Source: an archaeon GW2011_AR5
Lineage (GTDB): Archaea > Aenigmatarchaeota > Aenigmatarchaeia > GW2011-AR5
Length of the DNA stretch: 64,000 nucleotides
Assembly (NCBI GenBank): GCA_000806115.1
Contig: JWKQ01000001.1
Span: forward strand, 368,915-432,914
Direction of reading: 5' to 3'
Shown: positions 1-64,000 of the stretch, piece by piece
Layout: each line of letters begins with the position of its first letter
Numbering within the stretch: position 1 is the first letter of the stretch
Program-made: the position numbers and the translations under genes
The notes under the pieces: model-generated
The model's input: the letters and a program-made list of their open reading frames with translations, nothing else
Told to the model about the DNA's origin: nothing
The model's database searches: none

Positions 1-36
1 GCCTAGCTTTTTAAGAGCATCTAAGATAGCTGAACT

Positions 37-504
37 ATGCAGAAAATAACAGCAGCAGGCAGGGAATACAGGTTCAATCCTCATGGGCTCTCTGAAGAGG
101 AACAGCAATGTGTCCGTGATGTAGCAGAAGAAACAATAAGAGAAACTGCAAAGATAAGCGGCGGATTTGTCGAAAGATGCCATTTTTTTAGCAGCGTTGG
201 CTACCGTTTCCTTTCAGCCGCTGTTGCGCGGACAGGGATGAGAAGCCCGAGAATATTGGGCGATGACGCCAATTGCTTTGACCAGCACTACTGGCTAGCG
301 TTCGATGTTCCTTCAGGACTTGTATATGTTGATCCCGTCGGGAGTTACGTCGGGCTGGGAGAGCATGCATCGGATGTCCTGAATACCGACTCAGAAAGGG
401 ATCGCATAATTGCCGGTTATTATATGAGAGGGCGGATAAGGGTTGTTGACCCGCACAAGACGAGGGACAAAGGCGGCGTGTTGCTCAATACAATGGGCAT
501 CTGA
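37..504 (+). CDS. hypothetical protein (155 aa)
   Basis: Complete ATG-to-stop ORF in track with host-like composition. No motif recognised. Confidence 0.45.
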   Translation: MQKITAAGREYRFNPHGLSEEEQQCVRDVAEETIRETAKISGGFVERCHFFSSVGYRFLSAAVARTGMRSPRILGDDANCFDQHYWLAFDVPSGLVYVDPVGSYVGLGEHASDVLNTDSERDRIIAGYYMRGRIRVVDPHKTRDKGGVLLNTMGI

Positions 505-523
505 AAGAGAGATATGGCTTTGT

Positions 524-775
524 TCAGCGATGAGGACAACCGGGCCAGCAACAAGGCCGGCGTTTTCCTTCAACAAGTTCCGCACACGCCCGTTCGATAT
601 GCTGTTTTCTTGTTTCCGGCTTCTTTACCGATGTAATCCAGCATATCCACTCATTGCGTGCAAGCGGTGTAAGGCTGTTCCAAGCTTTTCGCGCAAGCGG
701 TTTAGAAACAAGGGCTTTCTGCAAATCCGCGGGTACACTATGCGTCACGCCTGCTGAGATTTCTTTCTTTGTCAT
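524..775 (-). CDS. YdeI/OmpD-associated family protein
   Basis: The VPADLQKAL...WITSVKKPETRKQHIERA pattern is typical of the YdeI family. Start moved to the internal ATG (MTKKEIS) at 775 so it clears the upstream gene ending at 807. Confidence 0.55.
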   Translation of the reverse strand: MTKKEISAGVTHSVPADLQKALVSKPLARKAWNSLTPLARNEWICWITSVKKPETRKQHIERACAELVEGKRRPCCWPGCPHR

Positions 776-806
776 ATATTTTTCTCCAGCGACAGCTTGC
801 ACAGAA

Positions 807-1946
807 CTAGCGCTTCCTGTAGACAAGCTTGATAAGTATGGGGGCTATAATCGTGGTTGTGACTATTGCAAAAACCAGCGAGGTGTACACGGCGGTTGTT
901 ATCACCCCAAGAAGCAGGACTATCTGCAGTATGACTATGTTCTCGTCGCCCCTCGGCATCATTGACACGCCGATGAGCTTCATCTCGTCGCGGCTGGCGC
1001 CAATGAACCACGAAAAGAGCCCGCACCCGATGAGCTTCCCGAGGAGCGCGGCTATCATTATGGCCACCACGAGCATCACGTTCAGGTTGGCAAATATAAG
1101 CAGCGTGCCGATTGACGCGTAGAACAGCGGCACTAGGAACCCTTTTGCCATCACGTTCACCTTCTGCGTGATAATCGGCTCGGCGAACTGGCTGTTTGAC
1201 ATCGCCATGCCTGCCAGGAACGCGCCGGTTGCGACACTGAGCCCAAGGTTGTTGGTGACATAGGCAAGTATGAAGGCAATTGCTATGGGGACTGCGAACA
1301 ATACCTGCTCATCCCTGAACATGTTTATCTTGTCAAGGAATTTTCCTATCTTCTTCGCGCCGAACTCAAGAACCACGACGTAGAATCCTATGCTCACCAG
1401 GAAAATTATGAACATCTGCGAAAGCGCTATTGCCTGGTGGACATACATATTGAAGAATGAAAGCGCCAGTATCCCGACGATATCGTCAGCGATGGTTATG
1501 GCAATTATCATCTTTCCCGTGCGCGAATCGAACTCACCGCTTCGCATCAGCAAGAGGAACAGCGCGCCGTTGCTTGTTGATATCATGACGGTGCCGATTG
1601 CCATGGCTATCAGCATGCTGTTGAAGAAAACCATACCAACTATGAAGCCGAACAGGAAAGAGATAAGCCCGCCTGCTGCGGCAAGGAAACTGGCACGATA
1701 AGTATATTTCTTTATCTCCTCAAACTTCACCTCAAGCCCCGCTATGAAGAGCAGGAAGATGACGCCGAATGTCAAAAAACCCTGCAAAAAGTCGCCGATA
1801 ACCACCCACCCGAGCACTGGGCCGAGTATCATGCCCGCGGCTATCTCGCCGACAAGCGAAGCCACGCCGACGCGCTCCACAAGCTCGCCGAGCAGCTTCG
1901 CAACGAGAAGCATGACGCCCATGGCAAGAAGAATCTGTTCAACCAT
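807..1946 (-). CDS. cation:proton antiporter (CPA-type Na+/H+ or K+/H+ exchanger)
   Basis: 379 aa polytopic membrane protein. N-terminus LLGELVERVGVASLVGEIAAGMILGP is typical of Kef/NapA-type exchangers. Confidence 0.8.
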   Translation of the reverse strand: MVEQILLAMGVMLLVAKLLGELVERVGVASLVGEIAAGMILGPVLGWVVIGDFLQGFLTFGVIFLLFIAGLEVKFEEIKKYTYRASFLAAAGGLISFLFGFIVGMVFFNSMLIAMAIGTVMISTSNGALFLLLMRSGEFDSRTGKMIIAITIADDIVGILALSFFNMYVHQAIALSQMFIIFLVSIGFYVVVLEFGAKKIGKFLDKINMFRDEQVLFAVPIAIAFILAYVTNNLGLSVATGAFLAGMAMSNSQFAEPIITQKVNVMAKGFLVPLFYASIGTLLIFANLNVMLVVAIMIAALLGKLIGCGLFSWFIGASRDEMKLIGVSMMPRGDENIVILQIVLLLGVITTAVYTSLVFAIVTTTIIAPILIKLVYRKR

Positions 1947-2118
1947 ACGTATCCTTTTCTTGTAAGAAAAGCCTACGTATCACCAAAAGAACGAGTGATC
2001 TTGCAGGCTTGTCTTCAAGTATTACTTGAAACGGCTGAAAATAAAGATTTTGCCAATTACCAGAAGGCTACGAGATTTGAATTAAATAAATTTTGCACCC
2101 TTAATCTAATGGGTGTGT

Positions 2119-2382
2119 ATGCGTCCGGTGCTTATTGCTGTCGTGCTGATAGGACTTCTTGCGCTAGCCGGCACGTCGCATGCGTTCTATTTCAGCACAT
2201 TCGGCGGCTATGGAGGCTATAGCGGATACTCCTACAGCAATTACGGATATGGCTATTCCGGATATTCTAACAGCTTCTACTCGCCTGGCTTCAGGACGGG
2301 ATACTACTCGAACCCGTTCGGCTCGTACGGCGGTTACGGCTACTCAAGGAGCAGCGCGAGCTTCCTCTTCCGCAGCTGGTAG
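2119..2382 (+). CDS. small secreted Gly/Tyr/Ser-rich low-complexity protein
   Basis: Signal-peptide-like MRPVLIAVVLIGLLALAGTSHA is followed by about 65 aa made almost only of G, Y, S, F and N (GGYGGYSGYSYSNYGYGYSGYS...). ATG at 2119 lies inside track ORF 2113..2382. Confidence 0.5.
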   Translation: MRPVLIAVVLIGLLALAGTSHAFYFSTFGGYGGYSGYSYSNYGYGYSGYSNSFYSPGFRTGYYSNPFGSYGGYGYSRSSASFLFRSW

Positions 2383-2427
2383 TTCAATTTTTGCCCTAAA
2401 TTAAGTATAAAAGTCTAACTATGTATA

Positions 2428-2877
2428 TTGTCCGATATGTCTATAGAGCGACATACGCCTCACAGGTCTGCGCCGCCCTCGGAAAAGGAGATATTCGGCG
2501 AGCGCGAGTTCAGCGAGATAGAACTCGGGCTGCTCCAGATGCAAATTCTGTGGCTGCTTTCGCGGAAGAGCACGCACGGCTACGACATAATGAAGATGCT
2601 CGGCGAAATAAAAAAGACAAAAGTGACGCAGGGCACGCTCTACCCAACGCTGCAGTCCTTGGAAAAACGCGCCCTCATAAAGAGGCACGACGAGGACAGG
2701 AAAAGCGTGTACAGCATAACGCTCAAGGGGAGAAAAGTCATGAACGAGACATGCCTTGACTTTTCGCGCACATTCTTCGGAATATTCCAAAACTTCGTCT
2801 GCGAGAAATGCGTCGGGCACGACGAGCACGCGGACAAACACAGACACGACTTGGTGAACATAGGTGATAAAAAATGA
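2428..2877 (+). CDS. PadR-family transcriptional regulator
   Basis: Winged-helix signature [19 protein letters not shown]...[16 protein letters not shown]. Its stop overlaps the sufC start, so it leads the suf operon. Confidence 0.75.
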
Positions 2878-3629
2878 ACAAACTGGAAATTAAAAACCTG
2901 CACGTATCCATTGGAGAAAAGGAAATAATCAAGGGATTCAACCTCACCATAAAAGAAGGCGAAATCCACGCGGTGATGGGCCCCAACGGCTCCGGCAAGT
3001 CCACGCTGAGCTATGCCATAATGGGTCACCCGCGTTACACAGTAACAGAAGGCGAAATACTTTTCAACGACAAGAACATAAACGAGATGTCCACCGACGA
3101 GCGCGCAAAGCTCGGACTTTTCCTGTGTTTCCAGTATCCAATGGAGGTTCACGGCGTCCAGGTTTCCAATTTCCTGAGGCTTGCTTCCAACAGCGTGCAG
3201 GGAGCGGAGGAGCCCGTGAGCGAATTCAGAAAAAGGCTCAAGGAGAACATGGCTTCGTTGAAAATGAGCGACCAATTTGCAAGCCGCTACCTCAACGACG
3301 GATTTTCGGGGGGCGAAAAAAAGCGCGGAGAGATACTCCAGATGTCAGTTCTCAAGCCGAAATTTGCCATACTCGACGAGGCGGACTCGGGGCTTGACAT
3401 AGACGCGCTGAAAATAGTGGCGGAAGGCGTGAACAATTCAATGAATACAACGCCGCTCGGAGTCCTGATAATAACGCACTACCAGAGGATACTCAACTTC
3501 ATCAAGCCGAACTTCGTCCACATAGTGGTTGACGGAAAGATAGTGCAGTCCGGCGGACCCGAACTTGCCGAGCGTCTTGACGGAGAGGGATACGGCTGGG
3601 CTTACGAAAAAGAAGAAGCGGTGATATAA
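2874..3629 (+). CDS. sufC: Fe-S cluster assembly ATPase SufC
   Basis: Walker [13 protein letters not shown] signature FSGGEKKR, Walker [11 protein letters not shown]. Located upstream of sufB. Confidence 0.95.
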
Positions 3630-5057
3630 ATGACGGAACAAAAGACTGAACAAAACCAGCAGCTTCATGACATACGCTCGAACTATGACGAACAGTTCGG
3701 GTTCAATGTAGACACGCCTACAATCAGGCAGACAAAGAAAGGGCTTTCACCCGAGATAGTAAGAGAGATTTCTGAGCTGAAGGGCGAGCCTCAGTGGATG
3801 CTGGACTTCAGGCTGAAGGCGCTTGAAACTTTCATGAGAAAGCCCATGCCAAAATGGGGGCCTGACCTCAGCATAATTAATTTTGACAATATCACATACT
3901 ACCTTTCTGCATCAAAAAACAAGGCAAAGAGCTGGGACGACGTTCCGGAGGGAATCAAGAACACCTTCGACAGGCTCGGGATTCCCGAAGCCGAGAAGAA
4001 ATTCCTCGCAGGTGTGGAGGCGCAGTTCGATTCTGAAGTTGTTTACAGCAAAGTCAGGGAAGACCTGGAGAAACTGGGCGTCATATTCTGCTCGACAGAC
4101 CAGGCGCTGAAGGAGCATCCGGAACTGTTCAGGGAATTCTTCGGCACCGTCATACCGTCGGAGGACAACAAGTTTTCCGCTTTGAACAGCGCATTCTGGT
4201 CAGGCGGCTCTTTCGTTTATGTGCCGAAAGGCGTGGATGTTCCAATACCTTTGCAGGCGTACTTCAGGATAAACACAAAGGAACTCGGGCAGTTCGAGAG
4301 AACACTGATAATTGCAGACGAAGGCAGCAAGGTGCATTATATCGAGGGCTGTACCGCACCGAGCTATTCCACTGACAGTCTGCATGCGGCGGTTGTCGAA
4401 GTCATCGCAATGCCCGGCGCCCACGTGAGGTACACGACGCTGCAGAACTGGTCAAACAACGTCTACAACCTTGTCACGAAGCGCGCTTTTGCCCACAAGA
4501 ACGCCATAGTCGAATGGCTCGACGCCAACATAGGCAGCAAGATCACGATGAAGTTCCCGAGCGTCTACCTGCTCGGCGAGAATGCGAAAGCGGACATGAT
4601 GTCAATAGCTTTTGCCGGAAAAGGACAGCTGCAGGACACCGGTGCCAAGGCAGTTCACCTAGCGCCGAACACGACATCGAGCATAATAAGCAAGTCAATA
4701 AGCAAGGACGGCGGACGCACAACCTACAGGGGGCTTGTGCGCGTCAACAAAGGGTGCACGGGCGTGAAATCAAACGTGCGCTGCGACGCGCTCCTAATGG
4801 ACGACAAGTCGACGTCCGATACGGTGCCGTACATAGAGATTGACGAGAAAAAAGTGTCCATAGGGCACGAAGCATCCGTGGGAAAAATCGGCGAGGAACA
4901 GCTTTTCTATCTTATGTCGCGGGGACTTAGCGAGCAGGAGGCGACGGGACTGATAGTCCGCGGCTTCTTCGACTGCTTCACGAAACAGCTCCCGCTTGAG
5001 TATGCCGTTGAATTCAACCGACTCATCGAGATGGAGATGGAAGGAAGCGTCGGGTGA
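3630..5057 (+). CDS. sufB: Fe-S cluster assembly protein SufB
   Basis: 475 aa with a typical SufB C-terminus ([26 protein letters not shown]). Confidence 0.95.
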
Positions 5058-5061
5058 GAAA

Positions 5062-5265
5062 ATGTACGTTTCTGTCAATGCACAAACACGAAGAGAGGCA
5101 GCTCTAAGGGCTGAAAGCGCCGCCATTTCGAGAGGATATGACGGAGAGTCGCTAAGAGTGGAGCTTGGAGGACTGACAGCAAACGGCAGCGCCTATCGCA
5201 TTATGTCAGACCGTCCCGACAGCCATATTGTCCTGCGTGCAATCAAGGAAGCAATGGAGAGCTAA
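5062..5265 (+). CDS. small hypothetical protein (67 aa) inside the suf operon
   Basis: ATG at 5062, 4 nt after the sufB stop, in frame with track ORF 4996..5265. Ends 5 nt before sufD. Confidence 0.4.
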   Translation: MYVSVNAQTRREAALRAESAAISRGYDGESLRVELGGLTANGSAYRIMSDRPDSHIVLRAIKEAMES

Positions 5266-5270
5266 TAATT

Positions 5271-6365
5271 ATGCAATCAATGATACAGGAGCCAAACTGG
5301 CTTGAAGAAATAAGAAGAAACGCCCTGCAAAAGTTCTCGCAGCTACCGCTGCCCCAGGAAAGGGAAGAGGAATGGAGGTACACGGACCTGAGAAGCTTCG
5401 GCATAGAGTTCAAGTCGGGCGACAGCGAGATAGCGATGGACGGCAAAACGGACGGGATTTTCACTGACTTGATAAGCGCGGCAAGGAACCATCCCGACAT
5501 CCTCAGAAAACATCTCGGCACCGCCGTGAAGATAACGGACAAGTTCTCCGCTTTCCACTATGCGAACATAACCAACGGAATATTGATATATTTGCCGGAC
5601 AACAAGACTGCCAGGCTCAACTCGAAGATAACAGGCGGCGGACACACAATAATAATCACCGGCAGGAACAGCAGGCTTGACTACATGGAAGAATACGCCG
5701 GAGGCGGGATGAGCACGGATGCCCTTGAGATATTCGCAGGCGAGAACAGCATAATCAACATCGCGTCAGTGCAGAGGTGCAACCCGGACGCGAAAATATT
5801 CTCCTTCAAGGAAGCGGTACTTGACAAGAACGCGACAGTTAACATGATATTCGGCTCCTTCGGGGGCGGCTTCCACAGGCTCAAATCAGGAACATTCCTT
5901 GGCGGAGAAGGCGCGAGCAGCGAGGTGCTTTGCGGCTTCAAGGGAAAAAACAACCAGCACATCGATTTCACGGTCAACTGCAACCATGCCGTGCCGCACA
6001 CCAGAAACAATATTTTTGCCAAAGGCACCGTCACAGACGCCTCGACATCCGTATTCCGCGGCATGATAAAGGTTGAGAAAGACGCGCAGCAGACTGACTC
6101 GTACCTGTCGGACCATACTCTGATACTCAGCGACAATGCGCTCGCGAACAGCATTCCCGGGCTGCAGATAGAGGCGAATGACGTCAAGGCAAGCCACGGC
6201 GCCACCGTGGGGCAGATAGACGAGGAACAGCTTTTCTACCTCATGGCAAGGGGGCTCTCAAGAAGCGGGGCGGAACAGCTGATTGTGTCCGGATTTTTTG
6301 AGCAGCTTATTGAGAAGATTTCAGACGCCGAATACAAGGAGATGTTCAGGGCGGCAGTCCAGTAA
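5271..6365 (+). CDS. sufD: Fe-S cluster assembly protein SufD
   Basis: 364 aa. The SufB/D-family C-terminus ([22 protein letters not shown]) follows sufB. Confidence 0.85.
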   Translation: MQSMIQEPNWLEEIRRNALQKFSQLPLPQEREEEWRYTDLRSFGIEFKSGDSEIAMDGKTDGIFTDLISAARNHPDILRKHLGTAVKITDKFSAFHYANITNGILIYLPDNKTARLNSKITGGGHTIIITGRNSRLDYMEEYAGGGMSTDALEIFAGENSIINIASVQRCNPDAKIFSFKEAVLDKNATVNMIFGSFGGGFHRLKSGTFLGGEGASSEVLCGFKGKNNQHIDFTVNCNHAVPHTRNNIFAKGTVTDASTSVFRGMIKVEKDAQQTDSYLSDHTLILSDNALANSIPGLQIEANDVKASHGATVGQIDEEQLFYLMARGLSRSGAEQLIVSGFFEQLIEKISDAEYKEMFRAAVQ

Positions 6366-6379
6366 TTTTTTCTGAACAG

Positions 6380-7603
6380 GTGATTTATATAACAGATTTC
6401 AGCAAAATACGCAATGATTTTCCGATACTGAAAAGGAAGGTGAACGGGAAACAGCTGGTGTACCTGGACAACGCTGCAACCACGCAGAAGCCGAGGCAGG
6501 TTATAGACAGGATAACCGATTACTACATGAATCATAACGCCAATATACACCGCGGAATTCACAAGTTAAGCGAGGAAGCGACTGAAGAGTACGAAGGCGC
6601 AAGGGAGCGCACTGCAAAATTTATCAGCGCAAGCGCAAGGGAAATTATATTCACGAAGAACACCACGGAAAGCCTGAACATACTTGCCTACTGGGCGCTG
6701 CGCACGCTCGGCAAAGGCGACGAGGTTGTAGTGAGCGTCATGGAACACCACAGCAACATCGTGCCGTGGCAGATGCTTGTTGAGAAAGGAATCACACTGA
6801 AAATAGCGGGAATAAAAAAAGACGGCTCGCTTGACATGGATCATCTCAATAAATTAGTCACAAAAAAGACGAAAATCGTTTCCATAGCTCACGCGTCAAA
6901 TGTGCTCGGTACCATAAATCCGATAAAAGAAATAGCAAAGCTCGCGCACGACGCAGGCGCATTAATGATAGTTGATGGCGCGCAGAGCGTCCCGCATATG
7001 CCCGTTGACGTAAAAAATCTGGACGTCGATTTCCTCGCGTTTTCCAGCCACAAGATGCTGGGGCCGACGGGAATAGGCGTGCTCTTCGGAAAAGAGGAAC
7101 TGTTGAAGAAAGCAACGCCATTCCTGCGCGGCGGGGACATGATAAAGGAAGTTTTTCAGCAGACCGCCACATGGAATGAAATCCCGTGGAAATTCGAGGC
7201 AGGCACGCCGAACATTGCCGACGTCATCGGATTCGGCGCGGCGATAGACTACCTGAATAAAATCGGGATGAAGAACATCAGGGAGCATGAGATTGAACTT
7301 ACAAAATATGCGATGAAAAAACTCGGGGCGATGAAAGGCGTCACGCTCCACGGCACTGCCAAGGACAAAGGCGGCGCGGTTTCCTTCAGTATAGACGGCG
7401 TGCATCCCCATGACACGGCAACCATACTTGACAGCGAAGGCATAGCGATACGCTCCGGCCACCTTTGCGCGCAGCCGCTGATGGAGCGATTGGGCGTGCC
7501 GGCAGTGGGCAGGGCAAGCTTCTACGTCTACAACACAAAGGGAGAGGTAGACAAGCTCGTGGCTGGCGTGGAAAAAGTGAAAAAGACTTTCAAAGTCATT
7601 TAA
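6380..7603 (+). CDS. sufS: cysteine desulfurase SufS (class V aminotransferase)
   Basis: LDNAATTQKP, PLP-lysine region SSHKMLGPTGIG and active-site RSGHLCAQP. Confidence 0.9.
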   Translation: MIYITDFSKIRNDFPILKRKVNGKQLVYLDNAATTQKPRQVIDRITDYYMNHNANIHRGIHKLSEEATEEYEGARERTAKFISASAREIIFTKNTTESLNILAYWALRTLGKGDEVVVSVMEHHSNIVPWQMLVEKGITLKIAGIKKDGSLDMDHLNKLVTKKTKIVSIAHASNVLGTINPIKEIAKLAHDAGALMIVDGAQSVPHMPVDVKNLDVDFLAFSSHKMLGPTGIGVLFGKEELLKKATPFLRGGDMIKEVFQQTATWNEIPWKFEAGTPNIADVIGFGAAIDYLNKIGMKNIREHEIELTKYAMKKLGAMKGVTLHGTAKDKGGAVSFSIDGVHPHDTATILDSEGIAIRSGHLCAQPLMERLGVPAVGRASFYVYNTKGEVDKLVAGVEKVKKTFKVI

Positions 7604-7614
7604 CCGGTGATTGC

Positions 7615-8028
7615 ATGGACATGTACGCGGAGACGATACTGGAACACTACAGGCATCCGCATAATCATGGAAAGCTTGCAGGAAACGTCGAGCACAGGGA
7701 GAGCAACCCGCTTTGCGGCGACGTGATTACAATCTACCTCATGATAGAAAACAACAAGGTGAAAGACGTGAAATTCGTCGGCAAGGGATGCGCCATAAGC
7801 CAGGCGGCAACATCGCTGCTCACGGATGAGATAAAAGGCAAGTCGCTCGATGAGATAAAGAATCTTGACAAACAATTTGCCCTGGAGCTTCTTGGCGTGG
7901 AGATAAGCGCGGCACGCATGAAGTGCGCATTGCTCGGGATAAAGGCATTAAAGCTCACGGTTTATGATTATCTCACCAGGCAGGACAAAACATTGAAGGA
8001 GAAAGAGTTCGAGGTTGAAGACGCATAA
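7615..8028 (+). CDS. sufU: SufU/IscU-like Fe-S scaffold
   Basis: HYRHPHNHG, NPLCGD and GKGCAIS motifs. ATG at 7615 lies within track ORF 7465..8028, just after the sufS stop. Confidence 0.85.
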   Translation: MDMYAETILEHYRHPHNHGKLAGNVEHRESNPLCGDVITIYLMIENNKVKDVKFVGKGCAISQAATSLLTDEIKGKSLDEIKNLDKQFALELLGVEISAARMKCALLGIKALKLTVYDYLTRQDKTLKEKEFEVEDA

Positions 8029-8103
8029 TAATATGAAAAAGTCTAGTAATATTCCAAAGTTCTTTTGGGGTAAAACCTAGACCTTTTCTTTCAAGAAAAG
8101 GGA

Positions 8104-8409
8104 TTGGTAATGAACGTAGACGAACTTGACCAGGTAATCCGCGGGATGACAGGCAGCAAGGAGACGAAGCAGCCGATGCGCGTGATATCACACTGGATTA
8201 AGCGCATAAAAGATTCCAAGAACAGCGAGTACATAATGTACGACGAGGTTGAGTTGAACAGCCTGCTGAAGCTGCAGGAACTCAAGTTGATAACCATAAC
8301 AGAAGGCGGAAAGGACGAAAAGATAGGCGTAGTGCATGTCAAATTGACAGACTCGGGCAGTGAACTATACAAGGACTTCTTCAAGACGGGATATTTTTTG
8401 AAAGCGTGA
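8104..8409 (+). CDS. hypothetical protein (101 aa)
   Basis: Track ORF. Its stop overlaps the start of the next ORF. Confidence 0.45.
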   Translation: MVMNVDELDQVIRGMTGSKETKQPMRVISHWIKRIKDSKNSEYIMYDEVELNSLLKLQELKLITITEGGKDEKIGVVHVKLTDSGSELYKDFFKTGYFLKA

Positions 8410-8651
8410 ATATGACAGATATTGATTTTGAAAAAGAAGGCAGACAAATAAGCAATAAAGTCCAGTGCGCATATCTTGATGTCATATATGGAGGATTTGG
8501 GGATAAAATGTCTCTTCGGATGGAATGCCACAATCTTCTATGCGGCCCAATGCATGGCTGCTGTTTTTACGAAGAAGGGAAATGCGATTATCGTTCACAA
8601 GAGGCAAAACCTGAACTTACATATAATCCAGACGGGTGGTTGGACGAATGA
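8406..8651 (+). CDS. hypothetical Cys-rich protein (81 aa)
   Basis: Track ORF, coupled to flanking ORFs by 4-nt overlaps. Confidence 0.4.
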   Translation: MNMTDIDFEKEGRQISNKVQCAYLDVIYGGFGDKMSLRMECHNLLCGPMHGCCFYEEGKCDYRSQEAKPELTYNPDGWLDE

Positions 8652-8755
8652 AATGCGAAATCTGTCACAAGGAACTGACCAAGCAGAACACTACGATGAT
8701 GGAAGATGTCTGCGACGAATGCGCAGGCAGCCACGCTAAGTCTATGTTCTTCTAA
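8648..8755 (+). CDS. zinc-ribbon microprotein (35 aa)
   Basis: My own translation gives MKCEICHKELTKQNTTMMEDVCDECAGSHAKSMFF, with CxxC...CxxC. ATGA overlap with the upstream stop. Below the track length cutoff. Confidence 0.35.
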   Translation: MKCEICHKELTKQNTTMMEDVCDECAGSHAKSMFF

Positions 8756-9336
8756 TTCACTTTTCTCCAAATATCAAAATCACATTCTCCTACGGCGTTC
8801 TCTATGGCAGCTTGATACTCTTCAATGGTGCCGAACCTGAATGGCCTTCCTGTGGCTGTCTGATAGAAAAGGACGTTGCACCCGTGTAGCACTCCCAACA
8901 AGACCGCCGCGTCGTGCATCTCGTGATCTCTGTCACGGAACGTAACAACATCGCCTGGCATGGTTTCCCCACTGATTCTTGCAAAACTATTCCCGTACTG
9001 AAGAAAATCCTGCATAAATGCCGGGGACACAAAACCGGGACGATTTAATTCCAGCCGGGGAAAGGCAATATAACTTTCACCATCAGGGCTTTTTTGCCGG
9101 GCTCTTTCAGGGGTCCAATAATCCTTGATTCCGTCTTCCGTTCTGCTGACGTAGGCGATTGTTCCACAACAATTTGAAAAAGCGCCGCCTGAACGGTACC
9201 TATGTGTTGCATATCTAAAGGGCGGATCAAAGCATCTAACAGCCAGCAAAGGATTCCTGTCAAGTCTCAATATTGCTTCCGCATACGGCGTTTGTTCTGC
9301 AAGCCTCCTTCCTTCTGTCGTGCTTATGACTTTCAT
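8752..9336 (-). CDS. hypothetical protein, possible papain-fold (NlpC/P60-like) hydrolase
   Basis: 194 aa ORF. A Cys (NCCGTIAY) followed by PGDVVTF...HDAAVLLG resembles the NlpC/P60 Cys...GDxxxF...H order. Weak call. Confidence 0.5.
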   Translation of the reverse strand: MKVISTTEGRRLAEQTPYAEAILRLDRNPLLAVRCFDPPFRYATHRYRSGGAFSNCCGTIAYVSRTEDGIKDYWTPERARQKSPDGESYIAFPRLELNRPGFVSPAFMQDFLQYGNSFARISGETMPGDVVTFRDRDHEMHDAAVLLGVLHGCNVLFYQTATGRPFRFGTIEEYQAAIENAVGECDFDIWRKVN

Positions 9337-9397
9337 ATAGAAAAATTTTCAGGAATCTTTAAGAATCTCCAAGCATACCTAATTATCTGGTGTTCTA

Positions 9398-10504
9398 ATG
9401 GTGGAATTCGACGGCTTCGGACCCGAGAAAATAATACAGGTTTATCATCCCAAATCAGGAATGAAAGGGGTTCTCGTTATCGACTCGACGGCGCTCGGGC
9501 CGGGCAAGGGTGGCATAAGAATGACACCGTCGGTGAGCGTCGAGGAAGTTGCAAAACTGGCAAGGGCGATGACGTGGAAGAACGCAATGGCGGAGTTGCC
9601 TTTCGGCGGGGCGAAAGCCGGCATAATGGCAGATACTAAGAAACTATCCGAGCAGCACAAGAAGGAAATTGTTGCTGCATTCTCCGACGCGCTGCGCCCG
9701 GTTTGTCCCGACATGTACGTGGCTGCGCCGGACATGTACTTCGCCGAGGAAGAAGTGAGGACATTCGTCGAGACGAACGGCTCCATGAAGGCAGCCACAG
9801 GAAAGCCGAAAGACATGGGTGGGCTGCCCCACGAACTGGGTTCTACAGGGTTTGGCGTTTTTCATTCAGTCCTTGTTGCGGCGGAACACATAGGACTGGA
9901 AATAAAAGGCGCAACGTTCGCGGTTGAAGGATTCGGAAACGTCGGCGAGTTTGTGGCAAAATTCCTCACAGAAAGAGGAGCGAAGCTTGTGGGCGTCTCA
10001 GACTCAAAAGGGTGCCTGTACAACGAGGACGGAATCGGCTACCAGAAACTTGACGAGATAAAGAAAACTACCGGCTCCGTAACAAATTACCCCGGGAAGG
10101 TGCTTCCAAACAAGGACATCATAAAGCTTGACGCTGACATACTCATCCCCGCAGCCGTGCCGAACCTTATAATTGCCGGCGATATTGACAGCGTAAAAGC
10201 AAAACTTATAGTGGAAGGCTCGAACATACCAATGGACGCCCAAACCGAAACATTGTTGCACAGGAAAGGCGTCACTGTGATACCGGATTTTGTCGCCAAT
10301 GCAGGCGGCGTAATAAGCAGCTATATCGAGTACATAGGCGGAACCGAGAAGGAAATGTTCAGAATGGTGGAAGAAAAAATATCAAAGAACACGAAAATGA
10401 TTCTCAAGAAAAGCGGCAAAAGCAAGACCCCAAGGGACGCCGCGATGGAAACGGCGATGGAACGCGTTCTCAAGGAATGCAAAATCTGCAAGATTGACAA
10501 GTGA
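9398..10504 (+). CDS. Glu/Leu/Phe/Val-family amino-acid dehydrogenase (glutamate dehydrogenase-like)
   Basis: KGGIRM and catalytic GGAKAGI motifs. Rossmann GFGNVG. Confidence 0.85.
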   Translation: MVEFDGFGPEKIIQVYHPKSGMKGVLVIDSTALGPGKGGIRMTPSVSVEEVAKLARAMTWKNAMAELPFGGAKAGIMADTKKLSEQHKKEIVAAFSDALRPVCPDMYVAAPDMYFAEEEVRTFVETNGSMKAATGKPKDMGGLPHELGSTGFGVFHSVLVAAEHIGLEIKGATFAVEGFGNVGEFVAKFLTERGAKLVGVSDSKGCLYNEDGIGYQKLDEIKKTTGSVTNYPGKVLPNKDIIKLDADILIPAAVPNLIIAGDIDSVKAKLIVEGSNIPMDAQTETLLHRKGVTVIPDFVANAGGVISSYIEYIGGTEKEMFRMVEEKISKNTKMILKKSGKSKTPRDAAMETAMERVLKECKICKIDK

Positions 10505-10728
10505 TGCACACGAAACCGAACAGACAGAACGACATCGACAGGTACGTGGACAGCATAGTTGTTTACAGGGGACGTTCACGCTTCCTCAGGCACGACGAAG
10601 CGGGTTTTTACGTCGATGCAGCGCACCTAACCCGCAAAGGATATGCTCCAACAGGCGAAGTACACAGGCTTGCACCGGGCGACATGATAGTGGTGCACGG
10701 GAAGAAAACGCTGCATCTTAACGTATGA
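10501..10728 (+). CDS. hypothetical protein (75 aa)
   Basis: Track ORF, 4-nt overlap with the upstream stop. Confidence 0.4.
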   Translation: MMHTKPNRQNDIDRYVDSIVVYRGRSRFLRHDEAGFYVDAAHLTRKGYAPTGEVHRLAPGDMIVVHGKKTLHLNV

Positions 10729-10849
10729 AATTGGAGCAATTCGGGGAATATTTTTCCGCTTTCGCTATATATAAAACTTTCCCGCGCATGCAGCGGTTTT
10801 TTCGTTAATATACGGCTTCTCTGCATAGAAATTTCTGAGGTGACAACCG

Positions 10850-10984
10850 ATGAACAACCAGAGAGGAAAATTGTTTGAGTGCAAGAAGTGCACAAAGGAG
10901 CTGCTAATAACAAGAGAGGGAAAGAACCCCGGACCTCCGATGTGCTGCGGAAACACGATGTTCGAGATAAAAGCTCGGTTCTAA
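10850..10984 (+). CDS. desulforedoxin-like microprotein (44 aa)
   Basis: My own translation gives MNNQRGKLFECKKCTKELLITREGKNPGPPMCCGNTMFEIKARF. The CxxC...CC spacing matches desulforedoxin and the Dfx N-domain. GAGGTGA lies 6 nt upstream, with TATATATAAA further up. Confidence 0.55.
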   Translation: MNNQRGKLFECKKCTKELLITREGKNPGPPMCCGNTMFEIKARF

Positions 10985-10985
10985 A

Positions 10986-11011
10986 CTTCGTATTCGCATA
11001 ACGAATACGAA
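10986..11011 (+). terminator. hairpin immediately after the desulforedoxin-like ORF
   Basis: ttcgtattcg / cgaatacgaa forms a 10-bp stem with a 5-nt loop, followed by atttct. Confidence 0.4.
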
Positions 11012-11222
11012 TTTCTCAATGACTCATGAAATGTTCCTAATATCTCTGGACTAAAGCCCAGAGTATCATGGGAACATGGCATCCAGAATGCATACAGAAA
11101 ACAAAGTTTTCTGTAGCATCAGTTAGCTTCGCTAACTGCTTGCATTGAGTTTTATCTGCAACCTAAAGGTTGCAGTATTCAATGCATTCTTAGATAAATT
11201 TACATGTTAAGTCATTGAAATC
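11012..11222 (+). repeat. family-1 multi-hairpin intergenic element, copy A
   Basis: Outer stem tcaatgact (11016) / agtcattga (11210). P1 atgttcc/ggaacat. P2 atccagaatgca...tgcattcttagat. Inner hairpins at 11044-11063 and 11156-11175 carry TAAA loops. Two extra hairpins are inserted at 11089-11140. No ORF. Confidence 0.8.
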
Positions 11223-11296
11223 ACACACGTAATTCCTGCGAGATTCGTCGGATTTTCTGTTTTTCTTTTAATAGATGAATTTACAAGTACGGCTAA

Positions 11297-12700
11297 ATGA
11301 GACAAAAACTGGGTGTCGGAATAACTGTTTATGGCTCAAGAGAAGCCGCTGTTGTTGATGCACTCCTAAGAAGCCCTAATTATGATGTCTCTGTATTTGC
11401 AGCGGACAAACAGAGAAACCCTTTTGTTGAAAGGTATGCAAAAAAGCATGAAGTCGTAAAAGGTTTCGGCAAACCAGAGGGCATACCTCACATGGTCGAT
11501 TTCTTTCGGACTTATGAGGACAAAATAGACATTGTTCTCGCACCATGCGAGGGTCCTGTAATCAGCGGCTTAAGAAATGAACTGGAGAATCGGGGAACAA
11601 AAATCAAATATATTTTATGCCCGACATCCGAAGCGGCAATAGAATCAGACAAGATTGCACAACGACTGCTATTGCAGGCGTGCTACAGTCAGGCAAACCC
11701 GCGCTGGAGGTACTTTGACCCTGCGGATGGATCTGTCGAAACGCAGAGAAATAATGTCCATAGATGGTACGAAAAATTAACAGGCGGCGCTGTCGTGAAG
11801 CCCAGAGGCACGTCATTCGGGAAAGGCGTTGGCGTCGAAGGTGACCACTTCAACGGCTTTGACGAGATGTGGCCGTTTTTTGCATCGAATTTCGAATCCG
11901 GTCCTGTTATAATTGAAGAAAGAGAGAAAGGCGAGGAGTTCAGCACGCAGTATTTCTGGGACGGCGCCCATCTAGTATCTACAGGGGAGGTAAGGGATTA
12001 CAAGCGGGCAAGGCAAGGAGACAAGGGCAAAAATACGGGCGGCATAGGCAGCTATACTGACAGGCACGGCTCACTGCCGTTCCTGAATATAGGACATAAC
12101 GATGTCTGGGAAGCTGACTTCATAGCCAGACAGTTCTTTGAACAGATGAGACTCCAATACGGCAATCGCGCACTGCTTGGCATGCCTATGTATCAGGGCA
12201 TGATGGCAACAAAAAAAGGGGTGAAGCTGCTTGAGAACAATTCCAGGCCGGGCGACCCCGAGTTCATAAACGTCCTGGCAAGGACAATTGACTTTGCGGA
12301 TGTCTGCGTGAGAATGGCAGAGGGAAGACTGACTCGTATACCGATGAATGACAAAGCGGTTGTCCTTATCTACAAAGTCCCGCCGCATTACACCGAAGAG
12401 GGCCCTGAACCGGCTGACAAAACAGTGGATTTGAGCGGGGCTGAACGCCTCGTAGAAGCTTACAACGGAAGGCTTCTTGTATATCCGGGATCCATGGAAC
12501 TCAGGGATGGGAATACTTATTCGATGGGCTCAAGAACCGTATGCGCAGTTGGAATAGCTGACGACACAGAAGAGGCAAGATTGATAGCACAGGATGGGCT
12601 TCGCGTCATTAGAGGAGATCTCATACAACGTCCGGATATTGCAACAGAAGGGCATATCCATGCATCGGTTGAACACATGAAAAAACTTAGAACAGTCTAG
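11297..12700 (+). CDS. PurD-like ATP-grasp enzyme (phosphoribosylamine-glycine ligase family, divergent)
   Basis: GGIGSY and NSRPGDPEF resemble the PurD GGMGAY and NxRFGDPE motifs. N-terminal YGSREAAVVDALLRSP resembles GSGGREHAL. Confidence 0.6.
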   Translation: MRQKLGVGITVYGSREAAVVDALLRSPNYDVSVFAADKQRNPFVERYAKKHEVVKGFGKPEGIPHMVDFFRTYEDKIDIVLAPCEGPVISGLRNELENRGTKIKYILCPTSEAAIESDKIAQRLLLQACYSQANPRWRYFDPADGSVETQRNNVHRWYEKLTGGAVVKPRGTSFGKGVGVEGDHFNGFDEMWPFFASNFESGPVIIEEREKGEEFSTQYFWDGAHLVSTGEVRDYKRARQGDKGKNTGGIGSYTDRHGSLPFLNIGHNDVWEADFIARQFFEQMRLQYGNRALLGMPMYQGMMATKKGVKLLENNSRPGDPEFINVLARTIDFADVCVRMAEGRLTRIPMNDKAVVLIYKVPPHYTEEGPEPADKTVDLSGAERLVEAYNGRLLVYPGSMELRDGNTYSMGSRTVCAVGIADDTEEARLIAQDGLRVIRGDLIQRPDIATEGHIHASVEHMKKLRTV

Positions 12701-13671
12701 TTCCCGACTATCTTGGCAGCAAGCGCCTTGACCTCGCGCGGCGAGTACGCTCCCTGCACCAGCATCCTGTTTTTGAAGAGCGAAATCACATGTTTATTGT
12801 GGCTTATGCGAACCACATGCAACCCCTTTGTAACCTTGAAGTCCCTGTTCTTTTCGAGCCTTCCTGAAACCTCTGACAGGTTTATTTCCTTCCCGAACAG
12901 GAACTGGTGCGTGCCGCCGCAGAGTTCCGTTATTTTTTGGACAGGCTTTTCCAGAAACTCATATTTGCCTTTACATGCCGGGCAGTCCTTTTTTCCCGGT
13001 ATATCGATTGTTTCGTAAAGATTTTTGTAAATATCCATGTGAAGAATTTTTCCCTTTAATGTGTCTTTTCCAATAATGTGCTTGATCGCTTCTGCCGCGG
13101 ACAGCACCCCGACCATGCCGACAACAGGACCAAGCACGCCGGCTGTTTCGCAGGTGTCTTTGCCTGCGGAGTGCACAAAGCACCTGAGACAAGGCGTTTC
13201 GCCCGGGACTATCAAAGCAACCAGTCCCTCGCTCTTGACTGCTGCGGCGTACGTGAAAGGGATTCTGTTCTTGAGGCAGAAGTCGTTGAGGAGGAACCTT
13301 GTCTCCATGTTGTCGGTGCCGTCAAGTATGATGTCGGGCTCTGACAAAAGCTTTTCAATATTTGAGGAATTCAAATCTTCAGAAACGGCTTCTATCCGCG
13401 TTTCGCTGTTCGCCTCTTCAAGTCGCTCTTTCAGCGCCTCGGCTTTCGGCGTGCCAACGTCCTCTTCGCTGAACAGCTGGCGGTGAAGATTCGTCATGTC
13501 AACAATATCGCGGTCGACGAGCAGAAGGTTAACGCCGGCACGTACAAGATACTCGGCAGCCGCGCTTCCCGTGCCGCCGCAGCCAACGATTACGACAAGC
13601 GACTTCTTCAGGTGCTTCTGCGCCGCTTTTCCGATGAATGCTTCCTGTCTTGAGTAGCGCATATTAATCAA
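12697..13671 (-). CDS. ThiF/MoeB/HesA-family E1-like adenylyltransferase with C-terminal extension
   Basis: GCGGTGSAAAEYLVRAGV nucleotide loop. Two CxxC pairs (CLRC, CPAC). About 85 aa of extra C-terminal domain. Confidence 0.8.
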   Translation of the reverse strand: MINMRYSRQEAFIGKAAQKHLKKSLVVIVGCGGTGSAAAEYLVRAGVNLLLVDRDIVDMTNLHRQLFSEEDVGTPKAEALKERLEEANSETRIEAVSEDLNSSNIEKLLSEPDIILDGTDNMETRFLLNDFCLKNRIPFTYAAAVKSEGLVALIVPGETPCLRCFVHSAGKDTCETAGVLGPVVGMVGVLSAAEAIKHIIGKDTLKGKILHMDIYKNLYETIDIPGKKDCPACKGKYEFLEKPVQKITELCGGTHQFLFGKEINLSEVSGRLEKNRDFKVTKGLHVVRISHNKHVISLFKNRMLVQGAYSPREVKALAAKIVGN

Positions 13672-14329
13672 ACAAATTGCTGGCTGCTATGATATCGAAT
13701 GCCTCAACATCGGAGCCTGTTATCAGACCGCGGTATGCATTGAGCCCTCTGAAAGCCCTTTCGTAATCGACCTCACCTGCCTGTGACTTGTGCTGGCCTA
13801 GCGCTCTGTATTTTACATCCATAAATTCTGAAACATCCTCAAGATATGTCGGCGTCTGAATAAGCCCGCCAAGTTCGCCTGCAAGCGACATTCCTACTGT
13901 CCATTTTTGCCCGCCTGCACCGTGCGAATACGGCTCGGAAGCCCTAAACAGCGCTTCCTTTAATATTGCATTGGTTGCCCTGTGATCGGAATGCCTGTCT
14001 ACACCATAATGCGTGTAAACCACATTCGGCATGTAACGCCTTATCAGCCCGACGACGCGAGATATGCTACCCTGATCGCACACGAGTCCTCCGTCAGGAT
14101 ATCGAAGAAACCCAACGCTTGCAACACCCAGCACGGAGCCGCTATTCCTAGCTTCCAACTCCCTTATCTCGCGCATCTCTTCCGGAGACTGGGTAGTGCC
14201 GCCGGCTTCCCCTGAAGTCATGAAAAAAAGCATCACATCGTTTCCAAGGCTTGCATGCTTGGCCAGGCTGCCACCGGCAATAATTGCCTCGTCATCAGGA
14301 TGCGCAAAGAACCCGGCAACTCTTTTCAT
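13664..14329 (-). CDS. PIG-L/LmbE-family deacetylase
   Basis: AHPDDEAI and HSDH motifs. 8-nt overlap with the downstream thiF-like gene. Confidence 0.75.
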   Translation of the reverse strand: MKRVAGFFAHPDDEAIIAGGSLAKHASLGNDVMLFFMTSGEAGGTTQSPEEMREIRELEARNSGSVLGVASVGFLRYPDGGLVCDQGSISRVVGLIRRYMPNVVYTHYGVDRHSDHRATNAILKEALFRASEPYSHGAGGQKWTVGMSLAGELGGLIQTPTYLEDVSEFMDVKYRALGQHKSQAGEVDYERAFRGLNAYRGLITGSDVEAFDIIAASNLFD

Positions 14330-14362
14330 GAAAATAGGATATGAAAAATCTTTTTAAGAGCA

Positions 14363-15049
14363 TCACAGCCACTTAGCGCTGGTAGGTATCTCCCCGTAGC
14401 ATTTGTCGCGGTACTCGCAGTACTTGCACATCCACACTGTTTTCTTGTCTTCCCTCGCTTCGGGGTCCGGCGGCACTCCAGCTTTCAGGAACTTGTGCAG
14501 TGCCCTGAAACGGTTTATTATCTTGACGGCTTCTTCCTCGCTGTAGGGCACAGAAAACACCTTGCTCTTGAGATTGCGCTTGTCGACATAAAGCAGGATG
14601 CCGTTGTGAATGCCCGTGACGTGCATGTAGAGCTGCAGCTGCACCACGTTGTGCGGCATCGCGTCCTCGACGAAGTCAACGTTGCCTGTGGACTTCACCT
14701 CAACAAGGATGCTCTTGCCGCTGGCTTTCACAATTATGATGTTGTCAATCCTGCCTGAAACGAGAAAGTCGTCATATTCCTGCTTGAAAGGCAGCTCGGT
14801 GCTTACCAGTTCCACGTCCGGGTTCTTTTCGCTTTGCAGCACCTTCACGACAAAGTCATGGAGGATGTTGCCAAGCTCGAATATCTTGACAAGCTCGGGC
14901 GAGGTCTCCATGGGGAACTTGTACGAGTACCACACCTTCCGCAGGCAGCTCCCTATCTGGCTGGGATAATACCTGCCTATTTCCTTGGGCTTGTTCTCCT
15001 TGTAGAGGTGGTTGTCTATCATCTTGTCAAAGTCAATCATAAATTTCAC
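14363..15049 (-). CDS. Cas4/RecB-like PD-(D/E)xK nuclease with Fe-S cysteines
   Basis: N-terminal Cys (QIGSCLRK), RIDNIII...LVEVKST nuclease core and C-terminal CKYCEYRDKC. Confidence 0.7.
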   Translation of the reverse strand: MKFMIDFDKMIDNHLYKENKPKEIGRYYPSQIGSCLRKVWYSYKFPMETSPELVKIFELGNILHDFVVKVLQSEKNPDVELVSTELPFKQEYDDFLVSGRIDNIIIVKASGKSILVEVKSTGNVDFVEDAMPHNVVQLQLYMHVTGIHNGILLYVDKRNLKSKVFSVPYSEEEAVKIINRFRALHKFLKAGVPPDPEAREDKKTVWMCKYCEYRDKCYGEIPTSAKWL

Positions 15050-15108
15050 CTGACTTCGATTCTTGAAGAAGCTTTGCTTCTGTCAAGATGTCAAAATCAA
15101 TCATACAA

Positions 15109-15288
15109 TCAGTCCCTCACAAGCTCGAACGAATGCCGGGCTATCCTGAGCCTGCTCACGTCATTCACGCGTATCTCAAACGGGACGCCGCTGCCTATTG
15201 CTTCAGAATACCTTTTGACAGGTTCCGTGCTCATCCAGTAGAGTTCCAGAAGCTTCCTTAACTGTTCAGGATTCGAATAATCTTCCAT
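15109..15288 (-). CDS. hypothetical protein (59 aa; long version would start at 15363)
   Basis: Track ORF 15109..15363. I prefer the ATG at 15288 because the upstream 75 nt lie inside structured repeat H. Confidence 0.35.
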   Translation of the reverse strand: MEDYSNPEQLRKLLELYWMSTEPVKRYSEAIGSGVPFEIRVNDVSRLRIARHSFELVRD

Positions 15289-15319
15289 GAGTTTCACTTG
15301 ACTGCAAGAGGTTAAAAGT

Positions 15320-15421
15320 CTATATAATGAACCCACAAAAGATTTTCGCGCAAGTGAGTTCATAGATAGTGCACAAGGAAGTAATATTATTCAGATTATT
15401 TCCTTGTAGCACTATAAAAAC
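15320..15421 (+). repeat. family-2 two-hairpin element, copy H
   Basis: ctatataatgaacccac...gtgagttcat, then atagtgcacaagg...ccttgtagcactat, then aaaaac. Paralog of 56072-56176. Ends in a TATA-like CTATAAAAA about 27 nt upstream of the 15444 ATG. Confidence 0.7.
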
Positions 15422-15443
15422 TGCTCCCATGAATAAATAAAAT

Positions 15444-16151
15444 ATGTCCAAGCGTGAGAAACTTCACAAAGCCAGCAGCACAGGCAACAACCTGCGCGAC
15501 ATAATTCTCGGCGGACAGGACGGGCTGGTAAACGTGCTGGGCGTCATACTTGCCGTTGCCACCGCGGTCAGCGACGTGAGAGTCGTGCTCATCGCGGGAC
15601 TGGCAGCCACATTCGCCGAATCCATATCCATGGCGGCTGTTGCATATACGTCAACAAAGGCGGCGCGCGACTTCTACAAGGCAGAACTCCGAAGAGAGAA
15701 GAGAGAGATGAAGGACATACCTGACATGGAACGCAAAGAAATCAGGATGATATATGCGAGAAAAGGCTTCTCCGGCGCGCTCCTCAACTCGATTGTCAAA
15801 AAAATCACGTCCAACAAGAGGCTGTGGCTCAAGACAATGATGGAGGAGGAGCTTCACTTATACCCCGACGAGTACAATCACCCCGCCAAGGACGCCATAA
15901 TAGTCGGCATAGCTGCGCTGATAGGCTCGCTCGTGCCGCTTATATCATTCATTTTCCTGCCGATACAAACGGCGATAATCGGCTCGATAGTTCTGTCGGT
16001 TGCAGTGCTTTTCATAACAGGCTACATCAAGGGCATGCTCACCATAAATCCGCTGAGAAGCGGCATAGAAATAGCGGTCATCGGCATAACTGCAGCGCTG
16101 GTGGGATATGTCATCGGCGCCGTGCTCGGCGTTGCGCTTTACGCAGCCTAG
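15444..16151 (+). CDS. VIT1/CCC1-family iron/manganese transporter
   Basis: ILGGQDGLVNVLGVILAVA N-domain, central cytosolic helix region and C-terminal TM bundle. Confidence 0.75.
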   Translation: MSKREKLHKASSTGNNLRDIILGGQDGLVNVLGVILAVATAVSDVRVVLIAGLAATFAESISMAAVAYTSTKAARDFYKAELRREKREMKDIPDMERKEIRMIYARKGFSGALLNSIVKKITSNKRLWLKTMMEEELHLYPDEYNHPAKDAIIVGIAALIGSLVPLISFIFLPIQTAIIGSIVLSVAVLFITGYIKGMLTINPLRSGIEIAVIGITAALVGYVIGAVLGVALYAA

Positions 16152-16152
16152 T

Positions 16153-17025
16153 TCAGTAGACTATTGCCAGTGTGACGGCGCCAAGAAGTGCCAGCAGAAG
16201 ACCAAATTTCTGGTGCGTGAGCAGTTTCTCCTTATTGACTATTATGCCGAGAAGAGCCGCCAATGCTATGTAGCTTTCCGAGATGCCAACCGCTATCGCT
16301 ATTGGCGTCAGTGTGAGGGCGGCAGCAAAAAATATCCATGCAATATTATCAAAGATACTTACGGTAACGAGGAGTCTTTTGTTTTCGTTGAGATGCTGAA
16401 CGAGCTTGTGGGTGCGTTTATGCATTATTATGTAGAAGGCGCATACCAACGCTATGAAAAGGCTCATGAACCAGTTAGTTATAAGGAAGCTTGTCTCGCG
16501 AGACGCAATGCCAACCATGAAATTGGTGGTTCCCTGAAAAAGCGCGGCGAGAGCGGCGAGAGCGGCGCCTTTCTCGAGCCACACTCTCCTTGAAAAATGG
16601 CGGGATCTCATGGAAACCATAAGGATTCCTATCATCAGTGTCACAACCAGCGCAGTATGCAGCGGCTCAAGAACCTCGCCAATCACAACAAATGCAAGCA
16701 GGGCAGAAACCGGGACTTCCAGGGAATATACCGGCTCAACCACAGCTATTTTTCCTATTCTAAGCGCCTCGAAGTCTATTATTGCTGTCAGAAATATGAC
16801 GAAAGATGCACCAAGGAGCACCAAAAAACTGTAATCGCTTGCGAGAACAAGGCTGTGAATTTCCCCGTACACGAAAGGCGTCAGTGCCACGGCACCGAAA
16901 GCAGTTATTATGAGCAGCGGCTCCCAGTCTCCCAGTTTGCGAACCGAACGTTGTATAAGAAAGTCGCCGAAGCCCCAGCCAATAAGAGCACCGAGCGCGA
17001 AGAGCACCCCAATCTCAAATGCCAT
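16153..17025 (-). CDS. EamA/DMT-family transporter
   Basis: 290 aa, about 10 TM segments in two similar halves. Confidence 0.7.
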   Translation of the reverse strand: MAFEIGVLFALGALIGWGFGDFLIQRSVRKLGDWEPLLIITAFGAVALTPFVYGEIHSLVLASDYSFLVLLGASFVIFLTAIIDFEALRIGKIAVVEPVYSLEVPVSALLAFVVIGEVLEPLHTALVVTLMIGILMVSMRSRHFSRRVWLEKGAALAALAALFQGTTNFMVGIASRETSFLITNWFMSLFIALVCAFYIIMHKRTHKLVQHLNENKRLLVTVSIFDNIAWIFFAAALTLTPIAIAVGISESYIALAALLGIIVNKEKLLTHQKFGLLLALLGAVTLAIVY

Positions 17026-17095
17026 AAAACTATTTGTTTCCCTGTATAAAAACAGGCCAGAAATGCGGCAGATGCCCGCCGAATTATACGTTCAA

Positions 17096-17560
17096 TTATA
17101 TGTCAAGAACAACATGGCATTTCCAGTCCTTTGTCTTCTCCACTTTGAACAAGTGCCATGTCACAGCCTTGACGTCGACAAGCATATCGTGCTTCTTTGC
17201 GTCAATCTTGTCGCCCGAGAGTGTTGCTACCATTGAATAGGGCTGACCGGGCTTCTTTGGTTCCTTTATCTTCACGCCGACCTTCGAGAAAAGCAGCAAG
17301 TCCTTGTCCTTCCAGAAGACAAATTCCTGGAGGAAGTTGAAGAGCAGCTTCTCGACATCTTTATTCTCCAGCTTTATTGTTTTCCTTATTCCGGGCTTCA
17401 CCGACCTGAGATTCTTCACCATCACGTTTGTAACTGCCAGCCCCGCCGACTCGAACATCCCGTCAAGAGTTTTGCCTGTCGCCTCGAACGCCACGTCAGC
17501 AATCGACACGTCTTCAAGATATTTGTAAGCCACACCAGTCACATCCTGCCTATTTCGCAT
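17096..17560 (-). CDS. archease (RtcB activator)
   Basis: YKYLEDVSIADVAFEA N-terminus and HLFKVEKT...CHVVLDI C-terminus are typical of archease. rtcB lies 1.5 kb away. Confidence 0.75.
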   Translation of the reverse strand: MRNRQDVTGVAYKYLEDVSIADVAFEATGKTLDGMFESAGLAVTNVMVKNLRSVKPGIRKTIKLENKDVEKLLFNFLQEFVFWKDKDLLLFSKVGVKIKEPKKPGQPYSMVATLSGDKIDAKKHDMLVDVKAVTWHLFKVEKTKDWKCHVVLDI

Positions 17561-18441
17561 TTCCTCAGTTCATCCAATATCTTTTCATGCCGATCCATGT
17601 TCCTGCCTATGAACACCAGCTCGGTTTTTTCTGCCGAAAATTCCTCGAAATCAAACCTGCCAAAGACGAAATTCATCAGGAAGCTGCCTGACTCTGTTAC
17701 AACGAAGCCCTTGGCACGGACGATATCTGAAGGGAGGTTATAGAGCAGGTTTTCCAGCTTCTCCCTGTCCATGCTCCCGCCCCTGTAAACAAAGTGGCTG
17801 AGCTTGGATTCTTCTATGTGGTGATTGTGCTCCCGCTCCCCGACAACTTTTTCCACGTTCATATCCAGTATCAGCTCTGCATCCACCAGGCAGTTTGTCG
17901 TCCTGATTATTCCCGCCCTCGGGTTTATGCCCTTTATCAAGTTCTCTATTTTCGTGAGTTCCCCGTCGTCCACAAGGTCCGTCTTGTTCAGTATGATTGC
18001 ATCAGCCATTTCGATTTGCACGCGCCCAGTGAAGCCGAGTGAGGGGAACCTCTTCATCGCGTCGGCGTCAACCACGGTGACTGTTGCGTCAAGCCTCACG
18101 CCCTCGAGAGTCGACAGGTCGTCTATGATTGCATCGGGTTCTGCCACGCCCGTTGTTTCTATTATGATAAGCTCCGGGTCAATCTTTTCCTTTATCTCCT
18201 TTATTGCAGCCTCGAACTCTCCGGTGAGCGAACAGCATACGCACCCGCCCTTCAATTCAATCATGTCAACATTTTTGCCTTTGACAACTTTGCTGTCTAT
18301 AGCTATCTTGCCAAACTCGTTCATCAGCACCGCTATCTTCCTGTCTGCATTGTCAAGGATGTTGCGCAGCAGGGTGGTTTTGCCTGCTCCGAGATAGCCT
18401 GTGATAAGCGTAATTGGGGTTCTTGCTTTCATGAGAATCAC
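17539..18441 (-). CDS. CobW/COG0523-family metal-chaperone GTPase
   Basis: GYLGAGKTTLL P-loop, GCVCCS metal motif and C-terminal CobW_C-like domain. Confidence 0.85.
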   Translation of the reverse strand: MILMKARTPITLITGYLGAGKTTLLRNILDNADRKIAVLMNEFGKIAIDSKVVKGKNVDMIELKGGCVCCSLTGEFEAAIKEIKEKIDPELIIIETTGVAEPDAIIDDLSTLEGVRLDATVTVVDADAMKRFPSLGFTGRVQIEMADAIILNKTDLVDDGELTKIENLIKGINPRAGIIRTTNCLVDAELILDMNVEKVVGEREHNHHIEESKLSHFVYRGGSMDREKLENLLYNLPSDIVRAKGFVVTESGSFLMNFVFGRFDFEEFSAEKTELVFIGRNMDRHEKILDELRKCEIGRM

Positions 18442-18442
18442 T

Positions 18443-18664
18443 CTATAAGAGAATTTGGATTAAACCTGTTATGACAGCAACTATAATGCCTACTACAATA
18501 GTTAATTTTGTTAAAAAGCTATTTTCTTTTTGTTTTTTTTCATCTTGTACGTTTTTTTTGTAATTTTCAAAATCACACCTTAACTGATTTAATAGTGTCT
18601 CCAAACTTCTTATTCTTTCCTCATTTCTTACAGAAATTTCACGAGTAGAATCAAATTTAGCCAT
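18443..18664 (-). CDS. tail-anchored coiled-coil protein (73 aa)
   Basis: Track ORF. Charged heptad-like N-part plus one C-terminal TM (LTIVVGIIVAVITGLIQILL). Very AT-rich. Confidence 0.45.
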   Translation of the reverse strand: MAKFDSTREISVRNEERIRSLETLLNQLRCDFENYKKNVQDEKKQKENSFLTKLTIVVGIIVAVITGLIQILL

Positions 18665-18668
18665 AAAA

Positions 18669-19088
18669 TCATCTAATTGCTAGAGTTACATAAGATTCTA
18701 CAAAATTTAGTAAATCAAGAAATTCTTCATTTTTATTCGTGCTTATAACTGTTGTTAAATTAGGTATTTTCATAACAAACGTAACCTTAACATTTGTAGG
18801 TTTTCTTTCTACAATCGGTGTTCCCAAATCAGAAAGAGGTGTATAGTCATATCTTAAGGCATCTGAACCTACCTTTAATTCAATTAAAAATTTTGTAGTA
18901 ATAATATCAATTTGTATTGGTGTATCACTCCAAGCTCCATAATTTTCGTTTGTATATGAAATAAAAAAGTTAATAATTTTATTCTCATCAACTTTACTCT
19001 TTATAGTTTCCATAATTTCATTTATTCTTTGTTCTGTTATAGTAAAGTTTATTTTAGAAATTAGCTTTTGCCTTATCTTATCTAACAT
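18669..19088 (-). CDS. hypothetical protein (139 aa), AT-rich cassette
   Basis: Track ORF, 4 nt upstream of the 73-aa ORF. No motif recognised. Confidence 0.45.
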   Translation of the reverse strand: MLDKIRQKLISKINFTITEQRINEIMETIKSKVDENKIINFFISYTNENYGAWSDTPIQIDIITTKFLIELKVGSDALRYDYTPLSDLGTPIVERKPTNVKVTFVMKIPNLTTVISTNKNEEFLDLLNFVESYVTLAIR

Positions 19089-19117
19089 TCTGATACCTTA
19101 TAGATTATTTACTTAAA

Positions 19118-22027
19118 TCAACCTTTCACGTTGCCGACAGGAACGAATTTGCAGACTTTGCTGGATATACCTGCCTTGTGCACGGCGTCTATCACTTCGT
19201 CTATGTCCTTGTAGGCGCTTCCCGCTTCCTCTGCGAGCCCCGCGAAGCTTGTTGTGCGCACGTATATTCCGCGCTTCTCCATGTCGCGCTGAAGGCTGTC
19301 TCCCCTGTAAAGCTGCCTCGCCCTCGTGCGCGACATCGTCCTTCCCGAGCCGTGAGCGGTGCTGCCGAAGGTTTCCTTCATACCCTTTTCCGTTCCCACC
19401 AGCAAATATGAGCCTGTCTCCATCGAGCCGCCTATGATTACCGGCTGCCCTATGTCACGATATATTTTTGGCACTTCCTCGCGCCCGGGACCGAATGCAC
19501 GCGTTGCGCCTTTCCTGTGAACCAGCACCTGCTGCCTTTTCCCGTTGACATCATGCTCCTCAAGCTTCGCCGTGTTGTGTGCCACGTCATAGACGCAGTT
19601 CATCTCCATCGACTCTGCCGACTGCCCCATCACCTTTGAGAAGCACTCCCGTATCCTGTGTAATATAACCTGGCGGTTGGCAAAACTCATGTTGATGCCG
19701 CATTTCATCGCCGTGAAGTAATCCTGGCCCTCTTTGCTCTGGAAAGGCGCGCATGCAAGCTCGCGGTCCAGTATCTTTATTCCGTACTTGGATTCCATAA
19801 CTTCGAGGAAGACGTTGAGATAATCCGTGGCAACCTGGTGCCCGAAGCCGCGGCTCCCGCAGTGGAACATAACCACTACCTGGTTGGGAAAGATTCCCAT
19901 CCGTTTTGCGATTTCCTTATCGACTATGTTCTCAGGCTTCACCACCTGTATCTCAAGATAGTGGTTGCCGCTGCCGAGCGTCCCAATCTGGTCCATGCCG
20001 CGCTCGATTGCCTTTGAGCTGACTTTTGATGCGTCACCTTCCATCTTACCGTTCTCTTCTATCCGCTCGAGGTCCTCTTCCCAGCCGTAACCTTGCTTCA
20101 CAGCCCATTCCGCGCCGCCCACGATAGCCTCGCGGAAGGTATTCTTGTTAAGCTTGACAAACCCCTTGCTGCCCACACCGGCGGGGACGCGCTCGAACAA
20201 CAAATCCACAAGCTGCTTCAGCTTCGGCTTGACGTCCTTGTAGGTAAGATTGGTTGTCAGAAGGCGCATTCCGCAGTTATGAGAAACTATGCAATTCGCT
20301 ATGAAATTATGATGGCGGCTAGGCATTGTGAAATCATAGACATATCCGTCATATTCGATATTTTTAATTTCCGAAACCTCATCTTTGATAAACTCGGAAT
20401 TTGGAATCTCAACCGTTCTACAAAATTCTTGGAATGTGGGGAAACTCCCTGAAATTCTCACGCCTTTATAGGTCTTATATTTTCTTGCTCTTACTCTGCT
20501 CTTCATGTCTGAAATTTCAATTTCATTGCACTCGATCATCTTCTCCAGATTTTTCAGATATTCACGCTTGAAATTCAGATAAGAAAGCGCAAGCATGGAA
20601 AGCCTTCTCCGTTCTGCGCAATATTCATAGCCAATGTTACCCCATAATCTACTCAAATTTTCAGGCTTTGCTGATAATCTGAGTGCAAGCTTGTGGGTTG
20701 GCTCTCCGAATGTATTAATTGCAATCCTTTGCCTGTATATTTTATTGGCAACAACCCCAAATTCCAGAAGGAGATTTGTTATTTCCAGAATGAAGTTCAT
20801 ATTATCCTTTTCAAGACTGTCTATCTTGTTCTGGCTAAAACTAGGCTCAGTGAAGCTCGTCAATTCGCTCTTCCTCTGACATGGCTTATTAAGCTCTGCA
20901 CCAAAGAGCCCGGCAAGATAAAGCCTTTTTATCCACTTTGGAGCTTTTCCAATCCATTTCGGAACAGATGTTTTTGTCCGAGATTTATTGCCTTTTGGAA
21001 CACCAAGAGCATGGAGCAAAACACTCAATGCCTGGGAATTAATATGGTATTGCGTGCTTTTTCCTATTATTTCCTGTTTAGAGCCGGATCCAGTTGTGAT
21101 CGTGCTTGAATAATCCAATGTCCTGATATGTGTTGCCTTGAATCCAAGCTCGAAAATGTCCTCTTTAATTTCTTCAAGATCTTCCTGTTTTCCTATAATT
21201 CTAGTAGACCAAATATCCATGCTTCTTTTTTTGGAAAAGTATGATCCTACCCATCCATCGCCTGTTATGAAACCAACAAGCTTTGCCAATATAGGTAATT
21301 TTGCAGAATTGTATCTCAATGGCAGGAGAGATTTTTCTTTAAGCTCTTTCACTATATTTTCCCTATTGCCTACAATGGATCGAATAGCATTTTCATCTAA
21401 GATTATATCACTAGACGGCTCCTCATATTCTATCCCATTAAATGGATGAATAATGATTTTTTGACCCTCTCTCATTTCGCTTGCTTCTATGAACTCGCTG
21501 CCCGTATACAGAGGATGATCAGAAGAAAGGATGATTTCATGACCGGTTTTTGTAGTTATTTTCAGGACTGGCTTGTCTGATTCCTTTGCCAAAAATATTA
21601 CAGGCTTGTCATGCAGTTTATTGCTATTTTCAGTATCAATATAGCTAACTGTATCTGTGCATTTCTCCATTTCTTTTATTTTTCTGAAATATCCAAAGCG
21701 TGTAAGTATTCTTGTCTCCGGATGCAAGCAGTTGATGTCGAATCCTATTCCGCCGGGAGAAATGACGCCTTTCTCGACGTCCATCGCCGCGACGCCGCCT
21801 ATCGGAAATCCGTACCCGGAGTGCCCGTCAGACATGCAATAAGCATAATTGATGATACCCGGCAGCGTGGCTACATTGGTTATCTGGTCATAAACCTGCA
21901 TGTCCATCTGGGCGACTATTCCCTCGGTGCCTATAATCTTCGCAGGCACGTGCATGCCCGGCTTGTAAGTCTTCGGGATAACCCATTCAGTTTCGCTGAC
22001 TTTCTGCAAAAAGTTTGGTACTGCCAA
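19118..22027 (-). CDS. rtcB: RNA-splicing ligase RtcB, interrupted by an intein
   Basis: Exteins carry the RtcB motifs (GGIGFDIN | CGMRLL, GSGNHY, HCGSRGFGH, HGSGR). 969 aa, against about 480 for an intein-free RtcB. Confidence 0.95.
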   Translation of the reverse strand: MAVPNFLQKVSETEWVIPKTYKPGMHVPAKIIGTEGIVAQMDMQVYDQITNVATLPGIINYAYCMSDGHSGYGFPIGGVAAMDVEKGVISPGGIGFDINCLHPETRILTRFGYFRKIKEMEKCTDTVSYIDTENSNKLHDKPVIFLAKESDKPVLKITTKTGHEIILSSDHPLYTGSEFIEASEMREGQKIIIHPFNGIEYEEPSSDIILDENAIRSIVGNRENIVKELKEKSLLPLRYNSAKLPILAKLVGFITGDGWVGSYFSKKRSMDIWSTRIIGKQEDLEEIKEDIFELGFKATHIRTLDYSSTITTGSGSKQEIIGKSTQYHINSQALSVLLHALGVPKGNKSRTKTSVPKWIGKAPKWIKRLYLAGLFGAELNKPCQRKSELTSFTEPSFSQNKIDSLEKDNMNFILEITNLLLEFGVVANKIYRQRIAINTFGEPTHKLALRLSAKPENLSRLWGNIGYEYCAERRRLSMLALSYLNFKREYLKNLEKMIECNEIEISDMKSRVRARKYKTYKGVRISGSFPTFQEFCRTVEIPNSEFIKDEVSEIKNIEYDGYVYDFTMPSRHHNFIANCIVSHNCGMRLLTTNLTYKDVKPKLKQLVDLLFERVPAGVGSKGFVKLNKNTFREAIVGGAEWAVKQGYGWEEDLERIEENGKMEGDASKVSSKAIERGMDQIGTLGSGNHYLEIQVVKPENIVDKEIAKRMGIFPNQVVVMFHCGSRGFGHQVATDYLNVFLEVMESKYGIKILDRELACAPFQSKEGQDYFTAMKCGINMSFANRQVILHRIRECFSKVMGQSAESMEMNCVYDVAHNTAKLEEHDVNGKRQQVLVHRKGATRAFGPGREEVPKIYRDIGQPVIIGGSMETGSYLLVGTEKGMKETFGSTAHGSGRTMSRTRARQLYRGDSLQRDMEKRGIYVRTTSFAGLAEEAGSAYKDIDEVIDAVHKAGISSKVCKFVPVGNVKG
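20276..21730 (-). mobile_element. intein (485 aa) with LAGLIDADG homing-endonuclease domain
   Basis: Starts with Cys100 (CLHPETRIL) right after FDIN. Ends ...IVSHN, followed by the +1 Cys of CGMRLL. LAGLIDADG-type motifs LVGFITGDGW and YLAGLFGAEL. Confidence 0.85.
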
Positions 22028-22197
22028 GTTTCTTCACCTCCATTTTGTCTTACAGTTGTAAATCCTAAGCTATGATAATTATACTAACGGGCGAGAAAAA
22101 ATCTTCTTCTCACACACGCCTTTTATCTGTTGAAAGACTCTTACTTCTTCCAATCGTGACAGGCATGCATGTTTTAGTTACTTTAGAAACAGGCTAT

Positions 22198-22788
22198 TTA
22201 AAGTCGTTCTTTGACAGCTATCCTTATGCGCTGCAAAGCAGTTATGTTCGCAAGAACTGCCAGCAGGACAAGCACATAAGTCAGGTAAGCCGCATTGAAA
22301 TAAGCGAGCAGTATGCCGATGAACACAATAATCATCCTTTCAGGCCTCTCCAGCAAGCCGCCGCTTATCTCCCTGTTCAACTTTTCCTTGGCTGCGGCCT
22401 TGACATAAGTCACTGTCATCGAGCCGAAAAGGTACAGGGCTGCCCAGAAATAAGACGGCAGGTAGAATGGAGGAAGCGGAACCAGCAGGATAACAAGCGC
22501 GATTATACCTTCCATGTACCTGTCTGAAACCGTGTCAAAGTACGCGCCGCGTGCGCTGGCTGATTTCCTGTAACGCGCAACAGCGCCGTCCACAGCGTCA
22601 AGGAAGGCACCGGCAGCAAAAAATACGGCGGCGCAGATGAAGTTCTGAACCAGAAGAAAGTAAGCAGCAATGAACGCAGCCAGCAAAGCGAGGACTGTGT
22701 AGGCGTTTGCGCTGCCGAAACGTCCAAATGCTTTGCCTACAGATGCCGAAAAACCGGAGAATTTCTTGCGTCTCTTGTAAAGTGTCAT
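22198..22788 (-). CDS. CDP-alcohol phosphatidyltransferase
   Basis: DGAVARx8GAYFDTVSDRY matches DGxxARx8Gx3Dx3D. Multi-TM. Confidence 0.8.
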   Translation of the reverse strand: MTLYKRRKKFSGFSASVGKAFGRFGSANAYTVLALLAAFIAAYFLLVQNFICAAVFFAAGAFLDAVDGAVARYRKSASARGAYFDTVSDRYMEGIIALVILLVPLPPFYLPSYFWAALYLFGSMTVTYVKAAAKEKLNREISGGLLERPERMIIVFIGILLAYFNAAYLTYVLVLLAVLANITALQRIRIAVKERL

Positions 22789-22822
22789 TGAATAGAATTG
22801 AAAAATAACGCTTAAAAGCAGC

Positions 22823-22924
22823 TTACAGCTTGTTCCAGCCTTTTTTCTTGAACTTGCGGTGCACGCCCTTCTTGTAACCCTTGTACTTCTTCTTGTTGCG
22901 CTCGAACGATTCCACTTCCGCCAT
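22823..22924 (-). CDS. very basic microprotein (33 aa)
   Basis: My own translation gives MAEVESFERNKKKYKGYKKGVHRKFKKKGWNKL. Unannotated in the track (too short). Confidence 0.3.
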   Translation of the reverse strand: MAEVESFERNKKKYKGYKKGVHRKFKKKGWNKL

Positions 22925-22971
22925 GCCTGTCACCAAAAGTCATCTGCTATAATTATAATCCCGCTCCTGAT

Positions 22972-23352
22972 TTAAATCCAGCCGTCTATCGCGTGCCATT
23001 CCCTGTTGTCTCTGTCAAAAGCCCATCTTATCGTCTCATAAGCCGTCCGGTCGCCGCCATCCTGCGCTGCAGTCTGGAAGCCCTGCATGAAATATCTCAG
23101 TTTCCTCCGCGCGCCGGGCGGGTATCTTTCTTTCCACACGGTTTTTGCGGGGTTTTCCAGCTTGCCGGCGAACGCCAAAAATACCTGCAGCATTTTATCA
23201 TGTCCATACTGCTTAAAGCCCGGCGCCATTTCCCTGTACGTGGCGGCGCCAAGGCTCCTCAATGAATTTGCATCTCTCAGCAATGGCTCCAGTTGCCGGT
23301 CATTTTCAGGAAGCTCGATCTCTCTGTATCTTGTTTTGTACGGCATATTCAA
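22972..23352 (-). CDS. hypothetical protein (126 aa)
   Basis: Track ORF. No motif recognised. Confidence 0.5.
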   Translation of the reverse strand: MNMPYKTRYREIELPENDRQLEPLLRDANSLRSLGAATYREMAPGFKQYGHDKMLQVFLAFAGKLENPAKTVWKERYPPGARRKLRYFMQGFQTAAQDGGDRTAYETIRWAFDRDNREWHAIDGWI

Positions 23353-23380
23353 TCTATCAAGAAAAAGCTTAAGTTACGAA

Positions 23381-23479
23381 TCACAGGTCGCTGCAGTCGC
23401 GCTTGTATCCGCACGCTCTGCATATAAGCTTGCAGTGCTTCTCCTCAAGCATTGTTGAGCCGCAAACCTCGCACTGCAT
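23381..23479 (-). CDS. zinc-ribbon microprotein (32 aa)
   Basis: My own translation gives MQCEVCGSTMLEEKHCKLICRACGYKRDCSDL. Confidence 0.35.
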   Translation of the reverse strand: MQCEVCGSTMLEEKHCKLICRACGYKRDCSDL

Positions 23480-23488
23480 GAAAGAATT

Positions 23489-24361
23489 TTGGCTGTTCCA
23501 AGATATAATTCTTTAAATTCCTATAATTCAAGTAGTATAGTGAAAAGCAAAATTGACAGGCAGGTTAGAATGGAGGCTTTCGACGCGTTAGATAAGCTAA
23601 GAAAAGATAATCTACCAAGAAAGGAAATTATAGAAATAATAAACAAAAAGTTTGGCATACCTTCAGGAAACCTATATGATTGGTACAGTAACAAGCACAT
23701 TCCATATGGACGTAAAGGGAAGCTAAAAAATATCCCAGAGTTATTTTATGTAATTGGAGCACTTCTTGGTGATGGCTGTCTATACAGATGGAGGTTGACA
23801 AATAATTTTGTACTCTTAATGGGCGATAAAAGATTTGCAGAAAAATATGCAAGACTAGTTACGCTTTGCACAAATAAGAAATCAAAAGCCTACATAAACA
23901 GAAATCAGAACATATGGTTTGTCAAGTCCAACAATTTTGAATTGTATTCTTTCTTCAAGAAATCACGCGAAGATTTGAGTTATCTTACAAATTTATTAAA
24001 AAATAGTGACAGGAAATGCTCTATACTGTTTATCGAAGGGCTTTTTGATGCCGAAGGCTGTGTCAAAATTATTAAAGAAAAGGCGCGAAAAACTCCTAAG
24101 ATATGTTTAGATATAACAAACACAAATTTTGAACTTCTAGAAGTTTTTAAGAATTTGTTAAAAATCAGCTTTGAAATAGAAGCCAATTACTCAATCCAGA
24201 AGCCATTTGTTGGCAAAGACGGTTCAACAAGGAAAAAATCTTATCATCTTAGAATTTACAAAAAAGATGATATAAGAAAATTTCTAAAGAATATCAATAC
24301 AACAAAACTAAAAGAAGAAAAAATTCCTTACGTCAATAACTGGTTAAATAACGGCAAATAA
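23489..24361 (+). CDS. free-standing LAGLIDADG homing endonuclease (two-motif) with N-terminal HTH-like region
   Basis: VIGALLGDGCLY and FIEGLFDAEGCV motifs. The TTG start in the track is uncertain (alternative ATG near 23570). Stop abuts the sod stop with no spacer. Confidence 0.7.
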   Translation: MAVPRYNSLNSYNSSSIVKSKIDRQVRMEAFDALDKLRKDNLPRKEIIEIINKKFGIPSGNLYDWYSNKHIPYGRKGKLKNIPELFYVIGALLGDGCLYRWRLTNNFVLLMGDKRFAEKYARLVTLCTNKKSKAYINRNQNIWFVKSNNFELYSFFKKSREDLSYLTNLLKNSDRKCSILFIEGLFDAEGCVKIIKEKARKTPKICLDITNTNFELLEVFKNLLKISFEIEANYSIQKPFVGKDGSTRKKSYHLRIYKKDDIRKFLKNINTTKLKEEKIPYVNNWLNNGK

Positions 24362-24976
24362 CTATTTCATAGCAGCTCTGAAATGTCTATTGATTTCTTC
24401 CCAGTTGACAACATTCCACCAAGTTGCAATGTAATCGGTGCGCTTGTTTTGCCATTTTAAATAATAACTATGTTCCCACAAGTCGATACCAAGAACAGGA
24501 ATTCTGTGTTGGCTTATTGGATTATCCTGGTTCGGCGTAGTCATGATTTCCAGCTGGCCTTGATTCAACACCAGCCATGCCCAGCCACTGCCAAAATGAT
24601 TCGCAGCGGCTGCGGAGAACTGCTCCTTGAACTTGTCAAATGAGCCGAACTTTTCCTCAATTGCGCCGACAACCTCGCCTTCCGGGCTCGGCGCGTCCAT
24701 TATCATAAGCGGCCAGAAGAAGCTGTGATTCAAATGTCCGCCGCCGTGATTGCGCACCGCCGTGCGAATTGCGTCCGGCACACCGGCGAGATTAGTCAGA
24801 AGCTCCTCGACGCTCTTGCCGTGCAGCTCCTTGTGAGGCTCGAGCGCCGCGTTCAATTTGTCAACATATGCCTGGTGATGCTTCGTATGATGTATTTTCA
24901 TTGTCTGCTCGTCCATGTGCGGCTCGAGAGCGTTGTAATCATACGGAAGCTGCGGAAGTTTGAACGGGTACGTCAT
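24362..24976 (-). CDS. Fe/Mn superoxide dismutase
   Basis: [21 protein letters not shown] and DLWEHSYYL motifs. Confidence 0.95.
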
Positions 24977-24999
24977 TTTATCATCTCCTTCTCAGGTTT

Positions 25000-25212
25000 T
25001 TACTTAAGGCTTTCAACAAAAGCGAAGCCCAAGGCCGTGCCGACCCAAAGAGCATGCCATGCAAGATATGCACAGGCAGGTCCCGGTGTCTCGTATTTCT
25101 CCGTCTTTTTCCGGATGCTTTGTTCGGCGAAATCCATGCCGTTTCTGAAATCATACAAGAATGCACCCGGAATGAAATCCCTTGGCGTGAATCCGTTGTT
25201 CATGAATATCAT
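25000..25212 (-). CDS. hypothetical protein (70 aa) coupled to the peroxiredoxin gene
   Basis: Track ORF. ATGA overlap with the upstream stop, and 23 nt upstream of sod on the same strand. Confidence 0.45.
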   Translation of the reverse strand: MIFMNNGFTPRDFIPGAFLYDFRNGMDFAEQSIRKKTEKYETPGPACAYLAWHALWVGTALGFAFVESLK

Positions 25213-25658
25213 TTCAATTTCTCAACAGCTTCCAATATCTCGCTATTGTCAAGCTTCTCGGCGGGCTTCTGCATCACGTGCTTCCATGCTACCTTTCCAG
25301 TTTCGTCAATAAGCAGATAAGCGCGCTCGCTGAAGCCTTCCGGACGCAGCAGTCCGTAGCTGCGCGACACCTCACGGGAAAAATCGCTGAGTATAGGAAA
25401 ATCAATCCCAAGCTGCTGAGCCCATGCCTTATGGCTCCATATAGAATCGACGCTTATGCCAAGCACGTTGATGCCCAACCCTTTTAGCTCGCCCATATCG
25501 TCCTTGAAGCACGTCATCTCAGGACCGCAAACCGGGCTCCAGTCTGCAACGTAGAAAGCAAGGAGCACTTTTCTTCCCTGAAAATCGCTAAGGCGCACAT
25601 CATTGTCATGCTGGTCCTTCATAACGAAATCCGGCGCATGCTCTCCGACATTAATCAT
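25209..25658 (-). CDS. AhpC/TSA-family peroxiredoxin (Bcp-like)
   Basis: GEHAPDF...VLLAFYVADWSPVCGPE motif. Start set to ATG at 25658 (MINVGEH) inside track ORF 25209..25760. Confidence 0.8.
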   Translation of the reverse strand: MINVGEHAPDFVMKDQHDNDVRLSDFQGRKVLLAFYVADWSPVCGPEMTCFKDDMGELKGLGINVLGISVDSIWSHKAWAQQLGIDFPILSDFSREVSRSYGLLRPEGFSERAYLLIDETGKVAWKHVMQKPAEKLDNSEILEAVEKLK

Positions 25659-25833
25659 CTTAGGATACCACCTTAATGTGACAAAGGACACCAACTTGTG
25701 GTATCCTAGATCCCAACTGCTGCATTCATATAAACTATAGACAGCAGTTGTCGATAACATTGTAATAGGATGTTCATCTTTTTAAGCGCATGTGAAATAA
25801 ATCCTCAGAAACAGAAAGAAGCCAGAACATTCG

Positions 25834-26394
25834 CTATATTTTTCCGACCAAATCTAATCCTGGTTTGAGAGTCTTGCCGCCGGGCTTCCAGCTCGCGGGG
25901 CATACCATTCCCTTGTTCTCCGCAACGAATTTTGCAGCATGAACCTTCCTAAGAAGTTCGTGCGCGTTCCTTCCTATGTTGTTTGCATTTATCTCAACTG
26001 ACTGCAAGACGCCGTTGGGGTCTATTATGAAAGTGCCGCGCAGCGAGAGTCCCTCGCCTTCTATGTAGGTGTCGAATTCCCTGCAGAGATTTCCCGTCGG
26101 GTCGGCGAGCATCGGGAATTTTACCTTTTTTATCGCCGGCGAATTGTCATGCCACGCCTTGTGGACGAAGACTGTGTCGGTGCTCACCGACATCACTTCG
26201 GCACCGGCTTTGCCGAATTCCTCGTAAAGCTCAGCCGCTTCCTCAAGCTCCGTCGGGCAGATAAACGTGAAATCAGCAGGGTAGAAAATCAATACAAGCC
26301 ATTTGCCCGGCATCGGAATCCTGACGGTTTTTTCCTCGCCGTCGTGATATGCCTTCAGCGCAAAATCAGGAACCTTTTCGCCTATTCGTACCAT
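25834..26394 (-). CDS. 2-Cys peroxiredoxin
   Basis: FYPADFTFICPTE peroxidatic-Cys motif and resolving Cys region GMVCPASW. Confidence 0.9.
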   Translation of the reverse strand: MVRIGEKVPDFALKAYHDGEEKTVRIPMPGKWLVLIFYPADFTFICPTELEEAAELYEEFGKAGAEVMSVSTDTVFVHKAWHDNSPAIKKVKFPMLADPTGNLCREFDTYIEGEGLSLRGTFIIDPNGVLQSVEINANNIGRNAHELLRKVHAAKFVAENKGMVCPASWKPGGKTLKPGLDLVGKI

Positions 26395-26523
26395 AAAATC
26401 ACAGTACTATAGAAACAGCCATCTATAAAAACTCCTCCGGCGCGGCGGCGCCATTTTCGCGCCAAATCTTATATAAATATGACACGCCCAATTTATAATA
26501 AACACAAAACGGAGGATGAAAAA

Positions 26524-26694
26524 ATGGGACTAGTAGTTGCATCAGCTGCGAAAGACGTAATCAAGAAGGCGGAAATGAACTGCGGCGGCGACTTTGTGGA
26601 CGCTTTGGACAAGAAAGTCGAGGCTCTCATAAACGACGCCGTTGCGCGCGCAAAGAGCAATGATCGCAAGACAGTAAGATCTGGCGATCTGTAA
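26524..26694 (+). CDS. DUF1931-like histone-fold protein (56 aa)
   Basis: The pattern ...DALDKKVEALINDAVARAKSNDRKTV..GD resembles the DUF1931 histone-fold family. ATG at 26524 is preceded by GGAGGATGA. Confidence 0.5.
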   Translation: MGLVVASAAKDVIKKAEMNCGGDFVDALDKKVEALINDAVARAKSNDRKTVRSGDL

Positions 26695-26758
26695 AAGCGG
26701 TTTTCCGATTTTTTTAATTTAACAATTTACCTATTTTTTAAAAACAATCAGAAATCAG

Positions 26759-26976
26759 ATCTTCCTAATATCCCACGACTTTAGTTGTGGATTTGCAAGG
26801 ATGACTCAAAGAGTCATCCTGCACGGAAGGAACTTCGTTCCTTCCTGTGTTGGAAGATAGGATTCAGATTCATTGTGTTTCACAAGGACTTCGAAGAAAT
26901 CCTGTGCAGGAAAAGCAAAGCTTTTCCTCGCATCACGCGACTAAAGTCGCGTGTTTTCAATGAATCTAGAATAATC
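26759..26976 (+). repeat. family-1 multi-hairpin intergenic element, copy C
   Basis: P1 atcttcc (26759) / ggaagat (26852) encloses TAATA and three hairpins. P2 attcagattcattg (26862) / caatgaatctagaat (26958) encloses three hairpins, including 26934-26953 with a TAAA loop. Track ORF 26785..26982 lies wholly inside and is rejected. Confidence 0.8.
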
Positions 26977-27006
26977 AAATAAGAAAAAAAGAAAATAACA
27001 ATTTTC

Positions 27007-27168
27007 TCAGCCCTTGCTCGAGAGTTTCTTTCCTTTGACGAATGCCCACAATTTCTTGGTCATTTCGCTTGGTGCAATCGGCTTGCTTCCAAACACGTCT
27101 TCAACAGTTTCTTTCCTGCCTTTGAAGTTGATGGAATATCCGCCAAAAGCTGGTTTCTTTGCTGCCAT
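27007..27168 (-). CDS. SWIB/MDM2-like microprotein (53 aa)
   Basis: My own translation gives MAAKKPAFGGYSINFKGRKETVEDVFGSKPIAPSEMTKKLWAFVKGKKLSSKG. The ...MTKKLWAFVKGKKL segment resembles the SWIB helix xxxxLWxYIKxxxL. Confidence 0.35.
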   Translation of the reverse strand: MAAKKPAFGGYSINFKGRKETVEDVFGSKPIAPSEMTKKLWAFVKGKKLSSKG

Positions 27169-27186
27169 TTAATATTCCTCCTATAT

Positions 27187-27291
27187 TCACATCATGAATG
27201 CGAGAGAAATCCACGACTGCCCGAGAATTGCGCCGAAAGCCGAAGCAATCAATACCACAAGCCCAAGCAATGCCAAATCCCTGCTTTTCAT
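27187..27291 (-). CDS. possible single-TM micropeptide (34 aa)
   Basis: My own translation gives MKSRDLALLGLVVLIASAFGAILGQSWISLAFMM. No other support. Confidence 0.2.
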   Translation of the reverse strand: MKSRDLALLGLVVLIASAFGAILGQSWISLAFMM

Positions 27292-27397
27292 GCTATGTAT
27301 ACCTTGAATTAAGGCGATTTATATAGATTTTACGGAGAGAAGATTCACTCCTGAGTAGTCAAATTTTGCTTAAATAAACCATATTCAATGGGATAGC

Positions 27398-27724
27398 ATG
27401 TTTGATTTAAACTACAAAGGAATGAAGTGGGGATTTTACTCCTTGAAGACTGATTCAAGGCTGACTCCTGAACAAAGACTTGACATTTCATACAGGGCTA
27501 TAAGCATGCATCACATAACTGGTGAAACGTCCCGGAGTTTCGCAGACACTGAGCTGGAGTATGAAGGCAGAATAACAACAGGAGGCGAATTCGGTTCATT
27601 GGGCGGCGGGTTATGGGGACAGATATACGATGCAGAAGTTGATGCAAAATTTGGGAAAGCAAAGATAAGGTTCATGATAAGTGAGCAAACAATGGGCTCC
27701 AGAACTTCTGTATCCAACAATTGA
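27398..27724 (+). CDS. hypothetical protein (108 aa)
   Basis: Track ORF. No motif recognised. Confidence 0.45.
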   Translation: MFDLNYKGMKWGFYSLKTDSRLTPEQRLDISYRAISMHHITGETSRSFADTELEYEGRITTGGEFGSLGGGLWGQIYDAEVDAKFGKAKIRFMISEQTMGSRTSVSNN

Positions 27725-27726
27725 TT

Positions 27727-28098
27727 CTACGCAGTTCCCGCCGGTGCCGGAGCTTCGTCGCGGTTTATCTTCACCGAGGACGGCGTGATGAGAAGCCATT
27801 CGTCGCCAACGCCCGCCAGGTCGCCCTGAAAGACTGCCGCGGACGTCTTTATCTTGGAGATGCAGTGCTTGAGCTCGTCTACGTTCTGTTCCTTGAGCTC
27901 CTTTATCCTTGCAATTACAATGCTGCCGGTCCGGACCTTCTTTATTACTCGGTCGGCGTCCGACAAGCCCTCGATTTTCTCTATTATGACCTTCATCTTC
28001 TCCGAAGGCTCGACATCAATCGGCAATTCAGTGAAATCTTCCACTTTTTCCTCTATCATAGGCTGCCTTTTCCTGAAGAATCTGCTGAAAACTGACAT
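27727..28098 (-). CDS. sepF: cell-division protein SepF
   Basis: 123 aa. The central ...IEKIEGLSDADRVIKKVRTGSIVIARIKEL...DLAGVGDEWLLITP region is typical of the SepF (DUF552) fold. Confidence 0.7.
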   Translation of the reverse strand: MSVFSRFFRKRQPMIEEKVEDFTELPIDVEPSEKMKVIIEKIEGLSDADRVIKKVRTGSIVIARIKELKEQNVDELKHCISKIKTSAAVFQGDLAGVGDEWLLITPSSVKINRDEAPAPAGTA

Positions 28099-28331
28099 TT
28101 TATAGTCTCCCTTATTTTGTTAATCTTTCCCTGATCATTGAGGACTTTGAATAAAATATGCAATCCAAAGTCTTCTATTCTAGATAATAATTTCATCTAC
28201 TTAAAGCTTTCAAGAATTTTGCCGAATAATGGCGTAATTTTAACGTGATTGAAACGTGGTTGACAGTTTTGCATAAGAAAGAAAAATATCCGCAAAACAT
28301 CCTAAAGAAGTTTGCCCGTCATACTTGTCGC

Positions 28332-28454
28332 ATGGCAATTACAAACATCTCAGTCAAATCCGAGCAGAGAAAGTGCATAATGTGCGAAGGCAGCCTTGAA
28401 AAATCGAATATGGGCATGATATGCAACGACTGCAGGGACAAGATGAGGAAATAA
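28332..28454 (+). CDS. zinc-ribbon microprotein (40 aa)
   Basis: MAITNISVKSEQRKCIMCEGS...ICNDCRDKMRK (CxxC...CxxC). Internal ATG of track ORF 28245..28454. Confidence 0.35.
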   Translation: MAITNISVKSEQRKCIMCEGSLEKSNMGMICNDCRDKMRK

Positions 28455-28550
28455 TGCCGAGGAAGGAAAATGGCTGGCGAGCTTTGCTCGCATTCGGCTG
28501 CTTCCTAAGGCTTTACCATCCTTAGGTCGCTACGCCCCTTTTATAGCGAA

Positions 28551-28697
28551 CCAAGTTATGAAATGCTCCTAATAACCCGCACCTAAAGGTGCGGGTTTCA
28601 TGGGAGCATAGCATCCAGAATGCATTGAGTTTCATCTGCCGCATAAATGCGGCAGTTTTCAATGCATTCTCGGATAATATCCAGATTCTTTACTTGG
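28551..28697 (+). repeat. family-1 multi-hairpin intergenic element, copy B (minimal form)
   Basis: Outer stem ccaagt (28551) / acttgg (28692). P1 atgctcc (28563) / ggagcat (28603) around TAATA and hairpin 28575-28596. P2 atccagaatgcattga (28613) / tcaatgcattctcggat (28659) around hairpin 28636-28655. Confidence 0.8.
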
Positions 28698-28716
28698 TCA
28701 GCTATATTCAACTCTT

Positions 28717-29649
28717 CTAGAAAAAATTCAGCAGCAGCTTCGAGCGGCTGCGGCCGATGCCGAATTTTTCCTGCATATATTCGGCGCGTTTTTTCATCGC
28801 ATCCTCAGTCTTCCCTGTAATCAAGAGGAAAGCTGCATCGTTCCTGAGACTCTCCAAGTACTTTTCAAAATCATGCCTGCTGTGCGTCATGACAAAATGA
28901 ATCGCGCCTTTCAGCTGGCTGTCCGAAAGAAAGCCCTGGCTTCGCCACCGCTTGAACAGAAAGAGGGAATTCTTGCCCTTTTCATCCGTGAGATAATCCG
29001 TCTCGTCCTCGCTTTCAGCATTACTGATGTTTTCATCGAGTCCGTCCATTATAGCCGTCGCGCGCCTCTCGCCGAGCACCGAATTCAATAAGCTAAGCGC
29101 GTCGAACTCAAATATTTTCTCCTCGTCAGCTGACGCGTGGCGTTCTTGCTCCACCAGTCTCACGATTTTCACGTCAAGCCCGACAAGCCTGGAAAGGAGC
29201 AGGAACATTTTCTGGCTTGGCGAAAGTTCGTCATAAAGCACGTACGCCAGGTTCCACTTCCCGTTTTTCAGCAGCACCAGGTCAGGGAAGCCTGGGTCGC
29301 CGGTATACGAGCAGAACCTGCAGAGCGTCAGCAGAAGTTTCACGTCAGCTTCCGGAACGATACCGAGCAAGTCAGTGCAGTATTCGCGCTTCGCTTCGGT
29401 TATGACAGATTTTCCGAGCTTCACCTTGATGTACTCGTCGCAGAAGAGCCTGTCGGTGTCATAAAAAAACATGCAGAAATTATCCTCGAAATCCGCCCCC
29501 TCATAGACTGCAAAGCCGAGAGACTCGAAAGAGCGCTTCGCCAGTCGCACGGCTGAAAAAGCTGAGAAGTTGTCTATCAGTGTGATGTCCACCGAGGGCG
29601 TTATAGTTTTTACCGGAAAACAAAGCTTCTCCGTGAGACTGATTTCCAT
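28717..29649 (-). CDS. VRR-NUC-like domain protein (310 aa)
   Basis: GFPDLVLLKNGKWNLAYVLYDELSPSQKMFL resembles the VRR-NUC core (G.PDL...EVK...LS..Q), but the EVK triad is not conserved. Confidence 0.45.
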   Translation of the reverse strand: MEISLTEKLCFPVKTITPSVDITLIDNFSAFSAVRLAKRSFESLGFAVYEGADFEDNFCMFFYDTDRLFCDEYIKVKLGKSVITEAKREYCTDLLGIVPEADVKLLLTLCRFCSYTGDPGFPDLVLLKNGKWNLAYVLYDELSPSQKMFLLLSRLVGLDVKIVRLVEQERHASADEEKIFEFDALSLLNSVLGERRATAIMDGLDENISNAESEDETDYLTDEKGKNSLFLFKRWRSQGFLSDSQLKGAIHFVMTHSRHDFEKYLESLRNDAAFLLITGKTEDAMKKRAEYMQEKFGIGRSRSKLLLNFF

Positions 29650-29673
29650 ATGTGATTTTCTAAATTACAGTTT

Positions 29674-30171
29674 TTAATGCTTGACTCTGCGTCGCAATTC
29701 TCTTGCAAGTGCTGCAATCTCCGCCGGGGTTTTCACGGAGTCAATCAAAAAATTAATTCCTGTATCAGACGGCTGTTCCATCGCATAAACCCGGAGGTTT
29801 TTTCCGCAGGCGTATCCAATATCAATGGCGCTGTTTGTGCCGACATAACCCCCAGGATTCACCACGTAAGCAATATCAGCCATGGATATTCTGATAAGGT
29901 GTGTTTCTGTATTATGGCGCTCGCTGATATCTTGTGCACGCGTCTCCCAGAAAGCGTCGTAAAGCCTTGGATTGGCAGGGTCCCTGAAATAAGGCCATGG
30001 GACCAAACCATGCACATCGGACCTTCCAAATTCCTCATATATTTCGAGCATTTTTTCATAGAACCTTAAGCTACCTATCAGAACAACTTTTGTCCAACCG
30101 CTTCTGGAAACGGCTGTTTCTGCCAAATGTGGCGGTACATGACTTCCTGTCATAAAAGGCTTTTGATGCAA
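29674..30171 (-). CDS. nucleoside 2-deoxyribosyltransferase-like protein
   Basis: VVLIGS... and ADIAYVVNPGGYVGTNSAIDIGYACGKNLRVYA resemble the NDT-family core (D.GT..E.GYA..GK.V), with Asp in place of Glu. Confidence 0.5.
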   Translation of the reverse strand: MHQKPFMTGSHVPPHLAETAVSRSGWTKVVLIGSLRFYEKMLEIYEEFGRSDVHGLVPWPYFRDPANPRLYDAFWETRAQDISERHNTETHLIRISMADIAYVVNPGGYVGTNSAIDIGYACGKNLRVYAMEQPSDTGINFLIDSVKTPAEIAALARELRRRVKH

Positions 30172-30191
30172 AATTTCTTATAGACTCTGAC

Positions 30192-31784
30192 CTAGCTCTT
30201 CTTCAGCTTAATCCTGTATTCCAGCTTCTTCACGCTGCCTTCCAGCTCCTGCTTTACCTTCACAGGATACCTGAACGTGAAGAACAGCGTGTTTTTCACG
30301 CCGTGCGCAGGCTCCACCGCCATGCTCTGCCAGAAGACGTACCTGATGGGCGCGAGTGCCGTCTGCTTGACGTCGATTTCCCTTATCTTGGGCAGTATGG
30401 AAAGCACAGCCAGCCTCAGCAGGAAAGATATCAGGAACAAAATCTGCAGGCCTGTCAGCCATCCAAACTGCGCCGACACCAGGCTTTCCGCCAATACGCC
30501 CCCCGCAAGCGCGCCAAGGATTGTTCCCCAGCCGGCGAAGAAGTTGTTGTTCGCAACATACTGCGGCCTCTTGTTTGCGGGAGTTATGTCAAGAAGGTAG
30601 TTGAACACCACCAGGTCCATGCCCGCCCAGATGAACCCGTCGAACATCTTGAGCAGCGTTATCTGCCAGACGTTCGAGACAAAGAGCCAGAAAAGCGGGG
30701 TGAAGCATGCAAAGAATCCGGTTACGACAAGGATCTTCCTTGACCCGAACTTGTCGTTCAGGCGGCCCCAGTAGCGAAACGCGAATATGCGCGTGAGCGC
30801 GCCAATTACGGTTATGACTGCAAACCAGAAGTAGCTTATGTTGAGGTCCTTTAGCATGTATACTGTATAGAATGGCGACGCCACCTCGACGGCGAAGTTC
30901 ATGAAGAAAAGGTACACGGTGAATATTACCAGGGCCTTGTTCACTGAAAGCGACCGCCTCCATTCGCGGGGCTTGAGGTTGATTTCATGCCTGTAATGGA
31001 AAACCCCCCTGAACTGCGGCTCGTACATGCGGATGAAAAAAAAGACTGATATTATGCTCAGCAACACTGCCGCCGCGAAAATCACCGGAAACCCGTACTC
31101 GGCAACCATTATGCCCGCTACTATTGTGGCAGCTATTCCGGCGACGCCCGTTATCATGTTACGCATGCCAAAATATTTCCCGCGTATGCTGAGCGGCACA
31201 AGGTCGCCCATCAGGCTTGCCCATGCAGGCGAGCGGAGCCCTGAGAAAAAGGCGATGACTGCCATCAGAACAATTAGAACCGTCACAGGGCTGTCCAGCG
31301 GGAGAAATGGAAGGAAGATGATGGGCACCCACAATATAATCTTGCTCATCAGCTGCGAGAGCATCCAGATGCCCTTCCTGGAATAGCGTTCCGTCATGCG
31401 TGCGCCGGGAATCTGCGCCACCGTGTGCGCAAGGCTTTGCACGGCGGACAGCACGCCTATCTCCGAGTTTGTAGCTTTCAGCGCGAGCGCCAGCGGCGTC
31501 ACGAACGTGCTTGTTATGCTTGTTGAAGCGGCATTGAACATGCCTTCGCTGGTTGAAGCGCGAAGGCTTCTTGACACCAGCTTCTCATGAAGCTGTTTTT
31601 TTGAAATCCTGGGCTTTGCCGGCGGCTTTTTTGACAGTTTAGCCGATTTTGTGGGAAAATATGACTTGAAAGCAGGCTGCTTTGACGGCTGCGCCTTATG
31701 GGGCGATTTGGCAGCGAATCCCGGGGGCTTGATTATCAATCCAGTCTTCCTGTCGATGATTCGCTTGTCTTTCGTTTCTGCCAT
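30192..31784 (-). CDS. MFS transporter with about 80-aa basic N-terminal extension
   Basis: 530 aa, 12+ TM segments, MFS-like loop motifs (GRLNDKFGSRK). Confidence 0.75.
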   Translation of the reverse strand: MAETKDKRIIDRKTGLIIKPPGFAAKSPHKAQPSKQPAFKSYFPTKSAKLSKKPPAKPRISKKQLHEKLVSRSLRASTSEGMFNAASTSITSTFVTPLALALKATNSEIGVLSAVQSLAHTVAQIPGARMTERYSRKGIWMLSQLMSKIILWVPIIFLPFLPLDSPVTVLIVLMAVIAFFSGLRSPAWASLMGDLVPLSIRGKYFGMRNMITGVAGIAATIVAGIMVAEYGFPVIFAAAVLLSIISVFFFIRMYEPQFRGVFHYRHEINLKPREWRRSLSVNKALVIFTVYLFFMNFAVEVASPFYTVYMLKDLNISYFWFAVITVIGALTRIFAFRYWGRLNDKFGSRKILVVTGFFACFTPLFWLFVSNVWQITLLKMFDGFIWAGMDLVVFNYLLDITPANKRPQYVANNNFFAGWGTILGALAGGVLAESLVSAQFGWLTGLQILFLISFLLRLAVLSILPKIREIDVKQTALAPIRYVFWQSMAVEPAHGVKNTLFFTFRYPVKVKQELEGSVKKLEYRIKLKKS

Positions 31785-31837
31785 ACGAGGTTATAGATTA
31801 TTCCCGAGCTAATAAAGATTTGGAATTAATTAACTTT

Positions 31838-32149
31838 ATGCCTCTGATTTTTGTCTATGTCACAAACCCGAACAGGAAGGAAGCAAAAAAACTTGCAGTC
31901 CACCTGATAAAGAAAAAACTGGCGGCGTGCGCAAACATCTTTCCTATTGACAGCGTATATCCATGGAAGGGAAAAATAGCGGAAGAGAAGGAATTCGTTC
32001 TGGTTCTCAAGACGAAAAACAGAAACTATGCGAAGATTGCAAGGGAAGTCGAGAACATGCATTCTTACGACATTCCGTGCATCATCAAGATACCAATAAA
32101 AGCCAATAAAAAATACGGAGAATGGCTGGAAAGCTGTCTAAAGCAATAA
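31838..32149 (+). CDS. cutA: divalent-cation tolerance protein CutA
   Basis: IFVYVT.P...A..LA..L..KKLAACANI...SVY.WKGKI is the CutA1 signature. ATG at 31838 lies within the track ORF. Confidence 0.8.
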   Translation: MPLIFVYVTNPNRKEAKKLAVHLIKKKLAACANIFPIDSVYPWKGKIAEEKEFVLVLKTKNRNYAKIAREVENMHSYDIPCIIKIPIKANKKYGEWLESCLKQ

Positions 32150-32217
32150 ATATCCTGGGCTAAAGCTTGATGTATTTTGTGCGAAGCAATAAATAATAGC
32201 AAAACAAATAATCGACA

Positions 32218-33507
32218 ATGAAAATACTCCCAGTAGCGTTCGCTTTTATCCTTCTTTCATCCATGGCGCTTGCCCAGCAAGTCGACAAAGCCATCCTTGT
32301 TTCAGACACGACTTCTGCGGACATGCTCATCGCAAAAGTGGCAAGCCAGAAATCAGGCGCTCCGGTATTCGTGCTTGAGAACGGCACGCTTACAGACGAC
32401 GTCAGGACGGAGCTTGCCGGACTTGACATAAAAACCGTAATATTAATCGGCGGCCCGGCCGTAATCGGCAATTCAACTGAAGCGGAGCTTGAACGAACCT
32501 ACACTGTAATCAGGCTGTGGGGGCACGAAAGAACCGGAACTGCCGTGGAAGTCGCCAAATATTTCTGGACGGAAGCGCAATGCGCGGTCCTGGCTGACGA
32601 CACAAAAGACAGCGAGGCGGACACGGAGCTGCAGACAGATGCGGTGCAAATGGCTGTCACAGACGGCTGCATATTTATTCCGGTTCCAGCCGGAAGAATA
32701 CCGTCCGAAACCGCCGCGCTAATCGGCGACCTCGGGGTTGGCCGCGCGACGTTTGTCGGGCTCTCTAACAGCGAATTCAGGTCGAAATTCTCCCAGATGG
32801 AGAGAAGAGAAATAAGCGACAGGGCTGCGCGTCAGGCGGCGGTGCTTGAAAAGCTGAGAAACAAAACAACGGAGCTGCGGCTGATTATAATAGCAGCCCC
32901 TCACTGGAAGCATGTCTTGAGCTATGGAAGCGACGGGAAGCGGCATGCGCTAGTCCGTATCGTTTCATCGGAGAACACTCAGAATCTTGTTGAACTGATA
33001 AATGAACAGAACATCACGGATGTCCGCGTGCTCGGGCATCCCGCCCTTGCGGCATCAATAACTGCAAACCTGCAGGCAGCCGGCATTAATGCGACGAAGA
33101 TTTCAGGCGAGCGGGCGAGCGAGGTTGCGATAAACGCCACCAGGGAAAGCTGGAGCGAATGGCAGCAGCGAAGAAAAGAGGCTTTTGACAACGAGACAAA
33201 CGTGTTCGCAAAGAGCAAAATCAAAAGACAAGTCAACGCTTTGCTTACCAGGCTGGAGCGCGAACTGAACCGTCTTGAAGCAAACAACAACAGCGCGAAC
33301 CAGACGGCTGCGGCGCTGCTGCAAAAAAGGATAGACAGCGCACAGAGCCAATTAGGCGCGGTGCGCGATTACATAAACAATGATAATCTTGACACGGCAA
33401 AAAGAAGAATAGCAAGGCTTTACAGCGATGTCATGAAGATAAGATGGCTTTACAGGATGCAGCTGAACGTTGACTCGAGAAGCGAGGTTGCTGCAGAGGA
33501 AAGCTGA
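32218..33507 (+). CDS. secreted protein with three cell-wall-binding-repeat-2-like modules and a coiled-coil tail
   Basis: Signal peptide MKILPVAFAFILLSSMALAQQ. Repeats of the form ...ADMLIAKVASQKSGAPVFVL...VILIGGPAVIG resemble PF04122-type repeats. Confidence 0.6.
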   Translation: MKILPVAFAFILLSSMALAQQVDKAILVSDTTSADMLIAKVASQKSGAPVFVLENGTLTDDVRTELAGLDIKTVILIGGPAVIGNSTEAELERTYTVIRLWGHERTGTAVEVAKYFWTEAQCAVLADDTKDSEADTELQTDAVQMAVTDGCIFIPVPAGRIPSETAALIGDLGVGRATFVGLSNSEFRSKFSQMERREISDRAARQAAVLEKLRNKTTELRLIIIAAPHWKHVLSYGSDGKRHALVRIVSSENTQNLVELINEQNITDVRVLGHPALAASITANLQAAGINATKISGERASEVAINATRESWSEWQQRRKEAFDNETNVFAKSKIKRQVNALLTRLERELNRLEANNNSANQTAAALLQKRIDSAQSQLGAVRDYINNDNLDTAKRRIARLYSDVMKIRWLYRMQLNVDSRSEVAAEES

Positions 33508-33509
33508 AA

Positions 33510-33872
33510 CTATTTCTTATCGGGCTTTTCAGGGACAAAAGTGAACAGCACACAGTCCTTGCCGTGAGGCATCGCTTTTCCGTAGAATACTCCCGCAGGC
33601 TTATAGCCCATGTCCGCAAGCCTTGCCTCAACAAATGTTGCGTCAGAATATCTGCTTGGCATCCTGAGGTAAGTTTCTCCATCTATAATGTAAGGAGAGA
33701 AATCATCCGGTCTCTTATATTCTATAAAATCCTCAGGCTTCTCGAACACGAGAGCTACCGGTATCCTGCGCCTCCCGGAAGCCTGCACTATAGCGTCCAA
33801 AACTTCATCAGTGTCCGCAAGAATCCAATCTTCAATTATCACCGGATTTGCCTTAAGCCCGTCAGCATCCAT
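33510..33872 (-). CDS. hypothetical protein (120 aa)
   Basis: Track ORF. No motif recognised. Confidence 0.5.
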   Translation of the reverse strand: MDADGLKANPVIIEDWILADTDEVLDAIVQASGRRRIPVALVFEKPEDFIEYKRPDDFSPYIIDGETYLRMPSRYSDATFVEARLADMGYKPAGVFYGKAMPHGKDCVLFTFVPEKPDKK

Positions 33873-33939
33873 AGAGAAAATTTTGTCGTGAAGCTTAAAT
33901 GCTGCCGTCTGAAGACCGGTGTAATTATTTGCTTAAAAA

Positions 33940-34566
33940 CTATTTTCCAAGAACCCTTCTCGTGGTCCTGAAGTGGCGCTTCGCTACAAAATCGAGCACA
34001 TCCCCGCCGTGCTTTGCGACGAGATGCTTCGCCGACTCTTCCACATGAGTTGCGCCCTTCGGCAAAGAGTAGCCGATTTCCATCGACAGCATCTTGAGCG
34101 TGCGCAGGAATTCGGCTCTTGCCAGCACTGACGCTGCTGCCACAGCCGGGTCGCTTTCCGCGCGAATTTTCTGGATTATCTTCGCCTTTCTGCCGTTCTC
34201 GAAAAGCGTCTTCTTGAGGAAGCTTTCCTCGCCGAACTTGTCGGTCACCACGAAATCAACCCGGTTTTTTTGCAGCATGTTTTCTATCACCCTTGCATGG
34301 CCCCAGGCTAGCATCTTGTTCAGGCTCTTGAATTTCTTGTAGAGAGAATTGTATTTCTCGGGCGAGATTCTGACTATGTCGAACTTGCAGATTTTTTTAA
34401 TTTTTGTGGCGAGCCTGGCCGCTGCCGAATCTGATAAAACTTTCGAGTCCTTCACGCCAAGCTCCCTCAGCTTTGCCGCTGTCACGTCGTCAGCTATGAC
34501 CGCCGCGACCACGAGGTACCCGAAATAATCCCCCTTTCCGGACTCGTCAACGCCCATCCATTTCAT
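33940..34566 (-). CDS. RNase H, type 2, with RNase HIII-type motifs (no N-terminal domain)
   Basis: GVDESGKGDYFGYLVVAAV, GVKDSKVLSD, DKFG and RAESDPAVAAASVLARAEF match the RNase HIII catalytic-domain signatures. Confidence 0.75.
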   Translation of the reverse strand: MKWMGVDESGKGDYFGYLVVAAVIADDVTAAKLRELGVKDSKVLSDSAAARLATKIKKICKFDIVRISPEKYNSLYKKFKSLNKMLAWGHARVIENMLQKNRVDFVVTDKFGEESFLKKTLFENGRKAKIIQKIRAESDPAVAAASVLARAEFLRTLKMLSMEIGYSLPKGATHVEESAKHLVAKHGGDVLDFVAKRHFRTTRRVLGK

Positions 34567-34709
34567 AAATAATAATTGTGCATCTTACTACTAAAATCTG
34601 CCTGCGCCTGCACTTAATCCATCTGTTTCACACACAGATATGGCTAAATACAAGGCAAACACAACGTCTCCGTTCAACCTTTTTATTGTTCAAAGAAAAT
34701 AGCTTATCT

Positions 34710-35048
34710 ATGGGACTTGTTAATTTCATACTCAGGAGGCGCGACGCATACTCGCTGAGGAAAGAGTATGACAGGCTGAGGGAACACACCGACAAAATAC
34801 ACAAGATAGACCAGCGGCTTGAGATACTGCGTATGCTGGATCAGGTGGAGCCGTCGATAATATCCCTTGAGGAGCACCACATGTCCAATTACGAGAAGAA
34901 GAAAATCTTCAGCTATGTCAGCGCGCAGCTCAGGAAGGCAAAATTCATGATAAACGAGACGAAAAAATCAAAGCGACAAGACGCAGAGCGTCATTCACCA
35001 GATGAGTTTAAAAATTTTAAAGACGAAGAACATAGAAGTTTACATTGA
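34710..35048 (+). CDS. hypothetical charged/coiled-coil protein (112 aa)
   Basis: ATG at 34710 (MGLVNF...) inside track ORF 34578..35048. Confidence 0.4.
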   Translation: MGLVNFILRRRDAYSLRKEYDRLREHTDKIHKIDQRLEILRMLDQVEPSIISLEEHHMSNYEKKKIFSYVSAQLRKAKFMINETKKSKRQDAERHSPDEFKNFKDEEHRSLH

Positions 35049-35065
35049 TTTTTGTAACGTTAATA

Positions 35066-35182
35066 ATGATGAAGCTCCTCATAGGTCGCTGTTCCCAGTG
35101 CAAGAAGATAAGGCTGGTCGACAGGTCAAAGGGAAACAACGTCTGCTTTGCGTGCAAGCAGAAAAGAAAGAAGAAGGTATGA
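35066..35182 (+). CDS. zinc-ribbon microprotein (38 aa)
   Basis: My own translation gives MMKLLIGRCSQCKKIRLVDRSKGNNVCFACKQKRKKKV. Confidence 0.35.
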   Translation: MMKLLIGRCSQCKKIRLVDRSKGNNVCFACKQKRKKKV

Positions 35183-35184
35183 TT

Positions 35185-35403
35185 CTACGTGCGCGGTTCC
35201 TGATTTTTAGATGATGTTTTTACAGTTCGTCTGGTCTCGAAATTGTAAACGCGGTATTCATTGACGCCCCAGGGACCCCGTACCAGTTCCGCATCATAGG
35301 TTTTTGAGATGGCATTGATGTCGCTATCTGTCATGGGTGTGGTTTTTCTCATTACCATCTTTTTGTCGACATAAATGAGATTTACAAAATCCATCTTTAC
35401 CAA
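35185..35403 (-). CDS. hypothetical protein (72 aa)
   Basis: Track ORF. Confidence 0.4.
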   Translation of the reverse strand: MVKMDFVNLIYVDKKMVMRKTTPMTDSDINAISKTYDAELVRGPWGVNEYRVYNFETRRTVKTSSKNQEPRT

Positions 35404-35478
35404 TGTTTCATGTAAAACCCTCTATTTTAACATTTGCTTAGCTGTGTTATTGGGGATCACATTGTTATCTTGATATCA

Positions 35479-35621
35479 CATCTTCTTTGTTAGAAGATGG
35501 GACCCCGAATGCGCCTCTAATACATGATGAAGCTTCGCTTCACCTGTACAGAAAGAACTTCGTTCTTTCATGTGCATGCCGTCTAAAGACGGCAGTTTCA
35601 GGCACATTCAAGATAATTATC
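35479..35621 (+). repeat. family-1 multi-hairpin intergenic element, copy D
   Basis: P1 catcttc/gaagatg with loop tttgtta. P2 cgaatgcgcc (35506) / ggcacattc (35601) encloses TCTAATA and three hairpins (TTC, TTC and TAAA loops). Near-identical to copy E. Track ORF 35487..35681 lies inside and is rejected. Confidence 0.8.
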
Positions 35622-35662
35622 AGGGTCAAAATGTGCCACTTTAAAGTTATAAAAGTTTTTCG

Positions 35663-36793
35663 ATGTCAATTATTCTCATGAAAAAGCGAAATGTATGCAT
35701 CGGCACAACAGCCTTAATGGCAATGAGCCTTTTCTCACCAATTGTCGAGGCGCAAAACAGAGCACCTCAGGGACGTGCAGTACCTAGAGCAGGAAACGCG
35801 GCTGTACCGAGGACTGCACCGCCTGCTCAGCACGCAGTTCCAAGAAGCGGCTGGGAACGGTTTGCCGTTGATGCAGGTTCAAGGGAATTCCAGCTGCACG
35901 TACGCTACGAGCGCGGCATGCCTTATTTCAATAACACATGGGGATTTTTCTATTATTCCGGTCCTACAAGATTCTGGGTTCCAAACTGGTGCTTTCCGGG
36001 CATAAGCTATGGAGAGGCTGTATCCAGGCAGTTCGTAAACGTATCAAGGCGTGGATATCCGGTCGGCGCAGGAAAAATGCGCGTGCCGGGCGGGAGTTAT
36101 GTTTACAATGCATGGGGGCAGATGGTTCCGGCAGAGCCTGCAATACATGCGGGAGACCAGAGTCCGGTAAACAACAGCGGAACTGTCATTTACAACAATC
36201 TTGAGGAAACAGCGCGACTTAGCGGCGAGAACGAAACACTCAGGAGGGAAAACGCAGAACTGAGGGAAAAGGAAGCAGAACGCAGAGGGTACGAACTTGG
36301 ACTTGCTGAGTCGCAGCGTGGGGCGACAACACAGCAACCTCCTGTGACGCAACAGGCGCCGCCACAGGCAGCCGAACCGGTATCGCAACCAAAAAATACT
36401 GAGCAGAGAATTACCGTCAGTCAAAGGTACGGCGGAAAGATAGACAAAGGACAATATGATGATGAAGGAATTACCACACTGAACGGAATGTTTGATGCAA
36501 TGCGAATGCTTACGGACGGGCGGATCAACCTTTATCCTTTTGACATAGGCGGCGAACGGCTCGAAATAAGAGACGGAAACGACAAGTTTTCAAGGCGCGG
36601 TGTCATAGACATGTCAAGATATGCGAACTGCATGGAACCTTCATCACTCCAGAACCTTTTGTTCTCCGACTTGACAAGGGCGGTCGATATGAGCAACTAT
36701 CCCGGCATTGTAACAAGAGCAAGGGCGGCGCTTGATTTTCAAGTTGCAAGAGACAGCAACGGCAATGTATATACCGCCTCAACCTGCAGGTAA
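35663..36793 (+). CDS. secreted protein (376 aa) with central coiled-coil/Q-P-rich linker
   Basis: Signal-peptide-like MKKRNVCIGTTALMAMSLFSPIVEA. No catalytic motif recognised. Confidence 0.55.
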   Translation: MSIILMKKRNVCIGTTALMAMSLFSPIVEAQNRAPQGRAVPRAGNAAVPRTAPPAQHAVPRSGWERFAVDAGSREFQLHVRYERGMPYFNNTWGFFYYSGPTRFWVPNWCFPGISYGEAVSRQFVNVSRRGYPVGAGKMRVPGGSYVYNAWGQMVPAEPAIHAGDQSPVNNSGTVIYNNLEETARLSGENETLRRENAELREKEAERRGYELGLAESQRGATTQQPPVTQQAPPQAAEPVSQPKNTEQRITVSQRYGGKIDKGQYDDEGITTLNGMFDAMRMLTDGRINLYPFDIGGERLEIRDGNDKFSRRGVIDMSRYANCMEPSSLQNLLFSDLTRAVDMSNYPGIVTRARAALDFQVARDSNGNVYTASTCR

Positions 36794-36828
36794 TTATCAG
36801 AAATACGAATTGCTCGAGGATTTCATGT

Positions 36829-38802
36829 TCATGAAACAATCCTCGACACGTGCTCTTCCTTGTACACTTTTATGACATTGTCCACGAACGTGTCTATTTT
36901 CGGCTCGTGAGAGACAAGTATTATCTGCTTCAGCTGCAGCTCGGCTATTATGTCGCGTATCCTGTCAAGCTGCTCGCTGCTGAACCCGTCGGTAGGCTCG
37001 TCAAGTATAAGCATGTCCCTGGTCTTGATTGTTTCTATCATCGAGTTGATTACGCGGTTCAGCGCGAGACGGTAGGCAAGAGCCACGGCAGTTTTCTCGC
37101 CTCCTGAAAGATTAGTGTATTCAGTGACGTAGCCGTTCTGCTCTATCACCGGCGAGAAGTTCTCGTCGATGCGCACGGAAAACTGGTCACCCATTATTAT
37201 CCCGAACCATTTCTGGAAATAGTCATTAAAGGCGGACTGAAGAGCAGCCATTACATGCTTCTCGATTACGTCCATCAGGGCGGTGAAATATGAATCCATC
37301 CAGTTCATGAGCTCGTTTATGCAGAGAATCTTCTCCTTCGCTTTCCGCTTTTCCAGTATCTCGCGCTCTGCAGACTTGAGAAAGCCGTCTATATCATACA
37401 GCTGCTGCTCGCATCGCGCCTTCTCTTTTTCCGCGACAACCTTCGAGCGGTTTATGACCGATATCTCCTCCTGCACCCGCGAGAAAACTTTTGCAACCTC
37501 ATCCTCGCTGCCTGCCTGATTTGCAAGCATATCCAGTTCGCCGTGAAGGACGGCTATTTCGGAAGAAAGCGACTGCTTCTCGCCTTCCAGAGAAATCTGC
37601 TGGCGCCTGTACTCATCCAGCAAGCGGCGCTCGTACTGGAGCTTCTCGCCCCTTGACAGGTCGGACCTAAGCCCCGCCACGCTTGCAGTGATGAAATCCA
37701 TGTTCCTCTTCAGTTCCTGCATGACGCGCAAGCGCTCGTCAAGGCGCTTCTGGAAGTCGCCCTTTGAAACAGGCTGGTTGCAGAAGCTGCAAACCCCGTC
37801 CTTCATGATGCCTTCAAGACGGCGGAATTCGCTGGATACAACCGCATTTTCCCTGATAATTTTTTCCTTCTTCTCCTCCATCTCATCAATCCGGCGCTTC
37901 AGCGAAACGACGTCGACTGTTTCACCGCTCCCAGGAGCCGATGACATTTTTTCCGCTATGTCGGCAAGGTCGCGGACAACCTTTGCCTCCCTTTGCAGCT
38001 TGGCTTTCAATTCCGACTCAACCCGCGCAATCGCTTTCCGAACGGAACTAATCTCGTCCATCTTTTTTCTTACGTCCTCGAAATATTCCTGCTTCTCCGC
38101 AAGCGCCGCGTCAATCGCCGAAATATCAACAGACTGTTTGTCAAGCAGCACAAGCAACCGCTCTTTTTCCGTTTCCTTCTCCTCCTTCTCGGCAAGCTTA
38201 GCCTCGAGATCCCGGGAAACCGCTTCATTCTCCCGCTTCATGCTTCGAAGCTCCGTGACAAAAATTTTCGCATTCGACTTTATCACCCCGTATTTGTCCG
38301 TGGCAAATATTTTCCTGAGGGTGGAAAGCCTCGTGTCCGCATCAAACAATATGTCCTTCATCTTCTCCTGCGGCGTGTAAACGGTATAGCGGAAGATGGG
38401 GCGGTTTTTCTTGAGAATTTCCTGTGAATACCCGAACAGCTCGAGGATTTTCGACTTCAGTTCCACGGGCATCAATTCCTGAACCTTTCCGTCAATTATC
38501 AGGGTGCCGCTGTCCTGGCTCGCGGAGTCCTTGGTGCGCTTCAGCGTCCTCGTTATCTCAACCTCCCTGCCGTCAATCTCGAATATCAGCGTGACGCTCC
38601 CGCGGTCCTTGCCATGGCGCAGCAAATCAGTCCCTTCAAGCTCCCCCTTCCTCAAACCGAACAGCCCGAAGTCCATCGCAAGAAGTATTGTTGATTTTCC
38701 GCAGCCGACATCACCGGACAACAGCGTGCTGCCAAGAGGGAAGTCAATCTCCTGGTCAAGATAGCTCCTTATGTTCTGCAACCGTATTGATTTCAGCAGC
38801 AT
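36829..38802 (-). CDS. rad50: DNA double-strand-break repair ATPase Rad50 (short, 657 aa)
   Basis: Walker A GDVGCGKST, zinc hook CSFCNQP mid coiled-coil, signature LSGGEKTAVALA and Walker B MLILDEPT. Confidence 0.9.
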   Translation of the reverse strand: MLLKSIRLQNIRSYLDQEIDFPLGSTLLSGDVGCGKSTILLAMDFGLFGLRKGELEGTDLLRHGKDRGSVTLIFEIDGREVEITRTLKRTKDSASQDSGTLIIDGKVQELMPVELKSKILELFGYSQEILKKNRPIFRYTVYTPQEKMKDILFDADTRLSTLRKIFATDKYGVIKSNAKIFVTELRSMKRENEAVSRDLEAKLAEKEEKETEKERLLVLLDKQSVDISAIDAALAEKQEYFEDVRKKMDEISSVRKAIARVESELKAKLQREAKVVRDLADIAEKMSSAPGSGETVDVVSLKRRIDEMEEKKEKIIRENAVVSSEFRRLEGIMKDGVCSFCNQPVSKGDFQKRLDERLRVMQELKRNMDFITASVAGLRSDLSRGEKLQYERRLLDEYRRQQISLEGEKQSLSSEIAVLHGELDMLANQAGSEDEVAKVFSRVQEEISVINRSKVVAEKEKARCEQQLYDIDGFLKSAEREILEKRKAKEKILCINELMNWMDSYFTALMDVIEKHVMAALQSAFNDYFQKWFGIIMGDQFSVRIDENFSPVIEQNGYVTEYTNLSGGEKTAVALAYRLALNRVINSMIETIKTRDMLILDEPTDGFSSEQLDRIRDIIAELQLKQIILVSHEPKIDTFVDNVIKVYKEEHVSRIVS

Positions 38803-38810
38803 TTTTTCAC

Positions 38811-40004
38811 CTACAAATCAAGCAGCTTCTTCGCGTTCTCCCTGATTTTCTCCTCGAACGTGGCATTGGTTTCATCTTCCCCTTTTTCTTCTTTCAGGAC
38901 GTTCATAAGCGAGAATATCAGCCGTCCCATATCCTCACGGTTGAAAAGCTTCATGCGGTCGGCGTGCTTTGCTATGAGTTGCCTTTCCAGGTCGTCTATA
39001 TTCGTTATATTCTCCACCTGCGCCTCTTCCATCGACTCTGAAGAGAGCTTGCTTATATTCTTCTTCAGGCAGATGGCGCCCAGCGACTCGGCTTTTGCGG
39101 CAATCGATTTGAAGTCTATGTCGGACGGCTTTCCATTAAGCGTGCCGCGCAGACGCAGCAGAAGCGCGGTGTTTTCAAGGGATTCCGGCAGCATGTCCAT
39201 TATCATGTTCTCAACTTCCCCGGGCGTTTTTCCCGTAACCTCCCTGTCAACAAGAAGCGTCTCAAACATTTTCACAGGCACGTCCTTTATGCTGATTCCG
39301 CCGCCGCATTCCACAATATAGAATCCGCTGTCATAATGCTCCAGTTCGTCGAAGCTTGTGGGGAAGAGAGGACCTGGGAAGGCAACGCTCCCGCGAACTG
39401 TGTCATAAATGTGCCTCACATGTATGTGACCTGTCGCGTAGTAATCGAAGCCTTCCGGTAGGAGAGAGATTGGAACGGAACTCATGCCCTGCATGCTCCG
39501 GTGCTCGTCTATGCCGCAGTGGAACACAAAGATCTTAGTTCCATCCTCCTTCGGGATTTCAATGCGGGAGAAAGATTCCACCTCAAGCGAGCCTTTCCTG
39601 CCGAATATGCCTGCCAGTTTGCAGCCTGTCCTGGCGTCAACGGTGAATTCGAGCATAATGCGTCCATTATTCTCGGTGTATTTCGCAACGTCAACAATCA
39701 AGCCCGCATTCTCGAAGACAGAGAGCATAGTCTTGCCTGTCGGGGAGTAGTCGTGGGAGCCTGCGACCATGTAGACAGGCACTCCGGCTTCCCTGCATCG
39801 GCGAAAGCTGCTTACCGCGCGCTTGAGCACGTCTATGCCGGGCAGCGACGTGTCAAGCAGGTCGCCGGCAATGATTATGAAATCAACATTTTCAGAAAGG
39901 CAGCGGTCAATGGCAGTCTCGAAAGCGCGAATGGCGAACTCTTTCATCTCCGGATGATTGGACCAGCTTCCGAGATGGCAGTCGGACATGTGGGCGAAAC
40001 GCAT
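38811..40004 (-). CDS. mre11: DNA double-strand-break repair nuclease Mre11
   Basis: Phosphoesterase motifs MSDCHLG, AGDLLD, GSHDY and GHIH. Lies immediately upstream of rad50. Confidence 0.9.
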   Translation of the reverse strand: MRFAHMSDCHLGSWSNHPEMKEFAIRAFETAIDRCLSENVDFIIIAGDLLDTSLPGIDVLKRAVSSFRRCREAGVPVYMVAGSHDYSPTGKTMLSVFENAGLIVDVAKYTENNGRIMLEFTVDARTGCKLAGIFGRKGSLEVESFSRIEIPKEDGTKIFVFHCGIDEHRSMQGMSSVPISLLPEGFDYYATGHIHVRHIYDTVRGSVAFPGPLFPTSFDELEHYDSGFYIVECGGGISIKDVPVKMFETLLVDREVTGKTPGEVENMIMDMLPESLENTALLLRLRGTLNGKPSDIDFKSIAAKAESLGAICLKKNISKLSSESMEEAQVENITNIDDLERQLIAKHADRMKLFNREDMGRLIFSLMNVLKEEKGEDETNATFEEKIRENAKKLLDL

Positions 40005-40273
40005 GGGTAGGATATGTAATGAATTTATTTATTGCAATGAATCAGGCAGTCTAAAAGACAAACGCCAGAATATGCAGCGATTACTGCCATTTTTTCCTAT
40101 TTGGCGTTTTATGGCGGTATTTTTGTCATTTTAAAGGGATAAAAATTGGCGTCACAGGCTATTTAAGAATCGCTTCTTATTCACTTCCTACGGTATCTTG
40201 TGTTGTCTTGCGATACTACAGCTTTAAATATTAATTGTTACTACTATATAGTAACTTAATTAAAGGTGTTGTT

Positions 40274-40849
40274 ATGCCATACGAACCAGCTGAAAAGAAG
40301 AACAAGGAGAAATACGGGGCATCTTCCATAGACTCCAGAAGCTACAGGGAAAAAACCGGCTACAAAGAAGAAAGGGAGCCGCTGTCACATCACCTGAAAG
40401 ACACGAGAGCCGACTACAGTCCTCTCCGCGTGAAGGAAGAGACAGTCATCTCATCCCGCCTTGTGCCGCGCGTAGAGGATGACAAGATAAAGCCGCTACG
40501 CCTGGTTAGCAGCGAAGTTATAGGTGGAATATTCGACCGTGTGCATTTCCTTGAAAAGAGAATCAGCGAGCTTAGGGAAAACGTAAGTCTCCGCACGACA
40601 ATCCACGACCAGATATCAGCGGAAATCGAAAAAGACATAGAGGACAGGATGCAGTTCCTTCTCGCGATTTCTGACATTAATGAGCGGCGTAATCTTAAGC
40701 TGGACATTTCCGTGCTCAGGAAAGAAAGGCGCGGCGAGAACGTGCAGTACTGGCGCGATTTGGTGGAGCTGAACACGGAACTTCGAAAGCTGGAAGAGGA
40801 ACATGAAATCGAGAAGAAGATTGCAGGAATATTCGGGGATGGTAACTGA
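40274..40849 (+). CDS. coiled-coil protein (191 aa), first gene of the HerA-like operon
   Basis: ATG at 40274 after AAAGGTG. Charged heptad-rich C-half. Confidence 0.5.
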   Translation: MPYEPAEKKNKEKYGASSIDSRSYREKTGYKEEREPLSHHLKDTRADYSPLRVKEETVISSRLVPRVEDDKIKPLRLVSSEVIGGIFDRVHFLEKRISELRENVSLRTTIHDQISAEIEKDIEDRMQFLLAISDINERRNLKLDISVLRKERRGENVQYWRDLVELNTELRKLEEEHEIEKKIAGIFGDGN

Positions 40850-41103
40850 TGGTGCACACTCACTTCGTATATAACACCGGAACGCTCAACACACTCATAG
40901 AAAAGGACAGGGTGAAAGCGATACTTCTGCACGAATTCAGCAGGTATTCTCCCGTACAGACGGCAATATCCCTTTACCTGGCTGAATATTTACCCCGGAA
41001 AATAACAAAAGACCCCGAATGGAGCAGGGATCATGCAATTATACACAGATGCGTAGACGACTTTCACGACGAAAATTACTGGAGATTTCAAGGGACAAAT
41101 TAG
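40849..41103 (+). CDS. hypothetical protein (84 aa)
   Basis: Track ORF. Its start overlaps the upstream stop (TGATG). Confidence 0.45.
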   Translation: MVHTHFVYNTGTLNTLIEKDRVKAILLHEFSRYSPVQTAISLYLAEYLPRKITKDPEWSRDHAIIHRCVDDFHDENYWRFQGTN

Positions 41104-41111
41104 GCGATAAT

Positions 41112-41408
41112 ATGAAATTATACTGGGCTGCCGCAGTAAACTTCGGGAACAGAGTTGAACTCTACAAAGAGCGGGTCAACTCGAATGATTTCAGCAGACA
41201 TTCGGACACGTTTGCAATCCGTCCATTTTACAGCGACGGCGCTCCTGGATACGTGAGCCACATGGCATTCGGCAGAACGGAAGAAGATGCGGCAAGAAAT
41301 CTTGACAATCTAAATTGGCGGGAATATGCTGCAGATGTGAGGGACAGCAAGTATCGCGCAGAAACAATTCGCAGCAGCACACAAAGAGCCCGCCAGGTAA
41401 AAAGGTGA
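41112..41408 (+). CDS. hypothetical protein (98 aa)
   Basis: ATG at 41112 (MKLYWAAAV...) inside track ORF 41019..41408. Confidence 0.45.
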   Translation: MKLYWAAAVNFGNRVELYKERVNSNDFSRHSDTFAIRPFYSDGAPGYVSHMAFGRTEEDAARNLDNLNWREYAADVRDSKYRAETIRSSTQRARQVKR

Positions 41409-41413
41409 CAATA

Positions 41414-43348
41414 ATGATAGAGATAAAAGAAAGAATCTTCACGGACGAGATAAAACGGCTGTCCCCGATACTCAGCAAGCAGACAGCCGAACGGCTTTCG
41501 AAAGCTTACCTGCTCGGCGACGAGACTACAAGGAAGCGCATCATAGAGATGCTCGACATCATGAAGGCTTCCGTGCTTGCGGATCCCGAGCTTTCCGGGG
41601 CACCGCTCCTTGAGCCGCCTTCGGTGGACGGGGATATTGAGATAGGCAGCATGCTGTACGGCCGCAAGAACGTCGGACCGCTTCTCTGGGACAAGAACAG
41701 CTTCATGACGCACGTCGGCATATTTGGCTCAAGCGGGTATGGAAAAACAAACCTCTCCTACCTGATGATAAAATCCCTTTCCGACAAGGGCGTGCCCGTC
41801 GTGATTTTTGACTTTTCCAAAAAGAACTACCGCGATTTGATGCAGACGGATTTGCGCGACAGAGTTACCGTGTACACCGTCGGCAGCAACGTCTCGCCGC
41901 TGCGGTTCAATCCGCTGAAGCCGCCCGTCGGCGTCAGCAAGACGCAATGGGCGAAAGAGTTCGCGGAAATATTCGACCACGCATACTGGCTGCTCGGAGG
42001 AGGAAGACATATCATAATGAAGGCGCTTGGAGAACTGTACGAGACAAGCGACAAGCCGATACTGGACGACCTGAAGAAATACATAGAGGCGATGTCGTCG
42101 GGCACTTCGCGCGAGCGCAACTGGGTATCAACGTCAATGCGTCCGTTAGAAAGCCTTTGCATGAAGGAAACCGGCGAGATATTCTCGCTGGCTGACGGCG
42201 TGAAGCCTTCGGCGTTCTTCGAGCCGGGGAGAATCACCGTGCTTGAGATGGACACGCTGTCAACAAACGACAAAACATTCTTCATAGAGATAACGCTCCA
42301 GTGGGTACGCGACTGGCTGCTCATAAACGGAACAAGGGAGGAGCTTCACGGAGTAATCATACTGGAAGAAGCTCACCACATACTCAACAGGGAGAAGTCA
42401 AAGAAAATCGGGAGCGAAACTGTCATGGATCTCGTGTTCAGGGAGATGAGAGAGCTCGGGCTTGGAATAGTTTACCTGGATCAGCATCCCTCGATGATGT
42501 CTTATCCGGCGCTCGGCAACACGTCGACGCATATATACATGAACCTGGGTCTTGACACGCGCTACAGCAGCGACGTGCAGGACGCTGTGAGCATGCTGGG
42601 ATTGGACGACGACTACAAGGATCACATGAGGCAGTTACCGGTCGGGCACGCGCTCGTGCTTATGAGGCGCTCGGCATGGACGAAACCGTTCTCCGCAAGC
42701 TTTCCGCTTATTGAGATAAAGAAAGGGACGACGAAGGACGCCGACGTAAGCCGCATCATGAACCAGAAGATCGGAATAGTCACTGAAGACCCACAGGAAC
42801 TTGACGACGTCCAGCTGGAAATAATAAACTCAATCGGCTCAGGCAAAGGCGTGTTCACGTCGCAGCTCTACAAGCCGCTGAAGCTCTCGGGCACGGCGTT
42901 CAAGGAGAAGATGTCGACGCTGCTCCGCAACGGGACAATCGGCGTGCGCGAGGTTCGCATAGAAAAGACAAAAGCGAATTACTATTATCTGACTGCAAAG
43001 GGCGAAAAAATATTCTCTGAAAAATTCGGGTTGAAGAGCAAAAGATTTGACATAGAGAACAAGGCAAAAAGCGTATTCGGTTCTCTCGGATGGAAATACA
43101 GGCAGGACAAAAACGAGTTCATAATAGACAACGGAAAAAACATACGGCTCGTGCTGCTGCAGAACCTTGACAGGAATGAAATAGAAAGCCTGGTGAACGG
43201 CGAGACATACTATCTTTGCGCGACGCCTGAAATCAGAAATATTCTTCTTCAGAGCGCGGCAAAACTTCTTGATTCAAAAATAACCAAGATTTCCGTGGCG
43301 ATGTTCGATAGCTTTCCGGAGTCCGGCTTCATGGACTTTGTTTTCTGA
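41414..43348 (+). CDS. HerA/FtsK-superfamily (DUF87-like) P-loop ATPase with C-terminal wHTH-like and nuclease-like tail
   Basis: Walker A GIFGSSGYGKTN and Walker B VIILEEAHHIL. ATG at 41414 after AAAGGTGA. C-terminal about 170 aa looks like a winged helix (GVFTSQLYKPLKLSGTAFKEKMSTLLRNGTI) plus a small extra domain. Confidence 0.75.
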   Translation: MIEIKERIFTDEIKRLSPILSKQTAERLSKAYLLGDETTRKRIIEMLDIMKASVLADPELSGAPLLEPPSVDGDIEIGSMLYGRKNVGPLLWDKNSFMTHVGIFGSSGYGKTNLSYLMIKSLSDKGVPVVIFDFSKKNYRDLMQTDLRDRVTVYTVGSNVSPLRFNPLKPPVGVSKTQWAKEFAEIFDHAYWLLGGGRHIIMKALGELYETSDKPILDDLKKYIEAMSSGTSRERNWVSTSMRPLESLCMKETGEIFSLADGVKPSAFFEPGRITVLEMDTLSTNDKTFFIEITLQWVRDWLLINGTREELHGVIILEEAHHILNREKSKKIGSETVMDLVFREMRELGLGIVYLDQHPSMMSYPALGNTSTHIYMNLGLDTRYSSDVQDAVSMLGLDDDYKDHMRQLPVGHALVLMRRSAWTKPFSASFPLIEIKKGTTKDADVSRIMNQKIGIVTEDPQELDDVQLEIINSIGSGKGVFTSQLYKPLKLSGTAFKEKMSTLLRNGTIGVREVRIEKTKANYYYLTAKGEKIFSEKFGLKSKRFDIENKAKSVFGSLGWKYRQDKNEFIIDNGKNIRLVLLQNLDRNEIESLVNGETYYLCATPEIRNILLQSAAKLLDSKITKISVAMFDSFPESGFMDFVF

Positions 43349-43357
43349 GGCGGTAGC

Positions 43358-44452
43358 ATGAAACAAGATATAATCAGCCGAAGGGATTTCTTCAAAAGAA
43401 CCGGAGCGGCAGGAATTGCAATTGCATCCTTCACTGCAGGAGTTGATGCACATTCCTTCATAACATATTTATTCTCTGAGCAACGGGCGCCTGCATCAGA
43501 CACTTACGCAAACACATGGTTTGACGCATTTCCCGATTCGCTGCCGGGCGCGTACAAGATAGAAAAATCTGCAAGGACGCCCGGCGCAACATACGCCCTC
43601 GTGCATGTCAGGCAAAGGCATTACAGACCTGAAGCAACCGAGGCAGATCTGGCGAAAATACAGGAAGTGCAGGATGACATTTACAAAACACTATCAAGCC
43701 TCCTGGAAAAAGGCCTGATCAAGGGCGTTTATGACGAAGGCACTGAACCATTTGGCGCACAGATGATGAAAGAAATGAGAGACTTAAGGAAAAGACTGAA
43801 AACGGACATGCAAAGGTTCGAGAGAGAGCCTTTTGATGTCTATGGCATGATGATTAATTCCCAAAGGGAAATGATAGAGAGATACAGGGCAATGCTTAAG
43901 GACGAAAAGGACCCAGTACGCATAGACAGAATAAAAGAAGAAATCAGGAAAGTAGAGGCAAACATATCTGAAGGCGAAAAACTGAGAGAGCAGCAAATTG
44001 AGCTGCAGGCCAGAACAAAAGAAACAACTCAAAAGATACAGCGCGATATGGAAAAGATGGACCGGGAATCGGAGCGCACAGGCGGCGCAGTGGCAAAACT
44101 TCACAATGAAGGAAGGGTGGAAGTTTTTGCGGCAGAAACCTACGAGGCCAATCTCAGGGCGCAAATAGCAAGCAACAGGCAGTTTATAGAATTATACAAC
44201 CAGGCAATGGCGGGCGGACAGATTCCATCTGAGATACAGCTGCCGCCGGAAGTTACAGAGATGAGGGAAGACATCCTGCTTGATTTTGTTCACAAAGCTG
44301 AAGACAGAACAGCAGTGACCGTCTATGGCGGAGCGCACGACTGGGTAAACAATGTGAAACAATGGAATGGCAAAAACCCGAATGACAAATTCTCGCTCAT
44401 AGTTATAACGCCCGATGCGTATGAACGCCTGGAAAGGGAGAAGAGGCGATAA
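43358..44452 (+). CDS. Tat-signal exported protein (364 aa), possible TraB/PrgY/TIKI-like fold
   Basis: Twin-arginine motif SRRDFFKRTGAAGIAIA. ALVHVRQRH and TVYGGAHDW loosely resemble the two GxxH motifs of the TraB/TIKI family (weak). Confidence 0.55.
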   Translation: MKQDIISRRDFFKRTGAAGIAIASFTAGVDAHSFITYLFSEQRAPASDTYANTWFDAFPDSLPGAYKIEKSARTPGATYALVHVRQRHYRPEATEADLAKIQEVQDDIYKTLSSLLEKGLIKGVYDEGTEPFGAQMMKEMRDLRKRLKTDMQRFEREPFDVYGMMINSQREMIERYRAMLKDEKDPVRIDRIKEEIRKVEANISEGEKLREQQIELQARTKETTQKIQRDMEKMDRESERTGGAVAKLHNEGRVEVFAAETYEANLRAQIASNRQFIELYNQAMAGGQIPSEIQLPPEVTEMREDILLDFVHKAEDRTAVTVYGGAHDWVNNVKQWNGKNPNDKFSLIVITPDAYERLEREKRR

Positions 44453-44454
44453 AT

Positions 44455-44946
44455 ATGGTGTTCTACAATCCGTTCACGACCAGAATTTCCGGCATTAGCA
44501 ACGAGCCTATCCCGGCGATAGTTTATCCAAGCCTAGGCGCAGAAAAGGTTTTCAGCCGCAAAGAAAGAGGATGCCTGGAGAGGTACCTTCAGCAGGCGCT
44601 TGTCATCAACAAACAAAACGTTCCTTCAGACACAGAATACATGATAAGCGTTTTGTGGGAAGACAATAATAGCAAGATGGCAGATGTCAGGCTGAGCCGA
44701 CAGGTGCAAAGCTACGGATTCGGGCCGCTAAACTTCATCGCTCTTTTCAGGAATCTTGAGCCGTACACGCCTGACCCAACCAAGCCCGAGGGTCATACGT
44801 GCGGCAACGAAGATGTGATAATCGGCCGCGAGGAAGAACACAGAGTGCGTGCGGGAGAAGACAACCTTCAGGAATACCTTTTCGGCAGGCGCCCCGCGCT
44901 TCCTAAAAGGCTAAGAGTCGGAAAAAGCTTCTATCTTGTTCGATGA
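44455..44946 (+). CDS. hypothetical protein (163 aa), last gene of the HerA-like operon
   Basis: Track ORF, 2 nt after the upstream stop. Confidence 0.5.
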   Translation: MVFYNPFTTRISGISNEPIPAIVYPSLGAEKVFSRKERGCLERYLQQALVINKQNVPSDTEYMISVLWEDNNSKMADVRLSRQVQSYGFGPLNFIALFRNLEPYTPDPTKPEGHTCGNEDVIIGREEEHRVRAGEDNLQEYLFGRRPALPKRLRVGKSFYLVR

Positions 44947-45216
44947 TTACCCGAACCTTCTCACCCATTTGATGATAGTCCATCTTGAAACTTTCACCCC
45001 GCGCGACTCGAGCTGGCGTTTTACTTTTGAAGACGAAGAGCCGGACTTGTAAAGCCTCACAGCGTGCATGACGTCGCTTCGGTGAAAGCGCATCTTCGGC
45101 CAGTCTGTCGTGAATTTGCGCCCGCATTTTGTGCAAAGGTAAAGCTGCTTTTTTCCAAGGTTCGTGCGTCGAAGTCCGCGCTTCACGCCTCGTCCCGTGC
45201 AATGGGGGCATTTCAT
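44947..45216 (-). CDS. transposase N-terminal fragment (zinc ribbon + HTH, IS6/IS1-like), no catalytic domain
   Basis: MKCPHCTG...YLCTKCGRKF zinc ribbon, then an HTH-like ...VRLYKSG.S..KV...L...GVKVSRWTIIKWVRRFG. Only 89 aa, so the DDE part is absent. Confidence 0.55.
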   Translation of the reverse strand: MKCPHCTGRGVKRGLRRTNLGKKQLYLCTKCGRKFTTDWPKMRFHRSDVMHAVRLYKSGSSSSKVKRQLESRGVKVSRWTIIKWVRRFG

Positions 45217-45279
45217 AGATATGTATTTGGAGCGGCACTATTAATTTTTATACGTGCGCATCATTGTAAAATTTCATCA

Positions 45280-45453
45280 CATCTTCTTTGTATACCCACG
45301 ACTTTAGTCGTGGGTTTGTTAGAAGATGGGATCCCGAATGCGCCTCTAATTAAACATGATGAAGCTTCGCTTCACCTGTACAGAAAGAACTTCGTTCTTT
45401 CATGTACATGCCGTCTAAAGACGGCAGTTTCAGGCACATTCAAGATGAGAATC
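45280..45453 (+). repeat. family-1 multi-hairpin intergenic element, copy E
   Basis: Same as copy D apart from two substitutions, a 3-nt indel and a 28-nt hairpin insertion (45292-45319) in the P1 loop. Confidence 0.8.
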
Positions 45454-45786
45454 AGCACGAAAGGCCTCAGGAAAGAGGAAGGCTACAGCTTCGAAGATGT
45501 CAGGCGCGCGCTGATAGACTGGCACATACCTTACGAGGTTACGCGCCGCCCGGCAAGAGCGGACACGTATTTCAGGAGCTCGGCAGTGATCCTTTGCGAA
45601 AGCGACCCTGAGAAAAGGCAGGGGCACATATCGAGGGTGATGGAAAGGTTCAATGCGCGTCAATCGGACGGCTATCTTTCATGCCATGCGTACTACAGAA
45701 TTACGCCAGAGTTTGACTTATCCGTGCTGAACGGGCATCCAAAATTCTTGAATGGCATGCTTGTCGAAATTACATTAATAGGATGA
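45445..45786 (+). CDS. hypothetical protein (113 aa)
   Basis: ATG at 45445 lies in the tail of repeat E. In frame with track ORF 45064..45786, whose upstream part runs through the repeat and antisense to the transposase fragment. Confidence 0.35.
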   Translation: MRISTKGLRKEEGYSFEDVRRALIDWHIPYEVTRRPARADTYFRSSAVILCESDPEKRQGHISRVMERFNARQSDGYLSCHAYYRITPEFDLSVLNGHPKFLNGMLVEITLIG

Positions 45787-46369
45787 TGGAATCTGAGCCC
45801 GTCAAGTAACTTTCGTCACTTGTAACAGATCGAAGACCTGTAATCCAGAGGCAGAGCCTCAAGTCTGGGATGCTCTTCCATACGATATCCTATGTGTGCC
45901 GGATTACTAAAATTTATCCTAAAACGCCAAATTCTGCATTTAAAACCTCTCTCTACAGAGAATTCCTAGTTCTTAAGCGACATCACATATCGAAATGCTT
46001 TAAAAGCTTTCTATAATTACCACTTGTTGATAGTGACAAATAATATACTGTAAGTGATGCCTGAGCACCACGGAAGTAAAGGAACGGTAATATTCAACCC
46101 TACAAACATCACAGCGACAATTTTGCTTCCGCAAAATTGCACAAAAGCGTCCACGCGATGCAACAAGCTGCTCCAGCTCCATGCAAAACCTCCCGGCAAG
46201 CCCGCGAGGAATGGAGAGTCCACGAGGACAGGAACGGCTAGAAAGCTGTCTGCGCATGCATAGCGTGAGCTTTATTCAGCTGTGATTTTTCTTCAAACTC
46301 AATTCTTCCGCAAGTCTCGCACGACTTGCGTTCGTCAACCTAGACAGCCATTCCATTGGAGGACGTGCC

Positions 46370-47233
46370 ATGTGGATACTCTGGTCAACGCTGGCTGGCA
46401 TGTTCCTCGTGCCATTCTATATCAGCACACGTAAGCTGATGTGGAGCCACAATCTCGACTACGGACTGTTCATGATGAACAGGTTCCTGTTTACGCTCCC
46501 GTTCGCGGTAGTCTTCGTCGCCACTTACCCTGCTACCGGCATCGAATGGTTCGTGGTTGCCACTGGATGCCTGTACGGTTTCTCCGGAATACCCTTCCAG
46601 ATGAGCTACAAGTACACCACCGAGTTCGTCGCGGCGGTGGCGAGCGAGATGATCCCGGTTTTCGCCGCGATCATCGGATGGTTGGCGCTGAATGAACGCA
46701 TGACTCCCGGAGAAATCATTGCGTTCGTTACGGTGCTGACGGGCTCGGCGTTCGTCGTGATGAGCACATCGAACGGCAGGAAGAACGCCCTCAACGGCTA
46801 CGGACTTTTCCTGCTCGCGACAATGATGGCGGGTGCGTACAACGCTGGAACGAAGTACGCGAAGAATCTTGCCGATTTCAGCGGCTTCGAACTCCTTGTG
46901 CTCCATCGCACAGGCGTGTTCATCTCAATGATCGCGCTGCTCGCGACACCGCTGAGAAAACGCATGCTACGATTCTTCACTCTCCCAGGCGCCGAGAAAC
47001 TGAAGTTCGCGCGCAACGAACTGGTTTTCCTCGGATTCGCCGCCTCATTCGCGCTTGCGATGGCGATGCAACCGCAGGCGAGAAGCAATGGATTGATAGG
47101 CGTGATTTACTTCGGCGTGCTGCAGATAGGGCTTTTCTTGCGCGCCGTGGCAATCAGCGAAAAACACCTAGCGCGCAAGGCAGTCGGCGCCATAATCGCG
47201 TCAGCGGGACTCGTTTATCTCGCTACGCACTGA
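46370..47233 (+). CDS. EamA/DMT-family transporter
   Basis: 287 aa, about 10 TM segments. GGAGGA lies 7 nt upstream of the ATG. Confidence 0.65.
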   Translation: MWILWSTLAGMFLVPFYISTRKLMWSHNLDYGLFMMNRFLFTLPFAVVFVATYPATGIEWFVVATGCLYGFSGIPFQMSYKYTTEFVAAVASEMIPVFAAIIGWLALNERMTPGEIIAFVTVLTGSAFVVMSTSNGRKNALNGYGLFLLATMMAGAYNAGTKYAKNLADFSGFELLVLHRTGVFISMIALLATPLRKRMLRFFTLPGAEKLKFARNELVFLGFAASFALAMAMQPQARSNGLIGVIYFGVLQIGLFLRAVAISEKHLARKAVGAIIASAGLVYLATH

Positions 47234-47242
47234 GGAGATGAG

Positions 47243-47659
47243 ATGAATCCGAAAACCGCACTTATCGTAATTGTTCTCGGTATGCTCGCTCTCGGAGCAT
47301 GGGTCGCACGGCGGGGAGAAAAGCGACGGGGAGCAAAGGTCAGCGCACAGGCGCGCTTCCAGACACGGAATCCCCAAACAGCAGCGATGCTCGGTCCGTT
47401 GTTCCCGAAGAGTTCGCTGCGCATCGATGAAGGAAAGATACTCTTCGGCATCTACATCATCGCCGCCGGTACGTACACCTTGTTGTCGGTGATGCTGCCG
47501 CAGGACACCATCTGGCTGCTCGTCTTCGGCGCACTGACATTCTGCGGCGTCGGGATCTCAATCATAGGACCTGACAAGGAATCGGACTTTGTGGGTCTGA
47601 TGCTTGCAACGATGGGTGCCGCAACTGTGCTCGCAACGCTAGCCGGAATCTTTCCATAA
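47243..47659 (+). CDS. membrane protein (138 aa)
   Basis: Track ORF after GAGGAGA. One N-terminal and three C-terminal TM segments. Confidence 0.5.
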   Translation: MNPKTALIVIVLGMLALGAWVARRGEKRRGAKVSAQARFQTRNPQTAAMLGPLFPKSSLRIDEGKILFGIYIIAAGTYTLLSVMLPQDTIWLLVFGALTFCGVGISIIGPDKESDFVGLMLATMGAATVLATLAGIFP

Positions 47660-47736
47660 ATAACATTACCATTTTCGTCAACTCGGAAACATGCAGCGCA
47701 CTGACGCTTGCATTAACGGAAGGAGAAGGTTCCACA

Positions 47737-48117
47737 ATGAGTAGGAGAAGAAACCGTCTGCCGCGTACAATGGGGAAGCGATACGTGCCGCGGGCCGACA
47801 GAATCGGGCTTACGATTGGCGACAGGTCGTGGACATGGCGTCAGCTCGGCGACATGGACATCTACAACCCCCGGGCGCCATGGCTTCTTGAGTTCACGCT
47901 TGACAGGCTGGGTGTCGACACGTTCGGAAAGTTCATCCGAATGGATCCGGTGGAAATCTCGATGTACGCCGGCGATGAAACAGGCTTCGTCGCAATGATG
48001 GTGTACATGCACACGACCCACAAGGACCCGGACGACTGGGTCTCCAGAGAAGAGAAACCTGTCAGGTGGAGCACTCACAAACGCCGCCTGAAGAAGAGGA
48101 AGAGACAGCAACGCTAA
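47737..48117 (+). CDS. hypothetical basic protein (126 aa)
   Basis: Track ORF after GGAAGGAGAAGG. Arg/Lys-rich termini. Confidence 0.5.
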   Translation: MSRRRNRLPRTMGKRYVPRADRIGLTIGDRSWTWRQLGDMDIYNPRAPWLLEFTLDRLGVDTFGKFIRMDPVEISMYAGDETGFVAMMVYMHTTHKDPDDWVSREEKPVRWSTHKRRLKKRKRQQR

Positions 48118-48182
48118 CCAGCATCAGGGGGAACAGAGAATTATGGAGCCTCCGCACCGCAATACAAAGAAAGGAGACGGCT

Positions 48183-48989
48183 GTGTATACAGAACAGGAA
48201 GTCAGGACAATCGCCGTGTTCGCGCTGCTGGCGATCGTCATTGGCAGGAACGCGCGTTCGCGCGCGGCGTTCTTCACGCTTGCCATGTTCGGCGGCGTCA
48301 TGACATTCAGTGCCCTGATGAACGCCATCGTGCCGGTGCTCAACAAGACTCTGGACAGGGACGCCATGGGAATCACAGCGCTGCTCGCTGCATTCGTCCT
48401 CTCGATGCTGCTCGCTGTCGCAACTCTGTATGCGAGCATGCGCAGCAAGGTCCCGAAGGAACCATCCCGCAACTCCGGCGCATGGACTGCGTTCGCCGTA
48501 ACGCTCATCATCGTCGGCGCCGTCGCGAACATGTACAGCGCCGTTCTCGCAAGAGTGCTGATGGCGCTCGGCGTCTGCGTCTTCTTCGGAAGGCAGCTGA
48601 TGAAAAGGGGTGCAGTCATCCTGCTTGCGGTCCTGATGTCAGGGTGCAGCGGCAACGGTGATAGTTCGCTCTGGGCAGTCGTCCTGCTGGGAGTGTTTGC
48701 CCTGCTTCGTGCGCTCTCGCCCGGAATTGTCGGCGCAGCAACGGGAGAACGCAGTGTCGACGAAGACGACGGCGCGCACTGCACGGACTGCAACGCCTAC
48801 TCTTCGAAGTCCTGCGCCAAGTGCAGCACGCCGTTCTGTGAGAACTGCGCGAAGCGCACGCTGAACAATCAGCACATGTGCGCACAGTGTTCGGGTGAAG
48901 CGGAAGTCGCTTGCCCGAGGTGCGGATACGCGACGACGATCTCGCACATGGAGGACGTCTGTCCGGTGTGTGCAGGGAGTGAACCGTGA
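48183..48989 (+). CDS. multi-TM protein with C-terminal multiple zinc-ribbon (CxxC x5-6) domain
   Basis: Same frame as track ORF 48066..48989. I prefer the GTG at 48183, preceded by AAAGGAGA. C-terminus HCTDCN...CAKCS..FCENC...CAQC...CPRCG...CPVC. Confidence 0.55.
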   Translation: MYTEQEVRTIAVFALLAIVIGRNARSRAAFFTLAMFGGVMTFSALMNAIVPVLNKTLDRDAMGITALLAAFVLSMLLAVATLYASMRSKVPKEPSRNSGAWTAFAVTLIIVGAVANMYSAVLARVLMALGVCVFFGRQLMKRGAVILLAVLMSGCSGNGDSSLWAVVLLGVFALLRALSPGIVGAATGERSVDEDDGAHCTDCNAYSSKSCAKCSTPFCENCAKRTLNNQHMCAQCSGEAEVACPRCGYATTISHMEDVCPVCAGSEP

Positions 48990-49228
48990 GAACATTTCTC
49001 GTTGTCGTTGTCATCGCGCTGGTGCTGGACTTCGTACTTTTCGGCGGCGCGTTCACGATGCTCGTCATCGGGTTCGGCATCACACTGGTGGCGCTGCTCT
49101 TCGGGTTCGCAACCGGAATCGTCAAGCTCGTGCTGGGCACGGCTGCGATGTTACTTGGCATGGCGATTCCATTAGCTGCGCTGCTCGTCGTCGGGTTCGC
49201 GATTTGGTTTTTCGTTTTTCGCCGTTAA
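48986..49228 (+). CDS. small two/three-TM membrane protein (80 aa)
   Basis: Track ORF. GTGA overlap with the upstream stop. Confidence 0.45.
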   Translation: MRTFLVVVVIALVLDFVLFGGAFTMLVIGFGITLVALLFGFATGIVKLVLGTAAMLLGMAIPLAALLVVGFAIWFFVFRR

Positions 49229-49252
49229 CGCGCTATGCGCAAAGGAGACTCT

Positions 49253-50461
49253 ATGATCTGGTGGTTCACTCTCGCTCTGCTCGTCGGGGTCGGCATGTTC
49301 ACGTTCGCGAAGTGGAACGTCCTCTCGGACAACAACAGGAAGACGGCACTCGTTGGTGACGCAGTCCTATTGATTGCGCTGTTCACCGGCAGTTTGCTCT
49401 GGTGGCTCTGGCTCGTGGCGTTCGTGTTCAGCGCCGTGCATCTCGGAGTCAACTGGAAGAGGATGTCGTTTGACGGCAGGCTCGGCGCGTGCATCCTGCT
49501 GGCCGTCCTCGCGATGTTGCTGTTTGCCACCAAGGGCTTCTACTGGTGGCTGGCGCTCGTCGTGCTGATCATCACCGGCATCGTCGGCGCGTTCGTCTGG
49601 CGCGGAGCATCGCCCCGATCCCGCGCGGGACTTGCCGGAGTCGCCGCCCTGCTCTTGCTGCTGCTATTCCTGCTGTACGACGCGAAGCAGCCGCTGAACT
49701 TCATGGGCGGCGAAGCCCAGGCTGCACCGACAACGCTCGGCGACCAGGCGCAGCACACCGTCGTGCGTGGCGACTGGCTGCGGAACATCGCGCCGCGCTA
49801 CAAGAACGTCGGGTGGGAATCCCTGCTGCTGCGCAACGAGCCGTTCCTGCAGGCGAAGTACGAAGAAGTCTGCGGGAAGCTGAACGAGCGGTACACGAAC
49901 AACCCGAAGCGTCACGGCACGTTCTGCAACGAACGGTACAACCGCCCGTACGGCAACACGCTCGTGCCGGGATGGGTGCTGGCGATTCCGTCGGGCAGTG
50001 CGCCGCAGCAAATTCAGGACGCTGTCATCACGTCGACAGGGCAGAAGGTTGCGCTTGTCATTGACGACAGCGGGTCGATGAACGATGATCGCACGCGCGT
50101 TGCGTTGATGTACGACGCCGCGCTGCGGAAGCACGGCAAGAACCTCATCGGCGTGTGGCTGTACGCCGACGGCCAGGTTCGTCACTACAGCGAGGGCAAT
50201 GTGGAGCTGCACACCACCGGTAACGTCGAGAACACGTGGAATGCGTTATCCGAGGCGGCGAAGGAGAAGCCCGACACCATCATCCTCGTCACGGATGAGG
50301 TCGGCGACGACTGGCCGGCTGACCTCAAGAAGGCGGGCACCGGCTGGTTCACAAAGATGCCGCCCGTCGTGGCAACGTGCCTGCCGCCGTACGAGTGTGA
50401 AGTGACGCTCAACGCGCTCGTCAACGCGTTCGGCGGGAAGTACGTCCGGTACGGGCAGTAG
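49253..50461 (+). CDS. membrane-anchored LysM-like + von Willebrand factor A (vWA) domain protein
   Basis: N-terminal TM bundle. HTVVRGDWLRNIAPRY...LVPGWVLAIP is LysM-like with an insert. vWA MIDAS VALVIDDSGSM plus ...IILVTDE. ATG at 49253 after AAAGGAGA. Confidence 0.7.
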   Translation: MIWWFTLALLVGVGMFTFAKWNVLSDNNRKTALVGDAVLLIALFTGSLLWWLWLVAFVFSAVHLGVNWKRMSFDGRLGACILLAVLAMLLFATKGFYWWLALVVLIITGIVGAFVWRGASPRSRAGLAGVAALLLLLLFLLYDAKQPLNFMGGEAQAAPTTLGDQAQHTVVRGDWLRNIAPRYKNVGWESLLLRNEPFLQAKYEEVCGKLNERYTNNPKRHGTFCNERYNRPYGNTLVPGWVLAIPSGSAPQQIQDAVITSTGQKVALVIDDSGSMNDDRTRVALMYDAALRKHGKNLIGVWLYADGQVRHYSEGNVELHTTGNVENTWNALSEAAKEKPDTIILVTDEVGDDWPADLKKAGTGWFTKMPPVVATCLPPYECEVTLNALVNAFGGKYVRYGQ

Positions 50462-50588
50462 AAGTTCACCGGGCCGTGTTGTAAAGAACACGTGTAGTGT
50501 TCTTACACAGGGCATGCCGGATAACTCAAAGGTATGCCCTTGTGTCAACACGGTCCACAATATCAACAACTTTTCAGGAGACAAAGCG

Positions 50589-51350
50589 ATGAAGCGAATC
50601 CTCATCATGCTCGCGCTGCTCGTTGCGGCAAGCGCGTGCAGCAACAAGAAAGAAGAACCGCAGCAAGCCCGGCAGTCACCTCAGGCACAACCCACGCAGA
50701 CAGCGGTGGCACAGCCTGAGACGCCAAAACAACTCGCGCCCGCGAAGACTGAAGAAGACGTGATGAAGGAGTGGCGCGATGAGAAGGGCATCCCGACGCT
50801 CGACTCCATCACCATCGAGAGCGTGCGGCAGCTCGCTAATACGGTAATGGAGAAGGATCCGTACAGCGAACACTTCACTATCGACGGCCATGTCAGTGAG
50901 GGTTTCGGAAACGGCGTCGATACGCTCTTCGTCGCGCAGCTGATCGCGCGCCAGAACCGTTACCTCGAAAGTGTGTTCAACAAGATGCCGGTGCTGCAAC
51001 GCCGTGAAGTCGTCCAGCAGGCGGCGAACATCGTTGCGTCGCATGCTACCAGCTACCTGCACCCGAACGACCTGCGTGCGTGGCTGGTGAACTACGAATG
51101 GAAGCGCGACATCGAGCCGGTCAATCCCGACTGGTATCAGGGCACGAAATGGCCGGAGAATCGTCTCGAGCCCGTGGAGCCCACGCTGAGCAGTGACAAC
51201 GAGAGCGGGCGCATCAAGGATCCGAAGGCGAAGGGTTTCAAGCTCTCGAAGGTGGATCTCTGGTGGCGGATGTTCTGGAAGCGCCGCGGGGAAATCATCT
51301 TCAACGCAGCGAAGTCGGCTGCTGCTGCGGAGCTCGCGAAGAAGCGATGA
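50589..51350 (+). CDS. putative lipoprotein (253 aa)
   Basis: MKRILIMLALLVAASAC has a lipobox-like signal. ATG at 50589 after CAGGAGA, inside track ORF 50514..51350. Confidence 0.55.
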   Translation: MKRILIMLALLVAASACSNKKEEPQQARQSPQAQPTQTAVAQPETPKQLAPAKTEEDVMKEWRDEKGIPTLDSITIESVRQLANTVMEKDPYSEHFTIDGHVSEGFGNGVDTLFVAQLIARQNRYLESVFNKMPVLQRREVVQQAANIVASHATSYLHPNDLRAWLVNYEWKRDIEPVNPDWYQGTKWPENRLEPVEPTLSSDNESGRIKDPKAKGFKLSKVDLWWRMFWKRRGEIIFNAAKSAAAAELAKKR

Positions 51351-51433
51351 ACAACAAGAAAGGCAAACCAGGCAGGGCGAAGCGAAGCCTTTCCGCTGCA
51401 AGAAGTCCTGTAAAATCAGAGAGGGTGCCATGA
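51347..51433 (+). CDS. possible basic micropeptide (28 aa)
   Basis: My own translation gives MNNKKGKPGRAKRSLSAARSPVKSERVP. ATGA overlaps at both ends are the only support. Confidence 0.2.
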   Translation: MNNKKGKPGRAKRSLSAARSPVKSERVP

Positions 51434-51765
51434 AGATTGAGGGGTTCGATTCGGAAGTAATAAGGGAGCTTGTCAGGCGGGGTGTAGAAGCCCGGCTTCA
51501 CGAGCTGAAGAGTGTGCTGGCCGAGGTGGAGAAGATTCGCCGCCTCTTTCCAGACATCTATCAGCGAGTCGTCAACGAACCGAGCGTGCCGTTGAAGACG
51601 AGCGGCAAGAAGCGCACAAGTGGAGCGAAGCCGCGGAAGGACATCGGGGTTCCGCAGAAGAAGCGCGGCAGTAAGCGGCGCGGAATGTCGGCGGCTGAGC
51701 GCAAGGCGGTCGGGGAGCGCATGAGGAAGTACTGGGCGGAGCGGCGCAAGGAGAAGGAAAAGTAG
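51430..51765 (+). CDS. basic protein (111 aa) with C-terminal SAAxRKAxxxRMRKYWAERR motif
   Basis: ATG at 51430 inside track ORF 51193..51765. The C-terminal motif resembles one common in small bacterial DNA-binding-like proteins (recollection only). Confidence 0.45.
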   Translation: MKIEGFDSEVIRELVRRGVEARLHELKSVLAEVEKIRRLFPDIYQRVVNEPSVPLKTSGKKRTSGAKPRKDIGVPQKKRGSKRRGMSAAERKAVGERMRKYWAERRKEKEK

Positions 51766-51804
51766 CGTCAGGACAGGGCGCGGCTCTACAGCGCGGCGAA
51801 GGCC

Positions 51805-52095
51805 ATGAAGAAGGGACTCGTCTGGGACTTCGTCTGTTCACAGAGGGGTTTCTGCGTGGCGATGAACGTGCCGCCAAGCTTCTACACCAACTCGAAGGTG
51901 TCGTCGGCGCCGACCCTCGAGCTCCCGTCCATCGGCGAACTGGCGATGGCGCTCGAAGAGGAATTCGACGTCGAGATATATGAGGACGAGGCGGAGAAGA
52001 TGACGAGAGTCAAGGACGCCGTCGAACTCGTCGAACGAAAGCTTCGCGAGAAGAAGAGCAGCGAGGCACCGAAGCGCCGCGAAGACGAGGAGTGA
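51805..52095 (+). CDS. acyl-carrier-protein-like protein with atypical N-terminus
   Basis: LPSIGELAMALEEEFDVEIYEDEAEKMTRVKDAVELV resembles the ACP helix II-IV region ([28 protein letters not shown]). The Ser context is PSI rather than DSL. Confidence 0.45.
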   Translation: MKKGLVWDFVCSQRGFCVAMNVPPSFYTNSKVSSAPTLELPSIGELAMALEEEFDVEIYEDEAEKMTRVKDAVELVERKLREKKSSEAPKRREDEE

Positions 52096-52097
52096 AC

Positions 52098-52256
52098 ATG
52101 AGAGTACTGATTCTCATTGCAGGATTCCTGATTGCGTTCGCTGCGGGCTTCACGGTACACACATTCTTTCCTGACAAGCCGTTCTGGAACGCAGGACTCC
52201 AGCTCGGCATCGGGATGGTATTCGTGTACTGGGCCGGGCGCGCGTCGAAGAAGTAG
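52098..52256 (+). CDS. two-TM micropeptide (52 aa)
   Basis: My own translation gives MRVLILIAGFLIAFAAGFTVHTFFPDKPFWNAGLQLGIGMVFVYWAGRASKK. Starts 2 nt after the upstream stop. Confidence 0.35.
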   Translation: MRVLILIAGFLIAFAAGFTVHTFFPDKPFWNAGLQLGIGMVFVYWAGRASKK

Positions 52257-52393
52257 CACGAAAAAAGAAAAGGGGACGCAATGGCTGACGCTACGCGGCA
52301 GAACTCCTTTTCTTTTTGTTCGTCTTGTCAACTTATAGGGATACATTAAATAAATCGTCATGCTACTTAACCATTCGCCTTCAATCTCATTTC

Positions 52394-53047
52394 ATGACCG
52401 CTGAAAAAGAAATGTCATTCGTTATAGGGACATTGAAAAAACATCGCAGCGAATTCGTTGCGCCGGCTCTCACCGAGATAGCAAAGGAGCGAAATCCCTA
52501 CAAGGTTCTTATATCATGCATACTTTCCCTTCGGACACGCGACGAGACTACGGCGCGCGTGAGCGAGTCTCTCTACAAAGTTGCCGACAATCCCAAAGAT
52601 ATTGCAAACCTCCCACTCAAAAAATTATCAGCTATCATCCGTCCCGTCAACTATTACAAGACCAAGGCGGTGCGTATCAGGGAAATGTCAAGAATAATAC
52701 ATGGAAATAGCGATAAGGTGCCGGACACTATGGAAGGGCTGCTTGCATTGAAAGGCGTCGGAAGGAAAACGGCAAACATCGTTCTTGTTTACGGCTTCAA
52801 TTATCACGGCATTCCCGTCGATACCCACGTGCACCGCGTGAGCAACCGCCTTGGATGGACAACCACCAAGACGCCTGAGAAAACAGAAGCTGAACTCAGG
52901 AGAATTCTTCCAAAAAAATACTGGATGGACCTGAACGATCTGTTCGTGCAGTTCGGACAAAACATATGCGCGCCGCAGCGCCCGAAATGCGAGAAGTGCC
53001 CGCTCACCAAGCATTGCAAATACTACAAATACAAAAATAAACGATGA
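52394..53047 (+). CDS. nth: endonuclease III (HhH-GPD DNA glycosylase with 4Fe-4S)
   Basis: LLALKGVGRKTANIVL hairpin-helix-hairpin, DTHVHRV, and C-terminal CxxxxxxCxxCxxxxxC (CAPQRPKCEKCPLTKHC). ATG at 52394. Confidence 0.9.
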   Translation: MTAEKEMSFVIGTLKKHRSEFVAPALTEIAKERNPYKVLISCILSLRTRDETTARVSESLYKVADNPKDIANLPLKKLSAIIRPVNYYKTKAVRIREMSRIIHGNSDKVPDTMEGLLALKGVGRKTANIVLVYGFNYHGIPVDTHVHRVSNRLGWTTTKTPEKTEAELRRILPKKYWMDLNDLFVQFGQNICAPQRPKCEKCPLTKHCKYYKYKNKR

Positions 53048-53472
53048 TTATGTTTCCTATCAAATCAGTTTCCGACCTTGAAAAGATATCTGCCGCTGTC
53101 AAGTGGCAGTATTTCGAGAAGCTTACGGCGTTCATCTTCGAGGAGAACGGCTTCGACGCAAAACAGAACGTAATAGTCAAGGACGAGCATTACAAGCGCC
53201 AGTTCGACGTAATCGCGAAGCGCTTTGATGCAACATGGCTCGTCGAATGCAAGAAATGGAAAAGCAGAAAACAGCGGGCCGGCGCGATGAAGAGCGCCGC
53301 AGCAAAGCATCTTGAAAGATGCGCACTGTACGAAACGGTTGCAAAGCCCGGGCGCATAATGCCCCTCATCGTCACGCTTATTGAAGAGGAAGTCGTGCAG
53401 CACGACGGGATTTTCATAGTCCCCGTCACGAAACTGAACTGGTTCGTAAACAATTTCGAGTCGTTCGAATAA
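53044..53472 (+). CDS. PD-(D/E)xK restriction-endonuclease-fold protein (Mrr/Hjc-like)
   Basis: FEENGFDA...QFDVIAK...WLVECKKWK gives a D...ExK core. ATGA overlap with the nth stop. Confidence 0.55.
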   Translation: MIMFPIKSVSDLEKISAAVKWQYFEKLTAFIFEENGFDAKQNVIVKDEHYKRQFDVIAKRFDATWLVECKKWKSRKQRAGAMKSAAAKHLERCALYETVAKPGRIMPLIVTLIEEEVVQHDGIFIVPVTKLNWFVNNFESFE

Positions 53473-53507
53473 CGGAAACTGAAGTAAAAACAAAAAGAAA
53501 GGATGGA

Positions 53508-53645
53508 CTAGACAATTTTTATCATGCCTGCCGTGTAACACAGCGGACATTTCATGGTCCTGTAAGACCATTCAAACGAACAGTCCTTGCATTTCCATGT
53601 TTCTATGTGCGTTTTTACGTACTTGCTCTTCTTTTTTCTTGCCAC
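53508..53645 (-). CDS. zinc-ribbon microprotein (45 aa, GTG start)
   Basis: My own translation gives (M)ARKKKSKYVKTHIETWKCKDCSFEWSYRTMKCPLCYTAGMIKIV. Confidence 0.3.
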   Translation of the reverse strand: MARKKKSKYVKTHIETWKCKDCSFEWSYRTMKCPLCYTAGMIKIV

Positions 53646-53945
53646 TTTTTACAAACCTCGTAAAGAAATCAATTCAGTAATCTATTATATATGTTGAAGT
53701 AGTATATATAGCTTTACCGTATTTTTCAAGAGACAAAAGTATCTGCAAATCGGAAGAAAGAAGATATTTTTCACTCACTGTTGGGTATACACTAATTAAT
53801 CCACTGTGATATTAATAGATTTTTTCAAAAAGCGCGCAAAAAATGCTTTTATATTTTGGCATGTACTTGTTGAGTCAATGAATAAACATCTGCAATATAC
53901 TTCTTCTTTCCTTATTCTCAAATCTCGCAAAAATTGTGGTGAACC

Positions 53946-55670
53946 ATGAAAGTAATAGTGGTAGTCGGCGGAGTAATATCGGGCGTCGGAAAGGGAATAG
54001 TCACCGCATCAATCGGCAAGATACTGCAGCAGTACGGATTCACGACCACGGCTGTCAAGATCGACCCTTACATAAACGTGGACGCCGGAACTCTGAGACC
54101 GACGGAGCATGGCGAGGTGTGGGTAACAGACGACGGCGGCGAGATAGACCAGGACCTCGGAAACTACGAAAGGTTTCTGGGATATGACATCCCGAAAAGA
54201 AACAACATGACAACCGGGCAGATTTACAAGGAACTCATCGACAAGGAAAGGCGGGGGGAATTCCTGGGGCAGACGGTGGAAGTCATTCCTGAAGTGCCAA
54301 ATGAAATAAAGCGCAGGATAAGGGAAGCCTCCAAAAAACCGGACGGAAGCGAGTATGATTTTGTTCTTGTCGAGGTGGGAGGCACCATAGGCGACTACCA
54401 GAACATGCCATATCTCTTCGCCACAAAGAGCCTTGAGATAGAGATGGGGTGGGAGAATGTCGCGCACGTTCTTGTCACGTACCTTCCCGTGCCTGACAAC
54501 ATAGGCGAGATGAAGACAAAGCCGACTCAGCAGGCGATACACATGCTCAACGAAACCGGAATATTCCCCGACTTCGTGCTCTGCCGCGCAATCAAGCCGT
54601 TGGACGAGCCAAGAAAGCGAAAGATACAGCAGAACGCGAACGTCGACGCCGACAATATAATATCGGCGCCGGACATCAAGACAATCTACCGCGTCCCGCT
54701 TAACCTTGAGCGCGACGACCTGGGGAAGAAAATACTCCATAGGATGAAGATGCAGCCGAAGAAAACTCCGGACTGGACAAAGTGGAAAAACCTTGTGGAG
54801 AAGATAGAATCACCGGCGAGGGAAATAAAAGTGGCGATGGTTGGCAAGTACGTCGACATCGGGGATTTCTCGCTGACCGACTCGTACATTTCCGTAAACG
54901 AGGCTCTGAAGCACGCCGGCGCGCACAACAACGCAAGCGTGAAGATAGAATGGATCGACTCAAAGCAGTTCGAAAAAGATTCCTCAAGCCTTGAGAAACT
55001 CTCGGGATACAGCGGCATAATAGTCCCGGGGGGCTTCGGCTCGAGCGGCATAGAAGGGAAGATTTCTGCGATAAAGTACGCAAGGGAGAACAAGATCCCT
55101 TTCCTTGGATTATGTTATGGACTGCAGCTTGCAGTCGTTGAATACGCGAGGCATGTATGCAAACTGCAGGATGCCAACTCAACAGAAGTCAATCCGCAAA
55201 CCAAGAATCCCGTGATAGACATTATAATCACACAGAAGGAGATACTCGAGAAAGGGCAATACGGAGGCACTATGAGGCTCGGGGCGTATGCGGCGGTGCT
55301 CAGGGAAAACACAAAAGTCCTGGAGCTTTACAAACGCACGGGAAGGATGGAGAAGGACAGGGCGAAGATGAGCAGCCTGAAGGATTTCCAGAAAGGCGTG
55401 CTGCACGGGAGCAACCTTGTACTTGAAAGACATCGCCATCGCTTCGAGGTAAACCCGAGATTCGTGGAACAGATTGAAACGGCGGGTTTTGTTTTCTCCG
55501 GTCACCATGAAAGGCTGGACGGTACCATGCTGATGGAATTCGGCGAACTTCCCGGCCACCCGTTCTTCGTCGGCACGCAGGCTCATCCCGAATTCAAGAG
55601 CAGCCTTGAAGACCCGAGCCCGCTTTTCTTCGGATTCATCGAGGCGTGCGCCAGGCGCGCCGGGGCGTAA
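53946..55670 (+). CDS. pyrG: CTP synthase
   Basis: VVGGVISGVGKG N-terminus, glutamine amidotransferase GLCYGLQ and HRHRFEVN motifs. Confidence 0.95.
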   Translation: MKVIVVVGGVISGVGKGIVTASIGKILQQYGFTTTAVKIDPYINVDAGTLRPTEHGEVWVTDDGGEIDQDLGNYERFLGYDIPKRNNMTTGQIYKELIDKERRGEFLGQTVEVIPEVPNEIKRRIREASKKPDGSEYDFVLVEVGGTIGDYQNMPYLFATKSLEIEMGWENVAHVLVTYLPVPDNIGEMKTKPTQQAIHMLNETGIFPDFVLCRAIKPLDEPRKRKIQQNANVDADNIISAPDIKTIYRVPLNLERDDLGKKILHRMKMQPKKTPDWTKWKNLVEKIESPAREIKVAMVGKYVDIGDFSLTDSYISVNEALKHAGAHNNASVKIEWIDSKQFEKDSSSLEKLSGYSGIIVPGGFGSSGIEGKISAIKYARENKIPFLGLCYGLQLAVVEYARHVCKLQDANSTEVNPQTKNPVIDIIITQKEILEKGQYGGTMRLGAYAAVLRENTKVLELYKRTGRMEKDRAKMSSLKDFQKGVLHGSNLVLERHRHRFEVNPRFVEQIETAGFVFSGHHERLDGTMLMEFGELPGHPFFVGTQAHPEFKSSLEDPSPLFFGFIEACARRAGA

Positions 55671-55808
55671 TGCATTCCGGCACTTCTGGCTAACTTTAAA
55701 TACTTGCCGTTTGGAATGAAGAAACAAGAAATCAGATGCGCGAACGGTAAACGCCAGGTGCGTTATGCACTGTTGCGCCCAAGTTAACGTTAAAGAGAGG
55801 TGAAAACC

Positions 55809-55913
55809 GTGAGACAATGGTACGGAGATGACGAAGAAGACGACGAAGACGACGAATGGGAAGACGACGAGGATGAAGAAGGCGGAGACGGCGACGGCGA
55901 TTGGGACGAATAG
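55809..55913 (+). CDS. possible hyper-acidic microprotein (34 aa, GTG start)
   Basis: My own translation gives (M)RQWYGDDEEDDEDDEWEDDEDEEGGDGDGDWDE. GAGAGGTGA lies 5 nt upstream. Confidence 0.25.
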   Translation: MRQWYGDDEEDDEDDEWEDDEDEEGGDGDGDWDE

Positions 55914-56071
55914 ATCCCATCAGCATTTCATACCCAACTAAATAAAATAAATTTTTCCATCGGCTGCTTCTATTTTTTATTCCCACTGATTACGAGCGCG
56001 CAAACGAATTTTTCCTGTAAAAATTTCGGGCAGTAATTCATGAAAGAAAACACCGTTATCATAGCATCAAC

Positions 56072-56176
56072 CTATATAGTGAACCCACAAAAGAATCTGG
56101 ATGTGTTTGTGGGTTCACAAATAGCTCACAAGTAAGTAATTATATCCGGATTGTTTTCTTGTAGAGCTATAAATAC
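56072..56176 (+). repeat. family-2 two-hairpin element, copy I
   Basis: 13-bp stem gtgaacccacaaa (56079) / tttgtgggttcac (56106). Second stem atagctcacaag (56121) / cttgtagagctat (56158). Ends CTATAAATA. Confidence 0.7.
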
Positions 56177-56240
56177 AGTGAAGGTCAAAAATGATTTGAA
56201 AAATAACCCGGGCTTCTCGCCGCCTGAAAAGTGACCGATT

Positions 56241-56369
56241 ATGAAAATAAAGTCAAGATGCCAGAGGTGTGGATTCGAAAAACAGTCGAACTATGACAAC
56301 GAGAAGTGCCCGACGTGCGGCGCTTTCCTGCGCGCGGTGCCCGTAGTAATAAACGGGAAATATTTCTAG
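56241..56369 (+). CDS. zinc-ribbon microprotein (42 aa)
   Basis: My own translation gives MKIKSRCQRCGFEKQSNYDNEKCPTCGAFLRAVPVVINGKYF. Confidence 0.4.
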   Translation: MKIKSRCQRCGFEKQSNYDNEKCPTCGAFLRAVPVVINGKYF

Positions 56370-56427
56370 CAGCGCCGTGAGTTAACTTTATATACTACTT
56401 TAGAGTAACTAATTATAAGGTGTGAAT

Positions 56428-57009
56428 ATGTATAGTCAACCGACACGCAGGGATATATACCTCGCAGGCAGCTCCCAAGGCGGACGCCCGTCCAGGATTT
56501 CAAAGCCGCGATATGCAAACCTTGTAGCAGAAAAAATAGCAGCCGAATATTCTGATTCATTTTGCGGACTTCAGAAATCCAGCATTGCAAGAGCAATAGC
56601 CGAAGGTGAAAATTTGTCAGGATGTTTCACCTCCGTCGAAGACGCTATATTCGGTATGCTGAGGAAGCTTGAAAGAACTTTTACAAAAGACGAGCTTCAT
56701 TACATGACAAAGATGAGAAAATACACCACGCAGAGGCGAGTATTTGATGATTTGCCAGACAGAGTACGACAAAATACAACTCATCCTCATGAAACTCGGT
56801 ATGACGACTCCGACACCACAGAGAGGAAAAGACACGAACTTGCCGTATATTTTGCAGAAAGACGTGCGACAAGACTGAACGGGAGAGAAGATGTCACAAC
56901 TACAGTAAATAATGAGATACGTGCGATGCGCACGAAAACGTCAGAACAAGTACTGGCAATGTATAAAAAATATTTCGGATCACCATCAGGCACGCTGCTG
57001 CTGTTTTAA
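56428..57009 (+). CDS. hypothetical protein (193 aa)
   Basis: ATG at 56428 after AAGGTG, within track ORF 56422..57009. Confidence 0.5.
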   Translation: MYSQPTRRDIYLAGSSQGGRPSRISKPRYANLVAEKIAAEYSDSFCGLQKSSIARAIAEGENLSGCFTSVEDAIFGMLRKLERTFTKDELHYMTKMRKYTTQRRVFDDLPDRVRQNTTHPHETRYDDSDTTERKRHELAVYFAERRATRLNGREDVTTTVNNEIRAMRTKTSEQVLAMYKKYFGSPSGTLLLF

Positions 57010-57033
57010 ATAATTTCAATCTATTTTTCAAGC

Positions 57034-57366
57034 ATGGAAGAATTTCGCTACAAAAGGCTCCCTGCCGCCCTGAAAGCCATAGCTGGCATAAACCCCGAAA
57101 AAGACGTGCGTGTGCGCATACTCGGCAAGATAGTGGACAGGCAGGACGGCATGATAATAGTTGACGACGGCACAACAACTGCGCAGATAATCACCGACGC
57201 AGGAGCAATTGACGCCAAAGGCGCCGTAAGCCCTTGCGAGACTGGCGACCTCGTCTGCGTGTTCGCCCGCGTGCTGCCTCTCGAGGACGGCTACGAACTC
57301 CGCGGGGAGATAGTGCAGAACAAGAACGGCATGGACATGAATCTTCACAAGAAAATCTACGGGTAA
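57034..57366 (+). CDS. OB-fold nucleic-acid-binding protein (RPA small-subunit-like)
   Basis: 110 aa. VRVRILGKIVDRQDGMIIVDDGTT...DLVCVFARV fits an OB-barrel pattern. Lies upstream of PCNA. Confidence 0.5.
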   Translation: MEEFRYKRLPAALKAIAGINPEKDVRVRILGKIVDRQDGMIIVDDGTTTAQIITDAGAIDAKGAVSPCETGDLVCVFARVLPLEDGYELRGEIVQNKNGMDMNLHKKIYG

Positions 57367-57508
57367 TCTTATTAGGAATGCGACGCAACGCTTCACATGC
57401 CCGGCACACGAGTTTATATTTTTAACAGGGATGGTATTTGCAGAGGCTTGATGCCGGCACAGACAATCCCACAGGAACGGCTGAAACGGAACGTAAACGG
57501 TGCAAAAC

Positions 57509-58255
57509 ATGTTCGAAGCAAAGCTTGACGACATTTCTCTTCTCAGGGACAGCATAGCCACCGTGGCGGAGCTTATTGACGAGACAGAACTTCACATTAA
57601 AGAATATGGAATCCAGCTTATCGCCTCGGACCGCGCCGTCGTCGTGGTGGTGGACTTCTACCTTGCCCGTGACGTCTTCACGGAATACAAGTACACAGAC
57701 GACGCGCGCATTGGCATAAACCTCCAAAACCTGCTCCAGATACTGAAGAGGGCGGGCGAAGGCGACTCGCTCACCATAAAAATGGCGGATGGAAAGCTCG
57801 ACCTGACGCTGAAGGGTGTTTCAACGAGAAAGTTCGTGCTCCCGCTGATAGACATCTCGAGGGAAGAAACGCCGCCGATAGACAAGCTTGACTTCTCCAG
57901 CTCGCTCACGGTGGACAGCGAAATCCTGAGCAGCGGCATCGAGGACGCGGAACTAATCACCGATTCCGTAATATTTACCGTAAGAAAGGACCAGCTAACC
58001 ATGAAGGGCGAGTCCGACTCCTCATTCACGCAGCTAGATTTGATGAAAGGCGACGGAAATCTTCGCATAACGGACATGAACGAGCCTGTGAGGGCAAGAT
58101 ATTCTCTCGACTATTTGAAGAAAATCATAAAGGCGAAGAAGCTGTCACCTTCTGCGAAGATATCGATGTCCAACGACTATCCGATGAAGATACAGTTCGA
58201 GGTGCCCGGCAAGATGCAGCTCGGATTCATACTCGCGCCGCGCGTTGAAGAGTGA
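57509..58255 (+). CDS. pcn: DNA polymerase sliding clamp PCNA
   Basis: 248 aa. MFEAKLDD...LRDSIATVAELIDE N-terminus and two-domain repeat are typical of archaeal PCNA. Confidence 0.9.
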   Translation: MFEAKLDDISLLRDSIATVAELIDETELHIKEYGIQLIASDRAVVVVVDFYLARDVFTEYKYTDDARIGINLQNLLQILKRAGEGDSLTIKMADGKLDLTLKGVSTRKFVLPLIDISREETPPIDKLDFSSSLTVDSEILSSGIEDAELITDSVIFTVRKDQLTMKGESDSSFTQLDLMKGDGNLRITDMNEPVRARYSLDYLKKIIKAKKLSPSAKISMSNDYPMKIQFEVPGKMQLGFILAPRVEE

Positions 58256-58259
58256 TAAA

Positions 58260-58472
58260 ATGACGCTGCCTGAAGACATACTGAACAGGATTCATCTTGC
58301 AAGAGAACTGCTTAGCGGGGTTCCCGTGCGCGATATTCGCGAATACGAAGCCTACATAGGCGGCTGCGTCCCGAAAACGTACCGTCCCATAGACCAAAGG
58401 CTATCGGGATATACGCCGGCAGAGAAATCTGTACTTGTAAGAGAGATGCTCCAAGCGAATGAATGGCAATAA
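58260..58472 (+). CDS. hypothetical protein (70 aa) directly downstream of PCNA
   Basis: ATG at 58260 inside track ORF 58245..58472. Confidence 0.4.
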   Translation: MTLPEDILNRIHLARELLSGVPVRDIREYEAYIGGCVPKTYRPIDQRLSGYTPAEKSVLVREMLQANEWQ

Positions 58473-58541
58473 AACGGATTTTTGCCCATTTTTCCGCAGT
58501 TTATTTATCTATAATTTTATTACACGGACAGCAGGCAATAG

Positions 58542-58826
58542 ATGATGCTAATGGCACAAATAATCAATATGCCCAATTACAAGAAGCATGACACAGTTGA
58601 AAAACACGGCCCTGCACGGGTTTATTCGTTCGAAACATTTGAGAATTACAGGACATTCAGGCAGCCGACAGAAAGCTCAAGAAGGAAATTAAGCACCATG
58701 CTTGGCACCGCTGCGGCGGCCGTTCTCATATCCATAGGGCCCGCGTATTACCACATGCCCTTCATCAGGAGCAGAACTCCGTATGAGGACATGCCCGCAA
58801 CTACTTACGCGTCCGGAAGCTGTTGA
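58542..58826 (+). CDS. hypothetical protein with one TM segment (94 aa)
   Basis: Track ORF. Confidence 0.4.
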   Translation: MMLMAQIINMPNYKKHDTVEKHGPARVYSFETFENYRTFRQPTESSRRKLSTMLGTAAAAVLISIGPAYYHMPFIRSRTPYEDMPATTYASGSC

Positions 58827-58944
58827 ATTACATTTTTTGACAGGTCGAACCTTTATTTACCCGAAAAATCAATTAATCAGCAAGGACGCATCATCTAAAT
58901 CCTCAATTGTGCGTCGGCATATCATATTAAATGGAGGTGCAGAA

Positions 58945-59214
58945 ATGGCAGCAGCTAAATCGGCAGCAAGACCGGCATCGAAATCTGGCAAATGCAATTG
59001 CAACCTGGGCCTTATGGTAGTGGCCTGGATCCTGTTCGCGCTCGGGCTTTGGGCACTCGTGGGCGGATTCGCAACGCAGTTTGCAAGCGGAATGCCTACG
59101 GCAATCAACGGTGCAGTGCTCGGCTGGTACTTCCTTGGCATCCTGCTCGTCGGAGTGGGAAAAATGGTCAAGTGGAAGTCGTGCGGGAATTGCACAGTTC
59201 ACACGATGAGATAA
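58945..59214 (+). CDS. membrane protein (89 aa) with CxC and CxxC pairs flanking two TM segments
   Basis: ATG at 58945 after GGAGGTG, inside track ORF 58783..59214. Confidence 0.5.
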   Translation: MAAAKSAARPASKSGKCNCNLGLMVVAWILFALGLWALVGGFATQFASGMPTAINGAVLGWYFLGILLVGVGKMVKWKSCGNCTVHTMR

Positions 59215-59417
59215 GGCATATCAGCTTTTGATGCCGCTTGGTTTTTGCGGCACATTCTTTTCTTTTTCACAACATGCAACTGTCAATGACCACCGCATTT
59301 ATGCGGTGGCTTGCTGAAATTGGCAAATCATTGAGCAATTCGCATTCATTGCTTTTGAATAATTTCTTGAAGGCAATGGAATGCGAAGTTTTAAGGTTGT
59401 CATGACAAATCTATTTT

Positions 59418-60746
59418 ATGAAATTGCTTCTTGCGGCATTCGCCCTGTTGCTGCTGCTCGGGCTTGCCGGCGCAATGACAACCCAGTGCAGCCAGTTCAC
59501 GTCCGAAACAGGCTGCGAGAACTCGGGATGCTCATGGTGCGACAGGTGCGTCGGAAAGGAAATCAATCCCTACGGCTGGGACAGGTGCGTGGAGAGCAGC
59601 CTCAGCTGTACATACAACTGCTCGCGCACATGCGGAGCCAACTGCACTGCAGACAACGACTGTTCAGTCAACCTGACAGACACGACATGCTTCTACGCCG
59701 GCACGTGCGGAGCGTGCAGCTGCAATTACCGGAATGCCACATGCCCGCAGAACGGCACCATTATCGAACAGTACGGAGATCAGGTATGCTACTTCGGGGC
59801 GCGCTACTGCACGTCGGGGGGCTGCTCTATCAATAGCTGTGTCCTACGGACAAACACAATCTGCGACCCGGTTGATGGCTGCGTTTCCTGCCAGGATGAC
59901 TGCAAACAGAATGACGCTTCAGCGTCGTACAGCTCCGACGAGTACATAATCGATAAAAAATGTCAGGACGGCGACGTATTCGGCAGGCAGGTAACCTATG
60001 ACTGCACATACAACGGCCAATGCAATGTGACGAGGACAGATGTGCTTGTCGAAAAGTGCAAGGCGGACTGTTCCGAGACATTCGTCAACGGAATCAATCG
60101 CCCCAAATGCAACGACGAGCTATGCAATATAGACGGTTTAAAGGTGGATTGCAACCGCTACGACGGCTTCTACGGGGACAGCTACTGCGCGGGCAACGAC
60201 ATATACCAGGGATACAGGGATTACAAGTGCGGCAACAACGAGTGCGCCTACGATAACATGCCCACAAAGAAGGGTTCCTGCAACAAAAGCGGCACGACGC
60301 CTTCGGCGTCAGTCAGTTTGTGCCAGAACGGGAGGTGCCATGATTCAGGAACCGTAATAATTGTGAATAGAAGCGAAAGCCCCGGCGGGCAAGAGCCGGC
60401 GCCGCCTTCGGCAAACGTCCTGACAAACATGACTGTGGCGGGCGGGCGGGTATACAGCGGGGTTCTTTTTGGACAAAATGACATAACAGTGCCGGCAAAC
60501 GGGAGAAGCGGGAAGATAAGCTTCAGAATTACGAGGACTAACGGGCTGGGAACGCTTACAATAAATCAAGAAACGACCAACACTTTGCGTCATACATATA
60601 GCCAAACCGTATTCAGCACCAGAAGCGCCGGGAGCTACGAGGTTTCCTTCAACGGCAGCCTCAGGATGCAGACGACAGGTTCAGGCTGGCTGTTCTTTAT
60701 GCCCGCTGTCTACGACGTTGGCACGATTCTGGTACTGTACGATTAA
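59418..60746 (+). CDS. secreted cysteine-rich protein (442 aa)
   Basis: Signal peptide MKLLLAAFALLLLLGLAGA. More than 40 Cys in the N-terminal 300 aa, with a beta-rich C-terminal domain. Confidence 0.65.
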   Translation: MKLLLAAFALLLLLGLAGAMTTQCSQFTSETGCENSGCSWCDRCVGKEINPYGWDRCVESSLSCTYNCSRTCGANCTADNDCSVNLTDTTCFYAGTCGACSCNYRNATCPQNGTIIEQYGDQVCYFGARYCTSGGCSINSCVLRTNTICDPVDGCVSCQDDCKQNDASASYSSDEYIIDKKCQDGDVFGRQVTYDCTYNGQCNVTRTDVLVEKCKADCSETFVNGINRPKCNDELCNIDGLKVDCNRYDGFYGDSYCAGNDIYQGYRDYKCGNNECAYDNMPTKKGSCNKSGTTPSASVSLCQNGRCHDSGTVIIVNRSESPGGQEPAPPSANVLTNMTVAGGRVYSGVLFGQNDITVPANGRSGKISFRITRTNGLGTLTINQETTNTLRHTYSQTVFSTRSAGSYEVSFNGSLRMQTTGSGWLFFMPAVYDVGTILVLYD

Positions 60747-60752
60747 CCTATC

Positions 60753-60763
60753 TTTTTATTTAT
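60753..60763 (+). promoter_or_regulatory. TATA-box-like element upstream of tRNA-Trp
   Basis: TTTTTATTTAT is centred about 30 nt upstream of the tRNA 5' end. Confidence 0.35.
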
Positions 60764-60788
60764 GCCAAGTTACTTTATTCAGAAAACA

Positions 60789-60885
60789 GGGGTCATAGTA
60801 TAAAGAGCTCCAGTAAAGCTCGTAAAACCTGGTAGAACGTCAGTCTCCAAAACTGATTATGGGGGTTCGAATCCCTCTGACCCCA
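60789..60885 (+). tRNA. tRNA-Trp (anticodon CCA) with a 23-nt insertion in the D-arm
   Basis: Acceptor ggggtca/tgacccc + A. Anticodon arm tcagt-ctCCAaa-actga (CCA at 60847-60849). T-arm ggggg-ttcgaat-ccctc. 97 nt in total. Removing 60805-60827 leaves a 74-nt cloverleaf. Confidence 0.7.
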
Positions 60886-60893
60886 TCAGGATT
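60870..60893 (+). repeat. direct repeat copy 1 (tRNA-Trp 3' end + trailer)
   Basis: AATCCCTCTGACCCCATcaGGATT. 17/17 identical, then 22/24 overall, to 61016-61039. Confidence 0.85.
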
Positions 60894-61015
60894 GCTTCGA
60901 TTAAGTTTTGCTTAATCGAGCCGCCAGTTGAACTACGTTCAACTGAGCGCGAACCTTGGGTTCGTCTGCGAATGAACTTTGTTCATTCGAGAGCTCAGTG
61001 TCAAGAAACTGCAGC
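60894..61015 (+). repeat. tandem-hairpin cassette between the tRNA-Trp 3'-end duplicates
   Basis: Four consecutive hairpins: tcgattaag/cttaatcga, cagttgaac/gttcaactg, cgaacc/ggttcg and cgaatgaac/gttcattcg. No ORF. Confidence 0.7.
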
Positions 61016-61039
61016 AATCCCTCTGACCCCATTGGGATT
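61016..61039 (+). repeat. direct repeat copy 2 (duplicate of tRNA-Trp 3' end)
   Basis: AATCCCTCTGACCCCATtgGGATT. Confidence 0.85.
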
Positions 61040-61045
61040 TTATGT

Positions 61046-61594
61046 TCAGAAAAAGTTCTGGGTTATGTGTGCAAAATCCCCGGCAAATGTCACGCCGATG
61101 CCTTCCCTCTGGTAATGCCTTCTCAGGATATTTTCCCTGTGCCCCGGACTGTTCATCCAGCCCCCGACTGTCTTGGCTGCCAGCTCCTGCTGGGTGTACC
61201 AGCTGTATTCCCTTCTCCTGCCTGTAACCTGCCTAATGCCGCCGGGATACTCTATGAAGCTCGTAACCTCCCTGCAAGACTCGTGAAGCGGTATTTTAGC
61301 GATATTTTCGCCTATTCCTTCATAAATTGCGCTTCCTACAGTCTTTCTGACCGGATACCCTGCAATCCTTGCCCTGTCTACCGGCATCCTGCCCTCGGGC
61401 GTGCCGTGACTGAAGTATCCCCTGAATGTCATGTCGCTGCTGTGGTAGCGGGCTACGCCGGACAAAGCGGGGTCTAATCCGAGCTCGGGAAGCGCATATG
61501 TACGCCTTTGGGCGTTTATCATCTCATGGATGGAACGCTCCAAAGACACGGGAATTATGAGAGGTTTGGCGTCCTGGGGCATAGAAATCATCAT
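61046..61594 (-). CDS. CAP/SCP (YkwD-like) domain protein
   Basis: HSSDM...YFSH, GENIA and WMNSPGHRENIL motifs of the CAP superfamily. Confidence 0.75.
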   Translation of the reverse strand: MMISMPQDAKPLIIPVSLERSIHEMINAQRRTYALPELGLDPALSGVARYHSSDMTFRGYFSHGTPEGRMPVDRARIAGYPVRKTVGSAIYEGIGENIAKIPLHESCREVTSFIEYPGGIRQVTGRRREYSWYTQQELAAKTVGGWMNSPGHRENILRRHYQREGIGVTFAGDFAHITQNFF

Positions 61595-61704
61595 AAATTG
61601 TTATTACTATCCAGTGATTGCCTTCCAAAACATACTTAAAGCTATGCTTCGGACGTAATGCTTATATACTACCGGAAAACTAAGGTTGGTTAGGGTGTAA
61701 CAAA

Positions 61705-62082
61705 ATGAAAAGTTCAAAAGCGGGAGAATGGGCATATCTAGTGTCCGTTGTCATCGCAGTATTGGCAGGTATTGCCGCTGCTGCGGGCTTCGGAGCATCC
61801 AGCTGGGTAGCTGTGTTGCTTGTAATACTAGGTGCTGTTGTCGGTCTCCTGAACATTTCCGAGAAAGAAACTACGGCTTTCTTGGTTGCCACAGTAGCTT
61901 TGGTAGTTGCCAGCTTGGGCGCTAACGTATCGGGCACTGCAGGCACATTCAGCGTGCTGAATGTCGTTCCTGGCCTCGGTACATTGATTAACGCCATAGT
62001 TGCCAACATAGCGATATTCGCCGCTCCGGCTGCGATAATCGTCGCTGTCAAGGCTATTATGAACTTGGCAGGCAAGAAGTAA
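61705..62082 (+). CDS. membrane protein (125 aa, 4 TM, Ala/Gly/Val-rich)
   Basis: Track ORF, followed by hairpin cccgc-ttag-gcggg (62093-62106). Confidence 0.55.
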   Translation: MKSSKAGEWAYLVSVVIAVLAGIAAAAGFGASSWVAVLLVILGAVVGLLNISEKETTAFLVATVALVVASLGANVSGTAGTFSVLNVVPGLGTLINAIVANIAIFAAPAAIIVAVKAIMNLAGKK

Positions 62083-62209
62083 GCTCTTCAGTCCCGCTTA
62101 GGCGGGCGGAAGCGGTTTACGGAATGCTGATGTCAGACCGATAATTTAGTCCTATTTCTTTTTTCTTTCTCTATCATTTTCACTTCTCTGTTGTTTTGTA
62201 GGTTAATTA

Positions 62210-62300
62210 CATCTTCTTGTGTAAGAAGATGGAATCCAGAACTCATCCCTTCATCCCATGGCTAAAGCCATGGGTTTTCAGATGAATTCTTAGATAATTC
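62210..62300 (+). repeat. family-1 multi-hairpin intergenic element, copy F (short form)
   Basis: P1 catcttct/agaagatg. P2 atccagaactcatc (62234) / gatgaattcttagat (62281) around hairpin 62255-62274 (TAAA loop). Tail ATAATT. Confidence 0.75.
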
Positions 62301-62486
62301 CAAAATTTTGGGAAATTATAGTATCGGACAATCCTATTTGGGAATATTATTGGTTGTCCGTACTACAAGGTTGAGCGCAGCTCAACCTGTACAGGTGAGA
62401 CGAAGTTTCACCTTGTATATGTGAAGACATAATCATAATATCACTCTAAATTGTTATGTCTTGCACTATATTCCAATTCCGGAATT

Positions 62487-63662
62487 CTATTTGTAGAATA
62501 AGCGCGTGGCTACGGTTGTATAGAGCACAGTACCCAGTATGACTATGAACACAAGGTCGGAAAATATCGCCGCATCCGGTATGCCGTAAGCCACAGGGAG
62601 CTGGGCGAGCACCGCAGCTGCCAGTCCGCGCGGCACCATGGTGCGCATCATGTTCTTCTCCGAGCCTGTTAGGTGCATCTTGTACATGGTTATCTGGGCT
62701 GCCACAAGGCGCGCCAGTATAAGGGCGCCGCAAATCGCAAGCCCGTATATCAGGTAGGTCGTGTTGACGCTGACGATTATGCCCAGATAGACGAAGAAAA
62801 ACGCCCGGATAAAGAAGGACACCTCGTTCTGGAAGGTGCGAAGCAGCTTGGAGAAGCCGAATCGCCTCTTCATGCGGAGCATCGTGGAGAAAGCGCCGCC
62901 GTTGCCAAGCACCAAGCCGAAGGCGAGGGCTGCTATGGCTCCGCTTCCCGAGGCTGATTCCACGAAAACATAAAGCAGGAAAAGCACCGCCAAGGTGAGC
63001 ATATAGTCGAACGGCCTGCCCTTGAGCTTGTCAAGCACGAAAAGCCATATCAGTCCCGCGATCAGTCCGATGACTGCGCCGATGGAGAAAGCGGAAAGAA
63101 CGCCCTGAACCGGCGAGATTTGCGCGGCGCTGTGAGAGATGAGGTTGAGCATCACGATGGCACCGACAATCACAAGCGGGTCGGTGAGTATGGATTCTAG
63201 GGTGACTATCATCTTGGGGCTTTCGCGCATGTGCAGCCTCTTGACTATCGTTATGGCTATCTCGGACGAGGTGCTGCCGACTATGATTCCCAGCAATACA
63301 GAGTAGAGGAGGCTCAGCCCTATGAAATAATACGACACGGCGGCAACCGCAGTCACGGAAATCGCTATTCCGACAACGGCAAGCGCGATGCTCCGGGGGA
63401 AGGAGCGCAGCATCTTGTAGAAATCCATGTTTATGCCGGCGTCGAACAATATAATGAGCAAAGCCAGCGCGGCGAGAAAGGGGGATATGGACACGAAAAG
63501 CGCCCGGTCGACGAGGTTGAACACGGGCCCTATAAGCAGCCCGAATATTATTAGCCAGAAAACATCGGGTATCCGGGTTTTGTCAAAGAACAGGTAGCCG
63601 ACGTAGCCGACTATTATGGTGATGCCGAACAAAGCCAGAATGCTAAAAGAGTCCAGAACCAT
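62487..63662 (-). CDS. cation:proton antiporter (Na+/H+ exchanger family)
   Basis: 391 aa, 11-12 TM segments, with a typical FDAGI...motif region (LFDAGINMDF). Confidence 0.8.
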   Translation of the reverse strand: MVLDSFSILALFGITIIVGYVGYLFFDKTRIPDVFWLIIFGLLIGPVFNLVDRALFVSISPFLAALALLIILFDAGINMDFYKMLRSFPRSIALAVVGIAISVTAVAAVSYYFIGLSLLYSVLLGIIVGSTSSEIAITIVKRLHMRESPKMIVTLESILTDPLVIVGAIVMLNLISHSAAQISPVQGVLSAFSIGAVIGLIAGLIWLFVLDKLKGRPFDYMLTLAVLFLLYVFVESASGSGAIAALAFGLVLGNGGAFSTMLRMKRRFGFSKLLRTFQNEVSFFIRAFFFVYLGIIVSVNTTYLIYGLAICGALILARLVAAQITMYKMHLTGSEKNMMRTMVPRGLAAAVLAQLPVAYGIPDAAIFSDLVFIVILGTVLYTTVATRLFYK

Positions 63663-63747
63663 GACTTAATTTGGCTCCACTCAGTATATATTATTTTGGT
63701 AAAATTTTTAGGAAAGGCGGAAAGAAAATCCGGGCATTGGACATAAC

Positions 63748-63754
63748 TTTTTAA
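63748..63754 (+). promoter_or_regulatory. TATA-box-like element upstream of the interrupted tRNA
   Basis: TTTTTAA is centred about 30 nt upstream of 63781. Confidence 0.35.
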
Positions 63755-63780
63755 GTTGCCGCGAGAAAACACTTCAGGCT

Positions 63781-63951
63781 GCCAACGTAGCTCAATCTGG
63801 CAGAGCATCTCACAGCCCTTTTCTCGCTTCGCTCCAAAAGCGCTGGCGGAAAAGAACGAGAAATTGTATCTCATCTTTAGAGACGCGCCTTCGGCGCCGT
63901 CAGTGATAGAAAGAGATGAGAAGGTTGGGGGTTCGATTCCTCCCGTTGGCT
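63781..63951 (+). tRNA. tRNA gene interrupted by about 97 nt in the anticodon region (anticodon not assignable by eye)
   Basis: Acceptor gccaacg/cgttggc. D-arm gctc-aatctggca-gagc. Anticodon-stem strands tctca (63808) / tgaga (63917). Variable loop aggtt. T-arm ggggg-ttcgatt-cctcc. 171 nt in total. Confidence 0.6.
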
Positions 63952-64000
63952 TTCATTTGCAGTAATCACTGTTCTTGCCGGACACTCCGTCAGTTGCCGG

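Follow-up and report, generated by a model that had tools for sequence, protein, structure and literature searches.

Modular nested palindromic repeats in Aenigmatarchaeota chromosomes, a multi-hairpin family that probably spreads and folds as single-stranded DNA

The spacer at positions 11,012 to 11,222 of a 64,000-nucleotide stretch of DNA from the archaeon GW2011_AR5 (hereafter the window) contains no open reading frame and consists of hairpins enclosed by two closing stems, and a preliminary description listed five further spacers built on the same plan, with stems that differ in sequence between copies while remaining complementary. It proposed selection on an RNA or single-stranded DNA (ssDNA) fold rather than decaying repeats, and the question raised by this locus is therefore which molecule folds and what keeps the fold intact. 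The window derives from the chromosome of an uncultured member of the Aenigmatarchaeota (DPANN archaea); homologues of its genes carry the labels Candidatus Aenigmarchaeota or Aenigmatarchaeota, and its DNA was also recovered in several groundwater metagenomes. The neighbouring genes are ordinary archaeal housekeeping genes, those around the copies including RtcB with an intein, archease, HerA/Mre11/Rad50-type genes, glutamate dehydrogenase, a PurD-like ligase, peroxiredoxins, superoxide dismutase, SepF, CTP synthase and PCNA.

Inspection of the sequence confirmed that the six sites share one architecture. All stem, hairpin and mismatch coordinates given earlier were correct, P1, P2, the listed inner hairpins and the C.A mismatches at 11084/11192 and 35512/35604 were as described, and the six copies could be aligned with one another. 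A degenerate 27-nt pattern spanning the junction of the P1 3' arm, the linker and the P2 5' arm matched exactly six sites in the window, all on the + strand, with 0 expected from shuffles, and no further copy was found in the window by blastn-short, a repeat finder or a covariance model. The unit reads 5'-AT(C/G)A.AT-P1(5')-[0-3 hairpins]-P1(3')-GG.-P2(5')-[1-3 hairpins]-GTTT(T)CA-P2(3')-..GAT-3', and its copies fall into A/C, B, D/E/M and F/X2/Y types. Two kinds of inner module were recognized. In one, a 7-10 bp stem carries a 4-nt loop (TAAA, TTTA, TGAA or TTAA); in the other, the loop measures 3 nt (TTC/GAA or AAA/TTT). In most copies about 18 nt separate the 5' end from the first TAAA hairpin and about 21 nt separate the last one from the 3' end; copies D and F have no such first hairpin. 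The six copies and the hairpins that host two of them are as follows.

11017..11217, no strand assigned: host hairpin around copy A, CAATGACT...AGTCATTG; copy A lies within its loop, and it is not a part of the family
11026..11195, + strand: copy A, A/C subtype, from the sequence and a covariance-model match of 72.5 bits
Arms 11031/11071, + strand: P1 of copy A, ATGTTCC/GGAACAT, enclosing one TAAA hairpin
Within copy A, + strand: P2, ATCCAGAATGCAT..TGA / TCAATGCATTCTTAGAT, with three inner hairpins, two of them bordered by a TGCAT direct repeat
26754..26972, + strand: copy B, from the sequence, hand-registered arms and a covariance-model match
Arms 26759/26852, + strand: P1 of copy B, ATCTTCC/GGAAGAT, enclosing three hairpins
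26862-26972, + strand: P2 of copy B, ATTCAGATTCATTG/CAATGAATCTAGAAT, enclosing three hairpins
Arms 28550-28557 and 28692-28698, then cagctata: big-loop hairpin hosting copy C, belonging to a second repeat family (family 2)
28558..28675, + strand: copy C, minimal A/C subtype, covariance-model match of 128.8 bits
P1 arms 28563/28603 and P2 28613-28675, + strand: content of copy C, P1 with one hairpin and P2 with one hairpin
35475..35614, + strand: copy D, from the sequence, repeat comparison and a covariance-model match
Within copy D, + strand: P1, CATCTTCT/AGAAGATG, inner hairpin absent
35506-35609, + strand: P2 of copy D, CCCGAATGCGCCT/AGGCACATTCAAG, enclosing a double-hairpin module and a terminal TAAA hairpin
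45276..45446, + strand: copy E, equivalent to copy D with an additional hairpin in the loop of P1, bordered by a TTTGT direct repeat
62206..62295, + strand: copy F, the shortest copy, covariance-model match of 82 bits
Within copy F, + strand: P1 without an inner hairpin, and P2 ATCCAGAACTCATC/GATGAATTCTTAGAT (62234-62295) with one TAAA hairpin

The covariance-model boundaries of copies A and C are narrower than the coordinates first noted, and of the GATAAT-like tail ascribed to every copy, the AAT is flanking sequence in copy A. The pairs caatgact/agtcattg and ccaagt/acttgg, put forward as co-varying outer stems of copies A and B, do exist, but they are two unrelated host hairpins, and the second belongs to copy C rather than to copy B. 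Copies D and E are 96% identical across 102 nt, and their double hairpin (..GAAGCTTCGCTTCACCTGTACAG..CTTCG..CATGT) is homologous to the core of the composite family 2, which is located at 62324-62470 and in the sequences L020, L010, L007 and L009; L020 also holds a homologous counterpart of the big-loop hairpin that hosts copy C. An ORF at 45445-45786 begins at the ATG within the 3' end of copy E (CAAGATG). We also considered whether ATGATGAAGCTT in copies D and E was captured from the 5' end of the small Zn-ribbon gene, and this was ruled out, the gene being intact at 35066-35182.

The copies fold strongly on both strands, with minimum free energy (MFE) z-scores between -4.8 and -11.9 relative to dinucleotide shuffles, and the window contains 26 perfect hairpins with 8 bp or more in the stem and 3-6 nt in the loop, compared to 3.65 in shuffles, 17 of them within the six copies. 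A MAFFT skeleton alignment was out of register in P2, and pair counts were taken from hand registration and from a covariance-model alignment. In the hand-registered arms of 11-12 distinct copies, two-sided changes were observed at 4 of 9 positions in P1 and 6 of 16 in P2, where copy B has one nucleotide fewer on both arms than the other copies, a paired deletion found in X1 as well. Pairing in these arms reached 90-91%, compared to 78-80% when the 3' arms were shuffled among copies (0 of 2000 shuffles reached the observed value). A covariance model built on five minimal copies recovered all copies, and its alignment of 12 copies from several genomes, which consists of paralogous repeat copies fitted to the model itself, had 92.1% of cells paired against 79.6% in shuffled data (0/500) and 18 of 37 pairs changed on both sides against 8.2+-1.8 (0/500), with double changes in all four helices. 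Controls in which partners were slid gave 34-45% pairing. The compensatory change in the stems is real, as the preliminary description had held.

Strong covariation in all four helices favours the reading that the elements are functional structured RNAs, whether small RNAs present in several copies or RNA domains acting in cis, in which P2 would be read from the minus strand and selection on the RNA would keep the fold. Compensatory change in short inverted repeats is also possible without selection on RNA, and template switching within inverted repeats homogenises their arms, produces apparent compensatory multi-nucleotide changes and inverts the spacer (PMC8794818, PMC8604942). The inner hairpins bear the mark of such inversion, in that identical stems carry reverse-complemented loops: CGTC-TAAA-GACG and CGTC-TTTA-GACG, CCCACGAC-TAAA and CCCACGAC-TTTA, and GGCTC-AAA-GAGCC and GGCTC-TTT-GAGCC. 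Changing one loop into the other would take three simultaneous substitutions, so inversion is the best explanation. Loop inversion is a DNA-level event that argues against a strand-specific function of the loops and, with it, against the RNA reading. Template-switch (quasipalindrome) mutagenesis explains the perfect arms, the 'compensatory' changes and the TAAA/TTTA and AAA/TTT inversions (PMC8794818, PMC8604942), but it is a mutational process and not an element family, and it leaves the dispersal to new loci unexplained. We consider that the perfect stems are probably kept both by a requirement for the fold and by homogenisation through template switching.

Other features of the copies also record events in DNA. 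Related copies differ by whole modules, at whose borders lie short direct repeats of varying length, namely TTTGT, TGCAT, CATG, TG, AT or none (0-5 nt). One sequence (L013) contains a deletion chimera joined at two CTAAAG loops (4927-4977) and a decayed copy (2617-2716), and another (L019) has an extra P2 in tandem. Copies A and C are nested inside the loops of host hairpins, and in copy M7 the TA^AA loop of the first hairpin carries an insertion of two hairpins. The copies are thus dispersed at unrelated loci, several of them near-identical and nested, with tandem composites, chimeras and decayed copies among them, and the decayed, chimeric and nested copies weigh against the RNA reading. When one sample was compared to the window over 5.5 kb, 4 of the 13 differences clustered at a single hairpin of copy A or next to it; three affect the tip of the first inner hairpin, and the fourth falls where the P1 3' arm begins.

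The preliminary description had noted that most non-Watson-Crick positions in P2 are C opposite A on the + strand and would be G-U on the minus strand. For P2 this was upheld, since all 14 of 14 non-Watson-Crick cells have C in the 5' arm opposite A in the 3' arm on the + strand, representing at least six or seven independent events, one of them newly seen in L031. Because every P2 mismatch is C.A on the + strand, P2 pairs completely, with G.T, on the minus strand only, and in RNA these mismatches would all be compatible with G.U, which supports an RNA read from that strand. The minus strand also has the lower MFE in 11 of 15 copies. For the element as a whole, the asymmetry did not hold: the MFE structures contain 30 wobble pairs on the + strand and 40 on the minus strand, and P1 of the A/C subtype has T.G on the + strand at its loop-proximal pair while P2 has C.A on the same strand, so that neither strand pairs everything, which counts against the RNA reading. 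A minus-strand RNA as a property of the whole element was accordingly dropped, and the asymmetry was retained for P2 alone.

The orientation of the copies was likewise uniform within the window but not beyond it, as L027 carries two copies on opposite strands 1.3 kb apart. Across a syntenic region in three genomes, 8 of 9 independent copies share one chromosomal strand (p about 0.04, from 9 events), while the local genes occupy both strands. This bias is suggestive of a link between the strand of the copies and the direction of replication. The orientation of the copies relative to genes, in contrast, is mixed, and a role as untranslated regions or riboregulators was ruled out on this basis. 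All copies are intergenic, and the gene pairs that flank them include convergent, divergent, co-directional and antisense-tandem arrangements; read-through would therefore carry either strand, and a fixed RNA strand from read-through is impossible. The flanks of the copies are unrelated and share no promoter, and the repeated unit contains no promoter or terminator, and no promoter placed to transcribe both arms of P1 and P2.

Comparison of orthologous spacers, suggested earlier as a check, went against a conserved RNA. Orthologous loci were retrieved through neighbouring proteins, and copies A, B, D, E and F were missing from the matching spacers of relatives with 70-86% identical neighbour proteins, spacers that often carry other hairpin clusters or a different copy. 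Site A provides the sole clean pair of filled and empty sites. In L020/L023, from a relative with 85% identity, the flanks are about 90% identical and copy A is missing between CAT and AAAT, with a repeat of at most 2 nt seen on comparing the filled with the empty site, and the empty site does not retain ATCA/ATGA. The same host hairpin is kept there, TAATGACTCAT-AAATTTACATGTTA-...-AATCATTGA, with a family-2 cluster elsewhere in its loop, and its presence in a relative lacking copy A indicates that the 'outer closing stem' of this copy is a pre-existing hairpin. In L024, from a 73% relative, the spacer is 85 nt long and has zero hairpins.

The remaining sites present a similar picture. At site B, L028-L030 have short A/T-rich spacers with no copy and L027 has a different hairpin cluster. 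The copy at site D is missing in L027-L030, and near this site, beyond the small Zn-ribbon gene, L027 carries a copy of the A/C type that is oppositely oriented. No element was found in the region of L031/L032 corresponding to site E. At site F, the same two sequences, from an 86% relative, share the left flank (...tttgtaggttaat) and then read only aACATCCAGATAAAT, which equals copy F minus the interiors of P1 and P2, joined at ATC and AGA repeats, and which may be either a footprint or the ancestral site; a different, M-type copy of the family lies within this spacer, about 480 nt away on the same strand. Turnover of the copies is fast, and in every case a precise loss at repeats of 2-3 nt would account for the pattern as well as a gain would.

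Between two genomes whose coding DNA is mostly 64-88% identical, copies of the element share 89-95% identity. An identity above that of coding DNA requires either recent exchange or sequence constraint, and because constraint would also fit a function, this high identity is a point in favour of the RNA reading. Rfam searches at gathering and permissive thresholds returned no relevant match to the family, the sub-threshold overlaps being unrelated bacterial sRNA models (E 0.3-1), which agrees with the preliminary description, where no described RNA family was recognised, and counts against the RNA reading. Considering the covariation, the G.U-compatible P2 and the high identity together with the loss of copies from orthologous positions, the mixed gene arrangements, the missing promoters and the inverted loops, we regard functional structured RNAs as an unlikely explanation. 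Of the two folds proposed initially, that of a conserved functional RNA is disfavoured by copies that are not kept in place, and an ssDNA fold fits the evidence best.

It is also conceivable that mobile hairpins have seeded cis-acting signals that were later domesticated, as bidirectional transcription stops or insulators, as stabilisers of mRNA 3' ends or as sites for a structure-specific chromosomal protein. Retention for such cis roles has been proposed for bacterial REP/BIME elements. The intergenic location of all copies, 5 of about 16 of them between convergent genes, would fit this reading, as would the TTT(T) that follows every TAAA-type hairpin on the + strand and the state of copy A, which is fixed and nearly invariant in six samples. 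The T-runs, however, are just 3-4 nt, which is short for archaeal termination, copies also occupy divergent and antisense-tandem contexts, and the same spacers in relatives have no copies or contain unrelated hairpins. We know of no structure-binding protein for these elements. Domestication of this kind is thus doubtful, and any effects on neighbouring genes, such as on transcript ends or stability, would be secondary.

Classical MITEs, that is, deletion derivatives of insertion sequences (IS) with a DDE transposase, terminal inverted repeats (TIRs) and fixed-length target-site duplications (TSDs), would likewise be small, intergenic, multi-copy and non-coding, and DPANN genomes are MITE-rich, being among the most MITE-dense of archaea. 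The D/E/M subtype has the ends CATCTT...AAGATG, and four copies are flanked by 5-nt direct repeats. However, TIRs are absent, the best match between ends covering 5-6 of 12 positions and amounting essentially to ATC...GAT, and flanking direct repeats average 3.27 nt compared to 3.39 nt for a null of mismatched flanks, so that no TSD is indicated and the candidate 5-bp TSDs AATCA, AATCG, TATCA and TAATT were rejected as not above this null. The filled and empty versions of site A, with their repeat of at most 2 nt, lead to the same result. The roughly 71 kb read from this genome, together with parts of its relatives, contained no full-length IS with the same ends, and no related IS or transposase was found in the window and those parts. 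The classical MITE reading is therefore largely refuted and we give it very little credence, in line with the preliminary description, which did not recognise a described MITE family. Lacking TIRs and TSDs, the elements are mobile repeats other than classical MITEs.

A further reading is that of integron-type attC sites, or other hairpin sites of a tyrosine recombinase, marking gene cassettes. Such sites also conserve structure over sequence, pair better on one strand, have variable terminal structures and would be uniformly oriented, as the copies are in the window, and in one relative (L032) a tyrosine recombinase gene adjoins a Na+/H+ exchanger. Against this, the genes that separate the copies are housekeeping genes on both strands and the copies are spaced 2-17 kb apart, which does not correspond to cassettes; inspection detected no R''/R' core sites (RYYYAAC/GTTRRRY) at the base of P2, and the window contains no integrase. 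These observations render an attC origin extremely improbable. A reading as bulge-helix-bulge (BHB) introns was set aside, by inspection, on context and on the missing defining motifs.

No transposase, recombinase or reverse transcriptase was present in the window or beside the examined copies, including in Pfam lists, no Y1 or RAYT domain appeared in any Pfam list of the window and relatives' contigs, and some 330 kb of related sequence yielded neither TnpA nor TnpB. The left flanks of the copies are unrelated, and no target motif of four or five nucleotides is conserved immediately 5' of the elements; were the conserved ATCA/ATGA such a target, the empty site A would be expected to keep it, and it does not. 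The sequences of the copies have no conserved GTAG at the feet of hairpins.

The search for further copies that had been recommended at the outset met with success. When one genome for each GTDB species was scanned with the junction pattern, 4 loci were returned from a single metagenome-assembled genome (MAG), Candidatus Aenigmatarchaeota archaeon RIFCSPLOWO2_01_FULL_48_10, which is distinct from the window and matches it only in the elements. Two bacterial matches of the pattern were attributed to chance, and the covariance model rejects both. A scan of metagenomes with the same pattern added 7 more loci, whereas scans of viral contigs (with two patterns), phage records and plasmids gave no match to the family. 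Judging from these matches, the family appears to be confined, in the searched collections, to a few related DPANN genomes.

Based on these data, it is probable, though well short of certain, that the family consists of non-autonomous, modular, nested palindromic mobile DNA repeats that reside in the chromosomes of a narrow clade of Aenigmatarchaeota and fold as ssDNA. The elements would act as hairpins in ssDNA that the replication fork probably exposes. For P2, the minus strand is taken as the active one because all P2 mismatches become G.T there. A structure-dependent, strand-specific process would place copies in A/T-rich spacers and in the loops of hairpins. The most likely agent would be a trans-acting ssDNA enzyme (HUH/Y1-like) encoded elsewhere, our preferred candidate given that TIRs and TSDs are missing, hairpins lie close to both ends, P2 pairs fully on one strand only and the orientation is biased; as no mobilising enzyme lies in the window or beside any copy, the ssDNA/HUH step is purely one that we infer. 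After insertion, replication slippage across hairpins could remove modules, and template switching within hairpins could maintain complementary arms and flip loops.

The short selfish palindromes of Volvox carteri mitochondrial and plastid DNA frequently have the loops 5'-TAAA-3' or 5'-TTTA-3' and insert palindrome within palindrome (PMC2670323), and the present elements resemble them in their intergenic hairpins, variable stems, TAAA/TTTA loops, nesting and lack of an associated transposase (PMC2670323). Intergenic TAAA/TTTA-loop hairpins that are nested, dispersed and non-coding, the hallmarks of selfish short palindromes, were all found here. The Volvox repeats are organellar, AT-rich and of one simple hairpin class, unlike the present family with its P1/P2 scaffold, subfamilies, strand-asymmetric P2 and location on an archaeal chromosome, and they would therefore be the closest phenomenological match, in behaviour, with no sequence homology implied.

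In bacteria, BIMEs are clusters of REP palindromes, and the pneumococcal BOX element is organized as boxA-boxB(n)-boxC. Both can be regarded as functional analogues of this family, as they too are modular extragenic elements whose hairpin units vary in number, and they likewise fold strongly, occur in multiple copies, are non-coding and have no transposase in cis. REPs are imperfect palindromes, 20-40 nt long, whose GTAG head and stem sequences are conserved and which are tied to RAYT (Y1) transposases, and the modules of BOX are boxes conserved in sequence, whereas the stems described here drift with compensation, GTAG and RAYT were not seen, and the host is an archaeon. Among archaeal IS families, IS200/IS605 is the most widespread, and its derivatives known as PATEs, which move by 'peel-and-paste' of ssDNA, share with these elements subterminal hairpins at both ends (here 18 nt and 21 nt from them), the lack of TIRs and TSDs, an apparently active single strand and an apparent orientation bias with respect to the chromosomal strand. 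Unlike PATEs, the elements have no conserved 5' target and no accompanying TnpA or TnpB, and that group does not typically have nested modules or long closing stems like P1 and P2.

A bolder possibility, which we would call a long shot, is that the elements are substrates of a new structure- and strand-specific ssDNA mobilisation system in DPANN archaea, or omega-RNA-like scaffold RNAs that work with a trans-encoded nuclease. Either would explain selection on fold over sequence, the pairing of P2 on the minus strand only and the similarity of copies across species, and in the former case the enzyme would recognise the P1/P2 scaffold as read on the minus strand. Returning to mobile repeats that fold as ssDNA, should the strand-specific pairing of P2 and the bias in orientation be borne out across the genome, they would point to replication-coupled ssDNA mobility in archaea, with the enzyme unassigned. 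Irrespective of the agent, the family is a natural example of how an 'RNA-like' multi-hairpin architecture with compensatory changes can arise and persist in mobile DNA, and it is a caution for the discovery of non-coding RNAs by covariation. The elements could also be used as strain and species markers for tracking these uncultured populations.

Finally, the density of the family in this genome is about 1 element per 10 kb, accompanied by at least one other hairpin-repeat family. DPANN archaea have tiny, compact genomes, yet this one is dense in such elements.

Besides family 1, the modular nested-hairpin repeats represented in the window by copies A to F, a second family of composite hairpin repeats (family 2) is found in the window and in several loci of relatives. 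The copies in the window, in L020 (the 85% relative) and in four other loci from related genomes or metagenomes are as follows.

Copies of family 2
62324-62470, window copy
9763-9913, L020 copy
2270-2420, L010 copy
3400-3550, L007 copy
7400-7520, minus strand, L009 copy
3380-3530, L028 copy

The elements of family 2 follow an order in which a big-loop hairpin is followed by 'cacta', a double hairpin, a further big-loop hairpin and 'c(a/g)ctata', and the double hairpin reads ..CCTGTACAGG..CTTGTAT. The stems vary in sequence from copy to copy with complementarity kept, and what is conserved is the linkers together with the loops (aatctggata or its complement). The family-1 copies B, D and E also contain a nested core module of family 2.

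Hairpins were also observed that act as 'hosts', carrying other hairpins in their loops. Arms of the form CAATGA(CT)/(AG)TCATTG recur in this role, at 59284-59333, where they enclose the single TTTA-loop hairpin CCACCGCATTTATGCGGTGG, and at 11017-11217, where they enclose copy A. A perfect 10-bp hairpin, TTCGTATTCG-CATAA-CGAATACGAA, lies at 10987-11011. It immediately follows the stop codon that ends a 44-aa Zn-ribbon ORF. This hairpin is kept in the 85% relative with two changes, both uncompensated, and is absent from the 73% relative. Copy A itself varies in L004, a locus from one groundwater sample where 5.5 kb hold 13 differences relative to the window. Four of the 13 fall at 11050, 11051, 11057 and 11070: the first inner hairpin has three of these in its tip, and the P1 3' arm has one at its start. 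The differences at 11050-11070 are a local mutation cluster.

Small Cys-rich, zinc-ribbon-like ORFs on the plus strand (10850-10984, 28245-28454 and 35066-35182) lie shortly upstream of copies A, C and D, respectively. The placement of these copies downstream of such ORFs may be coincidental, given that the genome is rich in them. At copy E, the 3'-terminal CAAGATG supplies the ATG start of ORF 45445-45786, and the ORF at the MAG copy in L009 likewise starts at its ATG, running from ~6330 downward (minus strand). The 113-aa ORF after copy E has no Pfam match, and its counterpart is absent from the 86% relative.

The 86% relative also differs from the window across the stretch corresponding to 48000-52000, which has ~60% G+C compared to ~49% for the genome. 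The ORFs in this stretch are without clear domains, giving just weak double-zinc-ribbon and LysM matches, and the segment may have been gained by horizontal transfer. The two loci representing this relative, L031 and L032, are contigs of different samples that encode an identical CTP synthase protein (P0202). L032 carries a HicAB toxin-antitoxin pair (3125-3554), which L031 lacks at the same place. A 521-aa tyrosine recombinase (14477-16042) adjoins the Na+/H+ exchanger gene in L032, a position beyond the end of the L031 contig.

Intein content also varies among relatives. An intein is present in the window RtcB (19118-22027); the RtcB of the compared locus L029 (18258-20577) is without one and is called as two ORFs, adjoining a free-standing LAGLIDADG gene. 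The 857-aa SufB-like gene of L020 (674-3247) has an intein with LAGLIDADG, and its counterpart in the window, matched by synteny alone, is the 475-aa ORF at 3630-5057.

Finally, the 60789-61032 region of the window contains a tRNA with the anticodon region ctCCAaa and ~20 extra nucleotides between acceptor/position 9 and the D-stem. ARAGORN gives no call for this tRNA, and the Rfam match is limited to 60822-60877. Four hairpins (60897-60989) come after it. The tRNA 3' end, ATCCCTCTGACCCCAT, is a 16-nt direct repeat, present at 60871-60886 and again, 3' of the four hairpins, at 61017-61032. This arrangement looks like an att-like duplication, with the hairpin cluster as its sole enclosed content.

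Follow-up and report, generated by a model that had tools for sequence, protein, structure and literature searches.

A derived 52-nucleotide double-hairpin segment in a helix of an intergenic repeat of DPANN archaea

Apart from its repeats, the 64-kb stretch of DNA analysed here (hereafter referred to as the window) is an ordinary archaeal segment, which encodes SufBCD, glutamate dehydrogenase, RtcB with an intein, Rad50/Mre11/HerA, PCNA and CTP synthase. It contains 59 perfect hairpins (stem of at least 7 bp, loop of 3–6 nt), compared with 13–27 in mononucleotide shuffles, and six copies, about one per 10 kb, of a repeat that we refer to as family-1. Family-1 is a non-coding, hairpin-rich intergenic repeat of ~120 nt that occurs in many copies in Aenigmatarchaeota-like DPANN archaea; we collected ~30 copies, including the six in the window. 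In full-text literature searches, we found such repeats described neither for Aenigmatarchaeota nor for other DPANN archaea. In the family-1 element, P1 is a 7-bp helix (ATGYTCC/GGARCAT) that encloses TAATA and a variable-stem hairpin with a TAAA loop, P2 is a long helix (ATCCAGAATGCATTGA / TCAATGCATTCT.GGAT) around a second variable hairpin with a TAAA loop, and the 3′ terminus reads GATAA. Some copies carry additional double-hairpin segments, termed cassettes below. The copies in the window, scored with the covariance model R1 (built from a ten-copy family-1 alignment), are as follows.

11026–11197, + strand: copy A, filled at P2; 76 bits with R1; ends GATAA
26754–26974, + strand: type-2 copy with two extra cassettes, in the P1 interior (26794–26849, TGCA-type termini) and in the P2 loop (26881–26932); 39 bits
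28558–28677, + strand: copy B, empty at the P2 site; 141 bits
35475–35616, + strand: type-3 copy with a 52-nt cassette in the P2 interior (35521–35574 including TA) and a P1 without the TAAA/TTTA hairpin; 20 bits
45276–45448, + strand: type-3 copy with a cassette at 45353–45406 and a 28-nt P1 hairpin flanked by TTTGT; 51 bits
62206–62297, + strand: minimal copy, in which P1 is a simple hairpin, without extra cassettes; 66 bits

The copies at 35475 and 45276 are 96% identical over 102 nt (repeat search, family D1). The 3′ end of the latter overlaps an ATG at 45445, which is the first in-frame ATG of the open reading frame at 45064–45786. Copies outside the window were sought with a degenerate family-1 pattern that admitted both filled and empty P2 helices. 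Among GTDB genomes this pattern matched eight copies, six of them in a MAG of Candidatus Aenigmatarchaeota recovered from Rifle groundwater and the other two in an uncultured archaeon. Among JGI metagenomes it matched ~22 real copies, and the contig of the window itself was absent from the returned loci; two further metagenome matches (L031 and L037) were discarded as chance, having no covariance-model match. Neither the family-1 pattern nor the cassette pattern had matches in viral contigs.

Copy A is collinear with copy B except for a single 52-nt gap in B, both by direct reading and in a MAFFT alignment, as the initial annotation had described. The extra bases can be assigned to 11089–11140 or to any equivalent register up to 11093–11144, because TGCA repeats lie at both ends. 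Removal of 11089–11140 yields ATCCAGAATGCATTGAG, the exact copy-B reading, and thereby restores the copy-B P2 helix. The features of copy A are listed below.

P1 of copy A, + strand: ATGTTCC/GGAACAT, around a TAAA-loop hairpin
P2 of copy A, + strand: ATCCAGAATGCATTGA/TCAATGCATTCT.GAT, around the hairpin CTGCAACC-TAAA-GGTTGCAG
11089–11140, + strand: 52-nt insert relative to copy B and ~25 other copies; the insert in the metagenome copy L039 is identical at 52 of 52 positions
11089–11092, unstranded: left copy of the TGCA repeat; this palindromic tetranucleotide occupies the middle of the P2 palindrome AATGCATT
11093–11115, unstranded: hairpin X, TACAGAAAAC-AAA-GTTTTCTGTA, 10 perfect bp
11120–11138, unstranded: hairpin Y, CAGTTAGC-TTC-GCTAACTG, 8 perfect bp, CAG/CTG termini
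11141–11144, unstranded: right TGCA of the flanking repeat, by direct reading

The insert is positioned at the exact centre of the 8-nt palindrome AATGCATT (AA-TGCA-TT), with TGCA on each side, and both TGCA copies lie where the initial annotation had placed them. By our own calculation, a random insertion or deletion would show a junction ambiguity of at least 4 nt in ~1.6% of cases. The two hairpins were likewise described as perfect, and they are so over the 10 bp of X and the 8 bp of Y, but the leading T at 11119 that had been counted with hairpin Y is unpaired. The termini of hairpin X (TACAG/CTGTA) resemble those of the canonical cassette units described below. In the predicted fold, the left TGCA pairs, with one A bulged, into an extension of the hairpin X stem, and GCA (11116–11118) is able to pair with TGC (11141–11143) around hairpin Y. 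We also considered whether hairpin X had been copied from the host's own GTTTTATCTGCA segment and dropped this origin, because the two resemble each other only weakly and, in L039, the same insert lies beside a different hairpin.

The P2 helix is filled in 2 of ~27 distinct type-1 copies, namely copy A and L039, the latter on a 2.2-kb metagenome contig. The remaining ~25 copies, from GTDB genomes and JGI metagenomes, read uninterrupted GAATGCATTGAG: P2 is empty in all eight GTDB copies and in 21 of the ~22 real JGI matches, L039 being the one filled copy. The empty copies include subtypes that differ from one another in every hairpin, yet their GAATGCATTGAG is identical. The 52-nt segment is the derived state, an addition within a helix of another element, which is what the initial annotation had proposed. 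It had also suggested looking for empty and filled sites in strain-level metagenomic reads. The population is present in metagenomes such as JGI 3300025308 and ERZ4903137. All six contigs assigned to the strain of the window by an identical neighbouring protein are filled, and the locus shows no polymorphism among them.

The insert of L039 occupies the same position as that of copy A, whereas the cores of the two copies are identical at only 100 of 124 positions (~81%), and both variable hairpins and the flanks differ. In L039, the P1 hairpin loop contains a further double hairpin of 52 nt, and another metagenome copy, L027, carries this P1-loop cassette with P2 empty. Thus, copy B has neither insert, copy A the P2 insert only, L027 the P1-loop cassette only and L039 both. 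The same copies form a mosaic in their other parts, with the P1 hairpin stem common to copy A and L027, the distal hairpin common to L027 and L039, and the P2 insert common to L039 and copy A. As all four combinations of inserts exist, recombination between copies, or repeated gain and loss, is required. Moreover, because an identical insert is found at the same position in the diverged L039, the insertion event is unlikely to have taken place at the present copy-A locus; copy A was probably filled when it arrived there, or received the insert from a different copy.

Cassettes of similar build recur at four or more further sites in the family. The canonical cassette consists of two 28-nt hairpin units, TACA(A)GG-N6-loop-N6-CC(T)TGTA, which overlap by TA, so that the cassette measures 54 nt when the TA at each end is counted and adds a net 52 nt. 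Its consensus, TACAAGG..CCTGTACAGG..CCTTGTA, is its own reverse complement and thus dyad-symmetric. Features common to the cassettes are two perfect hairpins of 8–12 bp with 3–5-nt loops, CA..TG unit ends, T-R-Y-A junction tetranucleotides and a length of 45–54 nt; in some units, TGCA replaces TACA or TGTA. A second covariance model, R2, built from 11 canonical cassettes, matches every cassette on both strands and recovers 18 places, five of them in the window and the other 13 in related loci that together span ~148 kb, with scores of 40–79 bits for canonical cassettes. All of these cassettes lie inside or directly beside family-1 elements or elements of a different repeat, family-2, and none stands alone in unique DNA. 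One example lies beyond the minimal family-1 copy:

62364–62417, unstranded: canonical double-hairpin cassette in a family-2-like element, just after the copy at 62206; 71 and 65 bits with R2 on the two strands

When single TACA..TGTA hairpins were sought without gaps, the unit shared by copy A and L039 was the only match, because the canonical units carry a bulge; a fold-based scan recovered the canonical units. The insert of copy A (11093–11144) aligns end to end with R2, with scores of 15.8 and 14.8 bits (E ~0.07–0.12 across the window), a marginal match that makes its homology to the canonical cassette insecure. It nevertheless shares the canonical build, with a net size of 52 nt, two perfect hairpins, CAG..CTG unit ends and short palindromic junction repeats. 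We therefore treat it as a divergent relative of the canonical cassette, its membership being unproven.

The initial annotation had proposed tabulating the family-1 copies that carry extra hairpins, together with their flanking duplications. Such a tabulation, based on pairwise alignment of closely related copies, revealed extra hairpin pairs at sites other than the P2 site of copy A, with matching empty sites and short flanking repeats.

P1 hairpin loop, CTA^AAG: filled in L027 and L039; empty in copy A and others; 52 nt; TA repeat
P2 interior, type-3: filled in 35475 and 45276; empty in L030:485-602; 52 nt (55 nt in 45276); CATG repeat
P1 interior: filled in 26754, L011 and L041; empty in L033:14066-14183; 54 nt; TG repeat
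P2 loop, type-2: filled in 26754 and L011; empty in L033:14066-14183; 45 and 51 nt; CA repeat

Cassette insertion therefore recurs at several family-1 sites, and its junctions carry short repeats. With copy A included, the junction ambiguity is at least 2 nt at five of five sites, for which we calculate a chance of ~0.156^5, or ~1e-4, and three independent sites, copy A among them, have a net insert of 52 nt. A sixth pair concerns the 28-nt P1 hairpin of copy 45276, which is missing from copy 35475 and has TTTGT flanks. As the hairpin, with the same flanks, is retained in the relatives L043 and L012, deletion is a likelier explanation of this pair than insertion.

The host element also varies in its presence. 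The neighbouring GARS-like protein has an 85%-identical homologue in syntenic contigs (L015), in which the orthologous spacer reads AATGACTC-ATAA-ATTTACATGTTA. At the same spacer, the window reads AATGACTC, then 172 nt that begin with ATGAAATG and end with GATAA, then ATTTACATGTTA. All of copy A is missing at the orthologous site of this relative, indicating that the host element itself was gained or lost. A different element of ~146 nt, belonging to family-2, is present in L015 13 nt further on, where the window is empty, and a more distant relative (73% identical) has neither copy A nor the family-2 element. In a strain that is 99.5% identical over the RtcB region, synteny with the window ends at 22203, beside a family-1 copy and a cassette, and in another locus (L008) the glutamate dehydrogenase gene has lost its stop codon and the codon before it to a family-1 copy that now takes their place. 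Family-1 copies occur in tandem, and in either orientation relative to the neighbouring genes. Comparison with the family-2 element of L015 identified two further features around copy B.

28542–28557, + strand: family-2-type hairpin arm TATAGCGAACCAAGTT, directly 5′ of copy B
28678–28706, + strand: family-2-type loop motif and matching arm TATCCAGATTCTTTACTTGGTCAGCTATA, directly 3′ of copy B

Copy B is thus nested in a family-2-type hairpin, as its arms lie on both sides of the copy. Family-1 is therefore a repeat that is gained and lost, and not a fixed RNA gene.

We consider it reasonably probable that the 52 nt of copy A represent a palindromic cassette of two hairpins, whose addition to the 5′ arm of the family-1 helix P2 took place at the DNA level. 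Either a DNA enzyme acting in trans or a pathway of repair or replication would have moved or copied the cassette, working at pyrimidine–purine steps in palindromic, hairpin-forming DNA and creating or using a junction homology of 2–4 nt. Filled and empty states could then have been shuffled among copies through recombination or gene conversion, or through copying of a filled element.

A serious rival, which we regard as possible although rather unlikely, dispenses with element-specific machinery: the insert would have been copied into P2 by microhomology-guided template switching, with the palindromic TGCA as the switch point, or a paralogous repeat already bearing a two-hairpin block would have donated it through gene conversion. 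Such copying would accommodate the mosaic of copy A, L027 and L039 with its four insert combinations, the identical insert in cores that have diverged by 19%, the short junction homologies of variable length at pyrimidine–purine steps, the embedding of every cassette in other repeats and the lack of a transposase among the window genes examined. By contrast, the uniform size of the cassettes, 52 nt at three independent sites, and their conserved ends are more suggestive of a defined unit than of tracts copied arbitrarily, and we found no donor that carries the X–Y order in another context.

The structures can be read at the level of DNA or of RNA. An alternative that we think unlikely is that family-1 is a functional structured non-coding RNA, in which the 52 nt form a two-hairpin expansion segment at a four-way junction, tolerated or selected at the RNA level like the variable arms of other structured RNAs, with TGCA being mere helix sequence. 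Covariation is strong: when ten family-1 copies are aligned, 17 of the 37 base pairs have compensatory changes, and the fold z-scores range from −8 to −10. P2 can still form in the presence of the insert: the four-way-junction fold of copy A lies only 0.2 kcal/mol above the minimum free energy, although the predicted pair probabilities of P2a fall from ~1.0 in copy B to 0.5–0.7 in copy A. A few G·U pairs are located on the + strand, and loop orientation is strongly biased (27 TAAA and 4 TTTA), so that the repeat might conceivably function strand-specifically, as RNA or single-stranded DNA.

Other properties argue against an RNA function. Copies A and B had no match in Rfam 15 at gathering thresholds, and at a permissive E-value they had only chance-level sRNA matches (27.9 bits, against a gathering score of 39.8). 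Sense and antisense strands fold equally well across 30 copies, without strand bias in fold energy (18 versus 12, p = 0.35). In 4 of 29 stems, identical stems carry inverted loops (TAAA/TTTA and TTC/GAA), and the stems of family-1 and of the cassettes are almost purely Watson–Crick. The inconsistent orientation, the tandem copies, the presence and absence at orthologous loci and the copy at a rearrangement breakpoint likewise fit an RNA gene poorly. Together, the dyad symmetry of the cassette consensus, the flipped loops, the Watson–Crick stems and the strand-equal folds point towards DNA-level palindromes, and apparent compensatory changes in such palindromes need no selection at the RNA level.

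Two further origins fare much worse. Palindromes between short direct repeats are prone to deletion, so copy B and the other empty copies might descend from a filled ancestor through loss of the hairpin pair by slippage between the TGCA repeats, and the 35475/45276 pair with its TTTGT flanks looks like such a deletion. We rejected this origin of copy B, which we regard as very improbable, on the distribution of filled and empty copies: the insert is missing from all ~25 diverged copies, which come from several genomes and share an identical GAATGCATTGAG, and there are only two filled copies, whose identical inserts indicate a young insert. An archaeal intron in a non-coding RNA, cut by the splicing endonuclease at a bulge–helix–bulge and leaving the spliced junction GAA joined to UGCAUUGAG, is scarcely credible and was rejected after pairing the junctions by hand: despite the archaeal host, a nearby irregular tRNA-like gene that possibly bears an intron and two UGCA copies that could form a 4-bp helix, this pairing gave only the 4-bp UGCA/UGCA, without 3-nt bulges or flanking helices of the required geometry, the predicted folds are plain hairpins, and the junctions differ at the other cassette sites.

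For the favoured reading of a cassette added to P2 at the DNA level, the junctions allow more than one interpretation. The symmetric split of AATGCATT (AA-TGCA-TT) is the outcome that would be expected of a symmetric 4-nt staggered cut, and the initial annotation had read the insert as an insertion with target duplication. Insertion into the helix is borne out; the target duplication is unproven. As a 4-nt palindrome, TGCA is both a direct and an inverted repeat. It also pairs into the inserted hairpins and resembles the T-R-Y-A termini of the cassettes (TACA, TGTA and TGCA), and at the other sites the repeats at the junctions are constant neither in length nor in sequence (TA, CATG, TG and CA; 2–4 nt), all of which weakens the duplication reading. 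TGCA may instead be the cassette's own terminus, and the varying junction repeats are unlike the product of one transposase with a fixed stagger.

A scan of ~28 window open reading frames against Pfam found no transposase, Y1/RAYT or TnpB domain, and none appears among the Pfam labels of the genes across ~9–32 kb of the window. We know of no autonomous partner element for the cassettes. Of the window genes examined, a free-standing LAGLIDADG gene is the only one that stands out as nuclease-like. As the cassettes lie only within or beside repeats, recombination among repeats fits as well as transposition. A bolder proposal, which we regard as improbable, is that the cassettes propagate without a conventional transposase by targeting palindromic or cruciform DNA at pyrimidine–purine steps, so that successive nesting builds multi-hairpin elements from a minimal hairpin; candidate routes would include hairpin-primed or template-switch copying and capture at staggered cuts made by a palindrome-specific nuclease.

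Several known systems resemble these repeats in part. Double-hairpin elements, repetitive hairpin-forming elements and GC clusters have been described in the mitochondria of fungi, sponges and algae (PMC2800124; Paquin, Laforest & Lang 2000, as cited in PMC4478555). Such elements consist of one or two adjacent hairpins that are noncoding, scattered intergenically and sometimes located inside structured RNA genes, and that vary between close relatives; double hairpins are attributed to tandem insertion (PMC2800124). The cassettes described here are similarly very short hairpin units that are noncoding, intergenic and present or absent between relatives. Unlike the mitochondrial elements, which are organellar, eukaryotic and of other sequences, they reside on a DPANN archaeal chromosome, have a defined dyad-symmetric consensus and are preferentially nested in other repeats.

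REP, BIME and REPIN elements are bacterial, are mobilised by RAYT transposases of the IS200/IS605 (Y1) type and are thought to act as single-stranded hairpins. Like them, the repeats described here are short extragenic palindromes with many copies, mosaic clusters and no TIR-type transposase of their own. They differ, however, in lacking the GTAG-type 5′ tetranucleotide, the unit ends here being TACA, TGTA or TGCA, as well as in their archaeal host, in the lack of RAYT/Y1 genes among the window open reading frames scanned and in the insertion of units inside one another's stems and loops. BOX elements of pneumococci are modular (boxA-boxB(n)-boxC) and vary in module number in tandem. The resemblance lies in an intergenic, highly structured element built from a varying number of modules, but BOX elements are bacterial and of unrelated sequence, and the cassettes described here lie within the stems and loops of other repeats, in more than one place.

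MITEs of the IS630/Tc1-mariner type have a TA target duplication, ends that begin with CAG and a typical length of roughly 50–500 bp. The canonical units, which read TA-CAGG...CCTG-TA, and the P1-loop insertion, which is flanked by TA on both sides, are similar to such MITEs. TA flanks were observed only for this P1-loop cassette; at the copy A insert there is no TA duplication, the empty site GAATGCATTGAG being without TA and the flanks being TGCA. In addition, a cassette unit is only ~24 nt, far below the usual MITE length, and each half is its own palindrome, so that the left and right ends do not pair together. Canonical cassettes have 7-nt inverted termini (TACAAGG/CCTTGTA), and no transposase domain was found in the window open reading frames examined.

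PATE-like derivatives of IS200/IS605 have no terminal inverted repeat (TIR) or target duplication, carry subterminal hairpins, insert 3′ of a fixed tetra- or pentanucleotide and have the same ends as a tnpA/tnpB element. In family-1, no TIR was found, hairpins lie near both ends, and neither tnpA nor tnpB was found in the window open reading frames examined. The left flanks of 30 family-1 copies share only AT, which is possibly the element's own, and the empty site reads ACTC-ATAA-ATTTAC. Family-1 and the cassettes are small palindromic non-autonomous repeats that, as a family, fit none of the systems compared; their unusual feature is the regular nesting of ~52-nt cassettes into the stems and loops of other repeats.

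Such repeats have practical consequences, as they lie at a strain-level break in synteny and are able to take the place of a stop codon or to overlap with a start codon. They can also mislead screens for structured RNAs, since textbook 'covariation' may not reflect RNA function. DPANN genomes are very small, and yet this 64-kb window holds six copies of one structured repeat, which differ by whole nested cassettes. If mobile, the cassettes would be among the smallest insertion units in a cellular chromosome known to us, and would offer a tractable case of the spread of palindromic DNA and of the piecewise assembly of hairpin architectures. Transposase-free nesting, if true, would constitute a natural accretion mechanism that makes structured RNA and DNA elements in the reduced genomes of DPANN archaea.

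A second repeat family, family-2, has terminal hairpins that start with TATAG and finish with CTATA, and its hairpin loops contain the P2 helix motif (GAATCTGGATA / TATCCAGAAT) of family-1, the hairpin-rich intergenic repeat ending in GATAA. The family-2 element in L015, a contig from a relative lacking copy A, is inserted at a point whose orthologue in the window (~11209) is empty; TA flanks the element, and its centre is a canonical cassette, the dyad-symmetric double hairpin. The features considered here include the following.

L015 9772–9917: family-2 repeat, orthologous to window ~11209
Window ~62326–62440: family-2-like copy
Window 60789–61032: tRNA-Trp(CCA)-like gene (basis, Rfam tRNA) and hairpin block
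Window 23540–24361: free-standing LAGLIDADG_3 homing-endonuclease-like gene (273 aa)
L008 5540–5600, and likewise in L046: family-1 copy at the glutamate dehydrogenase 3′ end

The tRNA-Trp(CCA)-like gene matches the Rfam tRNA model with 31.5 bits over model positions 10–63 only, its D-arm region is irregular with ~17 additional nucleotides, and ARAGORN called no tRNA at this locus. Its 3′ end, ATCCCTCTGACCCCAT, occurs twice (60871–60886 and 61017–61032), and the two occurrences enclose a ~130-nt block of four perfect hairpins, one of which, CAGTTGAAC-TAC-GTTCAACTG, is similar to hairpin Y, the second hairpin of the copy A insert. This arrangement could represent an att-like duplication or a further nested hairpin block. 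A weak match to the cassette covariance model (21 bits) at window 50480–50544 corresponds to a hairpin pair between two same-strand genes, and may be either a degenerate cassette or merely a terminator-like structure.

Within family-1 hairpins of the window and the related loci, identical stems carry reverse-complementary loops (TAAA/TTTA and TTC/GAA), as in window 28574–28597 compared with L007 and in L009 compared with L011; the inversion of the loop therefore took place at the DNA level. In total, 27 loops read TAAA and 4 read TTTA. Repeats are also located at a rearrangement breakpoint: L048 (1–1334), from a strain 99.5% identical to the window over RtcB, loses synteny at window 22203, and its non-matching side contains a canonical cassette together with a family-1 copy in antisense orientation.

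The window RtcB gene (19118–22027) contains an intein. In the related species, the homologue of SufB (857-aa product) has an intein with a LAGLIDADG domain, whereas the window SufB (475 aa) has none (window 4348/4349 compared with L015 1393–2538), indicating that intein content varies among close relatives. The free-standing LAGLIDADG_3 gene is flanked by a superoxide dismutase gene on one side and small ORFs on the other. LAGLIDADG-class enzymes cut at pseudo-palindromic sites and leave 4-nt overhangs; a connection between this gene and the TGCA and CATG junctions flanking cassettes in family-1 copies is pure speculation.

The L008 glutamate dehydrogenase frame terminates within the abutting family-1 copy (…CKIDYEMFPI*), and the window version ends in …CKIDK*. 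The family-1 copy at 45276 has GATGA in place of GATAA at its 3′ end (window 45440–45448), and ORF 45064–45786 has its first in-frame ATG within this motif, at 45445. This ATG may be the true start, yielding a 113-aa product, for which Pfam returned no match. If so, the 45276 copy would form the immediate 5′ leader of this gene.

Follow-up and report, generated by a model that had tools for sequence, protein, structure and literature searches.

The run of six genes at 40274..44946 of the window (the whole 64,000-nt stretch of archaeon GW2011_AR5 DNA analysed here) is not a conserved unit; its conserved core consists of ORF1 and ORF4 only. Since only these two genes have been kept through the phylum, they point to an uncharacterised DNA-handling machine rather than to a six-part system. 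On balance we lean towards the explanation that the pair descends from a translocase-nuclease and is now a DNA translocase without nuclease activity, accompanied by a coiled-coil partner and inherited vertically. This explanation draws on the pattern of conservation, the domain architecture of ORF4, the loss of its nuclease motif, the turnover of the cargo genes and the contrast in selection between core and cargo. The genes and the region in front of them are:

40176..40273, + strand: upstream control region, with a TATA-like TTTAAATA at 40223-40230 and an SD-like GGTG at 40265-40268, before the ORF1 ATG
40274..40849, + strand: ORF1, core, a 191-aa soluble coiled-coil protein and conserved partner of the ATPase
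40849..41103, + strand: ORF2, cargo in slot A, an 84-aa ORFan
41112..41408, + strand: ORF3, cargo in slot A, a 98-aa basic protein
41414..43348, + strand: ORF4, core, a 644-aa HerA/FtsK-superfamily P-loop ATPase with four domains
43358..44452, + strand: ORF5, cargo in slot B, a 364-aa protein with a Tat signal
44455..44946, + strand: ORF6, subclade-level companion, 163 aa, unknown fold

The earlier note on this DNA had described six co-directional, packed ORFs, and all of them are found on the + strand at these positions, ORF1, ORF3 and ORF4 being taken from internal ATG starts of longer ORFs. The successive junctions measure -1, 8, 5, 9 and 2 nt, and SD-like GGTG/GAGG motifs lie 5' of ORF1, ORF4, ORF5 and ORF6. 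In a crude gene call of the whole window, gaps of 10 nt or less separate 14 of 48 same-strand neighbours and the longest other tightly spaced run has at most four genes, so that five consecutive tight junctions are unusual here. The region at 40176..40273 may hold a promoter, judging from its match to consensus; positions 40176-40255 are 81% conserved in the closest relative, L090. Homology with L008 likewise begins at 40176, and the genes farther upstream are not alike.

Neighbourhoods were compared in 80 related genome loci, mostly from Aenigmatarchaeota MAGs (31/80 are labelled Aenigmatarchaeota and most of the remainder 'archaeon'); the phylum-wide claim is built on 86 loci returned by a pattern-limited scan. 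A homologue of ORF1 lies directly upstream of the ATPase in 77/80 loci, usually overlapping or abutting it, with a gap of 60 nt or less in 60 of 74, and a DUF87 ATPase also adjoins each of the four more distant DUF8104-like proteins that were examined. Phylum-wide, homologues of ORF4 are full length with about 50% identity. A complete Aenigmatarchaeota chromosome of 1.05 Mb (L020) yielded one copy of the module, and the neighbours in relatives are housekeeping genes, among them those for ribosomal proteins, tRNA synthetases, CTP synthase and PCNA. ORF2 and ORF5 were each found in 0/80 related loci, as were mre11 and rad50 (within 6 kb of the ATPase), while ORF3 and ORF6 are confined to close relatives. 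The six-gene module proposed in the earlier note thus stands for the ORF1-ORF4 pair, the other four genes being fast-changing passengers. A lack of conservation in other genomes, which the note had named as telling against it, was found for four of the six genes; ORF1 and ORF4 escape it.

ORF4, for which the AlphaFold model has a pLDDT of 79, is made up of the following parts:

41414..41581, + strand: N-terminal three-helix domain, aa 1-56 (helices 2-15, 22-34 and 37-56 in the model)
41636..42703, + strand: ATPase core, aa ~75-430, matching HerA, VirB4 and TrwB structures
41726-41749, + strand: Walker A GSSGYGKT, aa 105-112
42359-42376, + strand: Walker B ILEEAH, aa 316-321
42806..43024, + strand: winged helix-turn-helix, MarR/Lrp-like, aa 465-537
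43055..43342, + strand: C-terminal alpha/beta domain, aa 548-643, PD-(D/E)xK restriction-endonuclease-like, without the catalytic residues

The protein scores 47.3 bits against Pfam DUF87 (cut-off 23.2), and in Foldseek it matches Sulfolobus HerA best (4d2i, E 2.6e-14), ahead of HerA-NurA, Sir2-HerA, VirB4 and TrwB. Among 24 ORF4-family sequences 132 columns are invariant, including both Walker motifs, which are present as the earlier note had read them; G105, S106, G108, G110, K111, T112, E318, E319, R343, R346 and Q357 are all invariant in alignment A1. The note's assignment of the ATPase to a non-canonical branch of the HerA/FtsK superfamily holds, with no NurA partner, and the C-terminal winged helix and the small extra domain that it had described both exist. 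The winged helix, used as a profile, matches AdcR, LrpA, FabT-like and SlyA structures (E 3e-4 to 1.5e-3); it is also matched by Pfam HTH_45 (E 0.01), with weak winged-helix matches over aa 468-536, and shows an H-H-H-beta-beta pattern in the model. The extra domain is modelled at pLDDT 82-91 with the topology alpha-beta-beta-beta-alpha-beta-alpha-beta. When the ORF4 family was aligned to the ATPase of the distant relative L094 with hhalign (100% probability, 573 columns), this domain paired with an L094 C-terminus that bears the endonuclease motif E..VDLV..IEVE, and the C-termini of L094 and L093 show weak matches to Mrr_cat, MTES_1575, AHJR-like and Cas4 families. At the aligned endonuclease positions the ORF4 family conserves neither acidic residues nor Lys; the catalytic residues kept by distant relatives have been lost. 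Because those relatives retain an intact PD-(D/E)xK motif, the module is taken to descend from a translocase-nuclease.

ORF1 begins with a charged, variable tail (about aa 1-70), followed by a conserved coiled-coil core (aa ~75-187); it has 31 invariant columns in alignment A4 and no TM segment. Of 1.84 billion proteins, only 143 representatives match it at E <= 1e-3. Precomputed Pfam annotation assigns DUF8104 (PF26406), a domain of unknown function, to three close homologues and gives weak matches to three distant ones; a local Pfam scan at E <= 0.1 did not return it for ORF1 itself, whose label rests on these homologues. None of the papers searched mentions DUF8104.

Canonical HerA holds NurA through a HAS barrel. 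In ORF4 the N-terminal helices sit where HerA has this barrel, no barrel is present in the model, and the N-terminal motif is retained in the distant relatives L094 and L096. We propose that the three-helix domain is the docking site for the coiled coil of ORF1, standing in for the HAS barrel, and that ORF1 may act as an adaptor or regulator through its long charged tail. ORF4 itself would most likely form a hexameric ring of the HerA type and, powered by ATP, travel along dsDNA or pump it; this DNA could be bound or selected by the winged helix and the adjoining catalytically dead domain. Archaeal HerA-NurA (4d2i; Thermococcus 9x1m) has in common with ORF4 the RecA-like HerA/FtsK core, the Walker A and B motifs and DUF87, and ORF4 is probably likewise a ring-shaped dsDNA translocase whose small partner is encoded by an adjacent gene. 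Unlike HerA, however, ORF4 has a three-helix N-terminal domain, a DUF8104 coiled coil rather than NurA as its partner, and the additional winged helix and dead endonuclease-like domain at its C-terminus. FtsK carries a C-terminal gamma winged helix that reads DNA behind its motor, and the similar motor-then-winged-helix layout of ORF4, a member of the same superfamily as FtsK/SpoIIIE, may be analogous, although ORF4 has no FtsK_SpoIIIE Pfam match and no membrane anchor or other TM segment, and its core is nearer to HerA.

The other genes occupy two slots, A between ORF1 and ORF4 and B between ORF4 and ORF6, both variable in content even where the ATPase DNA is 92% identical. From the start codon of the ATPase onward, the DNA of L006 and L007 is 92% identical; upstream of it the sequences are unrelated, and the two loci are further distinguished by an indel of ORF6 and the 89-aa Zn-ribbon gene that follows it. 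In L090 a 1.45-kb two-gene cassette lies between ORF3 and ORF4. ORF2, ORF3 and ORF5 recur together only in one 92%-identical relative, which has two extra intra-operon genes. Selection also separates the two classes of gene, with dN/dS of 0.05-0.09 for the core (0.085 for ORF4; 0.045 for ORF1 against L090) and 0.26-0.52 for the cargo. Since ORF2, ORF3 and ORF5 are kept in L090 with dN/dS below 1, they look like real genes. The sole homologue found for ORF2 is in L090 (79% aa identity, dN/dS 0.50), and those of ORF3 (dN/dS 0.26) are in L090 (73%), in L007 (38%) and, in part, in L091; neither protein has family matches. Homologues of ORF6 (dN/dS 0.13) lie downstream of the ATPase in L091 (73%), L092 (59%, shortened), L001 and L006 (40%); the gene was not found in L007, L008 or any distant locus and its product has no family or PDB matches.

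ORF5 has an alpha/beta core split by a long coiled-coil insertion (aa ~131-250; model pLDDT 81) and the conserved motifs LVHVxQxH and VYGGxHDW..N..WN..NP..KFSL. Its description as Tat-exported is supported by TIGR01409 (17.4 bits, cut-off 16.7), but the suggested resemblance to TraB/PrgY/TIKI proteases found no backing, with no Pfam match at E <= 10 in seven family members and no PDB fold match at E < 0.1. Only six homologues were found among 5.8 billion protein clusters, and a homologue of 60% identity occurs without the ATPase in a context of integrase, FKBP, Fic and MazEF genes. ORF2, ORF3 and ORF5 would be lineage-specific passengers, probably co-expressed with the operon, that occupy two insertion-prone positions inside and just after it, and ORF6 a companion at the level of a subclade.

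In the Aenigmatarchaeota, the module would have become a vertically inherited, strongly constrained pair of chromosomal genes, most likely with a housekeeping role in handling DNA, for example in chromosome segregation, resolution or repair. Counting against a housekeeping role, no conserved neighbour points to a specific cellular function, the top PADLOC matches are defence-associated ATPases, and L094 lies beside a Tiamat TmtA gene and a methyltransferase gene. The genes around the module, among them VapBC pairs in L091 and L092, turn over fast, as they also would in a defence island.

The main rival, which we regard as possible though rather unlikely, is that the locus encodes a HerA-ATPase-type conflict system directed against viruses or plasmids, with ORF1 and ORF4 as sensor and motor scaffold and the slot genes as exchangeable effectors, sensors or counter-counter-defence genes. 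HerA anti-phage systems (Sir2-HerA/Nezha, DUF4297-HerA, TdpAB) and the PADLOC MADS component mad8 likewise combine a HerA-type ATPase with a second protein; the structures of such systems match ORF4 at E 1e-11 to 1e-10, mad8 matches it at E 3e-15 and the distant relative L093 at E 3e-26, and several defence HerA models also match ORF4. In distant relatives the ATPase is fused to what looks like an intact nuclease, and such genes can lie within defence islands: L094, with its intact motif, has TmtA (E 5e-84) as a neighbour, together with genes for a DUF6094 methyltransferase and a PriCT_1 protein. The rapid swapping of cargo between near-identical genomes, its elevated dN/dS, VapBC and PIN genes just downstream in L091, L092 and L001, and an RtcR/PspF-like AAA+ protein in the L090 slot are consistent with this as well. 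Defence systems, however, are normally patchy and mobile, whereas the distribution of the pair looks phylum-wide and vertical: almost all sampled loci of one phylum have it, one copy was detected in the only complete chromosome scanned, purifying selection on it is very strong, and it lies among housekeeping genes. The nuclease motif, which would be the obvious effector, has been lost in the ORF4 family, ORF1 has no effector domain, and ORF1, ORF2, ORF3 and ORF6 have no PADLOC match. Scores fall far under the NCBIfam cut-offs for anti-phage HerA (for example, 34.8 against 800 bits), and 60 of 74 loci have no cargo at all between the core genes.

We consider it very unlikely that ORF4 is a Ced-, VirB4- or VirD4-like motor for DNA import or export between a DPANN cell and its host. 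DPANN archaea rely on host-derived material, and such dependence would suit a transfer motor. ORF4 also has structural matches to VirB4 and TrwB and weak matches to TrwB, TraG, TraD and VirB4. CedD, the DNA-import ATPase of Sulfolobales (PMC11868833), is the best match to ORF4 among the characterised NCBIfam families (E 3.4e-19, aa 70-415); NF033849, a serine-rich protein subfamily of unknown function, scores marginally above it over a shorter stretch. The CedD score is nevertheless 68.9 bits against a cut-off of 600, neither ORF1 nor ORF4 has the TM segment often found in CedB and CedD, and ORF4 lacks a VirB4-like N-terminal domain. Genes for a CedA/VirB6-like channel, a pilin or a relaxase do not recur around the ATPase across the 80 loci, and ORF5, the sole exported protein, has not been kept with the module. 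The conjugation-like module suggested in the earlier note fares no better, as the segment has no membrane components, integrase or relaxase and the neighbours in relatives are housekeeping genes.

The genes upstream of the operon, and the features that follow it, are:

36829-38802, - strand: rad50 (Pfam SMC_N, SbcC Walker B), context only
38811-40004, - strand: mre11 (Pfam Metallophos), context only
44947..45216, - strand: gene for an 89-aa Zn-ribbon (CxxC..CxxC) and helical protein, convergent to the operon
45315..45455, no strand assigned: hairpin-rich repeat, second copy at 35486-35623, context only

The divergent mre11-rad50 pair directly upstream, and Sulfolobus HerA as the nearest solved structure, could suggest a canonical HerA-type end-resection helicase working with Mre11-Rad50 and a nuclease hidden among the small ORFs. 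This reading, to which we give very little credence, is already contradicted by the conservation data: mre11 and rad50 are missing from all 80 related loci, and other genes lie upstream of ORF1 in close relatives. Moreover, the HAS barrel is lacking, and the HerA equivalog models reach 28.8 bits (cut-off 800) and 18.5 bits (cut-off 970). No NurA match at E <= 0.1 turned up in any of the six ORFs, as the earlier note had anticipated, and the conserved partner is a coiled coil of about 120 residues, too small for a nuclease fold. The adjacency noted earlier is real but incidental, and we propose that it reflects a local rearrangement.

Least probable of all is the reading that an integrated plasmid or virus left its remnant here, with the 140-nt direct repeats (35486-35623 and 45315-45455) as its boundaries: the repeats are 96% identical and enclose a 9.8-kb segment with the operon, an ORF5 homologue (P0122) lies beside an integrase elsewhere and PHROG 7035 matches the ATPase (E 1.5e-14), but the segment, which also includes mre11-rad50, has no integrase, relaxase, replication or capsid gene, the core pair is chromosomal in 80 other genomes with synteny independent of the repeats, no relatives were found in IMG/VR, and the matches in phage and plasmid databases are to the ATPase domain only, at 22-28% identity. 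The repeat beside the operon end is as the note had reported it; hairpins sharing its loop motif are dispersed through the window, and part of the repeat matches L001 at 90%.

The gene at 44947-45216 (-), which had been taken for a truncated transposase, is instead an intact gene for a small DNA-binding protein with syntenic orthologues of the same length. It is single-copy in the window, and its product has zinc-finger-like PDB matches and only weak transposase-ribbon matches in Pfam (E 0.06). Orthologues of 89-109 aa and 44-75% identity lie up to about 4 kb downstream of the ATPase in 14/80 loci.

Six co-directional open reading frames, ORF1 to ORF6, are packed on the + strand between 40274 and 44946, and the ORF listing confirmed the coordinates and the tight junctions that an earlier note had reported; the junctions measure, in order, -1, 8, 5, 9 and 2 nt.

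Open reading frames of the operon (coordinates, strand, product length)
40274-40849, +, ORF1, 191 aa
40849-41103, +, ORF2, 84 aa
41112-41408, +, ORF3, 98 aa
41414-43348, +, ORF4 (the ATPase), 644 aa
43358-44452, +, ORF5, 364 aa
44455-44946, +, ORF6, 163 aa

SD-like GGTG or GAGG motifs precede ORF1, ORF4, ORF5 and ORF6, and the sequence TTTAAATA at 40223-40230, which is 44 nt 5' of the ORF1 ATG, is TATA-like. A crude gene call of the window gave gaps of 10 nt or less in 14 of 48 same-strand neighbour pairs, with tight runs elsewhere reaching four genes at most, so that the six-ORF array is the tightest in the window. Matches in Pfam to Mre11 (Metallophos) and Rad50 (SMC_N, with the SbcC Walker B) confirm that mre11-rad50 is adjacent to the operon on its 5' side yet divergent from it. 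In related genomes other genes hold this position, indicating a rearrangement breakpoint near 40176. The window flanks code for RNase HII and for MFS and EamA transporters. In two related loci the genes 5' of ORF1 (L008, 706-1722 and 2873-4585; L090, 2-388) resemble, judged by eye only, those for an MreB/actin-family protein and a 570-aa FtsZ/tubulin-like protein.

A scan of a genome collection with the ATPase alignment gave 86 confirmed loci from species-level genomes, of which 80 were kept; 31 record titles name Aenigmatarchaeota, most of the remaining ones give just 'archaeon', and a small number are labelled otherwise. All ORFs of the 80 loci were translated and then searched with the window proteins. 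An ORF1 homologue lies directly 5' of the ATPase gene in 77 of the 80 loci; homologues of ORF3 and ORF6 were found in one locus each, and none was found for ORF2, ORF5, or, within 6 kb of the ATPase, Mre11 and Rad50. Of the six-gene set whose conservation the earlier note had asked about, the ORF1-ORF4 pair thus holds across the related loci, and ORF2, ORF3, ORF5 and ORF6 do not. The spacing between ORF1 and the ATPase gene, recomputed by tblastn for 74 informative loci, does not exceed 60 nt in 60 of them, where the genes frequently overlap by 4 nt; it is 60-150 nt in four and more than 150 nt in ten. The identities of the ORF1 and ORF4 homologues to the window proteins co-vary across loci (r = 0.63), and all-against-all clustering of the neighbouring ORFs within 6 kb of the ATPase in the 80 loci yielded one recurrent family besides ORF1, a Zn-ribbon protein of about 95 aa found in 14 loci. 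The surroundings in the relatives are housekeeping genes, among them those for ribosomal proteins, tRNA synthetases, CTP synthase, PCNA and eRF1, and a complete 1.05-Mb chromosome (L020) contains one match to the ATPase. Between the window and L090, the closest relative in the comparison of gene content below, dN/dS is 0.045 for ORF1 and 0.085 for ORF4, against 0.50 for ORF2, 0.26 for ORF3 and 0.52 for ORF5; for ORF6, compared with L091, it is 0.13. We consider it very probable that the locus consists of a conserved module of two genes, with cargo that is specific to each lineage, and is not a six-gene system.

The ATPase carries GSSGYGKT and ILEEAH with invariant Walker residues and matches Pfam DUF87 at 47.3 bits (cut-off 23.2), in agreement with the HerA/DUF87-type assignment made earlier; weaker Pfam matches are to TrwB, to HerA_C and, at aa 468-536, to winged-helix families. 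Database searches returned more than 600 matching proteins, the best 120 of them full length and 47-92% identical; when 24 diverse members were aligned, 132 columns proved invariant. The closest named genome, Aenigmatarchaeota RIFCSPLOWO2_01_FULL_48_10 (L008), is 81% identical, which places the window on a chromosome of the Aenigmatarchaeota (DPANN). The ATPase gene of L008 is present as two overlapping ORFs, 6001-6558 and 6534-7931, with a short duplicated stretch, and is thus either a pseudogene or wrongly assembled. An AlphaFold model of ORF4 (pLDDT 79) divides the protein as follows.

Domains of ORF4
aa 1-56, N-domain, three helices followed by a linker (model)
between N-domain and ATPase core, beta hairpin (model)
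aa ~100-430, ATPase core (model)
aa 465-537, winged helix (model, and profile match to MarR/Lrp-type regulators)
aa 548-643, C-terminal domain, alpha-beta-beta-beta-alpha-beta-alpha-beta (model)

The winged-helix-like segment and the small extra domain suspected at the C-terminus are therefore both seen. Compared with the PDB by Foldseek, the model is closest to Sulfolobus HerA (4d2i, E 2.6e-14), followed by HerA-NurA, Sir2-HerA, DUF4297-HerA, TdpAB, VirB4 and TrwB; no viral structure was closer than these. The model has no HAS barrel ahead of the ATPase core, and no transmembrane segment was detected (maximum 19-residue Kyte-Doolittle score 1.09). In PADLOC the best match is mad8 (E 3e-15), for which the MADS preprint gives no domain description.

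ORF1 begins with a charged, variable N-terminal tail; its coiled-coil core is conserved, 31 alignment columns being invariant. A profile of the family found 143 matches at E <= 1e-3, 47 of them at E <= 1e-30, among 1.84 billion representative proteins, and some family members bear the precomputed Pfam label DUF8104. Searches of Pfam, PADLOC, NCBIfam and PHROGs with ORF1 gave only coiled-coil noise, and the profile had a single, chance-level match among PDB sequences. No mention of DUF8104 or of the gene pair was found in the literature searched, nor any paper linking DPANN, HerA and FtsK.

Four distant DUF8104-like proteins were taken from the weak tier of the same profile search, and in all four cases a DUF87 ATPase adjoins the DUF8104-like gene. 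The DUF8104 gene is 5' of the ATPase gene and overlaps it in L094 and L099, in L096 the fragment lying 3' of the DUF8104 gene starts with the N-terminal motif of the family, and in L093 the order is ATPase, then DUF8104 gene. The ATPase of L094 aligns with the ORF4 family profile over 573 columns, from the N-helical into the C-terminal domain (hhalign, 100% probability), and the BLASTP alignment of L093 with ORF4 reaches through the winged helix. ORF4 and L094 have a common architecture of N-helical domain, HerA core, winged helix and C-terminal REase-fold domain. In L094 and L093 the C-terminus has a classic PD-(D/E)xK pattern (L094, EHEYY...GKAVDLVA...SIAIEVETGK; L093, EHRYW...SIDIVV...AIEVA), with weak but consistent matches to families of the restriction-endonuclease fold, namely Mrr_cat (E 0.008), MTES_1575 (3e-4 to 0.013), AHJR-like (0.016) and Cas4 (0.17). 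At the aligned positions the Aenigmatarchaeota family is not conserved (e.g. NEFIID, IRLVLL) and is without the acidic and lysine residues, so that the best reading of the C-terminal domain of ORF4 is a DNA-binding module that is endonuclease-like but catalytically dead. L094 adjoins a homologue of Tiamat TmtA (E 5e-84), a DUF6094 methyltransferase and a PriCT_1 protein, which is, as a single case, a defence-island or mobile context. DUF8104 is already known as an uncharacterised Pfam entry and the ATPase superfamily is well known; what appears to be undescribed is the architecture with its obligatory pairing, the Aenigmatarchaeota-wide conservation, and the loss of the nuclease together with the cargo slots.

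We favour a housekeeping DNA-handling role for the ORF1-ORF4 pair, because its distribution looks phylum-wide and vertical, constraint is strong, there is no mobility, and the sole obvious effector, the nuclease, has been lost. Given the homology of ORF4 to ring translocases and its added DNA-binding domains, it would act as a hexameric dsDNA translocase that the winged helix, together with the inactive endonuclease-like domain, could target to DNA, while its N-helical domain may bind the coiled coil of ORF1, a putative adaptor or regulator. DNA segregation, repair and acquisition are poorly understood in the ~1-Mb genomes of DPANN archaea, and a pair kept at about 50% identity across a DPANN phylum is a specific candidate for a core machine of DNA handling. 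It would be a clear natural case of a HerA-superfamily motor that exchanged its HAS barrel for a helical domain and NurA for a coiled-coil partner, a fused nuclease being lost afterwards. Such a history has a bearing on how translocases of the defence and housekeeping types change into one another.

The main rival reading, that the module is a conflict system, seems possible but doubtful. In PADLOC the models nearest to ORF4 are those of defence ATPases, one distant relative (L094) lies in a defence island, and the flanks turn over as they do in defence loci. However, ORF4 falls far below the cut-offs of the anti-phage HerA models (NF042943, 34.8 vs 800 bits; NF042944, 13 vs 850), and whereas anti-phage HerA has an effector partner (Sir2, DUF4297, a nuclease or an NADase), ORF1, ORF2, ORF3 and ORF6 have no such match in Pfam or PADLOC. 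Set against the patchy occurrence in defence islands that such systems show, the picture is mixed: the Aenigmatarchaeota family lies in housekeeping contexts and occurs in 86 species-level genomes, yet its flanks are variable, and L094 is beside TmtA. If the module does serve defence, its phylum-wide vertical inheritance would itself be unusual.

We regard as unlikely, and put forward as speculation, a further reading that a translocase-nuclease conflict module was domesticated at the root of the Aenigmatarchaeota into an essential, nuclease-dead chromosome motor that stands in for FtsK in these very small cells, its operon having since turned into a favoured site where fast-evolving ORFan cargo lands and is expressed. 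FtsK is mostly missing from archaea. In its own features ORF4 differs from FtsK/SpoIIIE: it does not match the motor signature PF01580 at E <= 0.1, and it has no transmembrane segment where FtsK/SpoIIIE has an N-terminal membrane anchor. Its winged helix at aa 465-537 matches MarR/Lrp-type regulators and may or may not be related to FtsK gamma, a C-terminal, DNA-reading winged helix. If the domestication reading is true, the locus is a core machine and, at the same time, a place where gene innovation is concentrated.

Other known DNA motors fit less well. Canonical HerA has in common with ORF4 the P-loop core with DUF87 and the Walker A and B motifs, but it has an N-terminal HAS beta-barrel where ORF4 has three helices, and its partner is an adjacent NurA, whereas the conserved partner of ORF4 is the coiled coil ORF1. 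None of the six ORFs matches Pfam NurA at E <= 0.1, which bears out the earlier statement that a NurA-like gene is absent, and ORF4 is far below the NCBIfam HerA equivalog cut-offs (NF040937, 28.8 vs 800 bits; NF040819, 18.5 vs 970). Canonical HerA is linked to mre11-rad50, and the relatives of ORF4 have neither gene within 6 kb in the 80 loci; a canonical HerA-NurA system with Mre11-Rad50 is rejected because of its architecture, the scores and the non-conserved linkage. A DNA-transfer motor of the Ced/T4SS kind fails the defining features tested, ORF4 being below the cut-offs for CedD (68.9 vs 600 bits), VirB4 (12.3 vs 643) and TraD (13.6 vs 366), and no recurrent family of membrane channel or pilin genes occurring within 6 kb of the ATPase in the 80 loci. 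The suggestion of an integrated plasmid or virus remnant is also rejected, since no relatives were found in IMG/VR, phage and plasmid matches cover only the ATPase domain at 22-28% identity, and two bacterial plasmid relatives are about 1050 aa long and have unrelated surroundings.

Around this ORF1-ORF4 core, favoured as a housekeeping pair, cargo genes occupy slot A, between ORF1 and ORF4, and slot B, after ORF4. These two slots give a defined place in which to look for new fast-evolving DPANN genes.

Contents of the two slots in the window and in related loci (ATPase identity in brackets)
Window; slot A: ORF2 and ORF3; slot B: ORF5, then ORF6
L090 (92%); slot A: ORF2 (79%), ORF3 (73%), a 94-aa gene and a 375-aa Sigma54_activat/RtcR-PspF-like AAA+; slot B: ORF5 (76%), contig ends inside the gene
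L091 (83%); slot A: four unrelated genes, three of them paralogues; slot B: unrelated 217-aa gene, then ORF6
L092 (81%); slot A: 205-aa gene, slot cut by contig end; slot B: 88-aa gene, then shortened ORF6
L008 (81%); slot A: two small HxxxCxxC proteins; slot B: 184-aa gene, ORF6 absent
L006 (74%); slot A: two small HxxxCxxC proteins; slot B: 678-nt stretch with no gene called, then ORF6
L001 (69%); slot A: 74-aa gene; slot B: nothing ahead of ORF6

At the DNA level, a precise 1.45-kb cassette lying between ORF3 and ORF4 distinguishes L090 from the window; L006 and L007 are 92% identical from exactly the start codon of the ATPase gene, with unrelated sequence 5' of it, and differ further by a 790-nt indel comprising ORF6 and the Zn-ribbon gene. 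In the more distant loci L012, L023, L050, L052, L055, L056 and L072, unrelated ORFans fill slot A. A Pfam scan of 20 cargo proteins of the relatives gave one match clearly above cut-off (Sigma54_activat AAA+) and two weak ones just below it (Methyltransf_25 and Acetyltransf_2); ORF2, ORF3 and ORF6 matched nothing in PADLOC or Pfam.

The AAA+ gene of L090 (2625-3752) is of the bacterial enhancer-binding type, here within an archaeal operon (Sigma54_activat, E 6e-56; PADLOC RtcR_PspF2, E 1e-80); the N-terminal 117 aa of its product have no family assignment, and it is likely a horizontal acquisition. The slot A pairs of L006 (1542-2084) and L008 (5472-5999) encode proteins of 79-96 aa with an H-x3-C-x2-C motif, ZAS (zinc-binding anti-sigma)-like by eye and with no Pfam match. 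PIN-domain genes lie next to the module in L091 (5836-6412), L092 (3299-3875 and 4226-4886) and L001 (5868-6525 and 11508-12063), most with a small 5' partner in a VapBC-like arrangement, and our impression is that the module flanks gather mobile or conflict genes.

The ORF5 family is small, with six members among 5.8 billion protein clusters, and a 60%-identical homologue (P0122) is found elsewhere, without the ATPase, in the company of an integrase, FKBP, Fic and MazEF. The proposed Tat export of ORF5 is consistent with its sequence: aa 6-26 (SRRDFFK, h-region, VDA|HS) pass the TIGR01409 Tat-signal cut-off (17.4 vs 16.7 bits), and the RR motif is absent from P0122. In the model (pLDDT 81) a coiled-coil insertion, about 120 residues long, interrupts the alpha/beta core, and the motifs LVHVxQxH, VYxEG, REDxLL and VYGGxHDW are kept in the family. 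The proposed resemblance to TraB/PrgY/TIKI proteases was not borne out: seven ORF5-family members had no Pfam match to TraB, ChaN or erythromycin-esterase at E <= 10, the family profile had no related match among PDB sequences, and Foldseek against the PDB gave nothing at E < 0.1, the best match being coiled-coil noise. The long coiled-coil insertion could mask a remote kinship. The gene at 44947-45216 (-), against which the operon ends and which had been taken for a truncated transposase, is a Zn-ribbon gene whose orthologues (89-109 aa, 44-75% identity) have the same length and lie syntenically 3' of the ATPase in 14 of 80 loci, so that it is an intact small gene; it is single-copy in the window, and an IS transposase remnant is thereby rejected.

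A hairpin-rich repeat of about 140 nt is present beyond the operon in two direct copies, 35486-35623 and 45315-45455, 96% identical and separated by 9.8 kb. Together with its flank (45285-45460), the second copy folds far better than shuffles (-65 kcal/mol, z = -5.9), a 60-nt piece (45276-45335) matches L001 at 90%, and an exact-pattern search of the retrieved loci did not find the repeat. Its nature may be that of a MITE-like element or of a structured RNA. As element boundaries the repeats are not supported: hairpins sharing their loop motif are found throughout the window, and L001 has a match to part of the repeat.

Further downstream, window positions 47000-52000 have a G+C content of 56-62% vs about 49% elsewhere, and its ORFs have hardly any family assignment, those scanned giving no Pfam match except one sub-threshold LysM; one ORF has a Cys-rich C-terminus, and the region is possibly a foreign island. 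The sole Rfam gathering-level match in the 64 kb is to part of a tRNA, at 60822-60877 (31.5 bits); it has no ARAGORN call and may represent an intron-containing or split tRNA; such tRNAs are common in DPANN. Non-coding blocks at 45787-45856, 45920-46048 and 46105-46162 are 80-92% identical to L091, L092 or L008, above the 75-76% DNA identity of the ATPase gene; they have no Rfam match at E <= 1 and are candidates for small RNA genes or regulatory elements.

In intergenic DNA, G+C-rich hairpins that have stems of 7-10 bp and a C/A-TAAA-G/T loop recur at 11156, 26934, 28574, 28636, 35577, 45294(-), 45409, 59289(-) and 62255. In all, 11 TAAA-loop hairpins were observed, nine of which share the C/A-TAAA-G/T loop, vs about two expected in shuffles, and they may be a terminator-like or REP-like family. 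Two adjacent repeat units at 11026-11197 and 28558-28677 are 78-82% identical, and their stems change in a compensatory manner (CTCTGGAC..GCCCAGAG vs CCCGCACC..GGTGCGGG), suggesting that RNA structure is conserved beyond the sequence.
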